IMG/VR virus record: IMGVR_UViG_3300035698_022190
Location: 62,001 to 126,000 of that record
Strand: one strand, 5' to 3'
Length of the DNA: 64,000 nucleotides
Shown here: one piece after another, positions 1-64,000 of the stretch
Layout of the letters: the number at the start of each line of letters is the position of its first letter
How positions within the stretch are numbered: position 1 is the stretch's first letter
Program-made: the position numbers and the translations under genes
The notes under the pieces: generated by a model
What the model saw: the letters and a program-made list of their open reading frames with translations, nothing else
Databases searched by the model: none
Told to the model about the DNA's origin: nothing

Positions 1-1
1 A

Positions 2-2398
2 ACCATGATTAAAAGTGTTGTTTTAAATCAGGGTGACGGAACTTTGTCTGCAACTGGGGGCACTGTTGGTTATATTACTTGTATAGTCCATAATAATGCT
101 TCAACAGCTATTACGCTAGAATTTCAATTTGATGATAGTATTGGAAACCCAGTTACTGTCGCAGAAACAGTTTCAACTGTTGTTGGGGGAACTGACGGAT
201 CTTCGGGATCTTCTGGCTCAAGTGGGTTGGCTGGAGCAGAGGGTGCAGAAGGAGCTGCAGGCGTGGACGCAAGGACAGTATCTTTAACAACAGACAAGCA
301 AGCTTTTGAATATTTAACAAGTAATGTACTAACTGGGACTACTACATGTACATTGACTGCAACTGCATTAAATACTACAGGAACAGTCTACTATCAATTT
401 TATAAAACACCAAAGGGCGGTGCCGCCAGCTCAGTTCAAAATTCAGCAAGCGCTACATATATATATACAGCTAATAGTTGGTACCCTGATATGCCCGAAA
501 CAATGGAAGTACAAATACGCGAGGGTGCGGTTACTGGACCAATATTAGCGCGTGATTCAATGACTATGATGGCCATTAAACCGGGTACAGATGGCGACGA
601 TGGTCTAGATGGTACAACTGTTTTAGTAACTAACGAAGCCCATTCTTTACCGACGACTAGCGCAGGCGCAGTAACTTATACAGGTTCCAGTACTTATATT
701 AAAGTTTGAATAGGAACTACTGCAATCCCAGTTGATCTTGTATCTAGCTATGCTTCCCCATCATTTAGAGTTACTGCAGCAGGTACAGGTATTACAGCGG
801 GAGGAATCTGACAGGATAGCACTTATGTTGTTGGTGTTGGTAATGCAAGTGCGGTAACCACAAACCCAGCCACAGTAAATTTAACTATAACAGTAAAAGA
901 TGCAGCAGGCACAGAAATTGTATATACCAAAATTCAGTCCCTTTCTCAATCTATTGAGGGTGATACGGGCGGAGCAGGAACTGCGGGCGATCCAGGTACT
1001 AGAGGGTCCTTACATTTTGAGGGCAACACTACAGAGATTTTGTGAACAAACGCCGCAGCAGAAGTAGTTATTGCTGATGCTATTGACGATGGTATTATTA
1101 CCGCAAAACAGAATCTAGATTCAGTTACTTTAAAAAATTCTGGTGTTGGGAGTTGAGACGGTTTTTGGGACACTACACAAAGTCCGGACGATTGAACTGT
1201 AGTTGAATACTATATGAATGGAAGTTTACTTGTGCAAGGAACTGTAACTGCCGCAGCACTAAACGCTGATAGTATTTTTTCAAAAGATTATACTCTAGGT
1301 ACTAATGGCTCTATTAAAACCAGCGGACGCGCTTATGGTGCAGCTTCAGCTGGTATATATTTAGGTAATGCTAGTAGTACGAGTAAATTAGATGTAACAA
1401 GTGCGAGTGGTACAAATTACATGCGCTGAGATGGGGCAAAATTTTCAGTTTATGGCGACGGTATGTGAATAATTGATTCATCGTCGGGACTAGTTGATGG
1501 TCCCATGTTAACTAGACATGTAGGAGATAGTCAAGGAGAGATCTTTACAAGCACTTCTACATCTTATGCTAAAAAAATGCAAGGTTCCTGTATATTAAAT
1601 TCTTTAGATACTAAAATTACTTGCGCTTATAGAGGATATAATTTAACTAATGATGCTGAAGGAAGGGTATGATTTAAAGTTTACTCTATTAACAACACCG
1701 TAACAGGATATAATACTGAGGTTGCAGCTGAAAGTGGTTGATTTGGAAACGGGGAAAGCACTACTAGCTGTTTTGTTGGAAATACACCAATTACTTTAGC
1801 TAGCGGAGAACAAGAATATATTAAATTTATAAAACCTGGAGATCTAGTACTTGGAAAGGATAATCAAATTAATGAAGTACAATCTATTCTAACCCCTACC
1901 CTTGGAACACAAACCTTATATAGAATAAATAAAAGTTTTCCTTTTGTAACAGGAGGACACCCATTTTGAACACAAAACGGCTGAAAAGTTATTGATCTAG
2001 ATGCCTATACAGAACTCCCTAATTTAGATGGACCTGTTACGGAATTTGAGCCTGGAGATTTTTTGCAAAGAGCGTCAGGAATCTTGGCACCGCTTAAGTC
2101 TATCGATTCTGTCCAAGAAGATCCAAACACACAATTATTTCATTTAGACGTTACAAATAATAATACTTATATTGCAAATAATTATGTTGTACATAATAAA
2201 GCAACACAATATCCACGTCACGTACCTGGTGTAATTTCATTATCTTTAAGCTCAAATCAAAAAGGCGCTCTTTGTTATTGAGAAGTATGATTAAAGCATG
2301 CTGGAGGAACTGCAGTTATAAGGGACATATCTATTGATGCAGGAAGACAAGGTTTAGACGAACTAGAAGACCACTACTATCCATTTAATGAGCTATAA
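2..2398 (+). CDS. Tail fibre/virion protein with C-terminal Hint domain; TGA read as Trp; probably 5'-truncated by window edge
   Basis: ORF-track pieces 5..709, 1214..1429 and 2063..2281 share one frame interrupted only by 13 TGAs and end at TAA 2396-2398. Gly/Thr/Ser-rich collagen-like stretches. Hint motifs CFVGNT...GHPF(W)TQNG(W)K...YIANNYVVHNK. Confidence 0.88.
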
Positions 2399-2406
2399 TA
2401 ATAAAG

Positions 2407-2435
2407 TTGCTTTTAAACTGAGAATTACTTATATT
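2407..2435 (+). promoter_or_regulatory. sigma70-type promoter TTGCTT-N17-TATATT
   Basis: Intergenic; the same TTGNNN-17-TATATT pattern occurs at 7 sites in the window. Confidence 0.6.
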
Positions 2436-2460
2436 TAAGAGAACATAAACCAGCTTAAAC

Positions 2461-2679
2461 ATGCCCTACTTAGAAGAACTAAACTCCGAAATTGCAAATG
2501 CAGCCGCAATAAATCAAGAACGTCTTACAGTTATTGAGGATTTAAATAGTAAACTTGATGAAATACGACAGAGTCTCTCTATTACTCAAGAAGCTTATGT
2601 AATTGAGCAGCAACGTATGGAAGGCTTGACAGCCGCTCGTACTCTATATTTAAAAACCAAAGAAAAAGATGGAAATTAA
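2461..2679 (+). CDS. Small coiled-coil hypothetical protein
   Basis: ORF downstream of promoter; heptad pattern. Confidence 0.65.
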   Translation: MPYLEELNSEIANAAAINQERLTVIEDLNSKLDEIRQSLSITQEAYVIEQQRMEGLTAARTLYLKTKEKDGN

Positions 2680-2792
2680 AGATATAGGTCCGTCTTACCG
2701 AAAGGAAAATGAAACCTTTCAGGATTATAAAATTCGTCAAAGAAAAGAAAATAGATTTATTAAACAATATTTAAAAGGAAAGAATATCTGGA

Positions 2793-3554
2793 ATGCCGCG
2801 ATCGCCAATACATATAGAAAGCCTAAAAAACAGATTTAAGAATTTTTCATTTAACAACACTGTAATTTCGGTGTTGTTAGGTGTCATTTTTATTGGCGGT
2901 ATCTATGCTAATTATAAAATAGGGCAGTTACAAACTGATGTAGCACATTTTCAAAATGAAGCTGCGTCCTCTGATACAATACATCAATTAGACTCCACTA
3001 CAATTAGTAAACTGACTTTAGACGTTAGAAATATCACATCAGATAACGGCGAGCTACAAACTTTTATTGACCGTTTACATGGTGAAATAAGAACACAAGC
3101 TGACCTTATAGCTTCTTTAAATGACAGTGTAGCTAATGTTGAGACAGATGCTGACACAATAATTATAGATGGCGACGGACAAGACATCCGTAGATTTAAT
3201 ATAGCTAAGGGGGCTTTTAAGCTTAGAGGCTATTTTCAATTAGATAGTCCATACGAAATAACATTCGACGAAATGGCGGCCAAGATAGCTCTTGAGCTGA
3301 ACATCGTTCAGCTCCGTAATGGCCAGTGGGAAGCCTTCGTCGATACAAAAAACCCAAGTTTGACGGTCACCGATCTCGTAACAAAAGTTAATCCGTACAA
3401 ACCGGCCTGGTGGCAAAAGATTAATCTAAGCGGCGGGGTATATTTGCAAAGCAATCAGCTTGGCTTAATAGGTGGATTCGGGTACAACAAATTCTTAGGA
3501 TTAATTGGCTATGATCCTCGGGGATACATGCTTGGTGTTCAGTATGTCTTTTAA
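2793..3554 (+). CDS. Membrane-anchored coiled-coil protein, possible lysis accessory (spanin-like)
   Basis: N-terminal TM helix, coiled coil, C-terminal beta-strand pattern ending in F; near endolysin. Confidence 0.55.
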   Translation: MPRSPIHIESLKNRFKNFSFNNTVISVLLGVIFIGGIYANYKIGQLQTDVAHFQNEAASSDTIHQLDSTTISKLTLDVRNITSDNGELQTFIDRLHGEIRTQADLIASLNDSVANVETDADTIIIDGDGQDIRRFNIAKGAFKLRGYFQLDSPYEITFDEMAAKIALELNIVQLRNGQWEAFVDTKNPSLTVTDLVTKVNPYKPAWWQKINLSGGVYLQSNQLGLIGGFGYNKFLGLIGYDPRGYMLGVQYVF

Positions 3555-3562
3555 AAAAAACA

Positions 3563-3591
3563 TTGTTTTTTTAACAAATAACCATTATATT
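3563..3591 (+). promoter_or_regulatory. sigma70-type promoter TTGTTT-N17-TATATT upstream of small ORF and suppressor tRNA
   Basis: Matches recurring promoter pattern. Confidence 0.55.
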
Positions 3592-3596
3592 TAATT

Positions 3597-3782
3597 GTGA
3601 CTGATATTAGTATACATATAGACGAAGTCGCTGGTACAAAAAACTTTTCTGTCGAGATTAATGACCATAAACAACAAAAATGTTTTTTACTAGATGACTG
3701 TTATAACTCTTATGAAAGATGCTTAGAGGCAGCCATGGATTATATAAAGATAATGAAAATAAATATACAAACAAATGAATAA
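3597..3782 (+). CDS. Small hypothetical protein
   Basis: GTG-start ORF 5 nt after -10 box (leaderless). Confidence 0.5.
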   Translation: MTDISIHIDEVAGTKNFSVEINDHKQQKCFLLDDCYNSYERCLEAAMDYIKIMKINIQTNE

Positions 3783-3785
3783 TTT

Positions 3786-3883
3786 AGGCCCTAGGTGTCA
3801 GATGGGTGACAGTGAGTCTTCAAAACTTTTCCCCCTTGTGTCCAAAGCAAGGTGCGTGGGTTCAATTCCTACAGGGCCTGCCA
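3786..3883 (+). tRNA. Opal suppressor tRNA (anticodon UCA), probably Trp-accepting
   Basis: Acceptor AGGCCCT/AGGGCCT-G-CCA, loop CTTCAAA (TCA at 3820-3822), T-arm GTGGG-TTCAATT-CCTAC, long variable arm. Confidence 0.85.
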
Positions 3884-3900
3884 ATTAACCAAATAGAATC

Positions 3901-4503
3901 ATGTGGAATTTTATACAAAAGATAATAGATGCTTTACTTCGTAAACCCGTTCAGGTACTTGATCCTGTCGAGACAGCTTTTCAGATAATTAATATTACTG
4001 ATCAACTTCCTTGGCACCCAACACGTAAATGGGCAAAAAGGGGTTTATCACAGATACGAAAAGTGGTAGTGCACCAAGCCTATTGTTCTTATACGCGAAC
4101 AACACTACAAGGCATAAATAAATATCATATTACCCCTGGCCCAAATAATCATTTATCTCCAAACGGTGCTCCGCATATTGCGTATCATTATGGAATTATA
4201 GGTGACGGAACAGTATATCAAACAAATTATCTTAGTAATTCAACCTGGCATTCTGCCGGGCATAACACTGCCAGTATTGGCATATTAGTGTTAGGAGATT
4301 TCCATGGTCCCACGAGAGTAGGTGCAGATAAGCATCCTACCCGTAATCAACTACTTAGTCTAGAGAAACTATTAAATTATTTAGTAGAAGATGCTCAGAT
4401 AAGTATTACAAGCCACGACATTTTTGGTCACGCCAACTTTGGTAAAATAAACTGTCCTGGCACTGCAATAACACGCTTTCTCGATGAATACAGGAGAACC
4501 TAA
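3901..4503 (+). CDS. N-acetylmuramoyl-L-alanine amidase (Amidase_2/PGRP-like endolysin)
   Basis: VVVHQ, IAYHY, WHSAGHN..SIGI, GH....KINCPG motifs. Confidence 0.9.
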   Translation: MWNFIQKIIDALLRKPVQVLDPVETAFQIINITDQLPWHPTRKWAKRGLSQIRKVVVHQAYCSYTRTTLQGINKYHITPGPNNHLSPNGAPHIAYHYGIIGDGTVYQTNYLSNSTWHSAGHNTASIGILVLGDFHGPTRVGADKHPTRNQLLSLEKLLNYLVEDAQISITSHDIFGHANFGKINCPGTAITRFLDEYRRT

Positions 4504-5585
4504 TGAGAAAAATAACAAACATGAGTCTAGATGTTGTAGACCATATAATGAATGATAATCTCGTAAAGTTAGCGGAGCTTGTAGAGCCCTTATCGGATGA
4601 AGCTAAAATTGCTTATGTGCCGTCTTATGAAGAACAGCAAGCAGCAAATGAAAAAGATTTCGCTCTTGTTCTGTGAGACCCTAAAGACGGGACAATCCAT
4701 AAATATGCTCTTTACACATCCGAATTAGCGGAACTCAACCTAGCTTTCTTAGCAGATCAAAAAGACAATTTACCAGAAGAAGTAATTAAAATAGCTGCTG
4801 CAAACTTAACTGCCGCTGCAAAAAATTATGACCTTCCTGTACCTGAAGTCTTAAAAGATTATGCATCAGATAAATATATATACAATGTGCTAGATACACG
4901 TAAAATCAGCGAGGTTGGTTTTATAAATAAAACGGCTGCGGTCGTTGAACATAAAAGTTTTGCTTGGGAAGCGGAAAAGAAATACCCGCTTCATGACAGG
5001 CTAAATATAAAGAAAGCTGCTGCTTTCTTTGAAAAAAACCATTATAAAATGGCTATCGCCAAAAAATCAGAGTTTTGTCAAAATGTTATAGAAGCAGCAG
5101 AGGAACAAAACGTACCACTTGACAAGACAGCAATTCATAAATATGCTAGTTTTGACACTATAATTAATCCTGACTTTGTGGACCACATGAAGGTACGCTT
5201 AAGTTATTTAAAAGATAATAAATCAGAGCAGCCACACAAAGATTCTTACAATGAGCTTATTAAACGTGCAGACACAAAACATCAACAACCTGTTGAAGAG
5301 TTAATGCGCAACGTAGAGGAAGCTGACATTGCTTCTGGCTTATTTAATACCTATGGTAAAGGCGTCGCTGATCCATATGAAACTACACTCTCTGTAATTA
5401 AAGTTGCAGAAAGAACAGTGGACGGGATGACAGTATCTTTAGAGCAACTTCGTAATATTCCAGACGGAGAGCTTACATCTCTGATAGGTAATGGCGGAAT
5501 ATCCGAACTAAAGGCTGAAAATGGTCTTGATGTTTTTGAAGCTTTACCCAGACCGGTAAGACAGGATATTTCAAACTTATTCTAA
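4503..5585 (+). CDS. Hypothetical virion/head protein; one TGA (4674) read as Trp
   Basis: ATG at 4503 overlaps the amidase stop and is in frame with 4887..5585; only TGA interrupts; repeated K-x-A motifs. Confidence 0.75.
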
Positions 5586-5586
5586 A

Positions 5587-5937
5587 ATGCTAAGTAATAT
5601 ATTAAATATTTTACAAGAGTCCTATAAAATAGAAAGCTGGGTTTTATTGGGAATGCTTGCGGTATATTTAGTATTTTATGGATTTAGAACTTTTAAGCGT
5701 TGTGTAAATGATGCTTTTAATCCTTCAAATTCTGGGGAAAAACATTTTTTTGCTTTGGATCCTCGGGATGAAATTGAAAAAGGAAAAAAAATAGATAGAA
5801 CAGAAATTCCTATTGAAGAAACTAAAACCTTTACAAAAACAAAGGCAACTAAAAGTAATATGCCTTCACAAAAAATAGATAGTAAAGTTAATACAAAACA
5901 AGATTTAAATAAATTAAGAGAAATCAAGAATAAATAA
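5587..5937 (+). CDS. Membrane protein, hypothetical
   Basis: N-terminal TM helix; tight gene packing. Confidence 0.7.
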   Translation: MLSNILNILQESYKIESWVLLGMLAVYLVFYGFRTFKRCVNDAFNPSNSGEKHFFALDPRDEIEKGKKIDRTEIPIEETKTFTKTKATKSNMPSQKIDSKVNTKQDLNKLREIKNK

Positions 5938-5938
5938 T

Positions 5939-6925
5939 ATGAAAGGATTAGATGTAGGAACAGGAAATTTTGTCTTATCAGATGATAGCGGTGTATATTT
6001 ACAACGCAATGCTTTTTTAAGTTTAGATAAAGGAACTGCTTCTTTACGACAGTTAAAAATACTCGGGGTGCCTTATATTGAGGTAGATGGTCGGATACAT
6101 ATTGTAGGACAGAAAGCTTATGAATATGCACAAGTCTTTAATACCACAGATTTAAGACGCCCTATGTCCAACGGATTGCTGAATCCATCAGAACAAGACG
6201 CCCTACCCGTTTTAAAAGTAATTATAGAAGAGCTCGTAAAACAATCTACAGCACCTGTTGACAATGAATTAATTGTGTATAGTGTGCCGGGACATCCTTT
6301 AGACCAAGACCGTGAAGTAGATTATCACGAGGATGTATTAGGACAAATAATAGAAAGTTTAGGTTTTAAAGCAAAATCATTAAATGAGGGAGTAGCCTTA
6401 GGGACTGCCGGATTAATTGATGACCAGCTTACTGGTATTGCAATTTCTATGGGGGCAGGAATGTGTAATATAGCTATTATGTATGCTGGTATGTCAGCAC
6501 TTCAATTTAGTGTTGCTAAAGGCGGGGACTGGATAGACCAGCAAATAAGTACTGAAACAGGTGTATCCAAGGCACAAGCACAGTTTGCAAAAGAGTCAGG
6601 AGATTACACAATTGATCCTGGATCAACAGAGCCCAGAAATAGGGCCCAACAAGCAGTTAAAACTTACTACGAATCTTTAATTAGATACCTTTTAGTAAAT
6701 ATAGAAAAACAATTTACAAGCAACAGCATGCCAACCTTTCCAAATCCAGTGCCTATAGTTGTGGGCGGGGGAACAGCCATGGTTAATGGGTTTTTAGAAG
6801 TATTTAAGGAGCAGTTTACACATAAGGAATTTCCTTTGAATATTAGTGAGATAGTTTTGGTTAAGGAACCTTTAACAGCTGTGGCGCGGGGATGTTATCT
6901 AGACGCCCAATTAGAGGAAGGATAA
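5939..6925 (+). CDS. Actin-fold ATPase (MreB/ParM/MamK-like)
   Basis: GLDVGT phosphate-1, ISMGAG phosphate-2, VVGGGTAM adenosine motif, EPLTAVARG. Confidence 0.85.
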   Translation: MKGLDVGTGNFVLSDDSGVYLQRNAFLSLDKGTASLRQLKILGVPYIEVDGRIHIVGQKAYEYAQVFNTTDLRRPMSNGLLNPSEQDALPVLKVIIEELVKQSTAPVDNELIVYSVPGHPLDQDREVDYHEDVLGQIIESLGFKAKSLNEGVALGTAGLIDDQLTGIAISMGAGMCNIAIMYAGMSALQFSVAKGGDWIDQQISTETGVSKAQAQFAKESGDYTIDPGSTEPRNRAQQAVKTYYESLIRYLLVNIEKQFTSNSMPTFPNPVPIVVGGGTAMVNGFLEVFKEQFTHKEFPLNISEIVLVKEPLTAVARGCYLDAQLEEG

Positions 6926-7537
6926 ATGAGCAAAGCCATATATATAATGGAAAAAAATAGCAAGCTTGGTATTTCAATAGGAGCACTTAAAGACTACCCT
7001 AAGGTGTGGCAAAAGCCAGACCCAAACCAAACAACTTTTGATAAATTAAAGCAAACCAATCAAATGCATTCTCCTAAAAAACGTTTAACAGATTTACAAT
7101 TGACACGTCTAGCGCGTAAACAAGATGTTAAACAATATAGACAAGCTAAACTGTTTAAGAACATGGGCACTAAAGCCGGCAATGTGGTAGAAAAAAGTAT
7201 GAAGCTTATTAAATTTGCTGAAAAAAAGAAACCTTATATGTCCTCAGCAGCTCAAGGACTTACAGCGGGAGGGTCCGCAGCCATGGTGGCTACAACAACA
7301 ATGTTTCCTATGGACACTTTTACTACTGGACGACAATCAAAAATGGTTGCCGATCTGGCTGCAGAAGGGTATACATTATCAGCTAAAACTTTCATTAATA
7401 ATCCAAAACTAATACCCAGACTATATCGGGGCCTTCCTCATAAGTTAGGAAAAACTGTTCCAGGAATGGCACTAACTTTTGCAACTTATGAAGGTGTAAA
7501 AAAATTGTTGGACAAAAAATTTACAAGCGAAAAATAA
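6926..7537 (+). CDS. Protein with a single mitochondrial-carrier (SLC25)-like repeat
   Basis: AGGSAAMVATTTMFPMDTF...LYRGL...KTVPGMALTFATYEGVKKLL resembles the Mito_carr repeat signature. Confidence 0.6.
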   Translation: MSKAIYIMEKNSKLGISIGALKDYPKVWQKPDPNQTTFDKLKQTNQMHSPKKRLTDLQLTRLARKQDVKQYRQAKLFKNMGTKAGNVVEKSMKLIKFAEKKKPYMSSAAQGLTAGGSAAMVATTTMFPMDTFTTGRQSKMVADLAAEGYTLSAKTFINNPKLIPRLYRGLPHKLGKTVPGMALTFATYEGVKKLLDKKFTSEK

Positions 7538-7538
7538 A

Positions 7539-8021
7539 ATGGATTTTCAAGATATAATAAAAAGTAAAGAAATTTACGAACCAGAAACACTAGAGATGTT
7601 GTTTCCACAATTGACCTCTCTAGACAGACAAAAGATACAAGTCTTATGGCTACTGCAGAACACCCGTTCGGCCTATGAAGATTTAGATGTCTTTGAAAAT
7701 GTCGTTCTAATTTTAAATGATATTGAGCCTGATCCTATAAAAATGGAAGGATCTACGCCTGAATTTATTTGGAAAGCGTTGGACATGGTTGCAAAAATAC
7801 ATAAAGATGTGGAGCTATCAGATGAAGTGCAAGCATATATTAAGTATATTTTTGATGATCATGGATACAACTTTTATCCGCCTACTTCAGGTTTAGACCA
7901 AACCCCATTGTATGATAGAGTCAAACGGACAGCAGATACCGGCCCATTTCCTTTAAAAGAAGATGCCTTTGGAATACAAGTTATACGATATTTACGTATA
8001 ATGAAATACATCAATAAATAA
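7539..8021 (+). CDS. Hypothetical protein
   Basis: Intact ORF in tight operon. Confidence 0.75.
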   Translation: MDFQDIIKSKEIYEPETLEMLFPQLTSLDRQKIQVLWLLQNTRSAYEDLDVFENVVLILNDIEPDPIKMEGSTPEFIWKALDMVAKIHKDVELSDEVQAYIKYIFDDHGYNFYPPTSGLDQTPLYDRVKRTADTGPFPLKEDAFGIQVIRYLRIMKYINK

Positions 8022-8035
8022 ACGGAGAGTTATAC

Positions 8036-9910
8036 ATGCCTGTCAGAAACGTGACTGAGGCAGATCTAGAACAGATTACGAGTAAAAAATACCCTAATCC
8101 GTTTTTTGATTTAGCCAACAATTACATTCCTAAAAATATTAAAACCCTTTTTAAGTTTTGTAGAGCCTATTTTTATACAAATGGTTTTCTACGAAACGTT
8201 GTTACTAAACTTACTGAGTATCCTATAACAGACATTTTATATGGCACCATTGATCCTGCCGCAAAAGAAAAATATGATGTAGCTTTATATGAAAAATTAC
8301 ACATTAGAAAATTTCTAATTGAAATTGGGCTTGATTATTTTACTTTCGGCAATGCTTTTGTATCCTTTAATATGCGATTTAAAAGATTTTTAAGATGTAA
8401 AAATTGTAACCATACCTTAACTATTGATGAAGCTTCTTTTAAAATGAGAAATTTTGAGCTTGAGTTAAAATCCTGTCCTAAGTGTCAAATGAAAAATGCA
8501 CCCACGGAAATAGAAGACCAAGAGATTAAATCAATAGACTCTTTTAATTTAGTAAAGTGGGATCCAGTAAATTTAGATATTGATTATAATCCATTAACAG
8601 GATCATCTACATATTATTATAACATCCCAGGTAAAATAAGACAAAAGATTATGGCTGGGGATAAAAAAACTATAAAGGAAGTACCAAAAGTTTTTCTAGA
8701 AGCTATAAAAAAGAAGAAAAAAATTGAACTAAATGCAGACAATATTTTCCATTTTAAACGTCCCACTCTTGCCGAAGATGATATGGGATGGGGTAAACCA
8801 ATTATATTGCCAGCATTAAAAGAATTATATTATTTAGCAACATTACGAAGAGGTAATGAAGCGATAGCTAATGAACACATTGTGCCTAAAAAAGCGGTGT
8901 TTCCAGCTAATACAACTACTATGGATCCGTTCACTCAAATGAATTTAGGTAAATGGTCCGGACAAATTCACAACCAAATAAAGAAGTGGAAGGCGGACCC
9001 TAATCATATTGGGGTGTTCCCCATACCTATTGGTTATCAAGAATTAGGTGGAAACGCTCGAACTTTACTATTAACACCGGAAATGAAGTTTATTGAAGAA
9101 TCTGTTATTAATAGTTTAGGAGTACCTTTAGAGTTTATTAAGGGCGGAACATCCTGGACAGGTTCTAGTATTTCATTAAGAATTGTTGAAAATCATTTCT
9201 TAGTTTATCGTGGGTTATTGGCCGACTTTTTAAACTTCTTTGTAATAAAAAAATTATCAGCCCTTTTGTCTTATCCACCCGTTAAGGTTCACTTTAAAGA
9301 TTTAAGAATGACAGATGATACAGAATCAAAACAATTGGCTATAAATTTAAATGCCGGCAATAAAATTTCTGATCATACTTTATTATCTCAATTAGGATAT
9401 GATCCGGAACATGAGGAATTTGCTAAAAAACAAAGTTTTGCTGATGCTCTAGCAGCTGAGATTGAAACACAAGAAACCCAAGCTGAGGCACAAGGTAAGG
9501 CACAAGTTATATTAGCTAGATATAATACTAGGGCCACAAAAGCTGCAGAAGACGAAGTATTTAGATTAAGAGCTGAGTTATTCCAAGATGAATTAAACAG
9601 AGAATTGGGGGCAATCCCTGAGGATCCAATGAAGTTAATTGAACGGTACGCAGTAATGATGTTAAGTATGCCGGAAGCTCAAGCTAAAAAGGAACTACAG
9701 CAATTAGCAATTAAATTGCCTACAACTTATACTCTTGTAAATGAGAGAATCCAAATGATGATGATGGCTAGTATGGAGGGCGAAGAAGAAATGGAAACAG
9801 TAAAATCTTCTGAAGCTCCAAACCAAAAAAAAGTCGGAACCCGTGAAGGGGATAAAGTAAAAATAAAAGGTGAGCGCCACAAAGGCTCCACTAAAGGACA
9901 ACCAAATTAG
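8036..9910 (+). CDS. Putative portal protein with Zn-ribbon insertion
   Basis: Portal-like motifs (DYFTFGNAF, IFHFKRP..GWGKPIILPAL, INSLGVPLEFI..G), CxxC..CxxC, size and context. Confidence 0.7.
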   Translation: MPVRNVTEADLEQITSKKYPNPFFDLANNYIPKNIKTLFKFCRAYFYTNGFLRNVVTKLTEYPITDILYGTIDPAAKEKYDVALYEKLHIRKFLIEIGLDYFTFGNAFVSFNMRFKRFLRCKNCNHTLTIDEASFKMRNFELELKSCPKCQMKNAPTEIEDQEIKSIDSFNLVKWDPVNLDIDYNPLTGSSTYYYNIPGKIRQKIMAGDKKTIKEVPKVFLEAIKKKKKIELNADNIFHFKRPTLAEDDMGWGKPIILPALKELYYLATLRRGNEAIANEHIVPKKAVFPANTTTMDPFTQMNLGKWSGQIHNQIKKWKADPNHIGVFPIPIGYQELGGNARTLLLTPEMKFIEESVINSLGVPLEFIKGGTSWTGSSISLRIVENHFLVYRGLLADFLNFFVIKKLSALLSYPPVKVHFKDLRMTDDTESKQLAINLNAGNKISDHTLLSQLGYDPEHEEFAKKQSFADALAAEIETQETQAEAQGKAQVILARYNTRATKAAEDEVFRLRAELFQDELNRELGAIPEDPMKLIERYAVMMLSMPEAQAKKELQQLAIKLPTTYTLVNERIQMMMMASMEGEEEMETVKSSEAPNQKKVGTREGDKVKIKGERHKGSTKGQPN

Positions 9911-9920
9911 GAGAATAATT

Positions 9921-10088
9921 ATGGAAAAATATGGAACATATAAAATCTATAAAAACACCACCACCGGTGAAATTCTTCGAGTTGCTTTTAATCCTGAAAC
10001 AGATGAAATGTCAGAAGACTTTCAAAAAATAGCAGAAGATTTATCGCAATGGGAAGAACTAGATAACGATCCAGAAGATAAAAAATAA
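9921..10088 (+). CDS. Small hypothetical protein
   Basis: AGGAG RBS before ATG 9921. Confidence 0.65.
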   Translation: MEKYGTYKIYKNTTTGEILRVAFNPETDEMSEDFQKIAEDLSQWEELDNDPEDKK

Positions 10089-10267
10089 TGAATTTTGATG
10101 ATAAAATTACTGAGGTGCGAATATTTCATTTGAATGAGGAATATGAAAAAGTTCAGTATGAAGAGATTCTAAATGAGCCCACATATGAAATATACAGGGA
10201 TGTATTTACATATGATAGGGCAGGACGAGCAATCGTTACTATATGATTTTATAAAGATGAGGATTAA
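10088..10267 (+). CDS. Small acidic protein; TGA 10244 read as Trp
   Basis: ATG overlaps the previous stop; readthrough ends at TAA just before the terminator. Confidence 0.6.
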
Positions 10268-10268
10268 A

Positions 10269-10298
10269 GAAAAAGGCCAGTAAATACTGGCCTTTTTT
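10269..10298. terminator. Bidirectional intrinsic terminator
   Basis: AAAAAGGCCAGTA-A-ATACTGGCCTTTTTT between convergent genes. Confidence 0.85.
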
Positions 10299-10299
10299 A

Positions 10300-11613
10300 T
10301 TAGTCTAACAGTTTAGCTAACTCAGTTTCTAATAGTTTTCTTTTGTCTTTCCATTGAAAATTAGTCTGTACATTTTTAATACATTCAATCCTTACTTCTT
10401 TTTCCCCTGTTCCTAAAGCTTTCCACCGCTTATACTCAACTTCTAAAGCCTCTACCATCTTCCATACATCCATTAAAGGTCTAAGGTGAGCGTTATCTAA
10501 GGCTTGATTAAAGACAGCTACATTAGGAATTTGATGGCCTGTACCTCTTAACATCTCTGGTATTGCAGAATTTTTAGGAGCTATACTAGGAGTTCCAGCG
10601 GCTGCAGCTTCTATTAAAGATAGTCCACACCCTTCTCCAAGTGTAGAGGTTATATTTAAATTAGCTGCATTATAAATTTTATTTACATCAGACTGTGGAA
10701 CTTCTTCGCTATATATTTTTTTAGCATTTATATTTATCATACCTGCTTTTAAATCTGTATCAGTAAACCCTGCATTTAAGGCGTGATTTTGTAGAAGGTT
10801 AGCTCTACCCCGTCCCATTGACATTTCTTGAGCTAACATGTGCAAATATAAAGTTACATCTTCTTTGGGGCTATCAACCGTCTTTATAATATCTGTAGAT
10901 GGGCACATATTTAAATCACATCTGGCTTTGTTTAAAGGCATTATGTTTCCACATTTACATTTTTTGTATCCTTTAGCAAATATGCTCCAAGCGCGAAGAG
11001 TTAATGGAATGGCTTTACGGGGTTGAAATCTATTAACATTACAAACTACAAATCTTTTATCCCATTTAAACTCTTTTCTTAAAGCTATTGTTTGTTCTGG
11101 GCTAACTGGAAAAAAAGTATTAAAATTAACACCATGATAAAGTTTTATCATGTCCCTGGTTAATCCTGGTAGAGCTTCTTGTATAACAGAACGTGCCCAC
11201 TCACTGTATATAAATATCGTATCGGCGCGCTCTAAAACATTTTTCCACCCAATTGAAAATGGAGCCCCATCTATAGGAAAATATACAGCCACTTTGGTTT
11301 CATTTTCTTTTAAAATTTTATCAATACGTGGAAGCACTTCAGAGATATGAAATATGTCTTGGAACATTAGGAAAATATCGGGCTTAGTTTTTTCTAGAAT
11401 AGTTTTTAAACGCATCTGTCCAAGCATATCTTCTCTTGTGACACTATACACAAAATACTTAGAAGTGTCATATCTTTTATCGCCTAAGTAATTGATGGCT
11501 AAAATAGATACGTCATAGGTTTTATGAAGTTCGGAAAAAAGGTTTTTGGCTACGACTCCGAAGCCGGTGTCCACGACAAAATCACACCAGCATAAAAGTT
11601 TGGGTTTTTTCAT
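10300..11613 (-). CDS. GT-B family 4 glycosyltransferase
   Basis: TGFGVV N-terminus, NVNRFQPRK, GEGCGLSLIEAAAAGTP motif. Confidence 0.88.
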   Translation of the reverse strand: MKKPKLLCWCDFVVDTGFGVVAKNLFSELHKTYDVSILAINYLGDKRYDTSKYFVYSVTREDMLGQMRLKTILEKTKPDIFLMFQDIFHISEVLPRIDKILKENETKVAVYFPIDGAPFSIGWKNVLERADTIFIYSEWARSVIQEALPGLTRDMIKLYHGVNFNTFFPVSPEQTIALRKEFKWDKRFVVCNVNRFQPRKAIPLTLRAWSIFAKGYKKCKCGNIMPLNKARCDLNMCPSTDIIKTVDSPKEDVTLYLHMLAQEMSMGRGRANLLQNHALNAGFTDTDLKAGMININAKKIYSEEVPQSDVNKIYNAANLNITSTLGEGCGLSLIEAAAAGTPSIAPKNSAIPEMLRGTGHQIPNVAVFNQALDNAHLRPLMDVWKMVEALEVEYKRWKALGTGEKEVRIECIKNVQTNFQWKDKRKLLETELAKLLD

Positions 11614-11644
11614 TTATAGAAATTGGTTATTAAACTGTTACTTT

Positions 11645-11673
11645 AATATAAACATTGTAGAGTTTAAAGTCAA
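11645..11673 (-). promoter_or_regulatory. sigma70-type promoter TTGACT-N17-TATATT
   Basis: Upstream of glycosyltransferase. Confidence 0.65.
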
Positions 11674-11684
11674 TTTTTAAGTTA

Positions 11685-11713
11685 AAAAAAGGGAATATAA
11701 GTATTCCCTTTTT
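11685..11713. terminator. Intrinsic terminator closing the RT-ncRNA array transcript
   Basis: AAAAAAGGGAATA-TAAG-TATTCCCTTTTT. Confidence 0.8.
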
Positions 11714-11734
11714 AAACGGTGTGTATGCTTTCGC

Positions 11735-12727
11735 ACTGTGTATATTAAACTTATCTACTTAAGATACGTAATTCCTTCTTAGGTGGAATCCTATACACGA
11801 ACTGACATCTCAGACCACGGCATCTCCAGTCGCCCGCTTCTCCTGCTTCCGGGTTTGTTCACGGCGCCTTCGATCCTCATCGATCGTGAGGTTGGGGCCG
11901 GTCAATAAGTACAGCGGTATTTTCTGCCTAGGTCCCATAGCTAGCTGCGGCCTTAGCACGACGGAGACCGACGGGCTTTAGAACCGGGCTGAGCTCTGCG
12001 CCATCCCATGGAGAGAAGCAGACGCCGCACGTAGTGCGAGATCCGGGACTCTGATGGAGGGCGAGTACTCGAAGAAGTTACGGCTAAAAAGTCATAAAGT
12101 CAAGGAGCTTTTGGAACACGGGCCTTCGGGAGCGCAGCGCTGCTGCGGTTCGAAGGTACCTTCCGTTCGCGACCTGTCGCACCGGCTATTGAAACGTTGC
12201 CAGTACTCTGGTGGCGGACGCGGGATACACGGTCCACATTTACATGTGCACGTGTCGCCGCGACCCCAGTCATCCGGGTGATCACCGGCTCAGTGCCCGC
12301 TGGGCATTTGGCTGGAGACCTCGAGAAGAGATGGAGGCCCACGACGTTCTTGGCCTGAATTCGCGAGACGTGTCTCACCGGCCTGGCATTCCAAAAGGAG
12401 CCGCGTCTTCGGCGCAGTACCTGCAGCTGTTAAGCCGCGTCGACATGCGGGAGGAGTTGGGGCCTGGAATGCACGCTCACATTACTGCGGGTCGTGGGGA
12501 TGTGTGGATATCAGTCAGAATGAATGACCGTTGGAAATAAATCCGATCGCGCAGCTTCTTGTAGGGCACGGCTTCCGGTTGATTCGGTGTTTTACCGAAT
12601 TCAAGTATTAAGGATGTCGTGGCTCTCAAGAGCTGTCGCACCAGGATTTATTTTGCAGCGGACATTCGTCCTTCGTTAGAAACGAAGCGTTTCTAAATTA
12701 GTAGTTCTGCGATTCTTATAATCACAC
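11735..12727 (-). ncRNA. Retron-like cassette G (giant, GC-rich, palindrome-dense); boundaries tentative
   Basis: Conserved hairpin AGAAACG-CUU-CGUUUCU (12678-12694); imperfect terminal IR 11738-11749/12716-12727; ~57% GC core. Confidence 0.5.
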
Positions 12728-12734
12728 TACCGAC

Positions 12735-13031
12735 AATTTTATACTGTGTGTAACATTTTTAGGGAAATAATATTAGTTGATACCCTTTTTGGTTGCGTGT
12801 GGCCATAAGCGGGCAAGAAAGCGGAACGCTTGACTTGACCGGTATGGACTGACGACCCAAAAGTGGGTAGACAACTCATAATATTTCCTTCAAGTTATAT
12901 ACAAGACTGTGACCCTGGAAAGAGGGAGGGTGCAGGTGAGAATATAACTTTCTTCTGTTTTTTAAAAAACAGTCACGGAAAGCGAAACACTTCCCCTGTC
13001 TTATTTTCATAAAACATACTTCTATAAAATT
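12735..13031 (-). ncRNA. Retron-like msr/msd cassette F
   Basis: IR AATTTTATA/TATAAAATT, G13022 opposite G12744, hairpin GGAAGUG-UUU-CGCUUUCC, long hairpin 12761-12890. Confidence 0.75.
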
Positions 13032-13036
13032 TGTGT

Positions 13037-13270
13037 TTTGTTATACTGAGTCGTGAGGCGTAGCAACCGCGTCACTCAATGCAGTACTGGGAGCTTCAGG
13101 TTTGTCGTTTAGACGTTCTTGGAGCGCTCAAGGCCCTTTCTTCACGAGAAGGGCGGCTAGGCGCCCACCTGAAGCGCAATACTGCTTCATTTATTGTAAT
13201 GCTCATCACAATAACGTCTATAAAAACGAAACGTTTCTATTGATCTTATTGATCTATACTCTATAACTAA
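13037..13270 (-). ncRNA. Retron-like msr/msd cassette E
   Basis: IR TTTGTTATA/TATAACTAA, G13261 opposite G13046, hairpin AGAAACG-UUU-CGUUUUU, long hairpin 13081-13185. Confidence 0.75.
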
Positions 13271-13276
13271 TTTTTT

Positions 13277-13565
13277 TTAACTATACTAAAGAAGTGATAA
13301 CTTCTTTTCTAAGGAGAAAATGTATATTCCTGTCAACCGGTTAGAGACCGGTCGATTAAAATTTTAGACAGCGGGATTCCAAAGAAGACCCGAAGAATCC
13401 TGAGGGGCTTCTGAGAATCAGATGTTCTAAAATTGTTAATCCAAGACCGGGTGCTTACCGGTAGGAGTATATACTTCATCCGTGGTGTGGCAAATTGCTT
13501 CACCCTCAATAGAGACGAAACGTCCCCAACAGTGTTTACACACTGGATAAGAAAACTATAGTTAA
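13277..13565 (-). ncRNA. Retron-like msr/msd cassette D
   Basis: IR TTAACTATA/TATAGTTAA, G13556 opposite G13286, hairpin GGGACG-UUU-CGUCUC, long hairpin 13321-13472. Confidence 0.78.
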
Positions 13566-13578
13566 GTTTTGTTGTTTG

Positions 13579-13820
13579 ATAATTATACTAAATCCCCTAG
13601 GGGATTGGTCATTCAAGAGGTTTTGAGCCGTTGCTCTGCTCCCGGTAGTTAAAACATCTCTGATTTAACTGGCGGGTGGAGATCAACGGGCTACGAAACC
13701 TTTTGTCCATATACCGCTGTTCTACCCCATTAGTGCGGGATATGTAATTAAGACTTTAATAGTCTACCTGCAAGAACGAATCATTCTTTCTGGATATTGC
13801 TTCCAATGTACTATAATTAT
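13579..13820 (-). ncRNA. Retron-like msr/msd cassette C
   Basis: IR ATAATTATA/TATAATTAT, G13811 opposite G13588, hairpin AAGAAUG-AUU-CGUUCUU, long hairpin 13614-13705. Confidence 0.78.
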
Positions 13821-14035
13821 TCAAATTTGTTTATGTTCTTTTCTTCTTGTAGGGACAACTTATAATATTCTGTTATTAGTGGTCTTAGTTCTCTGATACC
13901 TTTTCTAGCGGGTCTTCCATATTTTTTTATACCAAATAAGAAAAATCGCTTATGTGGATGACTAAATTCCTCTAGCTTTGCCTTAATATCTTTTACTATA
14001 TCATTAGTTGTTCTTACGCTTGTACTTTGTTCCAT
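13817..14035 (-). CDS. Small basic protein, histone H1-like (Hc1-type) candidate
   Basis: G.K..GRPARK..REL..LI.EY.KLS pattern resembles Bacteroidota Hc1-like proteins. Confidence 0.45.
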   Translation of the reverse strand: MEQSTSVRTTNDIVKDIKAKLEEFSHPHKRFFLFGIKKYGRPARKGIRELRPLITEYYKLSLQEEKNINKFE

Positions 14036-14751
14036 GTTTTTCCTCGTGTTTTATTTGAGCGCCAACATTTATTACAATGTGTGCAGCTCATATTATGTGC
14101 GAGAAGCCCACTGTCACAGGGACACTGTGCTTTGATGGTCTGCGCTTTTTCACGTTCTTCTTTTGTTCGTCCTATAGTGAAAAAGACATCGAGTTTATAC
14201 CCTTTCTTTAGCCAATGTTTGCAATCATCCGAAATACCAGTAAATGCATATGCTGTGTCCGGACGTGAACGATAGGTTTGAGTTGCTTTATAATTGGCTA
14301 AAATGTTTTGATTATCAAAACTAAAAAGGATATTCGTTAAGTTTTTTAACTTTAATACTTTATCTAATTCAGGGCGCATTTTTGCGCTTGTTAGATTTTT
14401 TGAAATAATATAAAATCTAAAATTTAATGCCTTTAAAAATTCATAATGTTCAGGAACATAATCTCCTGATCCATACATACGAACAGGTAACTTGTCTAAG
14501 CGAGTATACTGTTTTGCTTTGCTGTTTCTTAGTTTTTCGTATTCTTTGTTTAACTGTTTTGCAAATGTTTCCGGTTTTGTTGTTGCCCAGTTGCTATTAC
14601 GTTTCATTTTATCCCAGTAAGCCGGATATATTCTTTCTAGATTTCCAACATAGCAGTAATCGCAAATTTGATTGCAAGTTTTAGCTCTGTCGAAATCGAT
14701 TGAAAGTACCGTCTTACTATTATTAGTAAAAGCTTGCACCTGCATCAACAT
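14014..14751 (-). CDS. Radical-SAM-like Fe-S protein (phage Gp88-like)
   Basis: CNQICDYCY (Cx3Cx2C), RMYGSGD, C-terminal CPC...CTHCNKCW. Confidence 0.6.
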   Translation of the reverse strand: MLMQVQAFTNNSKTVLSIDFDRAKTCNQICDYCYVGNLERIYPAYWDKMKRNSNWATTKPETFAKQLNKEYEKLRNSKAKQYTRLDKLPVRMYGSGDYVPEHYEFLKALNFRFYIISKNLTSAKMRPELDKVLKLKNLTNILFSFDNQNILANYKATQTYRSRPDTAYAFTGISDDCKHWLKKGYKLDVFFTIGRTKEEREKAQTIKAQCPCDSGLLAHNMSCTHCNKCWRSNKTRGKTWNKVQA

Positions 14752-14763
14752 TTTTCGGTTAAC

Positions 14764-14988
14764 TTAGTTTAATGTATCTGTACTTTTTTTTGCTTTAGTT
14801 TCGTCGTACTTCTTAGAAACTCCCTTCATGTAGTCTTCATAGCTAACGGGAATTATGTTCGATAAGTGAGAATCACGAATTTTTTTGCTTATATTGAGGG
14901 CATCAATGATGTCATCAGTACGAACAAATAAAACTCGCGACTCACTTAAGTTTTTCCCTGTTTCCAGACTAATCTTAAAGTGTTGCAT
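14764..14988 (-). CDS. Small hypothetical protein
   Basis: ORF with GGAAAG upstream, in RT operon. Confidence 0.6.
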   Translation of the reverse strand: MQHFKISLETGKNLSESRVLFVRTDDIIDALNISKKIRDSHLSNIIPVSYEDYMKGVSKKYDETKAKKSTDTLN

Positions 14989-15193
14989 TGTATATTTCTT
15001 TCCGTATTTTGTGTGTTTTACTTCACGTTTTCAGTCTTACTGTTTTGCTCTATTCAATGTTGTGTTCGGCTAAGGCTGCAATCAATCTGCCTGCTGCGGC
15101 TATTATAATAAGCCACGTTTGCCGAGAAATTCTCTGATAGAACATAACTGTGTTCCCTGGTTACGTTTGGTAAAGTATGTATATATTATTCCA

Positions 15194-15787
15194 TTATCGT
15201 TTCTTTTTAGGAACTTCTATTGTACAATACATAAATAAAAATCTTCTACATTCTCCGAGAAGTTTTTGTATTTGGATTCTTATTTTTTTAGTATCTTTAG
15301 TCCCTAAGGAACTAGAGATTGTGGTTTTTTTATCCGTCCATTTATAAGTGAAGCCTCTTTGTTTTGAAACACGTCTCGCTGCCGGGACTTTATAAAAGGT
15401 TTGACTTAATCCTAAACGTCTGCGACCTTTTGTATTTTCAATACATAGACGCATATATTCATTTTGTGAGTATCTAGTTATTTCAGTAAATTCGTGTTTT
15501 ACAATCCCTTTAAACTCTATAAATTGGGTTGCGGGTGTTTTGAACTGACTCCACCCAAAAGGTAAATATATTTCTATTAAAGCTGGAAATTCTAGTTTAT
15601 TATAAGCTTCAAATAAAGTTAGGAAGTCAGTTTCCCATAAGCTTTCAGTAGCTGCTTTCCCCGATGGGGATTCAGGCTGTTTATCCACTCGATCTGGCCC
15701 CGTATTTTCTGCCGATCCTTGAGCTGTAACTTTACGGAATCTTTTGATAGATTGAATAGCTTCGCCCTCAGATTTCTCCACTTCCAT
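15194..15787 (-). CDS. Basic hypothetical protein overlapping RT 3' end (candidate RT partner); start uncertain
   Basis: Open frame directly downstream of and overlapping RT. Confidence 0.6.
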   Translation of the reverse strand: MEVEKSEGEAIQSIKRFRKVTAQGSAENTGPDRVDKQPESPSGKAATESLWETDFLTLFEAYNKLEFPALIEIYLPFGWSQFKTPATQFIEFKGIVKHEFTEITRYSQNEYMRLCIENTKGRRRLGLSQTFYKVPAARRVSKQRGFTYKWTDKKTTISSSLGTKDTKKIRIQIQKLLGECRRFLFMYCTIEVPKKKR

Positions 15788-16521
15788 TTGGGTACTCCTA
15801 ATTTATCATTGACTACTACACCTGTAACGCTCATTCTTCTGTGAGGTCGCATAATGCGTGTTTTTTTATAATTTAATTTAAAGCCCTGTTCTTTTATTAT
15901 ACCAATAATTTCAGCAATATCATCAACCGTAAATTCATATTTTGGCGCTGGGTGAGAGAAAGCCAAATCATCCGCATAACGTGTATATGTTAGCCCACGT
16001 TTTTTGCTGAAAGTTTGCAAAGCTATGTCCATTTTCATACTAATTAGATTAGCCATTGCTGGACTAGTCGGAGCACCCTGAGGTAAACGATACTTATAAG
16101 TGACCAGCTCTGCTAATAAAACAGCAGCGTTTGTTGAAAATTGAAATTCTTTATCCCTGGCTTCTAATTTTTTTCCTAAATAAGTTATTTCTCTTACAAC
16201 ATGGTTGAAGCTTACAGTATGAAAAAAATTACTTAGGTCCATACATAAAATAACTTTGTTCCCTAAATGTCTTTTTGCACCAGTAGATACACCATAATTT
16301 TTTCTAAAGCCTACTGCCGCACCATGTGGTCGAAATCGATATAAAAATTTATATAAAATAGACACTTGTAAATCTTTTAGTTCTTGTTGTGGCGCGTCAA
16401 TCCAACGTTTCTTTCCATTAGATTTTGAGATTGGATAACTTAAATAATGGTTCTTTTTATCCATTATTACTCTTGTAAGCTCATCCGCGCTCTTACCTAA
16501 CATGTCATATATTGTTGCCAT
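15619..16521 (-). CDS. Retron-type reverse transcriptase
   Basis: K.NGKKRWIDAP, GAKRH (region X), DLSNFF, LPQGAPTSP, YTRYADD, VTG (region Y); start probably ATG 16521. Confidence 0.95.
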   Translation of the reverse strand: MATIYDMLGKSADELTRVIMDKKNHYLSYPISKSNGKKRWIDAPQQELKDLQVSILYKFLYRFRPHGAAVGFRKNYGVSTGAKRHLGNKVILCMDLSNFFHTVSFNHVVREITYLGKKLEARDKEFQFSTNAAVLLAELVTYKYRLPQGAPTSPAMANLISMKMDIALQTFSKKRGLTYTRYADDLAFSHPAPKYEFTVDDIAEIIGIIKEQGFKLNYKKTRIMRPHRRMSVTGVVVNDKLGVPKWKWRNLRAKLFNLSKDSVKLQLKDRQKIRGQIEWINSLNPHRGKQLLKAYGKLTS

Positions 16522-16566
16522 TTTCGTAGTTATCTCTTTTATAGGGCGCAGCAAAGCTACGCCCTT

Positions 16567-16743
16567 CAGTTATACTAAGCTGTGCTACTATCAGTTAGTA
16601 GACAGCTTTTCTAGTAAATCGTCCGTTGAATTATACCAGTCAATCTGATTAATTCACACTATTATCTCTCCAAGAGCGTTTCGCTCTTTGTAATGCCTAC
16701 CTGTCTTTTAACTTCGCAATCGCAAGACCGGTTACTATAACTG
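16567..16743 (-). ncRNA. Retron-like cassette B (upstream of RT)
   Basis: IR CAGTTATA/TATAACTG, G16735 opposite G16575, hairpins 16577-16608, 16628-16655 and 16671-16690. Confidence 0.7.
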
Positions 16744-16910
16744 TACTATGTAACACGACAGATGGATCCCACTGGTTTTAATGTATTTACAGCGAGAGTG
16801 TAGAGCGTATTTTGCTCGCTACACTGAGCAGCGTATTATCATTTACTATTTGATTCTTGGGGTACGGATCGTACCCCTGAGTACTAGGTACAACATCTTT
16901 CTACAGTATA
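16736..16910 (-). ncRNA. Retron-like cassette A (upstream of RT)
   Basis: IR TATAACTGTA/TACAGTATA (one bulge), G16901 opposite G16746, hairpin GGGGUACG-AUC-CGUACCCC, hairpin 16797-16826. Confidence 0.65.
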
Positions 16911-16919
16911 ATTATTTTA

Positions 16920-17397
16920 CTACATATGAGAAAATATAGTAATAGCCAGTTTATCGGCGTGACTCTGCCGTAAATCACTTAAGATAGTAACACTATCAGA
17001 GAACTCTTCAAGAGTTCCTTTTGAATTCGCATGTGAATTAATTAATATAGAATATATTTTCACGTTGTTAGCTTTTTTCCAAGTCATATATGTAGCCAAC
17101 CAAGAATCTGTTACAGCACATAAACCATCAGTGATAAAAATTATATCACTTTTAGAGAACTCTTTTTTATCTGAAATAGTGTCTCGTGAGAGATCTAAAG
17201 CAGGTTCAAATCTTGTTCCCCCACTACTAAAATAGGTAGCCATATCAATAATTGTTCTTATATCATAGGCTTCCTTAGCTGGGAAATAATTTGTATGTAA
17301 TGATTCCTTTGGGCCAGCATCATAATGAATTACAAGAAAAGCTCTTTTTTGTGCTCTAGCTAAATCAAGTAAGCCAACTGCTACGGCTTTTGACCAT
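16920..17397 (-). CDS. VWA-domain protein (ViaA-like), exon 2
   Basis: WSKAVAVGL...GGTRFEPAL...DIIFITDG completes the MIDAS motif begun in exon 1. Confidence 0.88.
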
Positions 17398-17547
17398 CAG
17401 TTTGTTATCCTAAAAGTTTTTTATCTTTTAGTTCTATATGTTACCACATAGCTCGGCATATATTTTCACCTGTTCTAGGTGTCGGACACTCGTGGCAGGA
17501 TTATTGCTCGCTTAACGCTCACCTACTATGCTCTACGGTGCTAAATG

Positions 17548-18384
17548 CTATTTAGTTACCTCGGTATTGTCCCTTAGGAGTTCTACCGATTTTGCCCGAT
17601 TGTTATTCTTAATATTCCTACTAAGAACGGCATGTAATTCTTGACATACTTGGGTAGGATTATTTTTTATATCCTTTTCCCAAATGTAAATTATATTATA
17701 ATCTCTTTTTAAAAGATACTCGTGTTTATTTAAATCTCGTTGTACATTATTTTTTTGCATTTCATTAATGGACCCCTCTAAAAACAATTGAGGATCACAA
17801 TGCCAGTAAGATCCCTGGACTTCAATAACTGTATTATCAACTAAAAAATCCACCCAATATTTATTTATATGAACCTGTGTCTTAAAAGAAAGCAAGTTTA
17901 AAAACTTTTCAACTTCCTTTTCAATCCACGTACTTTTTCTATAAATTAATTTTTGTTTTCGTGCTGCATGCTCCACGCTTTTCCATGTTCGCTTTAGTTT
18001 TTTAGCAATGGCTGTTAAAGGCAGTTTGTAAAAGTTTTTATTTAAAAAATCTTTTTCTTTTAGAGTCCATGCCTTTAAACGTTGTGATTTTCCTAACTCC
18101 CACAATTTTGTTGAGACTGCACTAGTGCTTCGGCCCAACTGCTCTGAAATTTTAGTTAATTCTAAGGGAGTTGCATATAGTTGTAACAGTTTTTGAATTT
18201 CTTTAAGAGACCAATCAGGTTTTTGAGTGTTTATTTTTCGCCCCAATCGTCGCTCTTCTCTTTCTTTACGTAAATACTTATCACATATTTTACATTGAGA
18301 TTGTAAATATTTTCCACCCTGTCTTTTATAAAATTTAGACACAGGTTTAGAAATTTTACACTTTGTACATATTTTTTCTTTCAT
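17548..18384 (-). CDS. Intron-encoded homing endonuclease (Vsr/EDxHD-like) with Zn finger and HTH repeats
   Basis: CTKC..CKIC, W-repeat HTHs, VDFL...IEVQGSYWHC, YIWEKD. Confidence 0.85.
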   Translation of the reverse strand: MKEKICTKCKISKPVSKFYKRQGGKYLQSQCKICDKYLRKEREERRLGRKINTQKPDWSLKEIQKLLQLYATPLELTKISEQLGRSTSAVSTKLWELGKSQRLKAWTLKEKDFLNKNFYKLPLTAIAKKLKRTWKSVEHAARKQKLIYRKSTWIEKEVEKFLNLLSFKTQVHINKYWVDFLVDNTVIEVQGSYWHCDPQLFLEGSINEMQKNNVQRDLNKHEYLLKRDYNIIYIWEKDIKNNPTQVCQELHAVLSRNIKNNNRAKSVELLRDNTEVTK

Positions 18385-18389
18385 ACTTT

Positions 18390-18418
18390 AATATACACAT
18401 GATTTATATATTTGTCAA
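18390..18418 (-). promoter_or_regulatory. Intron-internal sigma70 promoter TTGACA-N17-TATATT
   Basis: Perfect -35; ATG 5 nt after -10 box. Confidence 0.75.
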
Positions 18419-18427
18419 GTTTTTTTT

Positions 18428-19521
18428 ACCTCTGGTTCACCCGTCATACTTCCACTATTATCAATACAGCAAATAATTGGGCCTTTGGCTTTTCGTTCTT
18501 TACCTCTATATTCATATTCAGTTAAGCTTCGTTCTGCAAATCCTTTATAAAAAAGCATTCGTAAAATCGGGTGCTTAATTTTCATCAGCTCAGTAGGAAT
18601 AAGTCTACGTAAGTTATTACCTAAGCGTAACTTATACACACTCTCAATACCCTTTTTAACTTTTTCTCTCATTGTAGAGAGGGCTAAACGTCTATATCTG
18701 CCTGCTAAAGCTGCAATTTTTTTTAACTTATCTGAACTTTTTAATTCATTAATAAGTTTAATTTTCTCTTGATATCCGGTTGATGAATAAGTAGGATCTT
18801 GCTCCAGTCCCCAATTGGTAATTAGGTCGGAAGTCTCTTTAGTTTGAGAAACTGTATGTTCTAACATCTTTGTTGTTGCACGACGTACGCGTCTCTCTCG
18901 TTTATCCTTATGTGTTTTTAAATGCTCTTCTAAACGTTTTTTTGCTTCTTTTAAAGTCCATGCTTTGTCAGCATTTGCTTTATCTTCGGCTTGTTTTTTT
19001 TCTTCATCAGTCCCTTCTCCGGCTGCAATTGCTTCCTGCTTTTTCTTTAATTCATCATCAGCTTGTTGCTGAGCTTGTTGCATCCCTTCGGCTGCTGATG
19101 CTAATTGCTTCTCAAATTCTTCTCTTAGCTCATCAACTAATTTTTTTACTTCTTCGCCCAAAACTTGTGTTCCTATAGTTGACTGAATTTTATGAAGTCT
19201 TGTTAAGTTTCGTAACTCCTTATATTTAACAGAACGCATCAACTCATCCATAATTTGACTATTTAATAAATAATCATAATCAATATCCATTTCTGGATAT
19301 TTCTGAGGGGTGTATTTATATAATGAATCAAACACATCTTGATGTAATTCTTTAAATTGAGGATAGTCAACTTGACCTTCTTCATAGGTATTTGCGATAT
19401 CGGGATTATGAAACCTTACTTCACTAAAAGCTCTTTTATCAAAAGCATCTAACTTAATTACATTCTTTTTAATACGAACTTCTTTTGTAACATCTGTTAT
19501 CTTAACCGATAATTTTCGCAC
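18428..19521 (-). CDS. VWA-domain protein (ViaA-like), exon 1
   Basis: LGNNLRRLIPTEL, KGPIICCIDNSGSM (DxSxS). Confidence 0.88.
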
Positions 19522-19530
19522 TCTAGCCTC

Positions 19531-20661
19531 CTATTTAAAAGTTAATCCTACTCGTTTATAAATGTCAACTAAGTAATCTTCAATATCGTTTTGAAGTTTA
19601 ATAACATATTTTACATCTTTGCCACGACTCTTTAAACTAGTTTCATATGTATGAAGTTCTTCGCTAGCTTCTTTTAGCTTATTAGCCTTTTCAACTGCTT
19701 CTGTTGTTAAAGCAACAGTCTTTGGATCTAGATCCATAAAATCTTTATAGATATCAGTTGCGTCATCAAATAATTCATCCATCTTGTTTTTATCAGGATT
19801 AATTTTTGTGAGGATATGGCTATAAATAGTTTTCCTATGATCAGGGTCCGACCACAGACAGTGCTGTAAGATGTCAAAATCACTTTCTCCTACCGCATCT
19901 CTGCCATTGAAAAAAGCTTCAGCTTTTAAAATATTTCGAACGGTCATGTATGTTCTGTCCGACACATAAGTGCCGTCGTCATTAATCATTGTTCGCAGCT
20001 CAGCTAATAAATTTTTATCAGCCTCAGCAATTTTTATTTTTTTTACTGCCTTCTGTGCTTTACGCATTTCCGCTAAGGTTAACACCGCATCTTCTTGAAA
20101 TTCTGGAATTTCTAACATTTTTATAAAGTTAGCAGATTCTGCAATAGGTTGTGTATAAAATTTTATTACAAACCTATCAAGCATTGCTTCGAGATCGTCA
20201 CCTTCTTCGGGAAGCTCATTAGAAGCCCCTATCATTGCTAATAATGGAACCTTAATTGGCAGCCCATTATTGTAAAATATACGTTCGTTCATCATTGTTA
20301 ATAAGAAATTAGCAACCCCTGTGTTTCCTTTATATACTTCATCTACAAAGGCAAAGTCTGCTTGCGGCATCATATTATCTGTGTTTCTTATATACTGGTC
20401 GTTTTCTAAACCTTTTAATGAAAAAGGCCCTGCTAACTCCTCTGGGGTAGAGAAAGAATTTAGCATCCAACTAAAATATTTTGCACCAGTAATTAATTGA
20501 CTATAATAATCTACTAACATTGATTTGGCAATACCGGGACGACCTAGCAATAAAACGTTTGTTCCTGCGAGTATCCCTAAAGTTATACCATGTACTTCTT
20601 GGTCTCGCTCTATTAAATACTTATTTAGGGTGTTTTCCACTTGTTGGAATTTTTTATACAT
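19531..20661 (-). CDS. MoxR/RavA-family AAA+ ATPase
   Basis: GRPGIAKS Walker A, FVDEVYK Walker B, GASNELP, LDRF; GAGGT RBS before ATG 20661. Confidence 0.9.
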   Translation of the reverse strand: MYKKFQQVENTLNKYLIERDQEVHGITLGILAGTNVLLLGRPGIAKSMLVDYYSQLITGAKYFSWMLNSFSTPEELAGPFSLKGLENDQYIRNTDNMMPQADFAFVDEVYKGNTGVANFLLTMMNERIFYNNGLPIKVPLLAMIGASNELPEEGDDLEAMLDRFVIKFYTQPIAESANFIKMLEIPEFQEDAVLTLAEMRKAQKAVKKIKIAEADKNLLAELRTMINDDGTYVSDRTYMTVRNILKAEAFFNGRDAVGESDFDILQHCLWSDPDHRKTIYSHILTKINPDKNKMDELFDDATDIYKDFMDLDPKTVALTTEAVEKANKLKEASEELHTYETSLKSRGKDVKYVIKLQNDIEDYLVDIYKRVGLTFK

Positions 20662-21053
20662 TAATACCTCGTTTGTAGGATTGGAAAGTGTATATTGACT
20701 TGTCTTCGTTTTTGACAGAAAATCCAATATCTGTGTTTTAAATCTCTGCTTGCTGTATGCTCTCTATCTTTGGTATGTGTCATCAAGCCCTCAATTGTAT
20801 CAAACTCATGTGGGTAGATGTTACACACATAGCTGGGTACAGTTGCGTGAATATCAGCAAAACCTAAATTAATGTGTGTAACTAAACCCAAAGTATTCTC
20901 ATGTATTGATAAAGTACAAGCTGAGATATGATCAGACGTGGAAGAATATGTAAGTATGCTATCTTCTTCAGACACTATCTTATGTTTTCGTATCCACGGT
21001 GTCTGTTTTATCTCCTTTATCAGTTTCTTTTTCGTTGTCATTTTTCTGTTCAT
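20661..21053 (-). CDS. Hypothetical protein
   Basis: ORF whose stop overlaps the MoxR start. Confidence 0.5.
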   Translation of the reverse strand: MNRKMTTKKKLIKEIKQTPWIRKHKIVSEEDSILTYSSTSDHISACTLSIHENTLGLVTHINLGFADIHATVPSYVCNIYPHEFDTIEGLMTHTKDREHTASRDLKHRYWIFCQKRRQVNIHFPILQTRY

Positions 21054-21147
21054 CAGTTCCTAAAGTCATTGTTAAAATAAGTTCCATAATACTATCAACT
21101 GCATTCCGCACTTGCTCTCTTATTTTATCTGCATTAGATTCTGCCAT
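20980..21147 (-). CDS. Small acidic hypothetical protein
   Basis: MAESNADK... first ORF after minus-strand motif at 21368. Confidence 0.4.
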   Translation of the reverse strand: MAESNADKIREQVRNAVDSIMELILTMTLGTDEQKNDNEKETDKGDKTDTVDTKT

Positions 21148-21273
21148 TTTATTATCTTGATTTTTAATGTAGAGAAAAAACAACAAAAACGTTTTTTCTC
21201 ATAATACTATGGTTCATAAATAGACGTTATTTTTTCCCCGGTGTAATATATATACTATCGTTCATTTCTGTCC

Positions 21274-21302
21274 TTGATTTTCAGCGTTGAATGCCTTATA
21301 TT
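21274..21302 (+). promoter_or_regulatory. sigma70-type promoter TTGATT-N17-TATATT for RNAP gene
   Basis: Matches recurring pattern. Confidence 0.6.
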
Positions 21303-21367
21303 TAAATGAATAGAGTTCTTATAAGGTAATAGTATCCGGAATTGAAAACGTCTCTATTGGGACAAAA

Positions 21368-21377
21368 TTCTTATACC
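21368..21377 (-). promoter_or_regulatory. Phage motif GGTATAAGAA (putative promoter; also at 34233, 43398, 46374, 49850, 52102)
   Basis: Six exact 10-mers, all upstream of minus-strand gene starts. Confidence 0.7.
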
Positions 21378-21405
21378 TAAATTTAATAAAAAATAGTAGA
21401 GCTAA

Positions 21406-24400
21406 ATGGCCAATAATTTACTTCGACATGATGCGCAGAATGCAGCAATTCAACGCGCACTAAAAAAATCTATACAAGAATCTTTCCCTATTGAATCCGG
21501 GGACAAAAAGCTAACGCTTACCAACATTCAAATCCCAAATACCCTTGAGAGTTGAGACTTTCCCAAACAAAAAGAATTTAAGCTAAATCGCAAAAGCTGG
21601 CAAGTCCCTATATATGCGGATATAAAAATTACTGACGTGAATGGTACCCGTATTATTAGTCAAAAGAAAAAGGCTAAAATAGGAAATATCCCCATCTTAA
21701 CAAATAGGTTTACTACAATTATTGATGGTAACGAGTATCAGACAACAAACCAGCTTCGTCGTAAATCTGGAATTTACTCTCATGTAAAACAAAATGGTGA
21801 GCTTGAGAGCGAATTTAATCTTGCCCAGGGTTTTAATTTCAAGATGCAATTAATTCCAACTACACAACTATTTGTGCTTATTTTGGGTAATCGTAAGTAT
21901 CGTTTATGGACCCTATTAAATGTTTTGGGCATGGATGATAAATCTATTGAAAAATTTTGAGGTAGATCTTTACTAGATATAAATAAAAAAGGTGCTTTAA
22001 ACACTGAAGTATCAGAAATGACTTCTATTTTTAAGAAGGTCTACAACAGAGAGCCGAAAGACTATAAAGAAGTATTAGCAAAGCTTAATGAATATTTTAA
22101 TATATATACAAAAGTAGATCCAGAAACCACAAAATTTACATTAGGAGAAAGTTTTGAGCATGTTACTGCCAAGACTCTTTTATCTGCTTCAAAAAAACTA
22201 TTAGCTATAAACAAAGGAACCGCAGAGCCAGATGAGCGTGACAACCTAATCTTTAAAAAACTCTATTCAGTTGAAGATCTGCTAGGTGCCCATTTTGAAA
22301 AACAAATTCCTGTTATTTCACGTAAACTGGCTCGGTCCTTATCACTAAAAGATAGCGTGGGAGAGATAATTAGTTCCAGCACTTTTGGTAAAACCGTTAA
22401 AGAATTCTTTACAACGGGCGATCTATCAGCCACACCACCACAAACAAACCCAGTAACTATTGTAGATGCTTGGCGCAAAACCACACCTATGGGTACGGGT
22501 GGTATACAAAGTCGACACTCCATTACAATGGAATCTCGTAATTTACAACCTACACATTTAGGGTATCTAGACTCATTGGCAACCCCTGAATCTGGACGTG
22601 TTGGTGTCACGGTGGGTCTAGCATCCGAAGTGGAAAAAGAGGGCAACGATATGACTACCCCGGTGTACACGCCGGCTGGTAAAGAAAAAAGATTAAAACC
22701 TCTAGAATTTTATAATGCCAAAGTAGGGTTTCCTGATCAATATAAATTTGAGGGAAAGGCTCTTATGCCTAAGAAAGGAAAAATTAAATCAATGTATAAG
22801 GGGGATCTTGTGGAGCTTGATTCTACCGAAATTGATTATTATCTTCGATCAGCTAAAACGATGTTCTCGTTTGCTACCAATTTAGTTCCCTTCATAGCTA
22901 ACACACAGGGTAATAGAACTTCCATGGGATCTAGAATGATGGTTCAAGCTATGTCCCTGGTCGATAGAGAGGTTCCTTTAGTACAAACTAAACGTTCTGA
23001 TGGTGAAACCTACGAAGATCTTTTAGGTAATTATTTAAACCCTGTTCTTGGTGTAAATGAAAAAGGTAAGCCTTATAAAACAGCTAAGGTAACTAAAATA
23101 GCCAATGACTACGTACATTTAGAAACCCCGGGTGGTATTAAATTAAAGCGTGGTTTATATAAAAATTTTCCACTGAACCAAGACGGTTTTTTAAATTCAA
23201 CTTCTTTAGTAAAAGTAGGAGACTCTGTCACTACTTATCAACCTTTAGCTGAGAATAATTATTCTCGTGGTAAAACACTTGCATTAGGTAAAAATTTAGT
23301 TGTAGCATATATGCCATACAAAGGATATAATTATGAGGATGGGGCCGTTATTACAGAATCTGCTGCCCAGAAATTATCGCACCAGATGATACATAAGGCC
23401 AACATCTTCTTTAGCCCTAAACTTACAAACTTTAATATTAAGAAATTCTTGGCCTGGTATCCAGACACTGTCAAGCAAGATAATTTAGCTAAACTGACGG
23501 AGGAAGGGCTTCCTAAAGTGGGCCAAATTTTTCAACCTGGGGAGTATTTGGCTGCCTATCTCGTTGAAAAAGATATGGATGATATAGATAGAGCTTTAAA
23601 AAAATTAGACAAACATACGTTCAGTCAATATGCTAAAAAACTTGTTGAATGGGATGAAGATGAGCCTGGGACAGTTATTGATGTAAAAAAAGTTGGACGA
23701 AATATAGACATATATATAAAAGCAGTTCATCCTTTTAAAGAAGGTGACAAACTTTCAGGAAGGTTCGGGAATAAAAATATTGTAACCAAAATTATTCCTG
23801 ACGATGTTGCCCCACATAGGAAAGATGGCACTCCTGTGGAAATTATGCTGAACCCACATGGGGTCCCATCACGTATGAATATTGGGCAGCTTCTAGAGAC
23901 AGCTGCTGGCAAAATCGCTGTAAAAACAGGTAAGCCTTATATCGTTGATAATTTTTCCGACCCTAATGACGATACATCAAATAGAGTATATGATGAGCTA
24001 AAAAAACACGGCCTTGAAGCAGATGAAAAATTAACAGATGGGACAACCGGAGAGGCTTTTGATAATAAAATTTTTGTAGGAAATCAATACTTCCTTAAGC
24101 TGCGCCACATTGTTAAAAAGAAACAAGGGGTCCATAGTTATGGTAGCTATGATGTAAATGAGCTTCCTGTTGGTAGAGGGGCGCAAAAGACAGGTACTAT
24201 GGAAACCTATGCTTATTTAGCACATGGAGCTAAAGCAAACTTAGCTGAAATGTCAACCGTTAAAGGACGCTCTAATGAAGAGTACTGGCGTAATCTTCAA
24301 CTAGGGTTGCCGCCCGTCCCGTCAAACAAAAATTTTATTTTTGATAAAATGTTAGCCCATTTAAAGGGGGCTGGTATTAATATTTCAAAGAAAGGAAATA

Positions 24401-27400
24401 AATTAAGAATTTTTCCTTTGTCAGATAAAGAAGCAATCAAAATGTCTAATGGCGAAATTAAGGATCCCGGAGCCTTTCTGGTAGGTAAGAATTTAGCTAC
24501 TAGAAAGAATGGACTATTTGATCCAGAAATTACTGGAGGCTTAGCAGGAACACATTGGTCACATATTAAATTAACAACAGCCATACCAAACCCAATGTAT
24601 TCAGACGCTATAATGAAGATATTAGATTTAACCGAAGCACAATTAAATGATACCATTGCTGGGAAATTTAAGGTTAATGGTAAAACAGGTGCTCCCGCCA
24701 TTGTTGCTGCTTTAAAAGAAGTAAATGTAAAAACAGAGATTACTAGCTTAAAGAAAGAATTAAAAACGGCTCCTCCTACAAATGTGAATAAACTAAACAA
24801 AAGAATTAGATATTTGCAGACTTTAGATGAGTTGAAATTAGGAGCTGTAGACGCATATACGATGAAAGTTGTGCCGGTATTACCGCCTGCATTTAGGCCC
24901 ATATATCCTTTACAGACGGGCGATCTAATGATCAGTGATTTAAATAAACATTATCGTGATATTGGTACAATTAATATTGCGTTGAAAGGAGCGAAGGAAG
25001 ATTTAAGTGCTTCGGAAATGGCGGAGGCTACAACCTCTCTTTATAATTCAGTAAAAGCTTTACAAGGTTTTATTGATCCAATAAATTATTCAAGTAAAAA
25101 ATACAAAGGTATTATAAAAGAATTGTCCGGTAAGCAAGCTCTAATTCAAGGGGCAGCTTGGGCAAAACGTCAAGACATTAGTGCACGGTCAACTATTACT
25201 GTGGAACCAAGTTTAGGTCTTAACCAACTAGGATTACCTACAGATATGGCCTATAAAATGTTTAAACCTTTTGTTATACAAGATTTAAAAACCCAGGGTT
25301 TAAAGGCCTCCACTGCTTTAAAAGAGTACCAAGATAAAACAAACTTGGCTTTTAACTCATTAAGGAACGTAGTAAAAAATAGACCTATAATTCTAAATCG
25401 AGCACCATCGCTCCATAAGCACTCTGTTCAAGCTTTTTGGCCCCAATTAATTACCGGCAAAGCTATCCAAATGAACCCTTTAATTATGAAAGGATTTAAT
25501 GCGGACTTTGATGGAGATACTATGTCAATTATGACACCCGTTAGTGCTTTAGCTGTAGAAGAAGCTAAGGGAATGCTCCCGAGTAAAATTCTTTTTAAAC
25601 ACGGAGATAATTCTCTTGTTCCTACAATAGACCAGGATTATTTATATGGTTTGCATGCGCTAAGCCAAGTTGAAAAAGTATCTGCCAAGAAATTTTCAAC
25701 TATAGCAGAAGCGAAAAAATCGGGAATTTCTTGAACGACACAATTTAAATTAAAAAATAAAAATATGACTATAGGTCAATACTATTTAAATGATAAATTG
25801 CCTCCATCTTTAAAGGACTTTTCCAGAATTCTCAATAAAAAGTCTGTGCGTGATATATTAACGAAGGTCGGAAAAGATCATAAGGGTTACTTTGTTGGGC
25901 TAATTAATTCTTGGAAAGATTTGGGCGGTTTCTATGCTTATAAAGTAGGGAATACCATATCATTAACTGATTTTGCAAACAGTAAGTCTTATCGTGACGA
26001 CATTATTAAGAAAGAAATGCCAGCTATTAATAAATTAAAAGGTAAGGCACGCATAGATGCTCTTAATCGCTTAACAAAAGATGTACAAAAAGCACAAGAC
26101 AAAACTTTTAAGGGCAAAAATAATATGTATAAAATGTTGATAGCTGGATCATTTTCAAAGCCTGATTCAGTGCGACAAATTTTATCTATGCCGGGTGTTT
26201 TAAATGACTTATACGGCAAACCGATTTCAATTCCTGTAACTAAAAGTTATGGAGAGGGTCTTGATTCAGCAGGCTATTTTACATCTTTATATGCGGTTCG
26301 AAGCGGAACTGTTGATAGATCAGTAAATACACAAGATACGGGGGCTTTAAATAAAACATTATTAAATGTGACCCGAAGGTTATTAATTACAACAGAAGAT
26401 TGTGCAACTCGAAAAGGTTTAGATCTTCCTGTGAATGGTAAAAACGTCTTAGATCGATTTATACTGGAAACAATTCCGGGAGTTGTAAAACGTAACCAAT
26501 TAGTAGATTCACAGACATTACTGAAATTAAAAGCAAAGGGAATAGTTACCGTAAAAGTTCGTAGCCCACTTACATGTGAAGCTGTCGAAGGCATTTGCCA
26601 ACATTGCTATGGTTTATTACCAAACGGTCAGTTACCTTCTGTAGGGACAAACGTTGGTGTGTTGGATGGACAAGCATTGACTGAGTCATTTACCCAGAAT
26701 GTTATGCGTACCTTCCACACCGGCGGTACTGCTCTAGGTGGGGGCGGGGTTACTGAGGGCTTCCCTCGAATGGAACAGTTATTAAAAGTTCCAGAAAAAC
26801 TTAGCCATAAAGCTACTTTAAGCACTGTTAAAGGAATAGTAAAAACTATTTCAAAGAATTTAACAGGTGGATATAACCTTCGTATTGAGGGATATGGTAC
26901 TATAAATGATAAAGATTTTGTTATTCCCCCAGGACGTTCCCCTATTGTAAGTATTGGGGACAAAGTAGAGCCTGGAGATCCATTAAGCGATGGCGTAATT
27001 AAGCCACAAGAATTGGGAGCTTTGACAACACACTTAGAGGCACAAAATTATCTTGTAGATGAAGCTTCTCAAGTAATGGGAGGAGGTTTCTTCCGTAAGA
27101 CATTTGAAACAGTTATTCGTGGTATCTCAGATAATGCTGTTGTGACTGAGGCTCCGGATAGAAGTGGTTTTTTACGTGGAGATAAAACAACAAAAAGCTA
27201 TATAGATAAATTAAATAGAGATCGAAAAAAAGAGAAATTAGAGCCCATTAAGTATAACTCATATTTTAAATCAATTGACACATTAAATACAGACTCAGAT
27301 GATTGGCTTACAAAAATAACTTCTAACAGAATCAAAGCCGCTCTAATGACAGGAGCAGCTAAAGGTCAATATGCAAACTTAAAGGGAAAAGACCCTATAC

Positions 27401-27465
27401 CCGCATATATCTACGGAGAAAACTTTGGTAAACAAATCATGCCAGATAAAGGAGAATTTTACTAA
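21406..27465 (+). CDS. Single-polypeptide fused beta-beta' DNA-directed RNA polymerase (~2019 aa); 3 TGA read as Trp
   Basis: One frame with TGA at 21553, 21958 and 25732; TPESGRVG, GYNYEDG, GDKLSGRFGNK, NPHGVPSRMNIGQ, LNRAPSLH, NADFDGD, RSPLTC..ICQHCYG, MRTFHTGG. Confidence 0.93.
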
Positions 27466-28673
27466 TGAGTAAATTTTTTAAGGAAGCAAAGAAGAAAAAG
27501 AAAAATACAAAGTTTAGAAAAGCTATGCAAAATATGGGTTTTGTAAATTCACTACAAGCTAGTCGAGTTAAATGGCCCAATGATTATGCTATGAAGGATA
27601 AGGATTTTACTGATGTTATTTTTGGAGCTTCTCCAGCCAATAATATGGCACAATCATTTATGCAGGGTAAAAAACTTGATACCCTGCAACTAAAAGAAAA
27701 AATTGAGTCTTTAATTAGTAAAGGACATGCCAAGCAAATTGGTACAAAACAAAAATATCTCTTAGTTGGGTACTTGTTTGAATATACATCAAGACGAGGT
27801 AAATTAGAAAGTATAAAAGGTATTCCAAAAGCAAACGTGAAAGGACTTGCTCAAGCTATTCGTAAGACAGAGAATAAATTAGAGCCTATCGATGGTACAG
27901 CGGGTATGACAACTATGGGACTTATTTTGGCTAATATTGGTATTGGTTTGTCTTTATCTGGTTTAAAAGAAGATAGTACAAGTCAAGGAATTCAGAGTTT
28001 TATTAGTACGGCTAAAAAAAGAAACAACATGCCTAATCTTGAATTAAAAATGATTGACAATCCTTTAGAAAGCCATTTTAACCCTAAAACGAATTATATA
28101 CAAACAGGTAGAATTAAAGGAATAGCTGCACATGAATTTGGGCACGCAATTAATTCTAAACGGTTCGGGCAAATCTTTGGTAAAAAACCAGGGGCCGCAA
28201 TTTCTGCTGGCCTATATCACGGGTTAGCTGATTATGTACCTATGGTGGGGCGCTCATTAGGCACACTTGGTATGGTTCCTATGTTACCCTTGGCAGTCGC
28301 CGCCCCATTAGCTATTTCGGATAAGCTGCAAAAAGCTATAAAAGGAAAAAGACGAAAAAGTATGCGTTATAGGGTAGGTAAATGGGTAGAAGACCATCCC
28401 GGAAGTTTGATGGGTGGTGCTATGATTCCTAAGCTAATAGAAGAAGGTAGTGCTACGGGAAGAGGTATGGCTGAAATTTTACGACAAACCCCCAAGCCAC
28501 AACAATTGGCCGCACTAAGAAAAGGTCTTGGTGCTACTGGTCCTGCTTTTCTAACCTATGCAACAATAGCTGGCATACCGGCAGTTGCAGGATGAGCTTT
28601 TGGTAAAAAACGTAAGATACAAAATAAATTAAAGACGCAGGAAAAGAACGAATTTCCTTTCAAAGTAAAATAA
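27465..28673 (+). CDS. Virion-associated protein with HExxH metallopeptidase-like motif; TGA 28593 read as Trp
   Basis: AAHEFGH...EE..A; readthrough ends at TAA abutting the next ATG. Confidence 0.7.
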
Positions 28674-30062
28674 ATGTCTAAATTTTTTAAAATTGCTTCG
28701 GAACTACAGCCACAACAAAAACGTGTGCTCAAAAAACTTGAGACTACCGATAGACTTTTGGTATATCATGGTTTAGGTTCTGGTAAAACTTTAACAGCTT
28801 TAAAAGCTAGTGAAAAGTTTAAAATGCCTATTACCGCTATAGGTCCGGCAGCTTTGAAAGAAAATTTTGGTAAAGAAAAAAGAAAGCATGGGGTAAAGGG
28901 CGCTCGTCCTAAATATTTTACTTATAGTAAACCTCCTAAAAATATCCCAGAAAAAAACATTGTTGTTTTTGATGAAGCACATCGCATGGGTAGAATGGAA
29001 TCTCAAAGATCCCATTATCCAGACAAATACAAAGGCGCTAAAACTCTTATGCTTACCGGAACACCTATCCGTAATGAACCTTCTGAATTAATTCCAATTA
29101 TGCGTGGGCTAGACATTAAAGTTCCACGCGATAAAAAGAAATTTGATGCTGGGTTCATAAAAGAAACTAAACAATACCCAGGTCTTTTTGCTAGAGTATT
29201 TAGAGGGGTAAAACCAGGTGTTATTAAACGAGGTAAAAATTTAGACATTTTAGAGAACGCTTTTAAGGGTAAGGTAGATTACCAGGGTTCAACGGAGAAA
29301 GGCCATCCTAGGGTCACTAGCGAGCGAATAACGACCGTTATGACCGATAAGCAGCGGGCAGCTTATAGAGTAGCTTTAAAAGGATCCGCTAATTTAAGAT
29401 ATAAAGTTAAACATGGCATATCACCAAGTAAAACTGAAGCACGCAATATGAATGCCTTCCTGACAGCTACAAGACAAATATCTAATAAACCTGGTAAATT
29501 TAATTTAAGTGCAACTTCTGCAGATGCCCCCAAGTTAAACAGAGCAATGAAAGAAATACAAGAACGATACACGAAAGACAAGAATTATAAGGGAGTTACT
29601 TATTCAGCTTTTCTTGCTCATGGTATAGACCCAATGGAAGATAGGCTTAAGAAATCTAAAATTCCATATGCCCGATTTACGGGAGAGACCTCAGATAAAG
29701 ATCGCAAAAGAATTATTAAAAGCTTTAATACCGGAAAAACTAAACATCTATTACTATCAGGAGCAGGCGGGGAAGGTTTAGATCTAAAAGGCACAAAACT
29801 ATTACAAGTTTTAGAGCCGCATTGGAATGATCCAACTATTCAACAGGTAAAGGGGCGCGTTAATCGCTATAAGTCCCATGCGCATCTTCCAAAAGGCGAA
29901 CGCAATGTCCGCATACAAACATTTATTAATAAACCACAAAAAACAAAGTTTTTTAGACGTCAGCATAAAGGAACAGATGAATATTTAGAGATGCTGTCAA
30001 AACAAAAAACACAACTTAACCAAGATTTTCTAAAAACATTACAGAGGGCATCAGATGGGTAA
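28674..30062 (+). CDS. SF2 (SNF2-like) helicase/ATPase
   Basis: HGLGSGKT, DEAH, LTGTP, GEGLDL, QVKGRVNR. Confidence 0.88.
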   Translation: MSKFFKIASELQPQQKRVLKKLETTDRLLVYHGLGSGKTLTALKASEKFKMPITAIGPAALKENFGKEKRKHGVKGARPKYFTYSKPPKNIPEKNIVVFDEAHRMGRMESQRSHYPDKYKGAKTLMLTGTPIRNEPSELIPIMRGLDIKVPRDKKKFDAGFIKETKQYPGLFARVFRGVKPGVIKRGKNLDILENAFKGKVDYQGSTEKGHPRVTSERITTVMTDKQRAAYRVALKGSANLRYKVKHGISPSKTEARNMNAFLTATRQISNKPGKFNLSATSADAPKLNRAMKEIQERYTKDKNYKGVTYSAFLAHGIDPMEDRLKKSKIPYARFTGETSDKDRKRIIKSFNTGKTKHLLLSGAGGEGLDLKGTKLLQVLEPHWNDPTIQQVKGRVNRYKSHAHLPKGERNVRIQTFINKPQKTKFFRRQHKGTDEYLEMLSKQKTQLNQDFLKTLQRASDG

Positions 30063-30564
30063 ATTTTTTAAAACAGCAGCAACTGCAAAGTTGATGCGTG
30101 AATATGCAAAAAGGTCTGGTATTACTATGAAAACAATACCGAGAAAACTTAATGATTGGGGATTATTTGAGGAAGGAAGTAAAGCAAAGTACCCTTGAAG
30201 AGATATGGGATTTAGTCGTTCTGACTCTACAAAAATATGGAACCAAATTGAAGGCACAGACGCCGCGCGACAGATAGCCCTGCTGCGTAAAAAACTACCG
30301 AAAGGGGTTCAAGTTCGTGGCTTGGGAGCAACCAAACGACCAAAGGGAAATGAAAACGCATCTTTCTTATTTAAAAAACCCGGCAAAAAAGCTGTGGAAT
30401 TTTTTCCGGCAACACACGGGAAGTCTTTTAAGCCTGTTGAAAAGTATATTGATAAAAAAGTTCCTGATTTGTGGTTTGATGTTGATCATGCATTTAGTCG
30501 AGCTTTTGTAGGAAGAAATTCTAAAGTGTTGCCAATAGGTTCAAAAAACAGAAAAACATATTAA
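30055..30564 (+). CDS. Basic hypothetical protein; TGA 30196 read as Trp
   Basis: ATG 30055 gives MGKFFKTA like its neighbours; in frame with 30205..30564. Confidence 0.7.
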
Positions 30565-31064
30565 TGCCTTTATTTTTTAATACTGCAACCTATGTTATAA
30601 AAGAACGCCAGCATGAATTAAACGCTGAGGTACTTGATGGCCGTTTAGAGCTATTGCCAAACAACGAGCACGTCTATATTGTAGCACACCATCCTAACAA
30701 ACAATGGTCTTATAACATTGGCTGAATCGATGAAGGGCCATTATCTAAAATGTGAGAACAAGTAAATGCTTTGGGACATATGCAAAAAATCGATAAGCCA
30801 CATTTATATTATGAGGCTATTCCGAAAAGATTTTATAAAGCCTATCAAGAATTATTCAAATTTCAAGACTTGCAAATTGATAAGGATCCGAAAAAACCAA
30901 AGAAACTTGTAAATGATCCTAAGCCTAATATAATTGATATGACTGGCAAAAAACCAGTTGTAGCTCAACCAAGGGTGGAAAGAAGCTCAAATTCGGGGGA
31001 TCCTAAGCTACAATACCCTAACGAACGAGCCACATATACTTACAGGCCTCCCAGCAAAAGATAA
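30564..31064 (+). CDS. Hypothetical protein; TGA 30723 and 30753 read as Trp
   Basis: ATG overlaps the previous TAA; in frame with 30771..31064. Confidence 0.7.
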
Positions 31065-31074
31065 TTTTTAAGTT

Positions 31075-31106
31075 AAAAAAAATGCGCCTGTTATAGACGC
31101 ATTTTT
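31075..31106. terminator. Bidirectional intrinsic terminator
   Basis: A-run, ATGCGCCT..AGACGCAT stem, T-run between convergent genes. Confidence 0.75.
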
Positions 31107-31108
31107 AA

Positions 31109-31915
31109 TTACAACAATTCGCTCACCCATTCAGCGAGCATTTCAGGATCTATTCCAGAGTCCTTGGCTTTCGGCGCTTTCCAAGAGCCCCAACAAGATA
31201 AAAATCCTGCGGGGTGGTGAAACCAATCCGGTAAGAACTCTCTGAGTCCATTGCCCAAATTTACATCACACGTATTGCTCCGTACGGCACCTATATTATA
31301 ATCTCTGGTATATATGATTACCTTTACTCCCAGTCCCCACAAGGCCTTTGTAGTTTGAGGGTGTTTTTGATTGCGCATTATGACTATTGGAAAGTCCTCG
31401 TACCATTCGGCACTTTGAGCTTCCACTTTAGCTATTTGATACGCATCATACGATTGTTGTATTCCTTTGATAATTTTAATCCATTCTTTTAAGAATTCCT
31501 TATCGGATTCACTTCCAAATAAATTAATACCAAAATAATTTTTAAATGCAAAAAAAGCTGTTAGAATTGTAGGCATTCTAGAAGCAGTATGCGAAAAGAC
31601 TATTTCAGGATATGCCGTACGCCAGTCTCCAGTCGAGTCTTGTGCGTCTATAAAATTAGCTAAATCGTCGAAACATTTTTGTTTATCTTTACCACCATAC
31701 ATTTCTAAAATACTTGAAAAGGCACTTAAAACTAGGGTATTACCATGTTTATCAAGTTTTTGCTCACCTTTTATTCCACTAAACATATCTATAATTAATA
31801 TGTTATCTAGCTTGTCTGGGTTCTCCCAGTCTGCACTCATAAAATGAACATTCTCTACTGGAATGTCAAAAATTAGCATCGCCAATGAAACTGCGGATGC
31901 GTTGTCTAAATCCAT
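31109..31915 (-). CDS. DHH-like/hydrolase-like hypothetical protein; true start may be upstream
   Basis: YTHQSMDLD N-terminal motif, WFHHPAGFL. Confidence 0.55.
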   Translation of the reverse strand: MDLDNASAVSLAMLIFDIPVENVHFMSADWENPDKLDNILIIDMFSGIKGEQKLDKHGNTLVLSAFSSILEMYGGKDKQKCFDDLANFIDAQDSTGDWRTAYPEIVFSHTASRMPTILTAFFAFKNYFGINLFGSESDKEFLKEWIKIIKGIQQSYDAYQIAKVEAQSAEWYEDFPIVIMRNQKHPQTTKALWGLGVKVIIYTRDYNIGAVRSNTCDVNLGNGLREFLPDWFHHPAGFLSCWGSWKAPKAKDSGIDPEMLAEWVSELL

Positions 31916-31957
31916 ACTTTGATGTGTATAGATGTGTGTATTGGAATTATAGATATT

Positions 31958-32209
31958 TTACCTCTTTATTAATGTATTTTTTAAATCTTCTTCAAATAAA
32001 TATATTATTTCATCTCGATCATTTTGTGGAAGTTCTGGGTAGTTATCAAGAATAGGAACAAGAAAAGCTGAAAGCTGTTTTATAAAAGACAATTTTCCAT
32101 GTTTGAAAAAATCTGTCGTTGTAAAAAAACTTTCAGCCTGCTCTAAAAGAGCATTAGCAGTTTCTCTTTGTGGGTCTTTTTCCATTAGCCCTTTATACGC
32201 TGAAAACAA
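31958..32209 (-). CDS. Hypothetical protein
   Basis: ORF in minus-strand operon. Confidence 0.55.
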   Translation of the reverse strand: MFSAYKGLMEKDPQRETANALLEQAESFFTTTDFFKHGKLSFIKQLSAFLVPILDNYPELPQNDRDEIIYLFEEDLKNTLIKR

Positions 32210-32847
32210 AGTTCATCTGGTTTTTTAGATCCTGGAGTTACTGCTTGCCAATTAGTCATAAATGCAAATCTCCATCCCTGCTTCCCGAAGGCATCAAGCA
32301 TATTTACTTTAAATTTACTATCCATTGGAACATGCTTCCATTCCCATTTACACTTGCCAATTTCTTCTTCTAAAATTTCTTTTACAGTGCGTTCTCTTCC
32401 GGTTGACTCAGTTAAAATTCTAACTTCTTTGATAACAGGTTTTTCTATTATTTTTTCTACTACCGTTTGTCTACTTTTAAAAACTGTTCGAACTGTTCCA
32501 TCATCAGACATGTCAACTTTATCTAAAACTTCTTCTTCATATGGAGTTTTAGATTTTAAGGTAGTTTTTATTACTTGACCAGAATCTTTATTTAAACGTT
32601 TTTTATCTTCTACTGTAACACCTCTGCGTTTTTCCTCAACCGAAAGCCCTACTTCAATTTCTTCTTGAGTTCTACGTAAGCGTGTGTGTTTATCGGGAGA
32701 TTTTTCTATAATATTTTTTCGTTTTTCTGTTTCTTTTTTTATATCATTCTGTTGTTTTTGCCAAGCTTTAAGGGTCATCCCATTCTTCTTAGCTGCAACA
32801 GGAAATCCGGCCTCTATCTCTGCCTGGGTTCTACGTATTTTGCTCAT
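32185..32847 (-). CDS. Hypothetical protein with duplicated RRTQxEIExG motif
   Basis: RRTQAEIEAG and RRTQEEIEVG repeats. Confidence 0.7.
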   Translation of the reverse strand: MSKIRRTQAEIEAGFPVAAKKNGMTLKAWQKQQNDIKKETEKRKNIIEKSPDKHTRLRRTQEEIEVGLSVEEKRRGVTVEDKKRLNKDSGQVIKTTLKSKTPYEEEVLDKVDMSDDGTVRTVFKSRQTVVEKIIEKPVIKEVRILTESTGRERTVKEILEEEIGKCKWEWKHVPMDSKFKVNMLDAFGKQGWRFAFMTNWQAVTPGSKKPDELCFQRIKG

Positions 32848-32886
32848 CTGTTGTGGTGGTTAAAGTGCTTCAATACCTATATTCAA

Positions 32887-33144
32887 TCATTTCTTCTGCG
32901 CCATATCTTTCAAACGTTGTGTTGCTTCATCAGTCGCGTCCTGTGTGAGTTCATCCATATATGCTCTTGCGCTCAATTCTAAGGCTTTATTAATAATCAT
33001 TTGTCTTTGCGCAATTAGTTTATCATAATTGACTGCTAAAGGGTTTTCTTTCATAAAGGGCGCTACTCCATTTATAACATCTTTTTCAAAGCGTTTATAT
33101 GGATCGTTGGCAAAAGGATCATATTCTTTTTTTGTATTAGTCAT
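32887..33144 (-). CDS. Hypothetical protein
   Basis: AAGGAA RBS, intact ORF. Confidence 0.6.
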   Translation of the reverse strand: MTNTKKEYDPFANDPYKRFEKDVINGVAPFMKENPLAVNYDKLIAQRQMIINKALELSARAYMDELTQDATDEATQRLKDMAQKK

Positions 33145-33205
33145 ATAAATTCCTTAAATAAAAAAAGACACGGCAGAAAGGTCCACCGTGTCTTTACATA
33201 TAATT

Positions 33206-33487
33206 TTAATCTGCGACTATAATCTCAGGTTCAATGGTCGATTTAACTGGTTGTTGAGCGTCCTCTAAAACTTCGACTTCAAGTGCTTGTATGCCTTTTT
33301 CTGTTGGCTTTTCAATAAAAGTAACTATTTGATCTTTTCTTAATTTTCTATAGCCTTCTTGTTTAAGCTCAGTATAATGGACAAAAATTTGTCCTTTTGC
33401 TTCGTCTTCTGTGGTTACGAAGCCATATCCAAGTGCTGGATTAAACCATTCTACGACCCCATGGGTGCGTTCTTGTGTAACAGCCAT
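33206..33487 (-). CDS. Cold-shock domain protein
   Basis: GVVEWFN..GYGFV..IFVHY RNP motifs. Confidence 0.9.
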   Translation of the reverse strand: MAVTQERTHGVVEWFNPALGYGFVTTEDEAKGQIFVHYTELKQEGYRKLRKDQIVTFIEKPTEKGIQALEVEVLEDAQQPVKSTIEPEIIVAD

Positions 33488-33541
33488 CTATTTGTTTCCT
33501 TGTTTTATATTGTTTAATACATATAACTCTTTTTATATGTG

Positions 33542-33943
33542 TGGAGCTGCGGGTATCGAAACCCGGTCCGAAATAAAGTCCCATAGAACCTTAATTACAA
33601 GTATTATATCTCGATATAAGGAGCTCGGCGTTCGAGATCAAAACGTTTGTGAGCTAATACTAGTTTCATTTTTGAATTGGGAAATTGTAGCTAAACACCA
33701 ATTATGTCTACATGGTTAGACGTTATAGACCCCGCCAAGCTTTCATGTTTCTCGGTAAGCTTTACGTCACATTAGCTAACCCGCGTAAGCGAAGTTAGAA
33801 TGACCGACTTGCCCTTGAGCAAGTAAGTTCACTGGTATGTTTTTGCCAGTTATTGTTTGTTTTTGAATATGTTTAACGAGAGAAATTCATTTCTCGACTT
33901 GTAGTTTTATCTTCTCTTATCCCGTCGAATCCAATTCAGCCCC
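33542..33943 (-). ncRNA. ssrA: tmRNA
   Basis: 5' GGGGCTGAATTGGATTCGAC, 3' T-arm and GCTCCA, ATAACT-GGC resume site with tag ORF. Confidence 0.93.
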
Positions 33944-33949
33944 ATATTT

Positions 33950-34210
33950 TTATTTATCAAAGGTCCACCAATTATAGTTATATAATATAGTGTTCCTGGC
34001 CTGATCCGCAAATGGAACAGGTTCATGTGTTATACGTTTTGTGGTTACATAGTTTCCACGATATTTTCCTGTGTAGTGAATTTTATGACCAGCTTGTTTT
34101 GCCATCTGCTGTCCTAATTTAATTTCATCATCAGTTAAATACAAATTTTGTTTTATCTGTGAACATCCTACAAATATAAGAATGCTTAGGATTACTGTGA
34201 AAATTTTCAT
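33950..34210 (-). CDS. Putative lipoprotein
   Basis: Signal peptide with FVGC lipobox; GGAG RBS. Confidence 0.65.
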   Translation of the reverse strand: MKIFTVILSILIFVGCSQIKQNLYLTDDEIKLGQQMAKQAGHKIHYTGKYRGNYVTTKRITHEPVPFADQARNTILYNYNWWTFDK

Positions 34211-34253
34211 AACTAGGTCTCCGTTTACAAGATTCTTATACCATAATAGATTA

Positions 34254-35110
34254 GCAAAGGGTACTGTCTATCGCTACCCACCAGTTCAGACCCTATCAGT
34301 CGCACCGCTGAATACGGATACCTTAAGGTGATGGACGAATCGCTCACACGTTTCCCTTTGCCAAAGTTTCTGAGATTAGTAAGGAATTGACGGGTATACC
34401 CGTATAGTCACCTTACGCCGCTTCCGTTTACCTGCACGACTTACGCTATTACTCCTACAGTTTCAAGTGAAGCCAAGTTCTCTTCATTTAATGTCGTGTT
34501 TTGCATTCTACTCTGCCATAACCTCAGATTAAATTTTTAGATCACTGGTCAGCCACCTTCAAAATAAACATTTCAAAGTATCTTAATAGTTCGCTTCCCA
34601 TCGCTATTTAACGACGTCCTTCCTTCAAAGAGGTTTCGCTGCCCGCGGGGTAACCTCACCACATTGCTGTGTAATTTTATCTCGGTCTTGCGCCGGAGCC
34701 TTGTCCGCTGCGTGATCTAATTTTAAACTAAACACCCCTAAGAGCTGGACCGTAACCTGGGTCTTTCAAGGGTTCTCGTTTGGGTGCGGTACTATAACCC
34801 TTTATTCCATCGTTAGTTTAAAAATTTTAAGGGCAGAATGTCCAAGAAATGACCTCACGCTGTTCATGCAACGCTGCTTCATAATCTTTTAGAACAACTA
34901 CCCCAATTTACTGCTACAAAGTTTGGCCCACTTAGATTTTTGACCAGTTGCCTTTCGGTGACCTCTACCCGTTACGATAGATACTGATTCGCTCGACCAT
35001 ATGGGACTCTTCATAGCAGATTTTTTTCATCGGTTGGTTCGTCCTTAGCTCACAATAGTCAGCCAACAAACCGTAGCTTTAAGGGCGTCGGACGATAGAG
35101 TATTAACCTC
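34254..35110 (-). ncRNA. Cluster of unassigned structured RNAs
   Basis: ORF-free; successive blocks closed by terminal stems and separated by AAATTTT linkers; strand inferred from context. Confidence 0.5.
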
Positions 35111-35136
35111 TACACAATGAAAAATTTAAAAATGTT

Positions 35137-35236
35137 AAAACAAGTAGGATTCGAACCTACAACCCTTGGGACTTACTTGACACGCCCAAGACTCTAATGA
35201 GCTTACGTACCTTCCATAGCCATTCACCTTGTTTAA
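35137..35236 (-). ncRNA. Aberrant tRNA-like RNA
   Basis: Canonical T-arm GTAGG-TTCGAAT-CCTAC and AAACAAG acceptor-like stem; no normal anticodon loop. Confidence 0.45.
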
Positions 35237-36144
35237 AAGAGTAACAATATTTCCTCGTCACAGAAATACCGTCCCTTCACTATGCAGAAGTGCTTTACCA
35301 TATTCGGCCATTGTTTTAATTTTGTTAAAAATGTTTTTGAGACAGGTAGTTGGTCTACAAGCGAGGTTTTGCACCTCAAGCATTGCTACTTTCTGACATC
35401 TATCAATCCTTGCGGGATATATAGTCACTGTGCTCAGGCTACCATGCCACTGTCTCAAATGTTTTGTTGTACTCGTGGACAATTTTATGGGACTCTGTCG
35501 TGCACGACTACGATTGATTTCACCCAACCACTTCACCATTCACAGCTAATGCGATAGCTCCCGGTATCGAAGCACAACAAAAACGTTTTTTAAATGTAGG
35601 GACAGCTGACTACGTTACTAGTCAAGCTTCGTCAAGCAGCAAATGTGCGTAAGCCTTGCGAGCCACGAGCGGAATCGAACCGCCCATAACCGTACATTTG
35701 ATATCATTTTGATTATGGTTTTAACGCTACACCAAGCATTCGCTACACCCTCCAGTGCTTCTGTCCCTAATGTTATTGATTGTGGCAGGATTTGAGCCTG
35801 CGACAAGTTTTCTGTCATGTCCTAATCCGAACCCACATCGTGCGGGATCACATTTTAGAATTGGCCCTACTGGAACATTACACTATAGGATAGGGATGTA
35901 TAATGCCCATACGGGTATGCCTTACCAGCATTTCACGATTATTCGTTTCACAACCAATTTAATTCTTTTGAAGCAGCCAGCATTAGAACTATCTTTCCCC
36001 ACGTACGTTCGCTAGTGGTGGTAATACTGATCAAGTATTTAACCGCATGAACGCCTCTGGACTACCAGATATTTATTTAGGGGCCTTTCTTCGCACGTCC
36101 AGAAAGCATCGTAGCTGGCGACTCGTGTGTCATTGCTTCAAATT

Positions 36145-36219
36145 TGGAAGCCCCGAGTGGTGTCGAACCACTGTTGCCAGGATCAAAACCTGGTGTCATG
36201 CCGTTAGACCACGGGGCCA
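36145..36219 (-). tRNA. tRNA-Gln(UUG)
   Basis: Cloverleaf, loop TTTTGAT, CCA. Confidence 0.9.
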
Positions 36220-36477
36220 ATGTAGTAGAATAGTTAACTGCTTTTCATTTTCAGATATTTCAGTATGTACTTGAAAGAAGCTCTCACCTCGTACATAAAG
36301 CGCATTTTAGGGGCCTTACCGGAAGACTGTGTACCATTCCGTTCTTACCCTCATCGGTCTCTTGCCGTAGCGGACTAAACTCTAGCTCAGAAAAGCTTAC
36401 CAGAAGCATTGTCTCTTATTCCCAGTATATTAAATTGGCCTGTTTATATACTGCTTTTGTTAACTATCCTACAAATT

Positions 36478-36588
36478 CTGGGGGCAAAACATTTCAGCCT
36501 TGCGACCTCTAATCCTAGGTGATTGCAAGTTCGCGCGAAACTTTATAGCAATTACCGTGTTAGCACTCTTTATACTGAGCTACCCCAG
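36478..36588 (-). ncRNA. tRNA-like RNA with greatly extended anticodon arm
   Basis: CTGGGG-TAGCTCAG D-arm start, ~45-nt hairpin in place of the anticodon loop, degenerate T-arm. Confidence 0.45.
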
Positions 36589-36591
36589 CTG

Positions 36592-36660
36592 TGGCGGTAG
36601 AGAGTCTTGATCTCTCGAACGAGGGCGTATGAAGCCCTGTTTACTTCCCAGCTTACCGCC
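36592..36660 (-). tRNA. tRNA with CAU anticodon, reduced D-arm
   Basis: AGGGC-TTCATAC-GCCCT; GGCGGTA acceptor. Confidence 0.6.
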
Positions 36661-36665
36661 GAACT

Positions 36666-37022
36666 TTAGAAATTAAAATAAGGTTTTCTAATAGACCCTG
36701 GCAACAGATTTTTAATATTTTCTGCGCCTACAGGATTTAAAGAATGTATAACTATTTCCGCCGAATACCCATCTACACCCTTCTCTTTTAAATGTTTGGC
36801 AAAAGTTGATCCAGTATTTAAATTTAAAGTACTGACCATTACTTTTCCGCCAAGATCATGGTCGAGATAGTATTTATCAAATGGAGCATTCTCATCGTGC
36901 AGTTTTTTCGCTTCTTCTATTTCTTCAGCAAAAAAAAGTTTTGCATCCGGATATTGTGCAGAGAGTTTTGCTACAAAACCTCTAATCCTGTATATGTTGT
37001 CTTCCAATATGAATATTTTCAT
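36666..37022 (-). CDS. Receiver-like (cyclic-phosphate-processing) domain protein
   Basis: IFILED, LDHDLG, IHSLNPVGA. Confidence 0.75.
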   Translation of the reverse strand: MKIFILEDNIYRIRGFVAKLSAQYPDAKLFFAEEIEEAKKLHDENAPFDKYYLDHDLGGKVMVSTLNLNTGSTFAKHLKEKGVDGYSAEIVIHSLNPVGAENIKNLLPGSIRKPYFNF

Positions 37023-37023
37023 G

Positions 37024-37096
37024 AGCCAATGAAGGGCTACGATCCCTTGACTTCCGGTTTACCGAACCGGTACTCTGCCGACTGAGTTACATTGGC
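37024..37096 (-). tRNA. tRNA-Thr(GGU)
   Basis: Cloverleaf, loop TCGGTAA. Confidence 0.85.
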
Positions 37097-37101
37097 AAAT
37101 C

Positions 37102-37396
37102 TGACGAGCGCTCTGCCACTAAGCTACATGACCGGAATAGTCATACCAGGATTCGAACCTGGGCCTCTCCCCGTATGGACGTCTTACCTTAGACCATTAG
37201 CGATTCCGCGTTAGCGCTATGCAAGTTTCGAGCTTGCGTTTTCCTTTTTAAATTTGGAGGTGTCCTAACCAATTAGACGACATGCCCCCGAAGGGACAAG
37301 CCGGGATTCGAACCCGTATTTCCTCGCTTGAAGGTGTCCTAACCACTAGACGACCTGGGTTGCCCCAGGACAGGAGTTGAACCTGTGTTTCCTTCC
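37102..37396 (-). ncRNA. Four tandem circularly permuted tRNA-like (YrlA-module-like) RNAs
   Basis: Order T-arm, loop-capped acceptor stem, D-arm; ends in anticodon stem; UUCG and GCAA caps. Confidence 0.75.
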
Positions 37397-37399
37397 TTG

Positions 37400-37473
37400 A
37401 GCCAGAGACAGGGTTCAAACCTGTATGCCCCAGTTTACGAAACTGGTGCCATTTTCTCTTCAGCCACTCTGGC
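37400..37473 (-). tRNA. tRNA-Thr(CGU)
   Basis: Cloverleaf, loop TTCGTAA. Confidence 0.85.
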
Positions 37474-37594
37474 ATAAATTTTAGTAGAGGGACGGCGCTT
37501 GCCTAGTCCGCCCCTCTTTTTCGTTTACCTTATTTTTAAATAAGAACCAACCTGTAAGGTTTGAATTTACGGTTTTTGTCTTTTTCATAAATTT

Positions 37595-37775
37595 GGTGCA
37601 TGTTTAACCCGACTTTCTTCACACTCTTTTTTTATTCTAATCTCCTTGTTCTGCCACTGAACTATTGGCGCGCAGAATACTTCGTAAAGTACACTGCGCG
37701 CCAACCGGGATTCGAACCCAGGCGTAGGATTTGAAACAACTAAATGTTGCTATAAAGAGTCGATACTTGTCAAAA
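37595..37775 (-). ncRNA. Y-RNA (YrlA)-like RNA
   Basis: T-arm, long capped acceptor-like stem TTGGCGCGCAG/CTGCGCGCCAA, D-arm, distal TCGAC/GTCGG stem. Confidence 0.65.
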
Positions 37776-37905
37776 GTTATGTCCGCGTGTACACTATAGA
37801 GCGATACACTAAAATGTAATAATAATGATAATAGCTTTCGTGTTACTTATGTTTAAGCATTATTTTTATAACACTCCCGCTTTTTATACTGATGCTAGCT
37901 CAAAA

Positions 37906-38661
37906 TTATTTTATAGTATTACCAAATATATGGTTTACTATATTTTGCCCAACCTTGGTGTCTACGACATTAGCTTGGTTTGCTTTAGCGCGTGCTTTCT
38001 TAACCTTAAAAAGTAGATCGTCTGCACGGGCTAATAAATCTGATTTGTCAGCAGGCGTAATTCTGCCGGAAAGATACATTGTGTCCCAGGTACCAACGGC
38101 TTTATCTACAGTTACTACTTGAACTTGTTCTTTGTGTTCTTTAGTAGCTGCAGCCAAACTTAATGGTGTATGCACTTTGTTAAATCGAATTTTCTTTTCT
38201 ACCGGAGTACCCAAGATTGCTCGATCATCTTTATCTAACGGTTGCCATACACGTGTTGGATCTAGTGTTGGAATCGTTTTTAAAACACTGCGAAACTGAG
38301 TTAATTGATTTTCTAGCGACAAAAAGCTTGTTGCTGAAAGTGTCATTTCAATTCCGTCTATAGTAATTGGAGCTGTTGCGTTTCCTGAAGAGTTAGTTTG
38401 CTCTTTGGAAATTAAAGCGTCGACAGCAGGTACAAAAGATTTTACAGTATACTTTAATTTTTCTGCTACTGTAGTTACTACTTCTTTTCGTTCGTCCTGT
38501 AAATCTCCAGCTTCAACATCAATAGCTGTATAATCTTTTTTCAGACCATCAAAATGCGAGTCTTTTTTCTGAAAAGTATGGATTGTTTCATTAATTATAT
38601 TTTGGCTTTGGGTACTTAGTGGACCTGTAACTGCCAAAATCTGATGTAGTTGATTTGCCAT
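37906..38661 (-). CDS. Conserved hypothetical protein upstream of Y-like RNA
   Basis: LHQILAV, IPTLDP, VKKARAKAN; AGGA RBS. Confidence 0.8.
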   Translation of the reverse strand: MANQLHQILAVTGPLSTQSQNIINETIHTFQKKDSHFDGLKKDYTAIDVEAGDLQDERKEVVTTVAEKLKYTVKSFVPAVDALISKEQTNSSGNATAPITIDGIEMTLSATSFLSLENQLTQFRSVLKTIPTLDPTRVWQPLDKDDRAILGTPVEKKIRFNKVHTPLSLAAATKEHKEQVQVVTVDKAVGTWDTMYLSGRITPADKSDLLARADDLLFKVKKARAKANQANVVDTKVGQNIVNHIFGNTIK

Positions 38662-38782
38662 GTGTTTCCTTTTGTTTTTATGTTTATATTAATATGGTCG
38701 CAGCGGGAGGTATTACCTCCTCCAAACATCTACATGAGATATTTAGCCAACGGCGCCTTTTTGTTGCTGTCTGCGTGTTAAA

Positions 38783-38859
38783 TGGTTGCGGGAGCAGGAA
38801 TTAAACCTACCTATCGGAGCTTATGAGGCTCCTGCTGCATCAGCTCTGTCTTTCCCGCG
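38783..38859 (-). tRNA. tRNA-fMet(CAU)
   Basis: C1:A72 mismatch, loop CTCATAA, CCA. Confidence 0.8.
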
Positions 38860-38861
38860 AG

Positions 38862-38934
38862 TGCACCTGGAGGGCTACGATCCCCCTACTCTCCGGTTAA
38901 AAGCCGGAAGCTCTACCAATTGAGCTACAGGTGC
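38862..38934 (-). tRNA. tRNA-Lys(UUU)
   Basis: Loop CTTTTAA. Confidence 0.9.
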
Positions 38935-38943
38935 AATTTTAAC

Positions 38944-39282
38944 TTATTTCTTGACTGTTGTTTTCGCTACTGTTTTCTTTAACTTTGTAGCAGAATCCAT
39001 CGCCAATAATTCTTTTACGTTTGATTCAACTTTTGATATATGGTCTGCTTGCGCATTTAATATCTTTTGCGCATCTTTTTCGTGACCAATAGCATCTTGC
39101 AATTCTTTAATACGAAGATTGCTTTTGCTTAATGATGACATAATATCTGCGCCAATTGTGTTAAGTTGATCTAGAAGCTTATTAAAAGCTGCTAATGCTT
39201 TGTTTGTTCTGGACTGAATACTTCCAGAAATTTTCTCGGTTGGTTTACTAACCCGAGTGATATTGATTCCGAATAACGTCAT
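38944..39282 (-). CDS. Coiled-coil hypothetical protein
   Basis: AAGGA RBS, heptads. Confidence 0.7.
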   Translation of the reverse strand: MTLFGINITRVSKPTEKISGSIQSRTNKALAAFNKLLDQLNTIGADIMSSLSKSNLRIKELQDAIGHEKDAQKILNAQADHISKVESNVKELLAMDSATKLKKTVAKTTVKK

Positions 39283-39337
39283 GAATCGTTCCTTTTTTTG
39301 TTTCGTGTTTTATTGTACAATAAGTCCGAAGACTCTG

Positions 39338-39410
39338 AGCCAGAGACAGGATTTAAACCTGCATAGTTCTCCTTACAGGGGAGCTGCCTTGTCGATCGAG
39401 CCACTCTGGC
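39338..39410 (-). tRNA. tRNA-Thr(UGU)
   Basis: Loop CCTGTAA. Confidence 0.8.
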
Positions 39411-39416
39411 ATAATA

Positions 39417-40145
39417 TTAATATCGAGCCCAATGTCCGAAATAGTTTTCGTTTAGGCCCTCTAATATTTCTTTTTTAACTTGTCGTTTTTCAGCCGCTTT
39501 TTCATTAGACTGTTCTACATCTTTCCATGGATCAGTATAGCAGTAATTATCCACTATTCGGAGACCGCGTCCCTGGTGCCATAACTTATCATCCAATCTC
39601 TCCATTTCTGAATCTACATCACCCTGTGGTAACCGTTGGTGTGTATAATAGTCATGTTCAATTTTAAAACTGAACATCCACCTGTACTTAAATTTATAAG
39701 CATACACAGTAACATTATCCCATGGGCGTTTTTCTAATTCAACTTTTTTAAAGTATCTCTGGAAGCGTTCTGGGACTTTATTCCACTTTTCCTTTGATAA
39801 AAGTTCCGGCTCTTGTTTTATTTCTTCTTGAAGCCATTCCCATCCACCGACGCCATGTCTACGTCTTAAGTCTGATTTTTTGGGAAACTTCTTTGTTCTG
39901 CACCACCATTGGTTTTGCAGAAAAGTATCCAATAGATATTGTATATCTTTTGCTTTTTTAGAGCGGCTAATATCATTCCTTAAAACAAAATATCTTATAT
40001 AACCGTTTGGAACAGGTTTATCTAATTCAACCCAAACTTCCTTTTCCTTACGTTGGTCCCAAAGTTCTTGATATCGATTGTAATCTCTGATATACTCTTT
40101 TTCTTTTTCTGTGTAATACTGTTTGCGATTTTCACGCTTACTCAT
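39417..40145 (-). CDS. Hypothetical basic/aromatic protein
   Basis: AGGA RBS, 242-aa ORF. Confidence 0.75.
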   Translation of the reverse strand: MSKRENRKQYYTEKEKEYIRDYNRYQELWDQRKEKEVWVELDKPVPNGYIRYFVLRNDISRSKKAKDIQYLLDTFLQNQWWCRTKKFPKKSDLRRRHGVGGWEWLQEEIKQEPELLSKEKWNKVPERFQRYFKKVELEKRPWDNVTVYAYKFKYRWMFSFKIEHDYYTHQRLPQGDVDSEMERLDDKLWHQGRGLRIVDNYCYTDPWKDVEQSNEKAAEKRQVKKEILEGLNENYFGHWARY

Positions 40146-40186
40146 ATATTATTCCTGTGGTTAGATTTTAATAAGTAATCATAATG

Positions 40187-40257
40187 CAGGCACGCGAGGA
40201 CTTGAACCCCGATCAAAAGATTTGGAATCTTCGATGCTACCATTACACCACGCGCCT
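40187..40257 (-). tRNA. tRNA-Trp(CCA)
   Basis: Loop TTCCAAA, AGG acceptor start, G73. Confidence 0.9.
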
Positions 40258-40260
40258 AAT

Positions 40261-40336
40261 TGGAGTGCCCGACAGGAATTAAACCTGCAAAAACCGGGGT
40301 TGCAATCCGGCGCTATAATCATTCAGCCACGAGCAC
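40261..40336 (-). tRNA. tRNA-Cys(GCA)
   Basis: Loop TTGCAAC, U73, CCA. Confidence 0.88.
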
Positions 40337-40340
40337 ATTG

Positions 40341-40411
40341 TGCAGTAGAAGGGTATCGATCCCTCGTCTCAACGTTGGCAACGTCATATTCTACCATTGA
40401 ACCACTACTGC
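40341..40411 (-). tRNA. tRNA-Gly(GCC)
   Basis: Loop TTGCCAA. Confidence 0.88.
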
Positions 40412-40416
40412 GTTTT

Positions 40417-40971
40417 TTATTTTGTGCGACGATTAGCAACTCTACTAGCAACCCAACCTTCTGGCTTAATAAGCCCTTCAAAGCCGTGTGCTTTTATAGT
40501 TCCTAATACTCCCGCTACAACTGAATTTGATAAGTATTTTTTATCTCTGTTTAGATCTGCATGTAGAGTATCTATTTCATGCACACCTAAACCTACCTTA
40601 GCTAATTCAGGGTTTAACCACATCGCTACTTTAATACTATCATATGCTTCTTCAATTAAGCGTGTGCGATTATCTAATCTTTTGCCGCCTATGTGTTGTT
40701 TTTTATATATTTTATAATAAACACGTCCGCCAGCCCCTACTCGCCATAAAGCTACAGCGGTTACAAACCGTGTACTATATTTATGTACTTGACTATCAGA
40801 ACCAACAATAATTCGTATTTCGCGACCTTCTGCAGTTGCCGAAATATCCTTAAACATTTCTTCAGGCAAGTTCTCAACAACTGTATTGTGTAGATCCATA
40901 CGCTTCCATACCCACCCTGGGGAATCCTGCGTCATTTTAGCTACATAATTGTTCTCTAGTTGATTTGTCAT
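40417..40971 (-). CDS. RNase H-like YkuK/DUF458 protein
   Basis: IIVGSDSQ, RLIEEA, HADLN, IKPEGWVASRVA. Confidence 0.8.
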   Translation of the reverse strand: MTNQLENNYVAKMTQDSPGWVWKRMDLHNTVVENLPEEMFKDISATAEGREIRIIVGSDSQVHKYSTRFVTAVALWRVGAGGRVYYKIYKKQHIGGKRLDNRTRLIEEAYDSIKVAMWLNPELAKVGLGVHEIDTLHADLNRDKKYLSNSVVAGVLGTIKAHGFEGLIKPEGWVASRVANRRTK

Positions 40972-40989
40972 CTTTATCTCCGTTTACAG

Positions 40990-41061
40990 AGCCCTATATC
41001 GGATTCAAACCGATGAGACCAGCTTGGAAGGCTGGTATGTTTTCAGCTACATCAATAGGGC
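40990..41061 (-). tRNA. tRNA-Gly(UCC)
   Basis: Loop CTTCCAA. Confidence 0.88.
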
Positions 41062-41062
41062 A

Positions 41063-41137
41063 TGGTAGGGACAGCAGGTTATGATCCGACGTTTCGGGTT
41101 TATCAGACCCGTGTTCTACCAATTGAACTATGTCCCC
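41063..41137 (-). tRNA. tRNA-Ile(GAU)
   Basis: Loop CTGATAA, CCA. Confidence 0.85.
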
Positions 41138-41141
41138 AATG

Positions 41142-41221
41142 CGGAGAGTAGAAGAATCGAACTCCAATGTTGCCACCCCAACAGTTTTCAAGACTGCTTG
41201 TGCCCATGCACGGTACTCTCC
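41142..41221 (-). tRNA. tRNA-Ser(UGA)
   Basis: Loop CTTGAAA, long variable arm, G73. Confidence 0.85.
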
Positions 41222-41275
41222 AGTGTGCAAAGCGAGGCATAAATGAATATGCCGCGCTCCGAACTTGAAACAGTG

Positions 41276-41485
41276 CTAAATAACTATTACGTTATTAGCA
41301 GCTTCACCTTTTTCAGTTTGTACGACGTCAAATTCAACTTTTTCGTTTTCTTTCAATGATTTAAAACCATCTGCGATAATTGAATTGTGGTGTACAAAGA
41401 GGTCATTGCCTTCATCACGAGTGATAAAGCCAAAACCTTTACTGTCGTTGAACCATTTTACTGTTCCAACTTCTTTTTTTGCCAT
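41276..41485 (-). CDS. Cold-shock protein (CspA family)
   Basis: [20 protein letters not shown]; start at MAKK. Confidence 0.93.
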
Positions 41486-41547
41486 CTTTGTTTTTCCTAC
41501 TTGTTTATTGTTAACTACCTGGTAAACTTTCGTAGTTTCCAGGGTTG

Positions 41548-41629
41548 CGGAAGATATAGGGATCAAACCTATGGAGGTGTTACCCTCACGGGTTAGCAAC
41601 CCGCTGCATTATCACTCTGCCAATCTTCC
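41548..41629 (-). tRNA. tRNA-Ser(GCU)
   Basis: Loop TTGCTAA, long variable arm. Confidence 0.88.
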
Positions 41630-41635
41630 AATTGT

Positions 41636-41866
41636 TTACTTAAAATCGTCTTTTTCGTAAATCATAAAACTTTTCACATCTTCTAGCCAATCCTCTTCTT
41701 CATTATCCATTAAAAATAAAATGGCTGCTACAATTAGGCCAACCCACCCTAGTAATAATATTAGAAGTGCTATAATAGTATCTAAACCCGATACCCCATC
41801 GTTTTCTTTTAATTGTATAGAAAGATATATTCCTGCGGCTACTAAGCCTGCTATGAGTCCAAACAT
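41636..41866 (-). CDS. Small membrane protein
   Basis: Two hydrophobic helices. Confidence 0.7.
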   Translation of the reverse strand: MFGLIAGLVAAGIYLSIQLKENDGVSGLDTIIALLILLLGWVGLIVAAILFLMDNEEEDWLEDVKSFMIYEKDDFK

Positions 41867-41868
41867 AT

Positions 41869-42426
41869 TTATTTTCCTGTTTGTTTTTTGTCTAGGTATT
41901 CAAATACTTCATCATAATTCTTAACGCGGGTTCCTGAGTAATTTTTATCCATATTAGAGGGTCTAGTAAATAAAAGATCTTGACTCGGATCGCAGTTCTC
42001 AAATTTATCATCTATCAGTATTCCCGGTACTATGTGTTTATCTAAACCATGGGAATAAATTAAATAGTCATATTTAATACCGTGTTTATTTAGCCATTGT
42101 ACAGTATACATAAATGTCTTTGCATTTTGGTGTGTGTTTACAACTACTGTATAGCCTTGTTTTCTTAATTTTTTCATAAATGCTTTTGCTCCTCTAAAGG
42201 GCTCAGCATTAATTAAAAATACTTCTTTTGCTTTTATATCGAATAAAAAATTTAATAGTTCTTTCTTCGGTATTTCTGGGTAATGTTCTTCCATTCCCCA
42301 CTCTGATGTTGGGTTCATTTCTTCGGGAGTTTTATCGGGATAAAATTCTCTCAAAGTAATATGTGCAGATTTTAAAAAATATCTTAATACCCCATCAATG
42401 TCTACATTAATTGTTTTTGTATTTAT
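41869..42426 (-). CDS. HAD 5'(3')-deoxyribonucleotidase; start uncertain
   Basis: Frame extends upstream to INVDIDGVL (DxDGV); ILIDDKFEN. Confidence 0.8.
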   Translation of the reverse strand: MNTKTINVDIDGVLRYFLKSAHITLREFYPDKTPEEMNPTSEWGMEEHYPEIPKKELLNFLFDIKAKEVFLINAEPFRGAKAFMKKLRKQGYTVVVNTHQNAKTFMYTVQWLNKHGIKYDYLIYSHGLDKHIVPGILIDDKFENCDPSQDLLFTRPSNMDKNYSGTRVKNYDEVFEYLDKKQTGK

Positions 42427-42977
42427 GTTAGTACCCTTCCGTCTATTCTGTGCCTATAAGCAACTATTAATGGCACTTGTTTTAAATTTGCTTTTGTTAT
42501 AATACGTTTCCATTCGGGTGGAGATTTTATTGTGCAGTGTGCATTTTTACCGTTTGGTAAAGTTGTATTTGCAAGAGCACAAAAAACTGAAATATAAACA
42601 AATTTTGTAGCTAATAAAAAAATATTATAAAGGGCAGTATCTAGCTCCTTTCCTTCAGGAACATGCTCTAGTACATCCGTGCATATTACACCATCATAAG
42701 CCTCGTGCTGTATCTGATTATATTTTACTACAGCTGGATCATAACAAAAGACATTTTGATCCTTTATAGCAAATAACCTATTTTTATGTCTTTCTGTGTA
42801 TTGTTTACCAACCCCACTACCATAATCCAAAATTGTTTTTGATTGGCTGCCTATAACCAGACCATGCAAAATTTTTAAATCTTTGTCACTTATAGAGTCT
42901 TCATCATATATTCCACGCTTGTGTAAAACTTTATACTGAGCTATTCCTAGCCCTATAACTAGTTTCGGTTTTTCCAT
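42423..42977 (-). CDS. Class I SAM-dependent methyltransferase
   Basis: ILDYGSGVG, CTDVLEHVP. Confidence 0.8.
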   Translation of the reverse strand: MEKPKLVIGLGIAQYKVLHKRGIYDEDSISDKDLKILHGLVIGSQSKTILDYGSGVGKQYTERHKNRLFAIKDQNVFCYDPAVVKYNQIQHEAYDGVICTDVLEHVPEGKELDTALYNIFLLATKFVYISVFCALANTTLPNGKNAHCTIKSPPEWKRIITKANLKQVPLIVAYRHRIDGRVLT

Positions 42978-42994
42978 GTTATTCCTTTTTAAAT

Positions 42995-43071
42995 TGGGGT
43001 GACCGACGGAACTTGAATCCGCATCTACCTGGGCCACATCCAGGTGCTTTACCAATTAAGCTACGGCCAAC
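42995..43071 (-). tRNA. tRNA-His(GUG)
   Basis: Loop ATGTGGC, G-1/C73, CCA. Confidence 0.88.
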
Positions 43072-43072
43072 G

Positions 43073-43158
43073 TACCGGAGACAGGCATCGAACCTGCACG
43101 TCTTATTTCATACACAAGGGCTTAAACCTTGCGCGCCTACCAATTACGCCACTCCGGC
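43073..43158 (-). tRNA. tRNA-Leu(UAA)
   Basis: Loop TTTAAGC, long variable arm. Confidence 0.88.
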
Positions 43159-43164
43159 AATTTA

Positions 43165-43362
43165 CTACATTTCTAATTCTATACTTGCTTCTAGCAAACG
43201 AATCAATTCTGCTAAAGATAAAAACTCAATTCCAATTAATTCGCCGTCGGAATTAAAATCAAAATTGAACATTCCATCTTTGCTTTCAATTGATCTAATG
43301 CCTTTTGGGTATTTAATACTAATATACCCACTATCTGTTTCTTCGTTGTAAGTAATATCCAT
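43165..43362 (-). CDS. DUF2283-like small protein
   Basis: ITYNEETDSGYI...DFNSDGELIGIE. Confidence 0.7.
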   Translation of the reverse strand: MDITYNEETDSGYISIKYPKGIRSIESKDGMFNFDFNSDGELIGIEFLSLAELIRLLEASIELEM

Positions 43363-43430
43363 TTTTTTCCTAAAAGATGAAAGGTTTTCATCACTTGTTC
43401 TTATACCAAGTTTCTTATTGTAAATCTTTG

Positions 43431-43501
43431 TACCCCGTGATGGTATCGATCCACCGCTCCTGGTATGTAACACCAGAACTCTTCCATTAAGTTAACGGGG
43501 C
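43431..43501 (-). tRNA. tRNA-Val(UAC)
   Basis: Loop GTTACAT. Confidence 0.85.
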
Positions 43502-43505
43502 ATTG

Positions 43506-43578
43506 CGCCAACGGAAGGACTCAAACCTTCATTCCTCCGCTTAACAGGCGGTCGCTTTATCGAGTTAGCTACGATGGC
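43506..43578 (-). tRNA. tRNA-Asn(GUU)
   Basis: Loop CTGTTAA, G73. Confidence 0.85.
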
Positions 43579-43582
43579 AATG

Positions 43583-43668
43583 TGCTCACAACAGGCATCG
43601 AACCTGCACGTCTTATTTCATACACTACCGTTTGAAGATAGCGCGCCTACCAATTACGCCATGTGAGC
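43583..43668 (-). tRNA. tRNA-Leu(CAA)
   Basis: Loop TTCAAAC, long variable arm. Confidence 0.85.
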
Positions 43669-43750
43669 GATAGTGAAATTACAGTCTGAGACCCTTAGAG
43701 CCACATGATGTTGGACATCTGCCGGCTGCTCTAAATAATTTCACTACTTG

Positions 43751-43824
43751 TGGAAGCTCCCGGTTACGCTCCGGATTCTCTGGATTTTCAGTCCAGCGCT
43801 ATGTACTACATCAGCTAAGCTTCC
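43751..43824 (-). tRNA. tRNA-Phe(GAA)
   Basis: Loop CTGAAAA. Confidence 0.82.
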
Positions 43825-43828
43825 ATTG

Positions 43829-43913
43829 TGACGCCTGAGGGAATTGAACCCACTCGAACCCGAAGATACTAGTTTTACAGACTAGGCTGCCTGCCTTAAC
43901 AGTTTACGACGCC
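43829..43913 (-). tRNA. tRNA-Tyr(GUA)
   Basis: Loop CTGTAAA, long variable arm. Confidence 0.82.
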
Positions 43914-43915
43914 AT

Positions 43916-44560
43916 TTAAAATTTAAATATGTTATTTCTAGTTTCAACTTGTATGTTTAGAGTGCATACTTTCGAAAAATGACTATGAAGACTGTCCATT
44001 GCCATTAATTCAAGAGAAGATTCCGCCACTGCTTGCGTTTTCTGTGAAGGACCATCTGTATAAAATTTAGTGATATATCCTTTTTCATAAGGCCATTTTA
44101 AATCAATATATTCATAGTGCCCTCGTTCCTGTCCTTCAGAAGAAACTTTTGGTACCATCACATAGGAAGTTGCGAGTAGATCAATAACACCCCAAGAAAC
44201 GCCTTCAAAAGGTTCATCTAATTTTTGGAGGAGTAGCCAGTGTTTTGTTAAATTTGTAAATTCTCTTTTCTGATTATGATTATCAACTAAATCTAAACTT
44301 CTAATAGGAATAACGAAAGGCTTTACTTGGCTTTGTATATCCTTGGGAAGTACATAGTGATAAATATATTCTGCTAATTTATAACTATCTTGGATCCAGT
44401 AAGATCCGTACAGCCATTTCTTTTTCGGTTTATGTCTAAGCCAAGGATAATTAAACAATGCCTCTTTAAAACGATATAATTCTTCTCTAAAATTTAAAGT
44501 GGCTATCCAAGGAACATTTACACGATAATTATCTGTAGTTAATACTTTTCCTGTTTTCAT
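43916..44560 (-). CDS. Hypothetical protein
   Basis: 214-aa ORF between tRNAs. Confidence 0.7.
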   Translation of the reverse strand: MKTGKVLTTDNYRVNVPWIATLNFREELYRFKEALFNYPWLRHKPKKKWLYGSYWIQDSYKLAEYIYHYVLPKDIQSQVKPFVIPIRSLDLVDNHNQKREFTNLTKHWLLLQKLDEPFEGVSWGVIDLLATSYVMVPKVSSEGQERGHYEYIDLKWPYEKGYITKFYTDGPSQKTQAVAESSLELMAMDSLHSHFSKVCTLNIQVETRNNIFKF

Positions 44561-44576
44561 TTCTTATTATGGTTTG

Positions 44577-44660
44577 TACCGGAGACAGGCATCGAACCTG
44601 CATGTATATTTCAACACTGCGGCCTAAACGCAGCGCGCCTACCAATTACGCCACTCCGGC
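44577..44660 (-). tRNA. tRNA-Leu(UAG)
   Basis: Loop TTTAGGC. Confidence 0.88.
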
Positions 44661-44665
44661 AATTG

Positions 44666-44737
44666 CAGACCATGGGAGAGTTGAACTCCGTCTTCCAACT
44701 TGACAGGCTGGCGTGCATCCGTTACACTTCATAGTCT
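44666..44737 (-). tRNA. tRNA-Asp(GUC)
   Basis: Loop CTGTCAA, G73. Confidence 0.85.
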
Positions 44738-44749
44738 AATTATTAAATC

Positions 44750-44825
44750 TGGTACTCTCGAGAGGATTCAAACCCCTATTACAGGTGTAGAAGACCCGTG
44801 TACTCTTCAATTGTACGACGAGAGC
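44750..44825 (-). tRNA. tRNA-Arg(UCU)
   Basis: Loop CTTCTAC, CCA. Confidence 0.88.
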
Positions 44826-44829
44826 ATTG

Positions 44830-44902
44830 TGGAATCAGTAGGTCACGATCCTACAATCTTCGGCTTAAGAGGCCGCTGCATTACCAATTTTGCTATGATT
44901 CC
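44830..44902 (-). tRNA. tRNA-Lys(CUU)
   Basis: Loop CTCTTAA. Confidence 0.85.
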
Positions 44903-44979
44903 TGGTACCCTCTGGAGGACTCAAACCCCACATCTCATGGTCCGTAGCCACGTGTTCTATTCAATTGAACTAAGAGGGC
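44903..44979 (-). tRNA. tRNA-Arg(ACG)
   Basis: Loop CTACGGA, CCA. Confidence 0.88.
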
Positions 44980-44982
44980 ATA

Positions 44983-45050
44983 TCTAGAGAGTACTTCCGC
45001 CAGGCCTATCCGCTAAGACAGGTGGAATCGAACCTTACTGTACCCTCTGG
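44983..45050 (-). ncRNA. Small permuted tRNA-like RNA
   Basis: Closing stem CAGAGGGTAC/GTACTCTCTAG, GGTTCGATTCC T-loop, capped stem. Confidence 0.45.
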
Positions 45051-45053
45051 TTG

Positions 45054-45125
45054 TACTCGCAGACGGTTACGATCCGCCTACTGACCCTTATAAGGAGCCG
45101 GCTTTACCGATTAAGCTATGCGAGT
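45054..45125 (-). tRNA. tRNA-Ile(UAU)
   Basis: Loop CTTATAA. Confidence 0.8.
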
Positions 45126-45134
45126 GTTTACGAG

Positions 45135-45211
45135 TGGAGCATATGGGTAACGATCCCATCTGATATTCCTGATTGCAAAACAGGTGACCACCCCATGCAG
45201 TCCCATGCCCC
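45135..45211 (-). tRNA. tRNA-Ala(UGC)
   Basis: Loop TTTGCAA, G3:U70. Confidence 0.82.
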
Positions 45212-45220
45212 GTAATTAAA

Positions 45221-45438
45221 TAATATTCCATAGCCAGGATTCTGTTCTATCCTATGATTTCTCTGTTGGCATCTACCTTTGCATTATAGAGCTGCTTTCC
45301 CTCTAGCTATTTTGAATTGCTCCCTGGGAAGTGCTGACGATTGTTATTCGAGTTCCTTTTAACAATCTCCTTCCGTTAGCAGTGGAGTCCTGAGCTTCCT
45401 CTCATCCCTTTCGGGGTAGAGCCATAGGTCGAATATTA
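45221..45438 (-). ncRNA. rnpB: Miniature RNase P RNA
   Basis: P1 TAATATTC/GAATATTA; GAGGAAGCTCAGGACT and ACAGAATCCTGGCTAT form P4; GGAGCAA and AGAGAAAT conserved motifs. Confidence 0.8.
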
Positions 45439-45443
45439 TTTTG

Positions 45444-45514
45444 TAGCCGATAGGGGTATTGATCCCCTGTTGTCGGGATGAAAGCCCGGTATCCTACCAT
45501 TAGATGAATCGGCC
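45444..45514 (-). tRNA. tRNA-Glu(UUC)
   Basis: Loop CTTTCAT. Confidence 0.88.
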
Positions 45515-45527
45515 ATTGTTGTTCTTG

Positions 45528-45601
45528 TCTAGACGAGGAGCCATGATCTCCTACCCACGTGGTTCCAAACCACGGACTCTGCCTACTTGAGCTACGTCTA
45601 G
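45528..45601 (-). tRNA. tRNA-Pro(UGG)
   Basis: Loop TTTGGAA, C1-G72. Confidence 0.85.
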
Positions 45602-45657
45602 AATGTATGTCCACTTGTCAAATAACGAAAAAACTGGATGAATACCCAGTCATTGGA

Positions 45658-45686
45658 AATATAGATAATAAAAATTTAAATGTCAA
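45658..45686 (-). promoter_or_regulatory. sigma70 promoter TTGACA-N17-TATATT heading the tRNA/ncRNA cluster
   Basis: Perfect -35; ~55 nt upstream of tRNA-Pro. Confidence 0.75.
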
Positions 45687-45873
45687 GTACTTTTTCAACT
45701 TTTTTTCTTTTAAGCCCTAAATCTTCTAGATAACCTGTATCTTCAAAATTATCTAAAAGGATGCCTTTTAATAAATCAATAGTTTTTTCTAATTTATCTA
45801 CTTGATCTATTAATGAATTTATCGTCGGAATTACTACTTGCGACTTCTTTTCACCTACTTTTAATTTTTCCAT
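45676..45873 (-). CDS. Small hypothetical protein
   Basis: Intact ORF. Confidence 0.5.
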   Translation of the reverse strand: MEKLKVGEKKSQVVIPTINSLIDQVDKLEKTIDLLKGILLDNFEDTGYLEDLGLKRKKVEKVLDI

Positions 45874-45918
45874 GGTAAAAAAAAGCAGGCCAATAAAGAC
45901 CTGCTTTTAATTTGTAAT

Positions 45919-46293
45919 TTAAGATGCTTGTTCGTTTTCATCTTTATCTACTCTAGCCTTTAGAGCTAATCGCTGTTTATCGAGCGCTTCAAGGTAAGCG
46001 CTAACGCTTCCTTTATCAGATGGGTATAAGCCCGCACTAGTGCGGTATATTTTTGGAAGATAGGGGAGTTTATCCCGCCTCTTCACCCACCTAGCAATAA
46101 AATGCGCTGCTTGTTCGGTGTCAACGACAGACACCATTCTTATTTCTGAATCTGCAGCTCGATTAACATAATCGCCTAAGTAACAAACGATTATATAATT
46201 GTCTCCTTTGCCTGAGGTTACAGGCTTGCGGCTATTTAAATATCCGAATAGACGTCCAAGATCTTCGTAACGCTCTTTTTCAAACGTTTGCAT
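45919..46293 (-). CDS. Hypothetical protein
   Basis: ORF followed by terminator 45877-45908. Confidence 0.7.
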   Translation of the reverse strand: MQTFEKERYEDLGRLFGYLNSRKPVTSGKGDNYIIVCYLGDYVNRAADSEIRMVSVVDTEQAAHFIARWVKRRDKLPYLPKIYRTSAGLYPSDKGSVSAYLEALDKQRLALKARVDKDENEQAS

Positions 46294-46398
46294 AATTACG
46301 TGTCCCTAATTTTCAATTCCGAAAATCGTTCCATCTCCTCGCTTGGGACAATTCAAGCAACTTGATCGTATAGTTCTTATACCTAAATTAGATCAGAA

Positions 46399-46740
46399 CT
46401 ATTTTACCTTTAACGATACTGCTTGGAATTCTTTTGCAATCGGCATGATTACACGAAGAATACCATTTTCTAGTTTCACTAGATCTTCTGCTTTTGTGAA
46501 GTCGTACTTCTTGTCATCAGTAATTGCGAAGAAATTAGTAAATCCTGGTGCAAAGGTGCCTTTACCAGCAGCTTTACGGGGTTTACCGGAAACAACAACA
46601 CCATTTTTATGCTTTTTAACTTCAATGTCCTCTACTAAGTAACCTGGAGCTTTTAATTCAATTAGTAATTGGGTGTCATCTGCTTGGTAAGCAACGTAGG
46701 TTGCCTCAGCATATGTTGGTGTATCTTTGATTATTCTCAT
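46399..46740 (-). CDS. Small heat-shock protein (Hsp20)
   Basis: IELKAPGY..EDIEV, KLENGILRV.MP. Confidence 0.8.
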   Translation of the reverse strand: MRIIKDTPTYAEATYVAYQADDTQLLIELKAPGYLVEDIEVKKHKNGVVVSGKPRKAAGKGTFAPGFTNFFAITDDKKYDFTKAEDLVKLENGILRVIMPIAKEFQAVSLKVK

Positions 46741-46797
46741 TTTGTTGTATGGTTTCTGTTTTATTAGCTAATAAATTAGAGCTTATGCTCTAACCAT

Positions 46798-47142
46798 TTA
46801 TAGACGTGATTCCCACTCTGTAAGCATACGCGCAAAACTTTTACCTGGTACGTACGGTTCACTCTGGATCACACGAATTGTTTTATTCAACGCAAAAGCA
46901 ACTCCCATATCAAAATGGGACCCTTTGCTGCTTGAGTTGAAAAATATATGTATTTCATCTGCTTCTCGGATAGCTTCTGCATTTTGTTCGCATATTGCCA
47001 ATCCAGTAGCTTCTTGGTCTGTGTCACGATGCGGTAAGTGTACTTTGTCACCCTTATCTTCCAAAATTTGAGTATAAGATTCTAAGCGATCTCGGTATTC
47101 TTGTGTTGCATCACGCACGGAACATATGATAAATATTTTCAT
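46798..47142 (-). CDS. Nucleoside 2-deoxyribosyltransferase-like protein
   Basis: IFIICSVR, HLPHRD, AIREAD, SKGSHFDMGVAFAL. Confidence 0.65.
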   Translation of the reverse strand: MKIFIICSVRDATQEYRDRLESYTQILEDKGDKVHLPHRDTDQEATGLAICEQNAEAIREADEIHIFFNSSSKGSHFDMGVAFALNKTIRVIQSEPYVPGKSFARMLTEWESRL

Positions 47143-47148
47143 AAATTA

Positions 47149-47862
47149 TTATGGTTGTATATCTTCAAATATAATAGGCACTTGTGCCTGTATATCTTTT
47201 AAGAGGGGTATTGCTATCTCTCTCATTTGGGGGTGGGCAGCTTTGTGTGTTCTTAATTTAAAAAAGTGTCTCCATTCTCTTAAATTTGCTGTCATGGTAA
47301 GCTCAGTTTTTAAACTGTTTGGGAGTACGCTTCTAGCTTGTTGTGGCGACCATCCACTTTTTAATAAATGAAAATAAGACGCCTCTGTCTGCCACATAGC
47401 TGTAAGCCATTCCCTCGTTTCAGTTTTAAATGAAGATTTGTCTGAAAAAATATGAACCCCAAGTTTACCTTCTCCCAATAAATGATCTAAAATGTTTTTT
47501 ACATCTTTTAAATCTTTTAAATCCAACCAAGGTGGTATTATAAAAGTAATGTGTTCTCCAAATTTTGCTTTTGAATAATTACAGTACCTTGTACTTTCTT
47601 GTGTGTAGGAGGCTAACCGGTGGCGAACTATTTCGTGCGACACTCCCCTATCACAGATAAATTTTACGGAGATTGACTCGTGTTCAATTACTGATTCATG
47701 TTTAAATTCATGAACAATCTTTTTTATAAATTTTTCTGCTGATCCTTCTTTTATAAGCCCCTCTGATTTATACGCGGAACGTCCCGCTAATTCCAAGGAT
47801 TTTAGTATTTCAGGCCCATCAATTTTTGTTAAAATCTCGTAGCTTGGTGATAATAACTGCAT
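47149..47862 (-). CDS. thyX: Flavin-dependent thymidylate synthase
   Basis: HESVIEH, HEIVRHRLASYTQESTRY, ARSVLP, NLREWRHF. Confidence 0.95.
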   Translation of the reverse strand: MQLLSPSYEILTKIDGPEILKSLELAGRSAYKSEGLIKEGSAEKFIKKIVHEFKHESVIEHESISVKFICDRGVSHEIVRHRLASYTQESTRYCNYSKAKFGEHITFIIPPWLDLKDLKDVKNILDHLLGEGKLGVHIFSDKSSFKTETREWLTAMWQTEASYFHLLKSGWSPQQARSVLPNSLKTELTMTANLREWRHFFKLRTHKAAHPQMREIAIPLLKDIQAQVPIIFEDIQP

Positions 47863-47874
47863 ATATATGTTTGG

Positions 47875-48072
47875 TTAAGTTATATCTTGTCCGAGTAGAA
47901 CATTTTGACACAAAATTTCAGCACCTTCAAGCGTTGCCTTGTACTGTCGATGGTTTTTTAAAAGTTGCTCTCGCTCAGTTTTTGCTAGATACTTTTTAAT
48001 CTCCGATATCCCTCCTCGGGTATACATGTTCACTAATCGCAACTTTAAATCCGCTCGAATGTGTGCTTTCAT
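47875..48072 (-). CDS. Small hypothetical protein
   Basis: ATGA-coupled to upstream ORF. Confidence 0.55.
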   Translation of the reverse strand: MKAHIRADLKLRLVNMYTRGGISEIKKYLAKTEREQLLKNHRQYKATLEGAEILCQNVLLGQDIT

Positions 48073-48263
48073 ACTTCTTTCCGTTTTCGTGGTTTACGTT
48101 GTTTAGGCTGTGCCTTTAAAACAAGGTGCAAAGCTGCCGGAGCCTTATATTTCTTTTTTTCTTCGCCAACCCAAATCCACCCTCTTTTTCTACTCTTTGA
48201 AATCTGTCTGGCAGTAGTGCCCAGTTGTTGTGCTAATTCTTTGTTTGATAATGGTTTTGCCAT
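48069..48263 (-). CDS. Small HTH DNA-binding protein
   Basis: SNKELAQQLGTTARQISK; AGGAG RBS before MAKP. Confidence 0.6.
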   Translation of the reverse strand: MAKPLSNKELAQQLGTTARQISKSRKRGWIWVGEEKKKYKAPAALHLVLKAQPKQRKPRKRKEV

Positions 48264-48335
48264 ATTGCTCCTAAATTTTAGGGTAAAAAAGGGCAGCAAT
48301 TAATGTTGCCCTTTTTATTAAATATTTAAAGTGGT

Positions 48336-49538
48336 CTACTTATTAGCAGTAGCCGAATTTGTTGATAAATCAATCATCATTTTTAACATCAAAGCATTTT
48401 CAATGTTGGAACCACCATCTTCTCCACCACCACCTGTGATAACATTTACCGGACCTACCCAATCTTTCAATGCGGTTGCAACCCCAATATCGCGTTTTAC
48501 ATTTGCATCTATTTGATATTTCTCTCTTTCAGATAGTCCATCTGCAATACGTAACTCTTCCGAAATACCTTGTGCAGTTTTAATCTTTTTGATCTTATCC
48601 TGTTCCGCTTCAAGTGCTGCATATTTAGCAACTTCATATAATTTAGATGCTTGTAATTCTGCAACTTCTTTTTCTTTCTTTCCAATGGTTACCATCTTAA
48701 TCTTATCAACTTCTTGAATCGCGCGTTCTTTAGCAATCTTAGTATCACCCTCTGCTTTTGCAGTTATGGCGTCTTGACTTGCTTTTTGTGCGTCTTTTCT
48801 TGATTCAATTAAAGCGGTTAATTTAGGATCAAAGTCCATGTCCTTGATGTTGAACTGAATAATTTTAATTCCATATTGAGAGAATACCGGTGCTTTATTA
48901 ATTACAGGCATGGTAGTCTCTTTATCACGTAAGAAATCAAATTTCTTTGTTGTTCTCTTCGTACCATCTTTATTAGTAGATTCTTGTACCTTTACTTCTG
49001 GTACATATAGCCCCTGCTCTAGTTGTGCTTTAGCAAGTCTAATAAATTCAGATCGTTTATCAGCATAAGCCTCTTCGGAGTTCATCAGTGAGCCTGTATT
49101 TTTCAGGGCTTCAACTACTTGTTGTCTGATCATTCCTTTAGTTGCTTCATTAGAACTATATAGCTCATGAAGTGCATATAAATTCTCCGGTAATCTTGAT
49201 AATTCATATTGCATTACACAGCTTACATCAGCATACCCATCTGGAAATTGAACTCGAACTGCTCCGGTAACATTTCCTCGGCCACCATCTTCAACTTCTT
49301 TTGATAAAAATACAACATCAGATAATTTATACTTTGAAATAGTGCCAAAATATTGACCATACCAACCGGGAGCGTTTCTAACTGACATATTACCCTTAGG
49401 CCATGATTGTTTTATTTGATAATATCCGAAATCATTTCTTTCAACGAGATTGTTCAAAGAAAAACCGATAAAAACTACAGCTAAAACTACGATAATAGAA
49501 AATATAGATTTGCTGATTTGCTTCTTACTATAAGGCAT
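48336..49538 (-). CDS. SPFH/Band-7 domain membrane protein
   Basis: N-terminal TM, SPFH-like core, AEA-rich coiled coil. Confidence 0.8.
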   Translation of the reverse strand: MPYSKKQISKSIFSIIVVLAVVFIGFSLNNLVERNDFGYYQIKQSWPKGNMSVRNAPGWYGQYFGTISKYKLSDVVFLSKEVEDGGRGNVTGAVRVQFPDGYADVSCVMQYELSRLPENLYALHELYSSNEATKGMIRQQVVEALKNTGSLMNSEEAYADKRSEFIRLAKAQLEQGLYVPEVKVQESTNKDGTKRTTKKFDFLRDKETTMPVINKAPVFSQYGIKIIQFNIKDMDFDPKLTALIESRKDAQKASQDAITAKAEGDTKIAKERAIQEVDKIKMVTIGKKEKEVAELQASKLYEVAKYAALEAEQDKIKKIKTAQGISEELRIADGLSEREKYQIDANVKRDIGVATALKDWVGPVNVITGGGGEDGGSNIENALMLKMMIDLSTNSATANK

Positions 49539-49553
49539 GTAGCCTCCTTTTTT

Positions 49554-49769
49554 TTATTTTTGTGATAGATCTTTTAAACCATCCAACTTCTTTTTAGAAG
49601 CAGTTGATCTCTTTTTCAAGTCCGAGGGGATTCTATCTGCAGCTTTTGCGCGGTCTTGAATATCCTCGACAGCTGCTTTTACATCTTCCGTAAGTGTTGC
49701 TCTCCTATACCACTTCCATATAAAATATAGAATGGTAAAGAAAATAATAGCGATAAGTAGTTGTGCCAT
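49554..49769 (-). CDS. Small membrane protein
   Basis: TM helix, upstream of SPFH gene. Confidence 0.65.
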   Translation of the reverse strand: MAQLLIAIIFFTILYFIWKWYRRATLTEDVKAAVEDIQDRAKAADRIPSDLKKRSTASKKKLDGLKDLSQK

Positions 49770-49909
49770 TTTATTGCTAATTCCTTATATTATTAATTAG
49801 TATATAGCTTGTTACAAAAAAAATACATAAGATCTAGGTGTTGCTAAAATTCTTATACCAGAAAAGGCCAACATATTGCTGGCCTTTTTAGTTCAATGTT
49901 TAAGAGTTA

Positions 49910-50647
49910 TCAGGCTCTTTGTCCGCAATGTCTGCAGAACTGGTCACCCTTTCTTAACCTTCCACCACACCCACCACAATAAGAGCGGATGCTCTTTGGT
50001 GTATGTACTTGTGCGCTGGTTGGCAATAAGTGGTATGTATATGAAGCTGTACATATAGACTCAAACTTCAGATATACTTCTGTGAAATCTTGATCTGATT
50101 TATCTCCATGCTCTACACGTCCTGTTTCAATACCCTTCTTTGTGCTTCTAAAAATGTTTTCTGCTGATGATTTAACATTGCTTGTGTCAAAGCTCATTGT
50201 ATTATTACACGTTACAGTGCCATATTGTGGCGCTCCCCCAGTACCAATACCGTTTACATGCGTCACCCAAGGATCATTTAATGTAGTTTGAATTGGATAA
50301 TAAGGCTGGACTGGTGTTGATTCTTTGTAAAAAAGAATCTCAACCAAACCGTTTTTTTCAATGGCTTTTTTGGCTGCTTTCGTGTTAGGTACATCATATG
50401 TATTAAAGAGCAACTTTTCATCTGTATCAATAAAACGGTCTAAATAAAAATGTTGTCCCGGATTAAGAACTATTCCGGCATTGCTAATAAATTTGCCATT
50501 TAGCTTAATCTTAGCTTTGTATACATCTTGAGTTGAGTTTTGTAATTCGATTTGAAATTCCGTTTGATCTTTTAAATAGATCATTTGTCCGGAATACTTC
50601 CTGAGACGATTGCCATTAACAGCAATCTCTGCGATTGGTTTATACAT
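49910..50647 (-). CDS. Hypothetical protein with C-terminal zinc ribbon
   Basis: CGGCG..FCRHCG; AGGAG RBS before MYKP. Confidence 0.75.
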   Translation of the reverse strand: MYKPIAEIAVNGNRLRKYSGQMIYLKDQTEFQIELQNSTQDVYKAKIKLNGKFISNAGIVLNPGQHFYLDRFIDTDEKLLFNTYDVPNTKAAKKAIEKNGLVEILFYKESTPVQPYYPIQTTLNDPWVTHVNGIGTGGAPQYGTVTCNNTMSFDTSNVKSSAENIFRSTKKGIETGRVEHGDKSDQDFTEVYLKFESICTASYTYHLLPTSAQVHTPKSIRSYCGGCGGRLRKGDQFCRHCGQRA

Positions 50648-50755
50648 AGGTATTCTCCTGTTTTGTGTTATACTGTCAAACCAATTTGCAAGCATAATGC
50701 TTCTTGCTCTAATGCCTTAGTGACACTTGGCGCAACAGCGCGAGTAATATACTTA

Positions 50756-50784
50756 AATATAATAAATTTAAACTAAAAAAGCAA
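50756..50784 (-). promoter_or_regulatory. sigma70-type promoter TTGCTT-N17-TATATT
   Basis: Recurring pattern. Confidence 0.55.
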
Positions 50785-50789
50785 GCAGT

Positions 50790-50978
50790 TTAAGTGCTTG
50801 CTTCTGAATCTTTTTCTTCCATTGATTTTGCCAACGGTTTGCCACATTTAGTACAACGTATTTCTGCTTGTTGCACAAATTTATCTTTGCCTGTTGGTGA
50901 CAAAATTTTTGAAAGCTTTTTTACTGTGTAGATTGGTGCAAACTCTAGACTACCACATGTACATGCAACATCTGTCAT
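50790..50978 (-). CDS. Small zinc-finger protein
   Basis: CTCG...CTKCG. Confidence 0.65.
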   Translation of the reverse strand: MTDVACTCGSLEFAPIYTVKKLSKILSPTGKDKFVQQAEIRCTKCGKPLAKSMEEKDSEAST

Positions 50979-50995
50979 CTTTGATAAATCTACAT

Positions 50996-51556
50996 TTACT
51001 GTGTTGCTAATTTTTCTTCGCCTTCCTTTTCAGTCGGTTTAAATATTTTTTTTCTTATTAGATCGGTTACCTTAGTGCGTACAGCTTCTGCATATTCCAA
51101 AGAAGCGGATGAATTTGAGTATCCTCCATTATAACCAGCATATATCTTAGTCCAGCTATTTGGCCCAAACTGCGATTGCCACATTTTTAAATCTGTAACA
51201 GCAAGAGCTGCTGCATAATCCATATTTTGAATTAACTCAAGCATAGCAAGATTTCTATTTAAGTTGTTTAGATGTCTTCCTTCCTGAATTAATAAGTAGT
51301 CAATATGTTTGTGCCAATACCCACCACTTGGATCTCCAATATTAAAAGGTACTATGTCTTCACCCACAAATGACTCATGCCACATGATAGCTGCCATGCT
51401 ATACCCAAGATCAAACTCTTTTCCATAGTCAAAGGCTTTCTTCATCAAAGCTTTTTGTTGCAAAGTTAACTTATCATAATTGTTTTGTGGCTGGGCAAGC
51501 AACAAAAGCGGTAAGGCTAACGTAAAAAGCCATAACATTATTTTCATTATTTTCAT
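50996..51556 (-). CDS. Secreted lysozyme-like/lytic transglycosylase (SLT) protein
   Basis: Signal peptide, AAIMWHES, AGYNGG. Confidence 0.7.
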   Translation of the reverse strand: MKIMKIMLWLFTLALPLLLLAQPQNNYDKLTLQQKALMKKAFDYGKEFDLGYSMAAIMWHESFVGEDIVPFNIGDPSGGYWHKHIDYLLIQEGRHLNNLNRNLAMLELIQNMDYAAALAVTDLKMWQSQFGPNSWTKIYAGYNGGYSNSSASLEYAEAVRTKVTDLIRKKIFKPTEKEGEEKLATQ

Positions 51557-51614
51557 AGATGTCCCTATTTTACGCAAGCCGACCAAGTTGCGATCGGCTT
51601 GCAATTTTATTCTA

Positions 51615-52043
51615 TTACGGTACTATTACTAGGTCCTCAAAAAGTAGATCTTCTGGATTAGCAAAAGGCCCAGTAAAAGCTGGTTGAGATAAGCGTACTC
51701 GCTCATATTTATCCTTAAACTGTTTATCCACAACTTCGCCCTCTATAGGGCATAGCTGACAACCGTCATCAGTTTCTCTAAACTCAAAGACAGTTAATCT
51801 ATCTTGTATTGGAACACCAATAGTGTCCAAACCTTCCGAATGTCTTTGGGGGGTAAGACATAACAACTCTTGTTGTTCACAAATTATAACGTCATCTGGA
51901 AGAGCAATACAACTATTAAATTCGAACATTGCTTCTGCATCATCAAGATGGTCACATAAATTTGTTTCTATAAGGTTCAATGCATCTGGACTTTCCAATA
52001 TAATCCCCAGTCCCATGTCAAACGTTCTTCGCTTTGGAGGCAT
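51615..52043 (-). CDS. Acidic hypothetical protein
   Basis: AGGAG RBS before MPPK; downstream of GGTATAAGAA motif. Confidence 0.65.
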   Translation of the reverse strand: MPPKRRTFDMGLGIILESPDALNLIETNLCDHLDDAEAMFEFNSCIALPDDVIICEQQELLCLTPQRHSEGLDTIGVPIQDRLTVFEFRETDDGCQLCPIEGEVVDKQFKDKYERVRLSQPAFTGPFANPEDLLFEDLVIVP

Positions 52044-52125
52044 ACTATCTCCTTTTTTAGGATTGATTAATTGGATCTGAACAAAAACTAGATCTGTATT
52101 TTTCTTATACCCATAAGTATTGTTT

Positions 52126-52830
52126 TTATGGGAGCTTGTTTGTGATATTCTGGATAACATCTACTAGATACGGAAGCTCGTATTCTGTAGCTCCCCAGTC
52201 TTGTAAATGTACCAGTGCTTGTGTTTTGACTTGTTTACCATAATACCTTTCCAAGAGAAACCTATACATACTTAATTGAAGCGCGTAATGCCAATAGTTA
52301 CTATCATGTAAATGGTCCGTAGTTGGATCCGTCCCTCTCTTATTACCAAAGGCTGTTTTTCTAATTGCTTTATTAGTTTTCCAGTCTATAATTGTATAAA
52401 TATCTGTAACAGGGTTATGGACTAATAGATCTATCGTGCCAGAAATTCCTATTTCTTCGCTGTATATAATTACTTCTGGGTACCAGTTGTATTTATCGCG
52501 GGTGAATTGTTCTAGCCATTTTACCCCCTGTATTCCCTTTATATCAGTTACAGGAACTTTTGTGTTTATATAATCTTCTAGCTGATTATGGACCCTTGTT
52601 CCATCTAATCCGGCTTGTTCCCACTCTCCTAATAAACTCTCTTTCGTATAGGATGCATATTTAGGGGAATTTGCGACCAATTTAGATGCAATCTTTTCTG
52701 CCTCGAAAGGCCTAAATAAGCTGTGTATAATCGTAGTAGTGCTAGTAAATTCAGCCTTGGGGTTAGACGTAAGTGTATAAATATGTGTTGCATCATCTAA
52801 CGTGATGTCTTTACTAAAGAGCTGATTCAT
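52126..52830 (-). CDS. PD-(D/E)XK exonuclease (RecB/Cas4-like)
   Basis: GTRVH, GTIDLL, IIDWKT, QLSMY. Confidence 0.85.
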   Translation of the reverse strand: MNQLFSKDITLDDATHIYTLTSNPKAEFTSTTTIIHSLFRPFEAEKIASKLVANSPKYASYTKESLLGEWEQAGLDGTRVHNQLEDYINTKVPVTDIKGIQGVKWLEQFTRDKYNWYPEVIIYSEEIGISGTIDLLVHNPVTDIYTIIDWKTNKAIRKTAFGNKRGTDPTTDHLHDSNYWHYALQLSMYRFLLERYYGKQVKTQALVHLQDWGATEYELPYLVDVIQNITNKLP

Positions 52831-52835
52831 TTATT

Positions 52836-53444
52836 TTATATGATTTCGTCTACTAACCCATATTCTAAGCACTGTTCTGCATCAAAATATAAGTCATGTT
52901 CTAGTATACCTTTTATCTCGCCTTCTGGGATCTTGGTGTACTTTTTATAAATCCCCATAATTTTATTCATTAAAACGTCCGCATTTTTTAAACCATCTTT
53001 TAAATCCGCATACTTACCAAGAATCTTAGAGGAAAGTTGGTGAATTAGCATCATTGAATTAGATCCAATTTGTCTATGGTTTCCTATTACGCTAAATAAA
53101 GTAGCGGAACTGGCAACAAGCCCATCTATAATGGTAGTAACTTTTAAACCGTTAGATTGAATTCTTCCGATCGCGTCCATGATGGCAAAACCATCCAATA
53201 CAAAACCACCATTGCTATTAATGTGTAAATATATAGGATCAATACCTTCAAGTTCCCGAATAATTTTATCTCTTAAGTGTATATGACTCATCTCTAAAAG
53301 TATTTTGTTTACCCTTAAAGCAGATTCAGAGTCTACTCCTGAATAAAAATAGATTCTATTAGCTGTTTCCTCTACGTTTTTTTCTGCGTCGTCTTTCGTT
53401 CCCCTAATGGGAGCACCCCAAACTGGGGCTATGTTCTCAGTCAT
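52836..53444 (-). CDS. ClpP-like protease
   Basis: LHINSNGG, ASSAT, MLIHQ, AEQCLEYGLVDEI. Confidence 0.88.
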   Translation of the reverse strand: MTENIAPVWGAPIRGTKDDAEKNVEETANRIYFYSGVDSESALRVNKILLEMSHIHLRDKIIRELEGIDPIYLHINSNGGFVLDGFAIMDAIGRIQSNGLKVTTIIDGLVASSATLFSVIGNHRQIGSNSMMLIHQLSSKILGKYADLKDGLKNADVLMNKIMGIYKKYTKIPEGEIKGILEHDLYFDAEQCLEYGLVDEII

Positions 53445-53540
53445 TCATTTTCCTTTTTTATTATTGTTTACTACTAACAACCCCATAGTTTAAGCTATGG
53501 GGCTATATTAATAGTTAGTCGAGTTTCTGGATTTATCTTT

Positions 53541-54059
53541 TTATTCAGTTTGCGAATGTTGGGAGAATGTTTTTAAAAAATCTATATCCGCCCTCTTCGC
53601 ATCTATATATGTTTTTGATTTTTTGTCATAAAAAACCAACGAATTGTGTGCCCATTCTGCCAGGTTATCTAAATCCCACCCAAGAGTCTCTACCATATTA
53701 ATTACAATACTCTGTGGTTCGGCCCCGGCCGTAATGCACTCATTACAAATTTGATAAGATGTGGGAGCTAGTTTTGAAGCAACAACTCCTAAACTAATGT
53801 GGTCCCCACAAACGTCGCATATATTTGTTTTTTTCATACTATCTAATACCTCCCAATCAAAAATTTCTCCTAATAAAGCTTCGCCAGAAGCAAATTCTAG
53901 TTCTACTGTTTTATTGGATCCTATTTCCGGTATCAAGGTTACTGTCATTTTTCCTTTCGGTGAGGTTTTCTTTGAAACATACCAACCTTCCTCGCCCGTC
54001 AAAGTGCGTACGCGTAAATTTTTAAAGCGTACTGTTTCTTTTAATTCTTTAATCTTCAT
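53541..54059 (-). CDS. Hypothetical protein with CxxC pairs
   Basis: CDVC..CNEC. Confidence 0.65.
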   Translation of the reverse strand: MKIKELKETVRFKNLRVRTLTGEEGWYVSKKTSPKGKMTVTLIPEIGSNKTVELEFASGEALLGEIFDWEVLDSMKKTNICDVCGDHISLGVVASKLAPTSYQICNECITAGAEPQSIVINMVETLGWDLDNLAEWAHNSLVFYDKKSKTYIDAKRADIDFLKTFSQHSQTE

Positions 54060-54459
54060 CTTCTTCTTCGTTTTCTTTCCAAAACTTGGTTTTGGGTAAT
54101 TTGATTTTTAAAATCTCTAATAACATCTTACCACGGGCATCTGCTTCCGTTTGTTCTTGCGTTGTGATTAATGCAACCCCCTCTTCTTCGTTTTCATAGG
54201 TGCATATCCAGCGCGGTCCTTGGTCATCTACATATCGCCACAAAGTTTGCACCTGTGTTGGTAATAAGATTCCAAGTTCACCGCTTGTATAAGCAGAACA
54301 AAATCGATGCTGTCTTTTAGCAACAGCCGCCGATTCAACTTTTATTCGTCCATCCAAGTAGCTTACCCAAAAAAATATAGTATTCATAGCAACGTCCGCT
54401 TCTACTAGGTCATGGGAAAGTTCAAAACTAGTGACCTGATGGTCAAGGAGTAGAATCAT
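54049..54459 (-). CDS. Hypothetical protein
   Basis: GAGG RBS, intact ORF. Confidence 0.65.
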   Translation of the reverse strand: MILLLDHQVTSFELSHDLVEADVAMNTIFFWVSYLDGRIKVESAAVAKRQHRFCSAYTSGELGILLPTQVQTLWRYVDDQGPRWICTYENEEEGVALITTQEQTEADARGKMLLEILKIKLPKTKFWKENEEEDED

Positions 54460-54528
54460 AATTTTAGCCTCAGTTATGTGTTCATGCTTTAAATTTAAGC
54501 TATAAATACCTCATTAGTCAAGCTTTTT

Positions 54529-54726
54529 CTACTCTTGGGCCTTCCAGCCCATGTCTTTAAAAACCTTTTGAAAATTGACAGATGTTGCTCTGTTTGCCAA
54601 TCTTTTTGAATGTGAGAAAGTTTTTTTAGGATTTGTAATTGTCAGCTCATGACGATTATGCTCTGCCTGTTGAAAAATTGCTATCAACTGGCCTCGTGGT
54701 GTATGTTTTATATATGTTGTACTCAT
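54529..54726 (-). CDS. Small hypothetical protein
   Basis: ATGA-coupled to pncA. Confidence 0.55.
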   Translation of the reverse strand: MSTTYIKHTPRGQLIAIFQQAEHNRHELTITNPKKTFSHSKRLANRATSVNFQKVFKDMGWKAQE

Positions 54727-55322
54727 TGGGCATCTCCTGTGTGTATAATAACGCCAGCTTCTCGTAGTTCAGTAATAACCCCATCTACAGTACTTGGGTC
54801 TACGGCCCTAGTGCCTGACATTAATAAATTTGTTGTTAAGTTTTCTTTAATTCCATCCAATGCTGTTTCTTTGACGCAATACTCCAAGGCCAATCCTACA
54901 ACATCTATTTCTTTTATTCCGCGCTGAAATAAGAAGGTCCATAGTTTTTGTCCCAGCTTTCTGCCCTCAAAACCGCTAAAAGGATGCTTTGTTGGGTTCT
55001 CACCTTTAGTAAAAACATGTGCGTCTTCTGCCCATTCCCATCTAAGATCAGGATGAAATTGTGCTCCGGCTGTGTATTGAACACAATGATCTGGCCAGAA
55101 CCATTGGCCCTTTACTTCTGTAAATGGCTCAATGTCTTTATGATTACTCGCAAAATTTAGATGATGTTTCGGGTGCCAGTCCCTAGTAAGGATCACACAA
55201 CTATATCTATCAGAAATAATCAGTGAATTAATGTGTTGAATCATGGCATCTGTTCCTTTAGATTCTAAAGGGCCACCTTCGCAAAAATCGATTTGTGTAT
55301 CTACAATTATTAATGCTTTCAT
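54723..55322 (-). CDS. pncA: Nicotinamidase
   Basis: IIVDTQIDF, TRDWHP, WPDHCVQ, GLALEYCVKETA. Confidence 0.92.
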   Translation of the reverse strand: MKALIIVDTQIDFCEGGPLESKGTDAMIQHINSLIISDRYSCVILTRDWHPKHHLNFASNHKDIEPFTEVKGQWFWPDHCVQYTAGAQFHPDLRWEWAEDAHVFTKGENPTKHPFSGFEGRKLGQKLWTFLFQRGIKEIDVVGLALEYCVKETALDGIKENLTTNLLMSGTRAVDPSTVDGVITELREAGVIIHTGDAQ

Positions 55323-55867
55323 TTTCGTAAGCTCCTTGCTTTTTCAAAACCTATGGCAAAAGTTAGTAACCGGGAGCTAAGTACAACCCCATTAACTGCC
55401 TTCTCATAAGTAATGTAGCTATATAAATCTTCTAATGGAATAATTAAGCTTTGAATTATCTCATGCTCGTCGGGTAACTCCTCACTCTTTAGTAGGCAAT
55501 CTACATCATACTCTATAACGACAATCTTTTCATCTGACACGCCAGCGCTCGAATATGATTTTGGATGTATCAGAGTTAGGTCTTCAGATTGAACTAGAAA
55601 ACCAGTCTCTTCTGAAAACTCTCTCATGGCTGCAATATCAAATGCTTCCCCTTCCTGCACTAAACCAGCGGGAAAAGAAAACATATATTTGTTTAGAGCA
55701 TGTCTAAACTCTTTGATTATTATCACGGAGTTTTTATTATAATATACAACAGGTATAACTGCTTGGGTGTCATTATTACGCTCTACCCTTTCCCATTTTA
55801 CCTTATTGTTACCCTCGACCTCAACAAAAGTGAGATATTTTCCCTCGTATTTTACTTCTCTTTTCAT
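55319..55867 (-). CDS. NUDIX hydrolase (ADP-ribose pyrophosphatase-like)
   Basis: FPAGL..GE...AAMREFSEETG, YSSAGVSDE. Confidence 0.88.
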   Translation of the reverse strand: MKREVKYEGKYLTFVEVEGNNKVKWERVERNNDTQAVIPVVYYNKNSVIIIKEFRHALNKYMFSFPAGLVQEGEAFDIAAMREFSEETGFLVQSEDLTLIHPKSYSSAGVSDEKIVVIEYDVDCLLKSEELPDEHEIIQSLIIPLEDLYSYITYEKAVNGVVLSSRLLTFAIGFEKARSLRK

Positions 55868-57030
55868 TCTTCAAGTCCTAGTATTTGTTTAGATATTTTT
55901 ATTGCCTCTGGCGTTCCTGTGTTTTTACCTTCTACATCAGATAATTTAACAGTTGGCTGCCACTTTCCGTTACGTCCTAAAACATCCGTCATTTTAATAA
56001 CGATGTTCAACGGCTTAACGCCGGGAATGTCATTAGATAGTGCTGTGCCTATACCATAAGATGTGTGAAATAAATTGCCCACACGTTGTTTTAATTTTGC
56101 TGCTGAATCTACAGTTAAGCCATCGGAAAATACAATCGACTTGCTGCCTGGATCAATTCCTTTATCCATATAATGCTTTATCATTTTTTGATAAAAATCA
56201 AAAGGATCTCCGCTGTCTTGTCTAACACCATCAAACAACCGTGCAAACCTATTTCCAAAAGATAATAAAAATTGTTCTGTTGTATAAGTGTCTGTTAATG
56301 CAATACCTAAATTGCCTTGATAAACCGATACCCATTTTTTCATTCCCATATAATTTGCTGATGGATATCCATATTTAGTAGCATGGAACATATACCACTC
56401 GTGTGCCTGAGTCCCTATAGCTTTTAATTTATATTCCTTCGCTAAGTAAACATTGCTAGTACCTATTAAAGCGCCCAAAGCTTTTAATTCTTCAACAACT
56501 TGTTTTTGGGTCGAAAAAGAAAATCTACGGCGAGTACCAAATTCTGCCACAGACATTTCGTTTCCCTTTATGATCTCTGCTTTAGCTGTATTTGTTTTAG
56601 TTAAAACTTCCGGATCGTATTTCTGTCCTGTCATTTTAAAATAAGTCTCAGAAATTAAAGCTAAGAGGGGCACTTCCCATAAAATAGCGCGGTACCACGG
56701 CCCTTGAATAGTTAGACTAAATTTTCCATCTTTTTGTTCCATTTGGATTTCAGAGGGTTGATATCTATATGCCTTTAAAAAGTCTACATAAGGAGGACTA
56801 AGATATGAACAATGTTCTAATAAGAAATCTTTTTCTTCATAATGTAATGTCAAATGGCCCATATAATGTATTTTAGGCCATAACTCTTTAACGAACCCTT
56901 CTGGATAAACTGTATTGCCACGATCAATAAATTTATATTTAACGATAGCCCGTGGATATTTTTGTATGACTGCGTTTTGCATAGCATATTTATACAAATC
57001 ATTATCTGTAAAATGTTCTATAAATCCCAT
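55864..57030 (-). CDS. pncB: Nicotinate phosphoribosyltransferase
   Basis: DNDLYK, EFGTRRR, GTSNV, GTQAHEW, RQDSGDP, VFSDGL, VKLSD. Confidence 0.93.
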   Translation of the reverse strand: MGFIEHFTDNDLYKYAMQNAVIQKYPRAIVKYKFIDRGNTVYPEGFVKELWPKIHYMGHLTLHYEEKDFLLEHCSYLSPPYVDFLKAYRYQPSEIQMEQKDGKFSLTIQGPWYRAILWEVPLLALISETYFKMTGQKYDPEVLTKTNTAKAEIIKGNEMSVAEFGTRRRFSFSTQKQVVEELKALGALIGTSNVYLAKEYKLKAIGTQAHEWYMFHATKYGYPSANYMGMKKWVSVYQGNLGIALTDTYTTEQFLLSFGNRFARLFDGVRQDSGDPFDFYQKMIKHYMDKGIDPGSKSIVFSDGLTVDSAAKLKQRVGNLFHTSYGIGTALSNDIPGVKPLNIVIKMTDVLGRNGKWQPTVKLSDVEGKNTGTPEAIKISKQILGLEE

Positions 57031-57040
57031 TGTGTTTCTC

Positions 57041-57904
57041 CTAAAATAGTATTGACGCTTTCGAGTTCCAGGACGTATATAAATGTCCATCTTCTTGAAA
57101 AATTAAGGACCTTAAGTCAGTTCCAGATGATTGCTCTTGAATACAATAATCTATAGAAACAACGGACACTCCTTCCACATCATATACCATTTCTCCAGTA
57201 TTTAATGTTCGAATGTGCTGTCCATTTTTCTTTATCATTTTTTCAAGATCTTCCTGCATTTTTTCATACTGACCATTATCTGCATGTTTTGCTATCCAGG
57301 CATGTGGTATAAAATCTTGTATATTATATGTAGGCACTGTCAATTTTCGTAAAAGTAGTTGTTTAATTTTATGTACTTTACAAAAAGTCAGTAATTTACG
57401 TGCTGTTAAATCTCCTAGTTGGTCCGAGACATTTACTGTAATGCGCGGTGTCATCCAAATATTTAAACCTTCAGCACTTGAAATTGTTCGCATTTCCTTA
57501 AATACCGGCCTCATCTTATCGAGCTGTGTTTTGCTGTCAATCGAAATAGCTATCGTATCATACCCTCTGGACCATAAATGTCCCACATACTCTGGATTCT
57601 TCATCAAGAATAACCCATTAGTCTGCAGCTCCAATGGCCACTCTCTAAAGCTTTTAGCCATGTTATCAACCCTGCTTCTGCTTCTTTCATTAACCAACGG
57701 CTCGCCCTTTCCGGTAATAAGTACACTAGTAATTCCAGCACTTTCTGCAACTTTTTTAACCTTTAATTTATTTCTTCCCATAAGGGATGGACTGGGATTT
57801 TCTTCATAACCAGTCATCTTACTTATGCAGTACTTACAATCTTTGTCGCAGCCCTCATAGGGCATAGCGATTGTAAGATTTTCTGATCTAAGTGATGCGC
57901 TCAT
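57041..57904 (-). CDS. Radical SAM protein
   Basis: CDKDCKYC, ITGKGEP, QTNG. Confidence 0.85.
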   Translation of the reverse strand: MSASLRSENLTIAMPYEGCDKDCKYCISKMTGYEENPSPSLMGRNKLKVKKVAESAGITSVLITGKGEPLVNERSRSRVDNMAKSFREWPLELQTNGLFLMKNPEYVGHLWSRGYDTIAISIDSKTQLDKMRPVFKEMRTISSAEGLNIWMTPRITVNVSDQLGDLTARKLLTFCKVHKIKQLLLRKLTVPTYNIQDFIPHAWIAKHADNGQYEKMQEDLEKMIKKNGQHIRTLNTGEMVYDVEGVSVVSIDYCIQEQSSGTDLRSLIFQEDGHLYTSWNSKASILF

Positions 57905-58290
57905 AATTTACCCCTGTTTTTTTCTATAGCTTCTAAAATTTCAAAGACTCGCTGGGCACACCAACGCATGCCTTCCTCAGGCTCATAAAAACCACCTGTG
58001 TCCATCATCCCTTCATCATCAAATTTGGAAATCATTGCCAATATTTTAGGACTGGGAGAAGTTACATCGGATTGGATGTCGAGAGTCAAGCCTATACCGC
58101 GATCACAGGCAAATGGGACCAGATAGCCCCAAATGGTGCGTATGTTTACTGCTTGTACTAAGTGTTTACTTATTACTCTGCCCGAAGCTAGTAAATTTAA
58201 CTTTCCATTGCTTTCGTCCCAACAATAATCTTGGAAATCTTCCATAGTTTTTGTTGTTTCATGCTTTAAATAAGTTGCTTTCCACCTCAT
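57901..58290 (-). CDS. Hypothetical protein
   Basis: ATGA-coupled. Confidence 0.6.
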   Translation of the reverse strand: MRWKATYLKHETTKTMEDFQDYCWDESNGKLNLLASGRVISKHLVQAVNIRTIWGYLVPFACDRGIGLTLDIQSDVTSPSPKILAMISKFDDEGMMDTGGFYEPEEGMRWCAQRVFEILEAIEKNRGKL

Positions 58291-58484
58291 GCTTCTTCTC
58301 TTGGTAATAATATTATTTTTGCGTCGGGAACCAACGCTAGTTTTATACTTTCTTCAAAAATAGCATATGTTGTTCTGGAGGCTATTACCCGCTCAATATC
58401 GTTGCGACCCCGCACGACGTTGTCATGCTTACAGCCGTCCATCACTAACAATGTTTTTTTCCCACCTATTTGGTGTATGAACAT
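58287..58484 (-). CDS. Small hypothetical protein
   Basis: AGGAG RBS, ATGA-coupled. Confidence 0.55.
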   Translation of the reverse strand: MFIHQIGGKKTLLVMDGCKHDNVVRGRNDIERVIASRTTYAIFEESIKLALVPDAKIILLPREEA

Positions 58485-58552
58485 ATAATTTGTTCTCCTG
58501 TGTTTTTATTCAATAGTAGTGTGACTATAAGAATCAAAAACAAAAATGTTTT

Positions 58553-58720
58553 TTATTTTAGTACTAGATACATCACAGCAAAAAATCCAAGTATAATAGT
58601 TAAAGGTATGCCAACCGGGGCCAGTACCCAAAACCATGACCAATGTATAAAGCCGGTTAATTTTAAAGCTACAAAAAGTATTAATAAAAATCCTAGTATT
58701 CCTGGTCCATTGTTACTCAT
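58553..58720 (-). CDS. Small membrane protein (absent from ORF track)
   Basis: MSNNGPGILGFLLILFVALKLTGFIHWSWFWVLAP...; AGGAG RBS. Confidence 0.7.
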   Translation of the reverse strand: MSNNGPGILGFLLILFVALKLTGFIHWSWFWVLAPVGIPLTIILGFFAVMYLVLK

Positions 58721-59336
58721 GTGTGTCTCCTATGTCTGGGGAGTTTCCAAGAAACTCCGTTGTTAATTTGTTCATCATATTTTCATGCTTACTGCCATGC
58801 TTATAATAATTTTCTTGTTTAATAAGAATGCCGTGTGCATATTCATGTATAATTATATCTTCCCACGATTCAGTGGTGTCCTTTCCTACTATAATTTCTA
58901 CAGGTTCTTTTTTGTTAGTGGTTATAAAGCCTCCTCCATACTTTTGTTTTAAAGTTTGAAAAAAGAGAGGGATGTTGATATTATATTTGGCTTCGAGCCT
59001 ATTATATAAATCATACATTTCGTCAACCACACTTGCTTCATTTTCTAAAAAGGCATCTATAGATTTATAGTAAGACAAGACATTACATGCATATAGAAAA
59101 GCTGGGTCATCATCAATTAATATATCAGCATTGGGTGTTATTTCTGCGTCCTTTGAAACAAATGGGCAGCCCAGTAGTCTTGCTATTGCCGGACCATATT
59201 CGCTAGATGACCAAAAAGTTATATCATGCTGGAATAACTCGCCATATCTATGATGGGGCAGATACCCTGTTCCTTGGTGTATTAAAAAGGTGTCATCAAT
59301 ATCCAACAAAATCGTTTTTTGTAAAAATCTACTCAT
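58713..59336 (-). CDS. HAD-like domain fused to HExxH (SprT-like) domain
   Basis: LLDIDDT, LIDDD; IIIHEYAH..HG. Confidence 0.6.
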   Translation of the reverse strand: MSRFLQKTILLDIDDTFLIHQGTGYLPHHRYGELFQHDITFWSSSEYGPAIARLLGCPFVSKDAEITPNADILIDDDPAFLYACNVLSYYKSIDAFLENEASVVDEMYDLYNRLEAKYNINIPLFFQTLKQKYGGGFITTNKKEPVEIIVGKDTTESWEDIIIHEYAHGILIKQENYYKHGSKHENMMNKLTTEFLGNSPDIGDTHE

Positions 59337-59867
59337 TTATAAGTTATATAGTCTAGCCATTGCCTGTAATGCCTCGGCATTTCCTTTAGCATCATTTACA
59401 GGATTATGGTCATGCTTTGTTTTTCTAAATTTTCGCTTCCACTCACTATTGGATCTTAAATTTTTAACTAGTCCGCAGTATAAATCTCCAATGCGTCTGG
59501 CTGAAAAGCCAAATGGGTTTTTTTTATCTTTAATAAATTCATCAAAATAGTAGTTCATCCATTGCCAGTCAAATGCCGGGTTATCGCTCACAAGTGTTGC
59601 ACGATCCCCAACAGTTTCTCTAATCCAGCTGTCAAAGCCGTACATAGTAACTACAGGCTCATCAAATTGTTCGTGTTCCTCTCTTGTAAATCCAGAAATT
59701 GCTAAAGCTTCGAGACTATATTCTTGAGTAATAGGTTTGGTAGTTCCATAAAATGTTTTAGATAAATCTGTTACAGATACTGCCCCAAAACACACCATGC
59801 TACCTGTTGCTGGGGAAGCATTGTCTGCCTCTACATCCACGACTATCCAATTTTTCATATTTGTCAT
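59337..59867 (-). CDS. DEDDh 3'-5' exonuclease
   Basis: VDVEAD, NPAFDW, HNPVNDA. Confidence 0.85.
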   Translation of the reverse strand: MTNMKNWIVVDVEADNASPATGSMVCFGAVSVTDLSKTFYGTTKPITQEYSLEALAISGFTREEHEQFDEPVVTMYGFDSWIRETVGDRATLVSDNPAFDWQWMNYYFDEFIKDKKNPFGFSARRIGDLYCGLVKNLRSNSEWKRKFRKTKHDHNPVNDAKGNAEALQAMARLYNL

Positions 59868-60118
59868 ATTCTTTTTTTTATGTTATTAAATTATTTTGAC
59901 CAGCTATATGAAATGAATCTCCATATAGTTTTAATCTTTTACTAAATAAATTATGAACTACAAAATCATTTGCTAGTTCATATGGTTCAAAATCTTTTGG
60001 TTCTACCAGTTTTAAATATTCATATGGGGCAGTCCGGTAGAGGTAAGCAAATTTGTTTATTGTCTTTATATATATGGCAAAAACACTCCGCTCACTTATC
60101 TGCCCCATATAAAATTTA

Positions 60119-61566
60119 TTATCCTGCATGGGGCGGTTTACCCCCGACAAGCTTTATTAAATTAAAAAGCTCAGTCATTTGGTCCCGTACGCCTTGCAAT
60201 TCTTCGGTTACGGCCTTCATTTGAGATGTATGTCTTTTATCCAGATCATCAAACATAGCCTGTTGTTCGGGAGTTAAAATTGGTTTTTCTACATCTTTTG
60301 CGAAGCTCGAGTCTAGGGACACATACTCACCCAGATATTCTTGTTGAGTTTCCCTCTTGTCTTCATTCTTCATTTTCTATTCCCTCATTTAATCCCTCAT
60401 TTAATCCCTCTTTTATCACTGCAGAACCAATAAGTCTTAATAAATTTAAAACTTCAGTCACCTTATCATCGAGGGCTCCCACATGAGCCATTAAACTTAT
60501 TATAGCAGGATCAGTTTTTACTTTTTCTGTAAAAGTATCATCTGAGCTGTTTCTTGCTATAAAAGCTTCTTGTTGTTCCCGGGTTAGGTCTTTAAAAGCA
60601 CTTAGCGAATCAAACTCAATTTTTCTTCCTTTATGCTCATAGACTGCCTGAGTTGGAGGATTGGGCAGTGCACACTCCATTTCTTTTAACATATCCGTAA
60701 GGCTATTTTTTGATTTTTTCATTTTGGGGCAATTATTTCCTTTAACGTAAATAAATTAATTACATTATCTAATTTTTGTTCTACTCGGATCAGCCTATGC
60801 TCGCCAGGAAACTTTTCAGGCCCTGAGTCCGCATCTTTAGTATTTATAAATTCAAAACCCTGAGTCTTCATAGCCCCTACAATATATAACATAAGGTGCT
60901 CAACTTCTTTTGGATCTAAACCTTCTAAAAATCCCTTAATGTCCATCTTTATCTTTTCCCTTTTTTATTACAGCGGAGCCTATTAATTTTATTAAATTTG
61001 TTAAGTCATCTACTTTTTGGTGTAACATTTCTATCGATAGGTCAGGGCCTTTTTCTTCTTCGGCTGCAAATCCCTTAACTATACTGTCCTGAAGATTTGT
61101 CAGCTCATCAAGCTGTGTCTGATGTCTTCTTAAATTATCTTCAGCCTGGATTCTGTATATTACCTCACTAGTATGGCCCTTTCTATCTTCAGATTCTGCT
61201 ACGTGGCGGCGCAGTTCTTTTAATGCTTCGTCTTCATTGCTCATCTTTTTCTTTTGGTTCAATACGTGTGTACATATTAAATGCTCCCGCACCTATTAAT
61301 TTTAGTAATGCCAATACGTCGGCTATTTGTTCTTCTATTCTATCTAGACGCATCTCGATAGGGTAAGAATTCCAAGATTCCGTTGCCCTAGGCTCTGAAG
61401 GTTTTGCAGTTATAGGTACTCCTGCTTGAGACAATAAAGGATTTACGCCCCCCATTGCTCCCGCGATATTCCCAGCTATGGCCGCGCCCCAATCTATAGT
61501 GTTATTACCCAAATAATTTTTATATTTGTTTATTAATTCTTTGGTATTATCTTCTTCGTTGCTCAT
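60119..61566 (-). repeat. Five tandem small ORFs sharing a C-terminal motif (60119-60373, 60363-60722, 60719-60946, 60936-~61244, 61234-61566)
   Basis: ELFNLIKLVGG; EVLNLLRLIGSAVIKEG; NVINLFTL; DLTNLIKLIGSAVIKKG; DVLALLKLIGAG. Confidence 0.7.
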
Positions 61567-61832
61567 TATTTTTGTAATGATTGAAATCTTCGAAAAGCTT
61601 TATCTATGTTTATGTGAGCCTTTTTAAAACCCGCTAACATACACTCTTCGTTTTGCTCATATAGAGCTTGTAATTGTTTGTCAAATGATAATTTTTTAAC
61701 TTTAGTGGCATATCCTTTAGCAAATCTAATGCCTTGTTTCTCGGTATAGCCCATGCCTTCCATAAAAGCTACCCATATGTCAAAAGTATCCTCTATTTCC
61801 TCTAGTAAGTTATTCTGTGTTCTGTTTTTCAT
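61566..61832 (-). CDS. Hypothetical protein
   Basis: Tightly packed ORF. Confidence 0.6.
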   Translation of the reverse strand: MKNRTQNNLLEEIEDTFDIWVAFMEGMGYTEKQGIRFAKGYATKVKKLSFDKQLQALYEQNEECMLAGFKKAHINIDKAFRRFQSLQK

Positions 61833-62091
61833 CTGCAGTCACAAACATTACGTTTTCCGGTAGCGGCGTGCTATCTTCGATCTCAACAAAACCGTTTTGT
61901 GCCTTCTTTGTTATGTCATCTATACAATCTTGAAAAAGCCATGCTGCATATCCCGCAACCTGCTTATGGTCTTCAATAACCAACAAAACGTTTTTTACTG
62001 TATCATTTTCGGCCGTTTGTAAAGATTCTTTTAGTTTAAAAATTTTCCGGTTCAACGCAGTTATCTGTTGCTGCCATGTTATTTTTGTCAT
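61810..62091 (-). CDS. Hypothetical protein
   Basis: AGGA RBS. Confidence 0.6.
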   Translation of the reverse strand: MTKITWQQQITALNRKIFKLKESLQTAENDTVKNVLLVIEDHKQVAGYAAWLFQDCIDDITKKAQNGFVEIEDSTPLPENVMFVTADEKQNTE

Positions 62092-62093
62092 AT

Positions 62094-62342
62094 TTAATTC
62101 CTATTGACTATTAAGGTGGTGTACTTTATAGCTTCATCAGCGATGTCTCCAATTTCTTTAATTGTTGACAAAGGGGGCTGTAGATCAACTACAAAATCCA
62201 GCGATACAAACCGGTTTCCTACTAGCTGGAGAGTATTATTACTCCAAACCATTATGGCACCGTCAGACCCTACCCATTCATATTTTATGTCTCCTGCCTT
62301 GTCGACAGAAATTGATAACGGGGCGGTCTTATCCTTCTTCAT
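62094..62342 (-). CDS. Hypothetical protein
   Basis: Tightly packed ORF. Confidence 0.55.
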   Translation of the reverse strand: MKKDKTAPLSISVDKAGDIKYEWVGSDGAIMVWSNNTLQLVGNRFVSLDFVVDLQPPLSTIKEIGDIADEAIKYTTLIVNRN

Positions 62343-62526
62343 CTACTATCACCTTACATTCTTTTTGCGCTAATTTAACGCGTTTTTGAATTGCCAAGTT
62401 TTTTTCCTCTAAAGTTTTACACTTTTGGAAATAGGTTCGCAATTCATAATTTTCTAAATCGATGCCTAAATACCTAACCCCTTCATACCAGCCAAGTATG
62501 TAGGCATCTTTTTCTTCTTTCGTCAT
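62329..62526 (-). CDS. Hypothetical protein
   Basis: Follows rtcB. Confidence 0.55.
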   Translation of the reverse strand: MTKEEKDAYILGWYEGVRYLGIDLENYELRTYFQKCKTLEEKNLAIQKRVKLAQKECKVIVDEEG

Positions 62527-62532
62527 TTTTAC

Positions 62533-63717
62533 TTAACCCTTTATTACTGCTAAGGGCCTTAATTTTGTGTGTATTCTAACAAGATCTTTTTGATTTTTCA
62601 TAACCTCATTAATATCTTTATATGCACTTGGTGCCTCATCTAGCCTACTTGCGTCTAAATCATGGACAATATATTGATCGTCAAGAGTTTTTCGCTCTTG
62701 TGCAAGATTAAGCGTTTGATTAGCTACACGTCTTCCCATTTTTCTTCCTGCACCATGTGAGCAGCTTTGAAAGGAGTCTCTGTTTCCAAGGCCTTCTACT
62801 ATATATGAGTTTGTACCCATCGATCCGGGGATAATTCCTAGTTCCCCGTCACGCGCCCTCGTAGCACCTTTACGATGTACAAGTACGTTTGCACCAAAGT
62901 GATTCTCCCACGCTGCGTAGTTGTGTGCTATATTTATTGTATGGCTTCCACAGTTAACGGTGCATGTACCTTTCATTACTCCCTGAAAAGCTTCTAGCAC
63001 ACGTGTCATCATTAGTTCTCTATTTGCCAAAGCAAAATCTACACAATATTGCATTTCTTCTAGGTAGGCTTTTCCTTCTTTTGTGTCTACAGGTAAAAAA
63101 GCCAAGTCAAAAGGTTTTGGCACACTAGTGTACCACTTTACGTTTTCAGCTTTTGCTATTTTATTGTAATGATCGGCAACTTGCTTTCCAAGATTGCGAC
63201 TCCCAGAATGTATCATAATCCAAATATGGTTCTGTTCATCTGATTGTACTTCTATGAAGTGATTACCGCCCCCCAGGGTTCCTAATTGTAATAATGCTTT
63301 ACCATAATTTCGCGCCACAACACTATCTGAGTCAGCCAATGAAACACTCTCTGGCATCATTTTCTCGTCTTGTGGTTTCTCATGCCAATTAAATCCTACA
63401 GGTACCAGCTCTTTTATTTTCTTTGTAAGAGACTTTAACATGCCTGTTGACACTTGACTAGCTAAATTTAAATTTGTTTTGTAGGCTAGCATTCCGCAGC
63501 CTATATCGACCCCCACGGCATTTGGTACTACAACCTTTTGGGTAGCCATTACGCCACCAATAGGCATACCGAAGCCGCAATGCACATCCGGCATTAAAGC
63601 TATGTGCTTATATGCGAATGGCAATTGCGATAGGTTTTGAGCCTGTGACATTGCTCCCGGCTCTATCTCCGGTGCCCAAGATTTTATTGGGACTCTTCCT
63701 TCTGTAAATACTCTCAT
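62533..63717 (-). CDS. rtcB: RNA-splicing/repair ligase RtcB
   Basis: MPDVH.G.G.PIG, VGVDIGCG, LGTLGGGNHFIE, HSGSR, HRKGAT, SHGAGR, DEAPSAYK. Confidence 0.95.
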   Translation of the reverse strand: MRVFTEGRVPIKSWAPEIEPGAMSQAQNLSQLPFAYKHIALMPDVHCGFGMPIGGVMATQKVVVPNAVGVDIGCGMLAYKTNLNLASQVSTGMLKSLTKKIKELVPVGFNWHEKPQDEKMMPESVSLADSDSVVARNYGKALLQLGTLGGGNHFIEVQSDEQNHIWIMIHSGSRNLGKQVADHYNKIAKAENVKWYTSVPKPFDLAFLPVDTKEGKAYLEEMQYCVDFALANRELMMTRVLEAFQGVMKGTCTVNCGSHTINIAHNYAAWENHFGANVLVHRKGATRARDGELGIIPGSMGTNSYIVEGLGNRDSFQSCSHGAGRKMGRRVANQTLNLAQERKTLDDQYIVHDLDASRLDEAPSAYKDINEVMKNQKDLVRIHTKLRPLAVIKG

Positions 63718-63986
63718 GCTTTATATACTCCTTCAAATTCTTTTAAATCAGGGGGAAAGGCTCCAATCTTTTCAATAAGAGCGTCGTCTTCATCTGTAAC
63801 CTCATCAATAACTAAATCTTTCGAAGTGAAATTATATTTTTCCGCCATTCGTAATAAAAATGTTCTGGAATTACCTTCGCCCAATTCGTGACCCTCATCA
63901 ACAAGTCTACCATTTATAAAAAAGCCTTCCCAATCCCCTTCCTGTGTTGTAAGAACAACAACACTCCAGGGTTTTTCTTTTGTCAT
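63714..63986 (-). CDS. Hypothetical protein
   Basis: GGAGGA RBS; ATGA-coupled to rtcB. Confidence 0.65.
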   Translation of the reverse strand: MTKEKPWSVVVLTTQEGDWEGFFINGRLVDEGHELGEGNSRTFLLRMAEKYNFTSKDLVIDEVTDEDDALIEKIGAFPPDLKEFEGVYKA

Positions 63987-64000
63987 TTTTCTTCCTCCAC

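What the first reader, a model, noticed from the sequence alone, without database searches (positions are those of the whole stretch)
21406..27465. Compact single-chain beta-beta' RNA polymerase gated by opal codons
Seen: beta motifs and beta' motifs (NADFDGD, trigger loop MRTFHTGG) lie in one ~2019-aa frame. Known: bacterial beta plus beta' total ~2700 aa, and phiKZ-like phage RNAPs are split rather than fused. Inference: a minimal fused enzyme, perhaps packaged in the virion, whose synthesis needs the suppressor tRNA (first TGA at codon 50).
Basis: partly seen in the sequence, partly recalled or inferred. Interest (0 to 1): 0.68.

Follow-up and report, generated by a model that had tools for sequence, protein, structure and literature searches.

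The report
Single-chain phage RNA polymerase, TGA-recoded
A 210-kb salt-lake phage encodes both large subunits of a bacterial-type RNA polymerase as one 2019-residue protein, read through three TGA codons that mean tryptophan; it belongs to a large, barely studied phage lineage whose cultured relatives carry the enzyme in the virus particle.

Summary
Window 21406-27465 (+) is one 2019-codon frame with three in-frame TGAs (codons 50, 185, 1443). It holds a complete, trimmed bacterial-type beta (aa ~1-995) joined head-to-tail to beta' (aa ~1000-2019). TGA means Trp: codon 185 lies on an invariant Trp column, and 17 of 26 TGAs in this gene and five relatives lie on Trp-majority columns. The window is part of a complete 210-kb phage record.

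The fusion is not a curiosity of this genome. At least 874 clusters (50% identity) span the same junction. They form one phage clade apart from bacterial beta'. I take that clade to be the "mReC" lineage (Weinheimer & Aylward 2020), which was described only as two subunits. Two-gene relatives are nested inside it, and the one whose boundary I mapped is cut at a non-canonical site, so they look like secondary fissions.

"Gating" is only partly supported. TGAs mark the structural, + strand gene class genome-wide, and several close relatives have none in this gene. Virion packaging is inferred, not shown. In Salmonella phage Arash the homologous polymerase, a sigma factor and the neighbouring SNF2 helicase are all virion-associated by mass spectrometry. 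This phage has one sigma-70-family gene and no alpha or omega.

The parts
21406..27465 (+). Single ORF for the fused beta-beta' RNA polymerase (2019 aa, TAA stop), read with TGA=Trp
   Evidence: There are full-length homologs of about 2010-2030 aa without stops, and 77 IMG/VR loci carry one continuous frame.
21406..24390 (+). Beta module (aa ~1-995). It includes the catalytic-lysine segment GDKLSGRFGNKNIV (aa 780-793, nt 23743-23784) and a diverged rifampicin-pocket segment (aa ~334-367).
   Evidence: aa 57-956 align to cyanobacterial beta 84-1045. aa 901-994 align to E. coli beta 1237-1338 of 1342.
24403..27462 (+). Beta' module (aa ~1000-2019). It has NADFDGD at nt 25498-25518 and the trigger loop MRTFHTGG at nt 26704-26727. 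The second Zn site (C1666, C1724, C1731, C1734) is kept; the N-terminal Zn-binding domain is absent.
   Evidence: aa 1075-1937 align to C. difficile beta' 173-1101 of 1188. The AlphaFold model of aa 850-1250 is confident across the junction and matches bacterial beta' N-termini.
21553..21555 (+). In-frame TGA, codon 50
   Evidence: Trp in the closest homolog P0002; the column is variable elsewhere.
21958..21960 (+). In-frame TGA, codon 185
   Evidence: The column is an invariant Trp in all 20 aligned homologs.
25732..25734 (+). In-frame TGA, codon 1443
   Evidence: The aligned residue is Trp in 7 of 20 homologs, including the closest, and aromatic or hydrophobic in most others. A contig from an independent run covers it without any difference.
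3786..3883 (+). tRNA with anticodon UCA, the presumed opal-decoding Trp tRNA. It is 98 nt with a long variable arm, and is the only tRNA on the + strand.
   Evidence: ARAGORN finds it. It has A1-U72, G73 and the same first four acceptor pairs as the phage tRNA-Trp(CCA). In Rfam it scores only 32.5 bits to tRNA-Sec, below the gathering score.
28674..30062 (+). SNF2-family helicase in the same + strand block, two genes downstream of the polymerase
   Evidence: Pfam SNF2-rel_dom and Helicase_C. The best phage hit is Arash Gp217 at 35% identity and 97% coverage. Gp217 lies next to Arash's beta'C gene and is virion-associated (PMC10585845).
27465..28673 (+). 402-aa ORF of unknown function whose start overlaps the polymerase stop by 1 nt (one TGA)
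   Evidence: It has no homolog in 77 related loci, so it is probably not a conserved subunit.
8036..9910 (+). Portal protein homolog; the portal-to-polymerase linkage is conserved across the lineage
   Evidence: 32% identity and E 1e-81 to Arash Gp204 portal, and homologs upstream of the polymerase in D69 and L112. It lies upstream on the same strand in most of the 77 loci.
21368..21377 (-). One copy of the GGTATAAGAA promoter-like motif. It points away from the polymerase gene, toward the TGA-free - strand genes.
   Evidence: The genome has 20 copies, all on the - strand and nearly all between genes. The window has 6, against 0.17 expected by chance.
21297..21306 (+). Candidate + strand motif CTTATATTTAA, about 100 nt upstream of the polymerase start (weak lead)
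   Evidence: Similar copies lie upstream of the tRNA(UCA), the major head gene and other + strand genes, but the count is 18 on + against 13 on -.

Best explanation
Shown: the gene encodes one polypeptide that is a complete bacterial-type RNA polymerase catalytic core. The beta module (aa ~1-995) is joined almost without a linker to the beta' module (aa ~1000-2019). All catalytic elements are intact: the beta lysines, NADFDGD, the bridge helix, the trigger loop and the second Zn site. The beta' N-terminal Zn-binding domain and the lineage-specific insertions are gone. The three TGAs are read as tryptophan. The phage uses TGA=Trp mainly in its + strand structural and packaging genes, and this gene belongs to that class. 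The enzyme belongs to a large phage-only lineage that I identify with mReC. In that lineage the single-chain form is widespread. The two-gene relative whose boundary I mapped is cut about 95 residues inside canonical beta', which indicates fission of a fused ancestor.

Inferred: the polymerase is made late, once the phage tRNA(UCA) is available. It is then packaged into the capsid, probably with the phage sigma-70-family factor and the SNF2 helicase, and injected. In the next host it transcribes the TGA-free - strand genes for replication, sigma and the tRNA array from TGGTATAAGAA promoters, which look like extended -10 elements. It would do this without needing alpha or omega, because the covalent fusion replaces their assembly role. 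It is predicted to be insensitive to rifampicin.
For: Architecture and catalytic motifs. Junction fold with pLDDT 83, confident through the join. TGA=Trp: codon 185 on an invariant Trp column, and 17 of 26 TGAs on Trp-majority columns when only 13 of about 2000 columns are such. No predicted gene ends in TGA; 180 end in TAA and 58 in TAG. One tRNA(UCA) has a Trp-like acceptor stem and discriminator base. Late-class membership: 145 TGA to 272 TGG on + strand ORFs against 20 to 271 on the - strand, Fisher p 9e-20. The + strand blocks hold baseplate, tail fibre, large terminase and protease-like genes. The TGA-free - strand genes hold ribonucleotide reductase, DNA polymerase, sigma, primase, helicase and ligase. 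Family size and fusion. Phage clade apart from 13 bacterial beta' sequences, with separate-subunit forms nested inside. Non-canonical fission point. Packaging by analogy: Arash Gp206 (beta plus beta'N) is the most detected virion protein, and Gp216 (beta'C), sigma Gp10 and helicase Gp217 are also detected (PMC10585845); YerA41 polymerase subunits and sigma are particle-associated (PMC7354516). The orthologous portal-polymerase-SNF2 gene order is seen. This genome has a single polymerase copy, one sigma gene, and no alpha or omega. Promoter-like motif. Rifampicin-pocket substitutions follow from the alignment plus established resistance positions (E. coli Q513, D516, H526, S531).
Against: There are no proteomic or RNA data for this phage or its close clade; no RNA run holds it. 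The cultured relatives share only about 30% identity and carry the enzyme in two pieces. The sigma gene lies in the early, TGA-free class, not beside the polymerase. The promoter-like motif resembles an ordinary sigma-70 extended -10, so host polymerase could serve it. The structure test of sigma binding gave no answer. The tRNA(UCA) is atypical: it has a long variable arm and scores below Rfam thresholds, so its charging with Trp is inferred from codon positions only. Relatives with no TGA in this gene show that the recoding is not integral to the enzyme.
Confidence: 0.6

Rival explanations
1. Non-virion late polymerase. The single-chain enzyme is made in mid or late infection and, with the phage sigma, transcribes only the + strand late genes. 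Host RNA polymerase with host sigma-70 transcribes the early - strand genes from the extended -10-like TGGTATAAGAA promoters.
For: TGGTATAAG matches the bacterial extended -10 consensus TGnTATAAT at 5 of 6 hexamer positions plus the TG (established promoter knowledge). The sigma gene is in the TGA-free class that can be translated at once. A different AT-rich motif lies upstream of several + strand genes, including this one. Nothing in this genome shows packaging directly.
Against: In Arash and YerA41 the homologous polymerase and sigma are abundant in purified particles. The gene is linked to the portal gene across the lineage. The + strand motif has weak statistics, 18 on + against 13 on -.
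Confidence: 0.3
2. The TGAs are true stops and the locus encodes several separate polypeptides (49 aa, about 107 aa, about 1238 aa and about 566 aa), giving a split polymerase like those of phiKZ-type phages.
For: Standard-code gene callers produce exactly such fragments for relatives, for example P0128 (1026 aa) and P0073 (1553 aa). The third TGA lies near the place where Arash and D69 are split.
Against: The TGAs sit on Trp columns, one of them invariant. Sequence is conserved straight across each TGA. Standard-code relatives have one uninterrupted ORF. The L111 'fragments' all share one 2024-codon frame with 5 TGAs. No gene in the genome ends in TGA. A tRNA(UCA) is present. A stop at codon 50 would cut off conserved N-terminal beta sequence.
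Confidence: 0.03
3. Cellular contamination: a bacterial rpoBC fusion from an organism that uses genetic code 4 or 25, wrongly assembled or binned as a virus.
For: Related contigs have been binned into MAGs of Bacteroidales, Dependentiae, Gemmatimonadaceae and Saccharibacteria. Natural rpoBC fusions exist in some bacteria (own knowledge).
Against: The record is a 210-kb virus rated 100% complete, with large terminase, portal, baseplate and head genes. Those MAGs carry their own ordinary rpoC elsewhere. The phage enzymes form a clade separated from 13 bacterial beta' sequences by a fully supported branch. TGA use is confined to one gene class rather than spread over the genome.
Confidence: 0.01

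Closest known systems
mReC: multimeric-RNAP-encoding Caudovirales (Weinheimer & Aylward 2020, Nat Commun, PMC7481178)
   Same: Both are uncultured large Caudovirales from aquatic and sediment metagenomes. Their beta and beta' are recognisable with cellular HMMs and carry NADxDGD. Both form a deep phage-only clade apart from bacteria, with the polymerase genes among structural hallmark genes. In my tree the window groups with 1004-1025-aa beta' proteins that sit next to a separate beta gene. That is the arrangement tabulated in the paper.
   Different: The paper describes and tabulates two proteins per contig, for example 904 + 1011 aa. It mentions fusion only for crAssphage. Here, and in at least 874 clusters, the two are one chain. 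The paper's text does not use the words sigma, virion or genetic code. I could not check sequence identity with the paper's own contigs.
Salmonella phage Arash Gp206/Gp216 (PMC10585845); Vibrio phages D69, D181 and D148; Yersinia phage YerA41 (Sepahanvirus)
   Same: They share the polymerase lineage (about 30% identity over 95% of the length). They share the gene order portal, small ORF, polymerase, SNF2 helicase. Each also has a phage sigma factor. Arash and YerA41 supply the only proteomic evidence, and it places the polymerase and sigma in particles.
   Different: In Arash and D69 the enzyme is in two pieces: beta plus beta'N (about 1525 aa) and beta'C (about 610 aa). The pieces are separated by inserted genes, which include homing endonucleases in D181 and D148. 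Arash and D69 give long uninterrupted matches and annotated ORFs under the standard code. Their hosts are Enterobacteria and Vibrio.
phiKZ- and AR9-type jumbo-phage multisubunit polymerases (PMC7598289, PMC7824862)
   Same: These are also phage-encoded two-barrel polymerases related to cellular beta and beta', and one set is packaged in the virion.
   Different: In those phages beta and beta' are each split into two or three polypeptides. There are two paralogous sets. No sigma is found in phiKZ-group phages, and the proteins are far more diverged from bacterial enzymes. Here there is one chain, one copy and a sigma-70-family factor, with E-values near 1e-90 to bacterial subunits.
Single-chain two-barrel phage polymerases: the crAss-like and phi14:2 gp66 virion polymerase, YonO, and the P23-45 tape-measure-fused polymerase
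   Same: Both double-psi beta-barrels lie in one polypeptide, and some of these enzymes are virion-delivered.
   Different: Those enzymes have no readily detectable sequence similarity to cellular beta and beta' (as stated in PMC7481178) and lack most cellular domains. This one keeps the full bacterial domain order.
Natural rpoB-rpoC fusions of Helicobacter and Wolbachia, and engineered E. coli beta-beta' fusions (own knowledge, not tested here)
   Same: The join is the same head-to-tail beta C-terminus to beta' N-terminus. This shows that a covalent fusion is compatible with function.
   Different: Those are cellular enzymes of about 2900 aa that work with alpha2 and omega. This one is a phage enzyme about 30% smaller, in a genome with no alpha or omega.
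Stop-codon-recoded phages (reviewed or tested in PMC11210395 and PMC9523058)
   Same: An in-frame stop codon is reassigned, a phage suppressor tRNA is present, and recoded codons concentrate in structural and late genes while early genes stay compatible with the standard code.
   Different: Most described cases are gut phages that read TAG as Gln. This is TGA read as Trp, in a salt-lake jumbo phage of the mReC lineage, and its tRNA(UCA) has an unusually long variable arm.

Membership tests
mReC lineage polymerase (PMC7481178) | Encoded on a Caudovirales genome with hallmark structural genes | tested here: met
   Large terminase, baseplate wedge, head protein and tail-fibre-like genes; portal homolog; virus record rated 100% complete.
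mReC lineage polymerase (PMC7481178) | Beta and beta' recognisable with cellular profiles, with NADxDGD present | tested here: met
   Pfam Rpb2_6 at E 1e-64 and Rpb1_2 at E 1e-27; NADFDGD at aa 1365-1371.
mReC lineage polymerase (PMC7481178) | Clusters with phage sequences, apart from cellular homologs | tested here: met
   The phage clade is separated from 5 and then 13 bacterial beta' sequences with support 100. The tree used only a 360-column beta' fragment, without archaeal or eukaryotic sequences and without the paper's own sequences.
mReC lineage polymerase (PMC7481178) | Beta and beta' as two separate proteins of at least 800 aa, as in every row I read of the paper's table | tested here: not met
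   One 2019-aa ORF. For this reason I file it as a variant of that kind. Truly separate relatives exist (L112).
Cellular bacterial RNA polymerase core | Two catalytic double-psi beta-barrels with the beta lysines and the beta' DFDGD, plus bridge helix and trigger loop | tested here: met
   Alignments; conserved columns.
Cellular bacterial RNA polymerase core | Alpha dimer and omega as partner subunits | tested here: not met
   PF01193, PF01000 and PF01192 were not found in the phage genome, while the controls rang in 14 of 14 genomes. Use of the host's alpha or omega cannot be tested here.
Cellular bacterial RNA polymerase core | Beta' N-terminal Zn-binding domain (four Cys) | tested here: not met
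   No conserved Cys in aa 1000-1075. The N-terminal roughly 172 residues of bacterial beta' correspond to about 75 residues here.
phiKZ-type jumbo-phage polymerases | Beta and beta' each split into several polypeptides; two paralogous sets (virion and non-virion); no sigma | tested here: not met
   Single ORF; a single copy of the beta and beta' domains in the genome; a sigma-70-family gene is present.
TGA-to-Trp recoded phage (genetic code 4) | In-frame TGAs at positions that are Trp in homologs | tested here: met
   17 of 26 TGAs lie on Trp-majority columns, and 5 lie on Tyr-majority columns. One of the Trp columns is invariant.
TGA-to-Trp recoded phage (genetic code 4) | A phage-encoded tRNA that reads UGA | tested here: inconclusive
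   ARAGORN finds one tRNA(UCA) with a Trp-like acceptor stem and G73. It scores below the Rfam gathering thresholds and has a long variable arm. Its charging cannot be tested here.
TGA-to-Trp recoded phage (genetic code 4) | TGA not used as a terminator; recoded codons enriched in late or structural genes | tested here: met
   Stop codons are TAA in 180 and TAG in 58 predicted genes, and TGA in none. The strand and class bias has Fisher p 9e-20, and the classes were annotated.
Virion-packaged polymerase | The protein is detected in purified particles | not testable with these tools
   Only analogy is available: Arash Gp206, Gp216, Gp10 and Gp217 and the YerA41 subunits, plus the conserved gene order.

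The most novel reading that the evidence does not exclude
The single-chain beta-beta' protein is the ancestral and dominant form of a whole phage polymerase lineage. With one phage sigma factor it forms a self-sufficient, alpha- and omega-free, rifampicin-insensitive bacterial-type holoenzyme. That holoenzyme is packaged in the capsid and injected to start infection. In the recoded subclade, TGA=Trp acts as a timer, so that the polymerase destined for the next generation's virions is translated only after the phage tRNA(UCA) has accumulated. The published 'two-subunit' mReC enzymes would then be secondary fissions, and in recoded genomes partly artefacts of gene calling.
Probability: 0.35. Interest if true: 0.72.

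Novelty: new variant of a known kind. Interest (0 to 1): 0.55.

Why it matters
If the single chain plus one sigma factor is active on its own, it would be the smallest known sigma-dependent, bacterial-type RNA polymerase. It would also be encoded by a single gene. That makes it an attractive object for structural work on how alpha and omega can be dispensed with. It could also serve as an orthogonal transcription module with a short promoter.

For phage biology, it points to a third way for large phages to be independent of host transcription, beside the T7/N4-type single-subunit enzymes and the fragmented phiKZ-type enzymes. For evolution, the non-canonical cut site in the mapped two-gene relative suggests the lineage began fused. 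This bears on the claim that these enzymes branch deeply.

There is also a practical consequence. TGA-recoded members are chopped into false 'subunits' in public protein sets (for example P0128 and P0073). This distorts surveys that require separate beta and beta' proteins.

Tried and rejected
- Sigma binding: complex prediction on the beta' N-terminal region (aa 1076-1440) with the phage sigma gave a score of 0.00, reported as 'no answer'. It is evidence neither for nor against binding.
- Suppressor tRNA in relatives: a DNA search for the tRNA(UCA) in five related genomes found nothing. Relatives either use a different suppressor or it is too diverged.
- Rfam on the window: no hit for the tRNA(UCA) at gathering thresholds, and only a sub-threshold tRNA-Sec match.
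- Release factor and Trp-tRNA synthetase genes in the phage: none found.
- Alpha and omega genes: none found.
- RNA evidence: no RNA run holds the sequence. The laid DNA contigs are short and low-depth and only confirm the letters.
- Reverse transcriptase and GC-rich stretch at 12-17 kb: no Rfam family and no repeats of 40 nt or more.
- Whole-genome 9-mer enrichment for a + strand promoter returned only coding tandem repeats. The motif YTATATTTAA found by eye is not clearly strand-biased.
- Literature: searches for a described fused rpoBC in phages found none. Two jumbo-phage reviews do not mention this enzyme type.
- Rejected readings: TGA=Gly (code 25) or Sec, because the TGAs fall on Trp and aromatic columns; and membership of the phiKZ-type family.

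Full report
**1. What is in the sequence**

Window 21406-27465 (+) is a single frame of 2019 sense codons that ends in TAA. It is interrupted only by three TGAs, at codons 50, 185 and 1443. The window is bases 62001-126000 of a 210,208-bp IMG/VR virus record rated 100% complete.

Pfam finds beta domains followed by beta' domains in the same frame: Rpb2_3 and Rpb2_6 (E 1e-64), then Rpb1_1, Rpb1_2 and Rpb1_5. phmmer against PDB gives E 2.5e-91 to bacterial beta' and E 2.6e-78 to beta. Contigs of four independent salt-lake metagenome runs are identical where they overlap, including across the third TGA.

**2. Genetic code**

I read TGA as Trp only because the genome shows it.

- In an alignment of 21 full-length homologs, codon 185 falls on an invariant Trp column. 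Codon 1443 aligns with Trp in the closest homologs, and codon 50 aligns with Trp in the closest one.
- Across this gene and five recoded relatives, 17 of 26 in-frame TGAs lie on Trp-majority columns and 5 more lie on Tyr-majority columns. Only 13 of about 2000 columns are Trp-majority.
- Genome-wide, no predicted gene ends in TGA; 180 end in TAA and 58 in TAG.
- There is exactly one tRNA with anticodon UCA, at window 3786-3883. It is the only tRNA on the + strand.
- Its acceptor stem (A1-U72 and the first four pairs) and its discriminator G73 match the phage's own tRNA-Trp(CCA).
- It also has a long variable arm and scores below Rfam thresholds. Its Trp identity therefore rests on the codon positions, not on the tRNA itself.
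- The phage encodes no release factor and no TrpRS.

**3. Anatomy of the protein**

Residues 57-956 align end to end with cyanobacterial beta. Residues 901-994 align with E. coli beta 1237-1338 of 1342. The beta module therefore runs to the natural C-terminus of beta.

Beta' similarity resumes at about aa 1000. Residues 1075-1937 align with C. difficile beta' 173-1101 of 1188, and the alignment to 7l7b_D reaches 1131 of 1161. The join is head to tail with essentially no linker. An AlphaFold model of aa 850-1250, built on 42 homologs, has pLDDT 83 and pTM 0.75. It is confident straight through the junction and matches bacterial beta' N-termini.

What is missing:
- The first ~172 residues of bacterial beta' correspond to only about 75 residues here, and this stretch has no conserved cysteines. 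The N-terminal Zn-binding domain is therefore absent.
- The rest of the shortening is spread over small deletions and the lack of lineage-specific insertions.

What is kept:
- The second Zn site (C1666, C1724, C1731, C1734), the clamp helices, the bridge helix and the trigger loop.

The total is 2019 aa. That compares with about 2260 for the smallest beta plus beta' chains among my PDB hits and 2749 for E. coli. 'Compact' is fair, but it means trimming rather than a new architecture.

The rifampicin-pocket segment is replaced at the classical resistance positions. E. coli Q513, D516, H526 and S531 correspond to A, P, A and T here (alignment; resistance positions from established knowledge). 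I therefore predict insensitivity to rifampicin.

**4. Partners in the genome**

The genome holds one copy of each module. It holds one sigma-70-family gene with regions 2 and 4, at genome 10611-11423 on the - strand. No alpha or omega was found, while all 14 control genomes rang. A structure-based test of sigma binding gave no answer.

**5. Gene classes and the 'gate'**

- ORFs of at least 150 aa on the + strand carry 145 TGA against 272 TGG. Those on the - strand carry 20 against 271 (Fisher p 9e-20), and most of those 20 lie in doubtful ORFs.
- The + strand blocks encode baseplate wedge, a 2588-aa tail-fibre-like protein (32 TGAs), large terminase (8 TGAs) and a protease-like protein.
- The TGA-free - strand genes encode ribonucleotide reductase, DNA polymerase, sigma, primase, helicase, Sak4 and ligase.
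- The motif GGTATAAGAA occurs 20 times in the genome, always on the - strand and nearly always between genes. The window has 6 copies against 0.17 expected. With the T that often precedes it, the motif reads like an extended -10 element.

The polymerase gene, with 3 TGAs among 14 Trp codons, belongs to the recoded structural class. Full-length protein does need UGA decoding, since the first TGA is at codon 50. The TGAs are not a device specific to this gene, however. Orthologs in the closest clade have 0, 1, 2, 4, 5 or 11 TGAs, and more distant members had none in the matched gene in all but one of the eight I counted precisely.

**6. The family**

- A search of 5.8 billion proteins returned hundreds of homologs of about 2010-2030 aa at 35-68% identity, on contigs up to 228 kb. 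Many are lengthened by inteins.
- IMG/VR gave 197 matching stretches. Of the 77 loci kept, all but two (L029 and L079) carry the gene as one continuous frame.
- A 401-residue query spanning the junction found 874 clusters (50% identity) at E 1e-30 or better. Nearly all of the top 150 match it in one stretch; a few are N-terminally cut fragments such as P0128.
- The portal gene lies a few kb upstream on the same strand in most of the 77 loci, and in Arash, D69 and L112.
- In the window's lineage, an ~11.5-kb - strand insert separates portal and polymerase. It carries a glycosyltransferase, a reverse transcriptase, an HNH endonuclease, an unknown protein and a MoxR ATPase.

**7. Relation to what is published**

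Two jumbo-phage reviews do not mention such an enzyme. The closest description is the mReC clade (PMC7481178). It comprises 97 Caudovirales contigs whose beta and beta' branch apart from cellular homologs. In the two parts of its supplementary table that I read, every row lists two proteins per contig, for example 904 + 1011 aa. Its text mentions fusion only for crAssphage.

- In my trees of a 360-column beta' fragment, the fused proteins, the Arash and D69 proteins, and beta' proteins of 941-1025 aa not called as fusions form one clade. Five of these (1004-1025 aa) form one tight group. The phage clade is separated from 13 bacterial beta' sequences with support 100. The separate forms are nested among fused lineages.
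- Bacterial beta' sequences share 55-69% identity with one another. Phage-to-bacterium identity is 25-39%, whatever the phylum.
- One truly separate case, L112, has beta (1096 aa) and beta' (1011 aa) overlapping by GTGA in different frames. The boundary corresponds to window aa ~1092, about 95 residues inside canonical beta'.
- The four other members of its clade begin at about the same point. That is what a fission of a fused ancestor would leave.
- Arash and D69 are cut elsewhere, at about aa 1400-1480, with inserted genes between the pieces.
- Some 'separate subunits' in public protein sets are artefacts. P0128 (1026 aa) is the last piece of a 2024-codon frame with five TGAs. P0073 (1553 aa) is carried on a 210,263-bp contig, the length of the contig behind L016, whose gene has one in-frame TGA.

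**8. Function**

The direct evidence comes only from distant cultured relatives.

- In Salmonella phage Arash, Gp206 (beta plus beta'N) is the protein with the most spectra in purified virions. Gp216 (beta'C), sigma Gp10 and helicase Gp217 are also detected.
- In YerA41, polymerase subunits and sigma are particle-associated.
- The window's SNF2 helicase (28674-30062) has Arash Gp217 as its best match among phage records, at 35% identity over 97% of its length.

Four facts point to a virion-delivered, sigma-dependent polymerase: that proteomic evidence, the portal linkage, membership of the late recoded class, and the presence of a single polymerase in the genome. I consider this the most likely function. 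It would start infection on the TGA-free - strand genes.

The main rival has host polymerase reading the extended -10-like promoters and the phage enzyme serving late genes only. I give it 0.3.

**9. Verdict**

Packaging and timing are inferences. The enzyme is a variant of a known kind, the mReC and Arash-type phage polymerases, and not a new kind. The prevalence of the single-chain form, the non-canonical fission site and the recoded subclade do not appear in the literature I could search.

The host is unknown. The habitat is salt lakes, and a 56%-identical relative sits on a 204-kb contig binned with a Bacteroidales MAG, which is weak evidence.

Noticed in passing
window 3786-3883 (+): The tRNA(UCA) is atypical. 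It is 98 nt long, with a roughly 24-nt variable arm and a 3-bp D stem, yet has a Trp-like A1-U72 pair and G73. It is the only tRNA on the + strand, scores below the Rfam thresholds, and no similar sequence was found in five related genomes.
   Followed up: partly
window 21368, 34233, 43398, 46374, 49850, 52102 (all - strand); 20 copies in the genome: GGTATAAGAA, often preceded by T, reads like an extended -10 element. It lies upstream of - strand genes that lack TGA. The window has 6 copies against 0.17 expected by chance.
   Followed up: partly
window 2430, 2645, 3586, 21297 (+) and others: A candidate + strand motif, YTATATTTAA, lies upstream of the tRNA(UCA), the polymerase gene, the major head gene and others. 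The sequence is AT-rich and the strand bias is weak (18 on + against 13 on -).
   Followed up: partly
window 15619-16554 (-) and 12000-14000: A reverse transcriptase gene (RVT_1, E 7e-21) lies near an ORF-poor stretch with 44.7% GC. I found no Rfam family and no long direct repeats there. A relative (L111 1484-2374, - strand) also has a reverse transcriptase gene just upstream of its polymerase gene.
   Followed up: partly
window 18388-20727 (-): A MoxR-like AAA+ ATPase and a 377-aa unknown protein form a divergent pair directly upstream of the polymerase gene. The pair is conserved throughout the closer clade.
   Followed up: partly
window 1-2398 (+); whole ORF at genome 56632-64398: A giant 2588-aa tail-fibre-like ORF carries 32 in-frame TGAs, the densest recoding in the genome. 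The genome's most over-represented + strand 9-mers are repeats of the GGAACATCG type; I assume but did not check that they lie in this ORF.
   Followed up: partly
window 33539-33943 (-) and 36145-45601 (-): A phage tmRNA and an array of 24-26 tRNA genes, including an ordinary tRNA-Trp(CCA), all lie on the - strand among TGA-free genes.
   Followed up: no
homologs P0003, P0008, P0012, P0030 and others; locus L016: Inteins and homing endonucleases (PF14528, PF14890, PF05204) are inserted in many polymerase homologs and stretch them to 2300-3700 aa. Homing endonuclease genes sit between the polymerase pieces in Vibrio phages D181 and D148.
   Followed up: partly
L111 3100-9174; proteins P0128 and P0073: Public gene calls of TGA-recoded relatives cut the polymerase gene into false 'subunits'. 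In L111 the pieces are 63, 175, 598 and 1026 aa.
   Followed up: yes
L112 4714-11400: In a truly two-gene relative, beta (1096 aa) carries the first ~95 residues of canonical beta'. A 127-aa ORF with a weak Sigma70_r4 hit follows beta'.
   Followed up: partly
window 27465-28673 (+): A 402-aa ORF whose start overlaps the polymerase stop by one base. It has no family hit and no homolog in 77 related loci.
   Followed up: partly
L093-L097 (genome contigs): Phage-sized contigs of 170-204 kb that carry the fused polymerase are binned into MAGs of Bacteroidales, Dependentiae, Gemmatimonadaceae and Saccharibacteria. These MAGs have their own ordinary rpoC elsewhere, so this is probably mis-binning and at best a weak hint of the host.
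   Followed up: partly

What the first reader, a model, noticed from the sequence alone, without database searches (positions are those of the whole stretch)
34254..36590. ~2.3 kb of unassigned structured RNAs between the tRNA cluster and tmRNA
Seen: non-coding blocks, each closed by a terminal stem: 34254-34362, 34369-34530, 34537-34720, 34721-34824, ~35337-35458, ~35464-35582, 35597-35769 (internal GCGG-TTCGATT-CCGC T-arm), 35968-36141 and 36221-36473, plus two deformed tRNAs. AT-rich linkers resemble those between tRNAs. Inference: a polycistronic set of novel ncRNAs, or pieces of a large ornate RNA.
Basis: partly seen in the sequence, partly recalled or inferred. Interest (0 to 1): 0.62.

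Follow-up and report, generated by a model that had tools for sequence, protein, structure and literature searches.

The report
Phage island of small structured-RNA cassettes
A 2.45-kb gene-free stretch at the end of a jumbo phage's tRNA array holds about 16 separate small folded-RNA genes, several built on a tRNA frame like the old unexplained 'species 1' RNA of phage T4; five of them are conserved as swappable cassettes in related phages, and their function is still unknown.

Summary
Window 36665-34211 (minus strand) has no conserved ORF. It lies between a cREC gene and a small ORF plus tmRNA, inside a 210-kb phage's RNA-gene island. It splits into one normal tRNA-Gln and about 16 blocks of 70-250 nt. 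Each block is closed by an 8-14 bp helix and separated by 0-16 nt A/T linkers. No block reaches any Rfam threshold.

Folding energies are no better than matched controls, so the case rests on comparison with two related phage lineages. Five blocks (A, C, E, G, K) are 69-93% identical where neutral sites are 32-62%. Their homology ends at the terminal helices, and those helices carry compensatory changes. Block order and content differ between relatives. This supports independent RNA genes and argues against one large RNA, protein genes or wholesale junk. The other 11 blocks have no comparative support.

Blocks A, E and N have a tRNA frame (closing helix plus adjacent T-arm), as does T4 species 1 RNA. 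The same array carries a 226-nt RNase P RNA lacking the S-domain (45215-45440), a type found in at least nine phage tRNA arrays.

Most likely the blocks are co-transcribed with the tRNAs, excised, and act as tRNA-like decoys or cofactors in tRNA damage and repair. That function is inferred, and expression could not be tested.

The parts
36666..37022 (-). cREC gene (cyclic-phosphate-processing receiver domain, 118 aa). Its stop codon abuts block A in all three lineages.
   Evidence: Pfam PF20274, E 5e-12. Relatives at 82-83% identity. 28 of 66 distant cREC loci have a tRNA within 2 kb.
36591..36661 (-). Block A: deformed cloverleaf tRNA-like RNA. It has a 7-bp acceptor stem, a 3-bp D-arm, an anticodon-type loop UUCAUAC and a T-like arm with loop AUCAAGA.
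   Evidence: Conserved in lineages A and B with 2 compensatory pairs in the anticodon stem. Not called by ARAGORN or the Rfam tRNA model.
36478..36590 (-). Block B: tRNA-shaped RNA (closing helix, D-like arm, long central arm, 7-bp hairpin next to the 3' strand). Found in the window only.
   Evidence: Fold. No homologue in relatives.
36225..36472 (-). Block C: 248-nt structured RNA with a 14-bp closing helix.
   Evidence: Homologous to L014 10692-10922 (75% identity, nhmmer E 3e-21). The closing helix is rebuilt with different letters in lineage A (13 bp). 5 compensatory pairs.
36145..36218 (-). Normal tRNA-Gln (UUG) inside the island, with encoded CCA.
   Evidence: ARAGORN. Rfam 55.8 bits. 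95% identical in L020.
35967..36142 (-). Block D: 176 nt with a 9-bp closing helix. Window only.
   Evidence: It does not align with block X of the relatives.
35772..35958 (-). Block E: tRNA-framed RNA. It has a 10-bp closing helix, a small 5' hairpin, a central domain of about 130 nt, and a T-arm GCAGG-CUCAAAU-CCUGC abutting the 3' strand.
   Evidence: Homologous to L020 1362-1562 at 69% identity. 8-9 compensatory pairs against 0-4 in slid controls. The consensus fold is -47.6 on this strand and -31.0 on the other. A covariance model built from it hits true tRNAs end to end.
35597..35769 (-). Block F: 173 nt with a 9-bp closing helix and an internal long hairpin capped by a T-loop (UUCGAUU). 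Window only.
   Evidence: Weak tRNA-Sec hit of 21.7 bits, E 0.73.
35462..35582 (-). Block G: 121 nt with a 13-bp closing helix.
   Evidence: 85% identical to L020 891-1017 (nhmmer E 2e-21). 4 compensatory pairs, one of them in the closing helix. Consensus fold -29.1 on this strand, -16.0 on the other.
35336..35459 (-). Block H: 124 nt with a 10-bp closing helix. Window only.
35135..35319 (-). Block N: 185 nt with a 9-bp closing helix and a canonical T-arm GUAGG-UUCGAAU-CCUAC abutting the 3' strand. It contains the 'deformed tRNA' at 35136-35211.
   Evidence: Rfam tRNA 27.4 bits, below the threshold of 29. Stem, T-arm.
35023..35124 (-). Block I1: 102 nt with a 10-bp closing helix.
   Evidence: z -3.5.
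34911..35019 (-). Block I2: 109 nt with an 11-bp closing helix.
   Evidence: z -3.0.
34826..34905 (-). Block I3: 80 nt, closed by GGGGUAG/CUGCCCU and followed by UAAAA.
   Evidence: z -4.1 on this strand, -0.1 on the other.
34721..34823 (-). Block J: 103 nt with an 11-bp A/U-rich closing helix. This is the weakest block.
   Evidence: z -0.3.
34537..34720 (-). Block K: 184 nt with a 9-bp closing helix.
   Evidence: Both ends are homologous to L020 1236-1362, while about 50 nt of the interior is replaced. The closing helix shows a C-G to U-A change, and there are 5 compensatory pairs in all. Consensus fold -25.9 on this strand, -14.1 on the other.
34369..34528 (-). Block L: 160 nt with a 10-bp closing helix. 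Window only.
34251..34364 (-). Block M: 114 nt with an 11-bp closing helix. Window only. Its 3' strand abuts the next promoter-like site.
34233..34243 (-). Promoter-like motif TGGTATAAGAA just ahead of the 86-aa ORF. It marks the end of the RNA island.
   Evidence: 9 matches (at most 1 mismatch) in the window, all on the minus strand, against 2.3 expected. None lies inside the island. The same motif stands before the ORFs of L020 and L014.
33950..34210 (-). 86-aa ORF (possible lipoprotein or spanin-like), conserved in both relatives.
33539..33943 (-). tmRNA.
   Evidence: Rfam RF00023, 108.5 bits. ARAGORN.
45215..45440 (-). Outside the finding but in the same RNA array: a 226-nt RNase P RNA-like gene lacking the S-domain, set between two tRNAs with 3-nt linkers.
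   Evidence: RF00010 at 48.4 bits (threshold 100), E 6e-14, spanning the full model with CR-I, CR-IV and CR-V motifs. Homologues in L014, L009 and 7 further IMG/VR tRNA arrays. Covariation includes P4.
37100..37745 (-). Outside the finding: tRNA-Thr(CGU), several acceptor-less tRNA bodies, and T-arm -> hairpin -> D-arm modules (permuted, YrlA-type order) just upstream of tRNA-Thr(GGU) and cREC.
   Evidence: Weak tRNA hits of 17-27 bits and YrlA at 25 bits. T-arms. Sequence read. Conserved in both relatives.
62533..63717 (-). RtcB RNA ligase gene, given as context for RNA repair.
   Evidence: Pfam PF01139, E 1e-116.

Best explanation
The stretch is the distal part of a phage RNA-gene island lying on the minus strand. 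The island holds about 27 tRNAs, an RNase P RNA lacking the S-domain, and a tmRNA. The stretch itself encodes one tRNA-Gln and about 16 independent small structured RNAs of 70-250 nt.

Shown:
- The stretch has no conserved ORF.
- Five blocks (A, C, E, G, K) are under nucleotide-level constraint.
- Those five have borders that coincide with their terminal helices.
- Their helices are kept by compensatory changes.
- They behave as cassettes that are gained, lost and reordered between related phages.
- Blocks A, E and N have a tRNA frame: an acceptor-like closing helix with a T-arm against its 3' strand. Block F carries a T-loop hairpin. T4 species 1 RNA has the same frame and sits at the same place in its tRNA operon.

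Inferred:
- The blocks are transcribed together with the tRNAs.
- They are released at their terminal helices by RNase P, either the host enzyme or the phage's own RNase P RNA, which lacks the tRNA-elbow-reading S-domain and could therefore accept helix-only substrates.
- The A/U linkers are removed by RNase E-type cuts and exonucleases.
- The mature RNAs work in the tRNA damage and repair conflict. They could be decoys or sponges for host tRNA-cleaving defence nucleases or tRNA-handling enzymes, or cofactors of the phage's cREC/RtcB repair set.

The fast cassette turnover fits an arms-race locus.
For: ORF-free status.

Constraint:
- Block identities: G 85%, E 69%, K ends 82-87%, C 75%; A differs at only a few columns in 3 lineages.
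- Neutral proxies: cREC third codon positions 59-62% identical, fourfold-degenerate sites 32% (L020) and 55% (L014).
- One-nucleotide indels inside conserved blocks exclude coding.

Borders: nhmmer alignments end within 0-7 nt of the helix-defined ends for C, E, G and K.

Compensatory pairs:
- Counts are E 8-9 (slid controls 0-4), G 4, K 5, C 5, A 2.
- They include the closing helices of G, K and C.

Strand: consensus folds of E, G and K are 12-17 kcal/mol better on the minus strand.

Cassette behaviour:
- L020 carries A, a new block, Gln, X, G, a new block, K', E.
- Lineage A carries A, two Gln, X, C, a YrlA-like element, three more stem-closed blocks and an inserted 692-aa ORF.

tRNA frame: T-arms; the model built from block E hits real tRNAs end to end; fold of T4 rnaC and the T4 map.

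Context:
- cREC is adjacent, and cREC is recurrently embedded in tRNA arrays.
- RtcB is present.
- The phage has an RNase P RNA lacking the S-domain.
- No promoter-like motif lies inside the island.
- Phage tRNAs are already known to counter tRNA-targeting defences (PMC10264068, PMC11555353).
Against:
- Only two related lineages exist, so each covariation count rests on 2-3 sequences.
- Eleven of the 16 blocks (B, D, F, H, N, I1-3, J, L, M) have no homologue. Because neutral sites are saturated, they could be unconstrained spacer.
- Folding z-scores do not beat matched controls.
- With a structure taken from the window alone, blocks G and C show no excess of compensatory changes.
- Most blocks lack any tRNA feature, so RNase P recognition is conjecture for them.
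- The phage has no RnpA, no CCA-adding enzyme and no Ro60.
- The decoy or repair role has no direct support.
Confidence: 0.5

Rival explanations
1. Mostly junk. The stretch is a graveyard of decaying tRNA genes and recombination scars at the variable end of the tRNA array. A few conserved pieces sit within it, and the terminal stems are chance inverted repeats in A/T-rich DNA.
For: Eleven blocks have no homologue in relatives. Several deformed or sub-threshold tRNAs are present. Folding z-scores equal those of control segments. The chain-of-stems statistic is unexceptional. Jumbo phages tolerate slack, and other ORF-poor gaps exist in this genome.
Against: Five blocks are conserved well above saturated neutral sites, with compensatory changes and borders that match their helices. 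Inverted repeats of >=9 bp are about 3.5-fold enriched, and all eight coincide with block borders. Relatives show the same stem-closed cassette layout with different contents.
Confidence: 0.22
2. Cis-acting processing or stability elements. The blocks would be structured spacers that guide maturation or protect the long tRNA, cREC and tmRNA transcript, with no function as free RNAs.
For: They lie inside a presumably polycistronic array with tRNA-like linkers. There is no internal promoter-like motif or terminator on this strand.
Against: 2.4 kb and about 16 different folds is far more than processing requires. The tmRNA and the 86-aa ORF follow a separate promoter-like site. Relatives manage with 1.0 kb and a different set of blocks. 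Internal sequence, not only the helices, is conserved in C, G and K.
Confidence: 0.1
3. Y-RNA-type module. The blocks would be Y RNA-like (YrlA-like) RNAs that tether an RNA quality-control or repair machine, as in the rsr-yrlA-rtcB operons of bacteria.
For: Lineage A has a YrlA hit of 40 bits (E 3e-7) with T-arm, acceptor hairpin and D-arm inside its island. Permuted T -> hairpin -> D modules lie at 37100-37745. RtcB and cREC are present. Chen et al. 2014 found YrlA in phages (PMC4201824).
Against: No block within 34254-36590 scores above 17.6 bits for YrlA. The Ro-binding stem is not matched even in lineage A. The genome has no TROVE/Ro60 gene. Weak YrlA hits also arise at plain tRNA-tRNA junctions.
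Confidence: 0.07
4. One large ornate RNA of the GOLLD or ROOL kind, which often lie next to tRNAs in phages. The blocks would be its domains.
For: Size (2.4 kb), dense structure and position beside tRNAs.
Against: Neither ROOL nor any other large-RNA family matches, even at E<=10. Blocks are reordered and individually present or absent in close relatives. A normal tRNA-Gln and A/T linkers interrupt the stretch.
Confidence: 0.04
5. Unrecognised small protein genes.
For: ORFs of 30-93 aa exist on both strands.
Against: The longest ORFs have no Pfam or PHROG match. ORFs overlap on both strands. Conserved blocks carry 1-nt indels. Conservation does not follow the ORFs: block H, which holds half of the 93-aa ORF, is absent from L020.
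Confidence: 0.03

Closest known systems
Phage T4 'species 1' and 'species 2' stable RNAs (rnaC, rnaD)
   Same: These are non-tRNA small RNAs of 139 and 119 nt. They sit at the distal end of the phage tRNA operon, on the same strand, 1-6 nt from their neighbours. rnaC folds with a closing helix and a canonical T-arm (GGGUUCGAAUCCC) next to its 3' end, the same frame as blocks A, E and N. Their function is still unknown.
   Different: T4 has two such RNAs and this stretch has about 16. There is no sequence homology: the only nhmmer hit is a 9.9-bit match driven by the T-arm, outside the finding. Most blocks here lack a T-arm. The cassette turnover between close relatives is shown here and is not, to my knowledge, described for T4.
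Bacterial and phage Y RNA-like YrlA (Rfam RF02553; PMC4201824)
   Same: It is a tRNA mimic of about 100 nt closed by a terminal stem, linked to RtcB-type RNA repair operons and known in some phages. A sub-threshold YrlA-type element lies in the island of lineage A.
   Different: No Ro60 gene is present. No block of the finding reaches even a third of the gathering score. The Ro-binding stem is not matched.
GOLLD and ROOL large RNAs of phages
   Same: They are unexplained, highly structured RNAs that sit next to tRNA genes in phage genomes.
   Different: Those are single RNAs of 580-800 nt with fixed architecture. This stretch holds many short independent units whose order varies. No covariance-model match was found.
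tmRNA tRNA-like domain
   Same: The acceptor helix and T-arm frame a large inserted domain, as in block E.
   Different: The blocks have no resume codon or tag reading frame and no pseudoknot series. The true tmRNA lies 300 nt downstream.
Phage tRNAs that evade or replenish against tRNA-cleaving defences (PMC10264068, PMC11555353)
   Same: They share the genomic home (the phage tRNA array), and a tRNA-targeting host-phage conflict is a plausible selective force.
   Different: Those are decoding-competent tRNAs. The blocks here cannot decode.

Membership tests
   A cmscan of all 4227 families found none at threshold and none even at E<=10 in 33000-38000. ROOL RF03087 found nothing in the whole genome. 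My two attempts to query GOLLD by accession used wrong numbers, so GOLLD rests only.
YrlA (Y RNA-like) | Covariance-model score of at least 69 bits | tested here: not met
   The best score inside the finding is 17.6 bits (window 35079-35188). The best in the window is 25 bits at 37110-37163.
YrlA (Y RNA-like) | Ro60/TROVE gene within about 4 kb on the same strand (PMC4201824) | tested here: not met
   No TROVE match in the 210-kb genome at E<=1. The control genomes matched.
YrlA (Y RNA-like) | tRNA-like domain in the order T-arm, acceptor hairpin, D-arm | tested here: not met
   No block of the finding has this order. It is present upstream at 37100-37745 and in L017 1327-1426.
YrlA (Y RNA-like) | GNCGAAN(0-1)G motif near the 5' end | tested here: inconclusive
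   GACGAAG occurs in block F, but in its 3' third (sequence read).
T4 species 1/2-type stable RNAs of phage tRNA operons | Non-tRNA gene at the distal end of a phage tRNA operon, on the same strand, separated by short linkers | tested here: met
T4 species 1/2-type stable RNAs of phage tRNA operons | tRNA-like frame (closing helix plus T-arm at the 3' side), as in rnaC | tested here: inconclusive
   Met for blocks A, E and N. Partly met for B and F. Not met for C, D, G, H, I1-3, J, K, L and M.
T4 species 1/2-type stable RNAs of phage tRNA operons | Sequence homology to rnaC or rnaD | tested here: not met
   nhmmer gave only a 9.9-bit hit driven by the T-arm, at 37792-37705.
T4 species 1/2-type stable RNAs of phage tRNA operons | Accumulates as a discrete stable RNA during infection | not testable with these tools
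tRNA | Cloverleaf scoring at least 29 bits in RF00005, or an ARAGORN call | tested here: not met
   Only tRNA-Gln 36145-36218 passes. 35136-35211 scores 27.4 bits, and block A is not detected.
Single large structured RNA | All domains co-occur in a fixed order in relatives | tested here: not met
   Order and content differ in L020 and L014.
Structured RNA gene (generic) | Helices kept by compensatory substitutions beyond controls | tested here: inconclusive
   Clear for block E (8 against 0-4 in slid controls). Seen in the closing helices of G, K and C. Not above control for G and C with a window-only structure. Only 2-3 sequences per block.

The most novel reading that the evidence does not exclude
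The island is an RNA-made counter-defence arsenal. Each cassette would be excised by the phage's own RNase P RNA, which lacks the S-domain and so could read a bare terminal helix instead of a tRNA elbow. Each mature RNA would then neutralise a different host RNA-targeting immune nuclease or feed the cREC/RtcB repair pathway. On this reading the locus evolves by cassette exchange, like an anti-CRISPR locus, but with RNAs in place of proteins.
Probability: 0.12. Interest if true: 0.85.

Novelty: new variant of a known kind. Interest (0 to 1): 0.62.

Why it matters
Non-tRNA stable RNAs in phage tRNA operons have been known since T4 species 1 and 2, and have stayed unexplained for about 50 years. 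This locus offers a much larger, diversified set of about 16 units in one array. It comes with natural cassette-swap variants in relatives and a telling neighbourhood: cREC, RtcB, tmRNA and a phage RNase P RNA.

If the RNAs are expressed, the locus gives a tractable way to ask what such RNAs do. It would also test whether phages use tRNA-framed RNAs as decoys against the many newly found tRNA-cleaving defences. The work also shows that Rfam-blind structured RNAs can be validated by cassette borders in relatives even when folding energies say nothing.

Tried and rejected
**Searches that found nothing**
I did not try another route.
- Phage GenBank collection, blastn distant mode with the whole stretch: no match.
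- IMG/VR protein-guided scans with the DUF7873 and SNF2 neighbours: none. With cREC, only relatives at 31-44% identity and no homologous blocks.
- IMG/VR exact scans with conserved 22-23-mers of blocks G and E: 0 hits.
- Genome-contig scan with the 27-mer of block A: 0 hits.
- Metagenome scan with the cREC alignment: one close relative, already in hand.
- Protein word search with the 86-aa ORF: no candidates.
- The DUF7873 relative at 88% identity (L083) ends before the island.

**Statistics that did not discriminate**
- MFE z-scores do not separate the blocks from matched controls.
- The chain-of-abutting-stems statistic is not discriminating either.

**Other analyses**
- Self-comparison shows the blocks are not paralogues of each other.
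- Block D is not an expanded version of block X of the relatives.
- The covariance model of block E found no further homologues, only tRNAs.
- The 692-aa ORF in lineage A's island is not Ro60. It has no Pfam or PDB match, belongs to phrog_33734, and the Atlas gives it 'TerD family'-type names. I treat it as an unrelated inserted gene.
- Searches used wrong Rfam accessions for GOLLD (my error) and say nothing.
- The genome search with RF00010 missed the RNase P-like element, although cmscan aligns it at 48 bits. I trust the alignment.

Full report
**Setting**

The window is bases 62001-126000 of a 210-kb IMG/VR virus record that CheckV rates as complete. The phage encodes split and fused multisubunit RNA polymerase genes, NAPRTase, a MoxR ATPase and RtcB.

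All genes around the finding are on the minus strand. Read 5' to 3' on that strand, the layout is:
- a tRNA array, 45601 down to 37023 (26 ARAGORN calls plus two extra Rfam tRNAs);
- a cREC gene, 37022-36666 (PF20274);
- the 2.45-kb stretch, 36665-34211;
- a promoter-like motif, 34243-34233;
- an 86-aa ORF, 34210-33950;
- tmRNA, 33943-33539 (108.5 bits);
- a cold-shock protein gene.

**Checking the observation**

The stretch has no ORF above 93 aa. The two longest overlap on opposite strands and match nothing in Pfam or PHROGs.

It also reproduces the T-arm inside 35597-35769.

At E<=10 it gives only a 27.4-bit tRNA (35136-35211), a 21.7-bit tRNA-Sec hit in block F, and noise.

I tested whether this exceeds chance. 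Perfect inverted repeats of at least 9 bp spanning 80-250 nt number eight here, against 2.27 expected from the rest of the genome (P=0.002). All eight are block borders.

Two other statistics are not impressive:
- A chain of five abutting stem-closed segments is reached in 5 of 193 genome windows.
- The blocks' mean folding z-score (-2.5) equals that of inverted-repeat-closed segments drawn from coding DNA (-2.3, better strand taken).

Thermodynamics therefore proves nothing here.

**Relatives**

The cREC protein led to two related lineages at 82-83% identity:
- Lineage A comprises L014-L018 and L022, from ENA and JGI assemblies.
- Lineage B is L020.

No others were found in IMG/VR, JGI metagenomes, GTDB genomes or GenBank phages.

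Neutral sites between these phages are close to saturation. cREC third codon positions are 59-62% identical, and fourfold-degenerate sites are 32% (L020) and 55% (L014) identical.

Against that background:

| Block | Relative | Identity |
|---|---|---|
| A | both lineages | a few differing columns |
| tRNA-Gln | L020 | 95% |
| G | L020 | 85% |
| K (ends) | L020 | 82-87% |
| C | lineage A | 75% |
| E | L020 | 69% |

The nhmmer alignments stop within 0-7 nt of the helix-defined borders at all eight ends.

Several helices are kept by compensatory change:
- Block E has 8-9 double changes, against 0-4 when the partner columns are slid.
- The closing helices of G and K each carry a C-G to U-A exchange.
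- The closing helix of C is rebuilt from different letters in lineage A (14 bp against 13 bp).
- Block A has two compensated pairs in its anticodon-type stem across three lineages.

Consensus folds of E, G and K are 12-17 kcal/mol better on the minus strand than on the plus strand. One-nucleotide indels inside conserved blocks rule out coding.

The evidence has limits. Each comparison has only 2-3 sequences. With a structure predicted from the window alone, G and C show no excess over controls.

**Cassette behaviour**

Between cREC and the small ORF the three lineages carry different sets:
- The window has 16 blocks plus tRNA-Gln (2.45 kb).
- L020 has A, a private block, Gln, block X, G, a private 220-nt block, K with a replaced interior, and E (1.0 kb). 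The order there is G-K-E, against E-G-K in the window.
- Lineage A has A, two tRNA-Gln, X, C, a YrlA-like element, three further stem-closed blocks, and an inserted 692-aa gene with its own promoter-like motif.

Block X, shared by the two relatives but absent here, also shows compensated hairpin changes (5 against 0-1 in controls).

This pattern excludes one large RNA with a fixed architecture. It fits independently evolving genes.

The 11 window-only blocks cannot be judged. With neutral sites saturated, lack of homology does not separate cassette replacement from absence of constraint.

**What the blocks look like**

Four non-tRNA blocks carry T-arm-type hairpins. In A, E and N the T-arm abuts the 3' strand of the closing helix, as in a tRNA. 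In F a T-loop caps a long internal hairpin.

A covariance model built from block E finds no further homologues. Its weak full-span hits are all genuine tRNAs, mostly long-arm Leu or Tyr. Block E is therefore a tRNA frame around a domain of about 130 nt.

T4 shows the same thing. rnaD and rnaC ('species 2' and 'species 1', small stable RNAs) follow the last tRNA of the T4 array with 1-6 nt linkers. rnaC folds with a closing helix and a canonical T-arm at its 3' side. There is no sequence homology to the blocks.

Blocks C, D, G, H, I1-3, J, K, L and M have no tRNA feature.

A short motif recurs in C, G and I3: GGGU(R)… hairpin … G-CCC-N-UAAAA. Five of the twelve CCCHTAAA sites in the window fall in these 2.3 kb. 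I cannot explain it.

**Context and mechanism**

cREC is proposed to process 2',3'-cyclic phosphate RNA ends and is linked to RNA ligases in jumbo phages (PMC7824862). Among 66 distant cREC loci, 28 have a tRNA or tmRNA within 2 kb. The phage also has RtcB. It has no Ro60, no CCA-adding enzyme and no RnpA.

Following sub-threshold hits led to an unexpected element in the same array. Window 45215-45440 (minus), between two tRNAs, aligns over the full bacterial RNase P RNA model at 48 bits, with the specificity domain deleted. The universal CR-I, CR-IV and CR-V motifs are present.

Homologues stand in lineage A, in a distant cREC phage (L009) and in seven more IMG/VR contigs. All lie inside tRNA arrays on the tRNA strand. 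Covariation includes helix P4.

I found no paper in the library that links RNase P RNA to huge or jumbo phages.

My best account is therefore as follows. The blocks are co-transcribed with the tRNAs; no promoter-like motif or terminator lies inside the island. They are released at their terminal helices by RNase P, either the host's or the phage's RNase P RNA lacking the S-domain. The linkers are trimmed. The mature RNAs act as tRNA-like decoys or cofactors in the conflict over tRNA cleavage and repair, which phage tRNAs are already known to enter (PMC10264068, PMC11555353).

Conservation, borders, compensation and the tRNA frames are shown. Transcription, processing and function are inferred.

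**Comparison with known kinds**

The closest match is the T4 species 1/2 class. Position and, for some blocks, architecture are the same. Number, diversity, turnover and sequence differ.

YrlA membership fails on score, on Ro60 linkage and on domain order within the finding. YrlA-type permuted tRNA modules do occur just upstream (37100-37745) and in lineage A. ROOL, 6S, SRP, Y RNA and (by only) GOLLD fail by covariance model.

**Verdict**

The locus is real and unassigned. For five blocks there is evolutionary support that they are structured RNA genes. For the other eleven the matter is open.

I rate it a new variant of a known but unexplained kind. Interest is 0.62, limited by the lack of expression data and by only three lineages.

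Noticed in passing
window 45215-45440 (-); also L014 2342-2643, L009 5103-5308, L098 7141-7276, L099 438-632, L102 4201-4519, L100/L104/L105: A 226-nt RNase P RNA-like gene without the specificity domain lies between two tRNAs. It scores 48.4 bits on RF00010 (threshold 100) with the CR-I, CR-IV and CR-V motifs. Homologues occur in at least nine other phage contigs, always inside tRNA arrays, with covariation in P4 and other helices. The phage has no RnpA gene. I found no paper describing phage-encoded RNase P RNA. This may be more notable than the finding itself.
   Followed up: yes
L100 1507-2327, L104 1977-2797, L105 963-1783: In three IMG/VR contigs the RNase P-like RNA matches in two pieces about 650 nt apart. 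This suggests an insertion (an intron or a mobile gene) inside it.
   Followed up: no
window 37100-37745 (-): Upstream of cREC there is a run of acceptor-less tRNA bodies and modules ordered T-arm -> hairpin -> D-arm (permuted, YrlA-type). One example is 37745-37640, with an 11-bp GC-rich hairpin. The run is conserved in both relatives.
   Followed up: partly
L017 1327-1426 (= L014 10963-11062): Lineage A's island holds a YrlA-like tRNA mimic (40.3 bits, E 3e-7, below the threshold of 69). Its Ro-binding stem is not matched.
   Followed up: partly
L017 4899-5129 and 5087-5581: In lineage A a group I intron (73.9 bits) and an HNH endonuclease gene lie at the 3' end of the tmRNA gene. Both are absent from the window.
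   Followed up: no
L014 11471-13549: A 692-aa gene (phrog_33734; no Pfam or PDB match; 'TerD family'-type names in the Atlas) is inserted in lineage A's RNA island behind its own TGGTATAAGAA-like motif.
   Followed up: partly
window 34233-34243, 43398-43408, 49850-49860 and six one-mismatch sites, all on the minus strand: TGGTATAAGAA recurs 9 times against 2.3 expected and stands just upstream of ORFs in the window and in relatives. It is likely a phage promoter element of the extended -10 type.
   Followed up: partly
window 36306-36313, 36076-36083, 35484-35491, 35078-35085, 34826-34833 (-): Five of the window's twelve CCCHTAAA sites fall in the 2.3 kb. In blocks C, G and I3 they close a GGG/CCC helix and are followed by UAAAA, and they are conserved in relatives. 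The motif is unexplained; it could be a protein-binding or processing site.
   Followed up: partly
window 710-2792 and 12541-14013; genome G000 56623-59100, 144745-146777, 148812-150427: Other stretches of 1.5-2.5 kb lack any ORF of 100 aa or more. They were not examined for RNA genes.
   Followed up: no
window 3786-3883 (+): ARAGORN calls a tRNA-SeC (anticodon UCA), far from the main array and on the other strand.
   Followed up: no
66 loci with cREC relatives (L003-L082): cREC genes are recurrently embedded in phage tRNA arrays. 28 of 66 loci have a tRNA or tmRNA within 2 kb, with 91 tRNAs in 169 kb of flank.
   Followed up: partly

Follow-up and report, generated by a model that had tools for sequence, protein, structure and literature searches.

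The region examined here is a 64,000-nucleotide stretch (hereafter the window) of the 210-kb IMG/VR contig IMGVR_UViG_3300035698_022190, which is part of a huge phage genome. The window carries split or fused multisubunit RNA polymerase genes of phage type, genes for RtcB, NAPRTase and ThyX, PHROG matches to phage families, a tmRNA, and about 27 tRNA genes that all lie on the minus strand between 36 and 45.6 kb, while its closest cultured relatives are only about 33% identical in the polymerase. Within the tRNA array, on the same strand, an RNA of 224 nt occupies 45441-45218. It begins 2 nt after a tRNA-Glu(UUC) at 45514-45444, which was found with the Rfam tRNA model (52.7 bits) but missed by ARAGORN, and ends 6 nt before a tRNA-Ala(UGC) at 45211-45134, which was predicted by ARAGORN. 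A promoter-like site, TTGACA-17-TATATT at 45686-45658, lies upstream of tRNA-Pro, tRNA-Glu, the RNA and tRNA-Ala; it matches 11 of 12 consensus positions, although this is a consensus match only.

To establish what this RNA is, we scanned the window against Rfam. The scan at the curated gathering scores reported no RNase P, since the gathering score of the bacterial class A model, RF00010, is 100 bits. A local scan by E-value, however, aligned RF00010 from model position 1 to 367 at 45440-45215 on the minus strand, with 48.4 bits and an E-value of 5.9e-14, and with the approximately 110 positions of the specificity (S) domain collapsed to about 15 nt. RF00010 is the best-scoring member of the RNase P clan for this sequence. 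For comparison, ordinary bacterial RNase P RNAs score 156-287 bits in the same tool. The region is not coding, in that no open reading frame longer than 27 amino acids lies wholly inside it. The observation made in the first-pass annotation, of an RNase P RNA of about 218 nt at 45221-45438 with catalytic-domain landmarks, a variant P4 and only a short hairpin region in place of the S-domain, is thus confirmed: its boundaries are within 3 nt at each end and miss only the outermost pairs of P1, and the P4 strands it named are exactly there, GAGGAAGCUCAGG at 45401-45389 and CCUGGCU at 45238-45232.

Relatives on viral and metagenome contigs

To investigate whether the RNA is an isolated case, we scanned for patterns built on the P4/P5 core with a short S-region. 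In IMG/VR these recovered the loci that we denote L001, L058, L059, L061, L062 and L064, together with longer reduced forms in L065-L069, and a single metagenome scan gave 49 more loci. A covariance model built from 12 hand-checked sequences (R1) then recovered 54 places in these loci; it scores the RNA of the window at 191.8 bits, as the only hit in the window. Unexpectedly, R1 also found about 17 real members among 55 loci that had been fetched only by the 15-mer AACAGAATCCTGGCT, hits that could otherwise have been taken as chance matches, and one of these, L049, is on a 469,617-bp viral contig. In total, 30 distinct full-length sequences of 184-292 nt and 40-65% GC, from viral and metagenome contigs, the viral ones of 26-470 kb, were aligned. 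Relatives range from 46 to 132 bits against RF00010. A pattern with an S-region of only 0-29 nt returned no viral hit, so no member with the S-arm fully deleted was seen. A distant-mode blastn search of 50,697 GenBank phage records with the RNAs of the window, L058 and L067 likewise found nothing, and no cultured or annotated relative is thus detectable in this way.

The same pattern was applied to one genome from each of 185,579 bacterial and archaeal species and hit 21 loci. Of the 20 that were run through Rfam, 18 are normal type A RNAs of 332-487 nt that matched by chance, and two (L129 and L134) have no RNase P. The remaining locus, L139, which was scanned with R1 only, is the only mini form; it is a 4.2-kb contig that is 100% identical to the phage locus L086, that is, a mis-binned phage contig.

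Predicted fold and its conservation

Numbering the RNA such that position i corresponds to 45442 - i, the alignments allow the following fold to be assigned. P1 is formed by positions 1-11 and 214-224 (45441-45431 with 45228-45218); all 11 pairs show changes on both sides across the 30 sequences, and 88.7% of cells are paired. P2 pairs CCUAUGG at 45428-45422 (14-20) with UCAUAGG at 45257-45251 (185-191), is 99.4% paired and covaries at 5 of 6 core pairs. P3 is a hairpin at 45421-45401 (21-41), 91.9% paired with 5 covarying pairs, whose length varies between relatives from a stem with a UACG tetraloop to a 40-nt hairpin. It is followed at 45401-45389 by CR I, which consists of GAGGAA and the 5' strand of P4, AGC-U-CAGG. 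P4 (46-48 and 50-53 with 204-210) is formed with CCUGGCU as A-U, G-C, C-G, a bulged U, C-G, A-U, G-C and G-C, with the bulged U at position 49 (45393); relative to the Rfam consensus (AAG-U-CCGG / CCGGCUU), three pairs are changed on both sides. P4 is 99.5% paired with 3 covarying pairs, and GAGGAA and the bulged U are invariant in the 30 sequences, in agreement with the GAGGAAAG and ACAGAA flanks that characterize this helix in RF00010. On the 3' side, J2/4 (ACAGAA) and CR V lie at 45250-45232, where ACAGAA is invariant and ACAGAAUCC is nearly invariant, and the sequences that were fetched only by the 3' strand of P4 all carry a complementary 5' strand.

P5 pairs CUCC at 45387-45384 (55-58) with GGAG at 45323-45320 (119-122); it is 100% paired and covaries at 3 of 4 pairs, occurring in the enlarged set as CAUC/GAUG, CUCA/UGAG, CUGG/CCAG, CUUG/CAAG and CACC/GGUG. 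The P6 pseudoknot pairs CUGCU at 45382-45378 (60-64) with AGCAG at 45296-45292 (146-150) in the loop of P17, and is 96-100% paired with covariation of all 5 pairs, for example UUAC/GUAA, CGACUG/CAGUCG and CAAGAAG/CUUCUUG. J5/15, CAA at 45319-45317 (123-125), belongs to CR IV and holds the counterpart of E. coli A248; GCAA is invariant in all 30 sequences, while the P5 strand that precedes it covaries with its partner. The P15-P16-P17 module spans 45316-45271. P15 pairs UUC at 45316-45314 (126-128) with GAU at 45273-45271 (169-171), and is 92.2% paired with all 3 pairs covarying (CAC/GUG, CCC/GGG, GCU/AGU and others). It is followed by J15/16 (AAAAUAG), by P16, GC/GC (135-136 with 160-161), which is weak at 53% paired, by P17, UAGAG/CUCUA (137-141 with 151-155), and by J16/15 with the GGU motif at 45277-45275 (165-167). 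GGU is invariant in the alignments of 12 and 15 sequences and corresponds to the 3'-CCA-binding loop of the Rfam consensus, CGGGUa. P6 and the P15-P16-P17 module with its GGU internal loop are the signature of type A, type B having P15.1 and P5.1 instead. Finally, 45270-45258 holds GC and a linker equivalent to J18/2 (AGAGAAAU), which aligns to CuAGAugAAUG in Rfam. P18 is absent from the window and from most mini members, although hairpin inserts at this position in the longer relatives L092, L076 and L084 are probably P18. The helix names agree with the alignments that Rfam gives of intermediate-sized relatives and of a normal RNase P RNA.

Three alternative assignments were ruled out by the alignments. 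A CUG/CAG extension of P5 is really the 5' strand of P6; UAGAG/CUCUA, which can be read as P15 with a GG loop, is P17, whose loop holds the 3' strand of P6; and an apparent small P18, GCA...UGC, is P16, the GGU loop and P15. The initial Rfam alignment of that segment is likewise unreliable. Folding of the single sequence by minimum free energy was uninformative, since it gave z-scores of -2.6 for the minus and -4.0 for the plus strand, and therefore cannot assign the strand, and it cannot show the pseudoknots. The strand rests instead on the covariance model hits and on the closing G.U pair of P2, which is kept in 28 of 30 sequences and would be C.A on the other strand.

Over the full alignment of 30 sequences, 91.9% of cells form standard pairs, compared to 64.3% in column shuffles (0 of 500 as high as observed) and 34-42% when the structure is slid by 1-3 columns, and 51 of 63 pairs change on both sides. 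Although the shuffle control ignores phylogeny, the slid controls and the many distinct pair types per column argue that the signal is real. Moreover, P4 and P6, the two pseudoknots, were not part of the covariance model, and the alignment was thus not fitted to them. One could speculate that the RNA is a decaying pseudogene, a host fragment picked up by the phage or a product of mis-assembly, and decay does occur in this family, since a truncated, degraded second copy lies next to the full copy in L001 and four related loci. We consider this very unlikely, however, because the compensatory substitutions in the helices, including the two pseudoknots, show purifying selection on the fold, the same architecture recurs on independent contigs of 40-65% GC, and no cellular genome among those scanned carries this form.

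Of the S-domain, only a single arm of 48 nt remains, at 45374-45327 (68-115). It consists of a 5-bp stem, GGAAG/CUUCC (45374-45370 with 45331-45327), which is 97.1% paired with 4 covarying pairs, the dinucleotide GA (45369-45368), a hairpin that is variable among the relatives (45367-45339) and the 7-nt bulge GUCAGCA (45338-45332). In 28 relatives the bulge is 6-7 nt; its consensus is G-N-U-U-G-Y-A, with an invariant last A and, in most members, a U five from the end, where the window has C. The order of elements in Rfam is P10/P11, J11/12 (ACAGAAAacAgA, CR II), P12, J12/13 (GUGAAAa, CR III), P13, P14 and the return strand of P11. We therefore read the arm as P10/11 plus P12, with CR II reduced to GA and a CR III-like bulge retained, while P7-P9, P13 and P14 are gone. 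In support of this reading, an additional P7 encloses exactly the same motif in L076 and L068, and L067, from a phage with 28 tRNAs, still has P7-P9 and passes the Rfam threshold at 131.8 bits, so that the phage RNAs form a graded reduction series. A kink-turn reading of the internal loop of the arm was rejected, because the strand with GA lacks the 3-nt bulge.

Genomic context and inferred function

In most loci the RNA lies on the same strand as, and inside or beside, a tRNA array. The next tRNA starts 1-7 nt downstream in 14 loci, and in 7 loci (8 counting the window) the previous tRNA ends within about 7 nt upstream. To search for a protein partner, we compared 40 open reading frames of the window with Pfam, including the ten small basic or array-adjacent ones where an rnpA would be expected, and clustered the open reading frames from 24 loci all against all. 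No RnpA domain was found among these 40 reading frames, which come from only 64 kb of a 210-kb genome, and the only recurring neighbours are HNH homing endonucleases and an unannotated multi-copy reading frame.

What the analysis itself demonstrates is homology over the full length to bacterial type A RNase P RNA, a fold (P1-P6, P15-P17 and the short S-arm) maintained by compensatory changes across at least 30 lineages, intact universally conserved core sequences (GAGGAA, the bulged U in P4, GCAA and ACAGAA) and GGU motif, and a position within the tRNA genes, on the same strand; transcription, processing, protein binding and catalysis are all inferred from sequence and context. On this basis we consider it likely that the RNA is a functional catalytic subunit of RNase P, derived from the bacterial type A lineage and miniaturised. 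In the simplest reading, it would be transcribed as one unit of the polycistronic tRNA array and cut out by the tRNA-processing machinery itself, with RNase P cleavage at the 5' end of tRNA-Ala generating its 3' end and 3' processing of tRNA-Glu its 5' end. It would fold into a type A catalytic domain and bind the RnpA of the host, bacterial RNase P RNAs and proteins being interchangeable, and would cleave the 5' leaders of the phage pre-tRNAs and the pre-tmRNA, either adding RNase P capacity or making the phage independent of host rnpB expression during infection. Only 7 of the 26 window tRNAs encode CCA, and use of the GGU motif would thus need prior CCA addition. More speculatively, the remaining S-arm could still measure or stack on the tRNA elbow, as modelled for the single T-loop of archaeal type T RNase P (PMC13462272), although the bulge position that would start a T-loop is U in most members but C in the window, which makes this step weakest for this very sequence.

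Two other roles were considered. The RNA could be catalytically dead or weak and act as a decoy or regulator that titrates host RnpA or pre-tRNAs and shuts down host tRNA maturation, as might be suggested by the reduced S-domain, the score below threshold and the fact that phages commonly encode mimics. This seems unlikely, since a protein decoy would not need the bulged U, the ACAGAA and GCAA core, the P6 pseudoknot or the GGU motif to stay invariant or compensated over 30 lineages, and since inhibition of tRNA processing from within the phage's own tRNA array would be self-defeating. Alternatively, it could be a working ribozyme whose main substrates are not tRNAs but, for example, the phage tmRNA, GOLLD-type RNAs, or phage mRNAs or leaders, made accessible by relaxed recognition without a full S-domain. 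Bacterial RNase P processes tmRNA and some phage RNAs (PMC11143913), the window has a tmRNA, and L001 has a GOLLD RNA in the same array. However, a tRNA array is the one constant companion across loci, whereas tmRNA and GOLLD were each noticed in only one locus (the window and L001, respectively, without a census), and such substrates would most likely be additional rather than alternative. We thus regard this possibility as improbable as well.

The interpretation offered in the first-pass annotation is only partly supported: the identification as an RNase P RNA with catalytic-domain landmarks, a variant but well-paired P4 and most of the S-domain missing holds, but the suggestion that S-domain loss may match the non-canonical T-loops of this phage is not supported. 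The T-loops are indeed unusual, in that 10 of 26 tRNAs in the window have A54, 8 of them as a swapped A54:U58 pair, and the close relative L086 shares this in 5 of 11, while the bulge of the window also deviates from the family consensus. However, at least 18 loci with the same mini RNA have only canonical U54:A58 T-loops among the parsed tRNAs, namely L058 (26 tRNAs), L059 (27), L064 (14), L061 (12), L049 (14), L009 (10), L032 (10), L041, L088, L118, L099, L101, L062, L079, L006, L018, L026 and L027. Even in the window 16 of 26 tRNAs are canonical, and the odd ones keep C56, the base that forms the outer layer of the tRNA elbow. The reduction is shared by the whole family, thus predating the T-loop changes of this phage, and does not track them, and the S-domain is not simply lost, since a conserved arm with a CR III-like bulge remains. 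Specialisation of the RNA for A54-type tRNAs therefore appears unlikely, and the T-loop explanation is rejected as a general cause.

Comparison with known RNase P RNAs

RNase P RNA is treated as a universal cellular housekeeping ribozyme, and we found no published description of a virus-encoded one in a literature search that included a 2024 review of RNase P, the 2020 survey of huge phages and the study of theta ribozymes in phage tRNA 3' processing, although this search covered only open-access papers and bioRxiv, and an earlier report cannot be excluded. It is about as likely as not that large phages encode their own minimal RNase P ribozyme, a so far undescribed, phage-specific class of bacterial-type RNA of 184-224 nt that has converged on the same solution as archaeal type T, a full catalytic domain plus one S-arm with a single CR III-like elbow-reading bulge, that is transcribed and matured as a unit of the tRNA array and that makes phage tRNA 5' maturation partly independent of host rnpB. 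If active, it would be among the smallest natural bacterial-lineage RNase P RNAs and, to our knowledge, the first virus-encoded RNase P. A conserved, phage-specific miniature form would extend the translation-related functions carried by huge phages (tRNAs, tmRNA, synthetases) to tRNA 5' processing. It also offers a natural test of how little S-domain a bacterial-type RNase P needs, would represent a second, independent evolutionary route to the single T-loop design proposed for archaeal type T, and provides compact natural scaffolds, down to about 184 nt, for structural and engineering studies. In addition, it shows that the Rfam gathering score hides these genes in phage and metagenome annotation.

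Compared to bacterial type A RNAs such as E. coli M1 RNA and T. maritima P RNA, the architecture and core sequences of the catalytic domain are the same, including P1-P5, P4 with its bulged U, the P6 pseudoknot with the P17 loop, P15-P16-P17 with the GGU internal loop, and CR I, CR IV and CR V. The mini forms are however 184-224 nt rather than about 330-490 nt, lack P7, P8, P9, P13, P14 and P18, have CR II reduced to GA and a P15 of only 3 bp, and are encoded by phages inside tRNA arrays rather than as a solitary cellular rnpB gene. The RNA of the window falls short of RF00010 in its score, its S-domain and P18, while the features of the catalytic domain other than P18 are present, P16 being weak. 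Archaeal type T RNA, the closest analogue, is similarly about 200 nt, with a conventional catalytic domain that includes P6 and P15-17 and an S-domain reduced to a single stem with one bulge, modelled as a T-loop in type T and only possibly T-loop-like in the phage RNAs, with CR II lost and the CR III side kept; type T RNase P works with its S-domain reduced in this way to a hairpin (PMC13462272). The lineage differs, as the phage RNAs align to the bacterial type A model and not an archaeal one and the context is a bacteriophage, and type T works with four archaeal proteins (Pop5, Rpp30, Rpp29 and L7Ae), whereas a bacterial-type RNA would be expected to use a single RnpA; the two reductions are independent, that is, convergent.

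Engineered type A catalytic domains without an S-domain (Eco CP RPR) cleave substrates, depend on a P6-type interaction for efficient cleavage, and do not need P18, which normally docks on P8, once the S-domain is absent (PMC5839562). This fits with what the phage RNAs keep (P6) and drop (P8 and P18), although the former are laboratory truncations with reduced efficiency, while the phage RNAs are natural, keep a conserved S-arm and are under selection. The diverged or reduced RNase P RNAs of CPR bacteria and Mycoplasma fermentans also fall below Rfam thresholds and lack P12, P13, P14 or P18 (PMC8172020), but these are cellular, sole-copy genes that keep most of the S-domain, whereas the phage form keeps a P12-like hairpin and loses P7-P9. 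Finally, theta (HDV-like) ribozymes are likewise encoded by phages beside their tRNA genes and have been proposed to make the phage less dependent on host tRNA-processing RNases (PMC10879173); they are small self-cleaving ribozymes proposed to act in cis on 3' trailers, whereas the RNA described here is an RNase P homologue that would act in trans on 5' leaders.

tRNA genes and other RNAs of the array

Among the 26 tRNAs that could be parsed on the minus strand between positions 36145 and 45601 of the window, 10 carry A54 in the T-loop, for example those at 38862-38934, 44830-44902 and 45444-45514. In eight of these, the U54:A58 reverse-Hoogsteen pair is replaced by a swapped A54:U58 (in loops such as AUCGUAG and AUCGUGA), while C56 is kept. 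The same is seen in 5 of 11 tRNAs of L086, a phage locus closely related to the window, and sporadically in L001, a viral locus that also encodes a mini RNase P RNA, as well as in the loci L012, L007 and L093. One could speculate that the change serves to avoid m5U54 modification or to evade a tRNA-targeting defence, although these are only two among the possibilities. The tRNA-Glu(UUC) directly upstream of the RNase P RNA (45444-45514, minus strand) is called by Rfam at 52.7 bits but is missed by ARAGORN. Conversely, ARAGORN calls a tRNA-SeC(tca) at 3786-3883, on the opposite (plus) strand and far from the array, which the Rfam gathering scan does not confirm.

A phage-encoded tmRNA (33539-33943, minus strand; 108.5 bits with Rfam, and with the tag peptide GKNIPVNLLAQGQVGHSNFAYAG according to ARAGORN) lies at the start of the same minus-strand RNA gene region, and is another expected substrate of RNase P. 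In L001, a GOLLD RNA at 7430-7900 on the minus strand (191.6 bits, above the gathering score), with a tRNA embedded at 7753-7824, sits in the same phage tRNA array as a mini RNase P RNA. In the window, a promoter-like TTGACA-17-TATATT site is followed within 10 nt by an 8-bp hairpin with a T-run (45651-45632; the two elements together span 45632-45686, minus strand), before the first tRNA of this block. While it is feasible that this arrangement represents a leader or an attenuator, it could also be a chance match.

Protein-coding genes near the array and elsewhere in the window

RNA repair and processing genes are interleaved with, or lie near, the tRNA array, all on the minus strand (36666-37022, 40417-40971, 41276-41599, 59337-59867 and 62533-63717): a cREC_REC cyclic-phosphate receiver domain, a PF04308 RNaseH-like domain, a cold-shock domain protein, an Rv2179c-like 3'-5' exoribonuclease and an RtcB ligase. 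This suggests a phage tRNA maintenance module. On the plus strand, a single 1238-aa ORF (22018-25734) combines Rpb2-type (beta) and Rpb1-type (beta') domains, and the next ORF (25765-27465) continues with Rpb1 domain 5. This constitutes a fused and split multisubunit RNA polymerase arrangement, which is only ~33% identical to those of Salmonella phage Arash and Vibrio phage D69.

Truncated second copies, insertion and co-occurrence among related loci

In L001, a truncated 5' copy (~155 nt; 3407-3560, minus strand) of a second RNase P RNA abuts the full copy, and the same is found in the related loci L080, L095, L100 and L108. It has P1-P3, a different P4 5' strand, a degraded GGAGCAA and P15-P17, and it breaks off before GGU. 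It looks like a decayed tandem duplicate. In L086, an HNH homing endonuclease (4385-4906, plus strand) is inserted directly downstream of the RNase P RNA, relative to the syntenic window, and homologues occur in the loci L061, L064, L099 and L111. The 4.2-kb contig L139 (CAYQKA010000073.1), assigned to an 'uncultured Planctomycetia' MAG, is 100% identical to the phage locus L086, so that a phage fragment has apparently been mis-binned into a bacterial MAG. Finally, a second, different mini RNase P RNA (171.8 bits, 60% GC, P5 = CAUC/GAUG), found on L041 (IMGVR_UViG_3300035698_028977), comes from the same metagenome sample as the contig of the window, and at least two phage lineages with this RNA therefore co-occur there.
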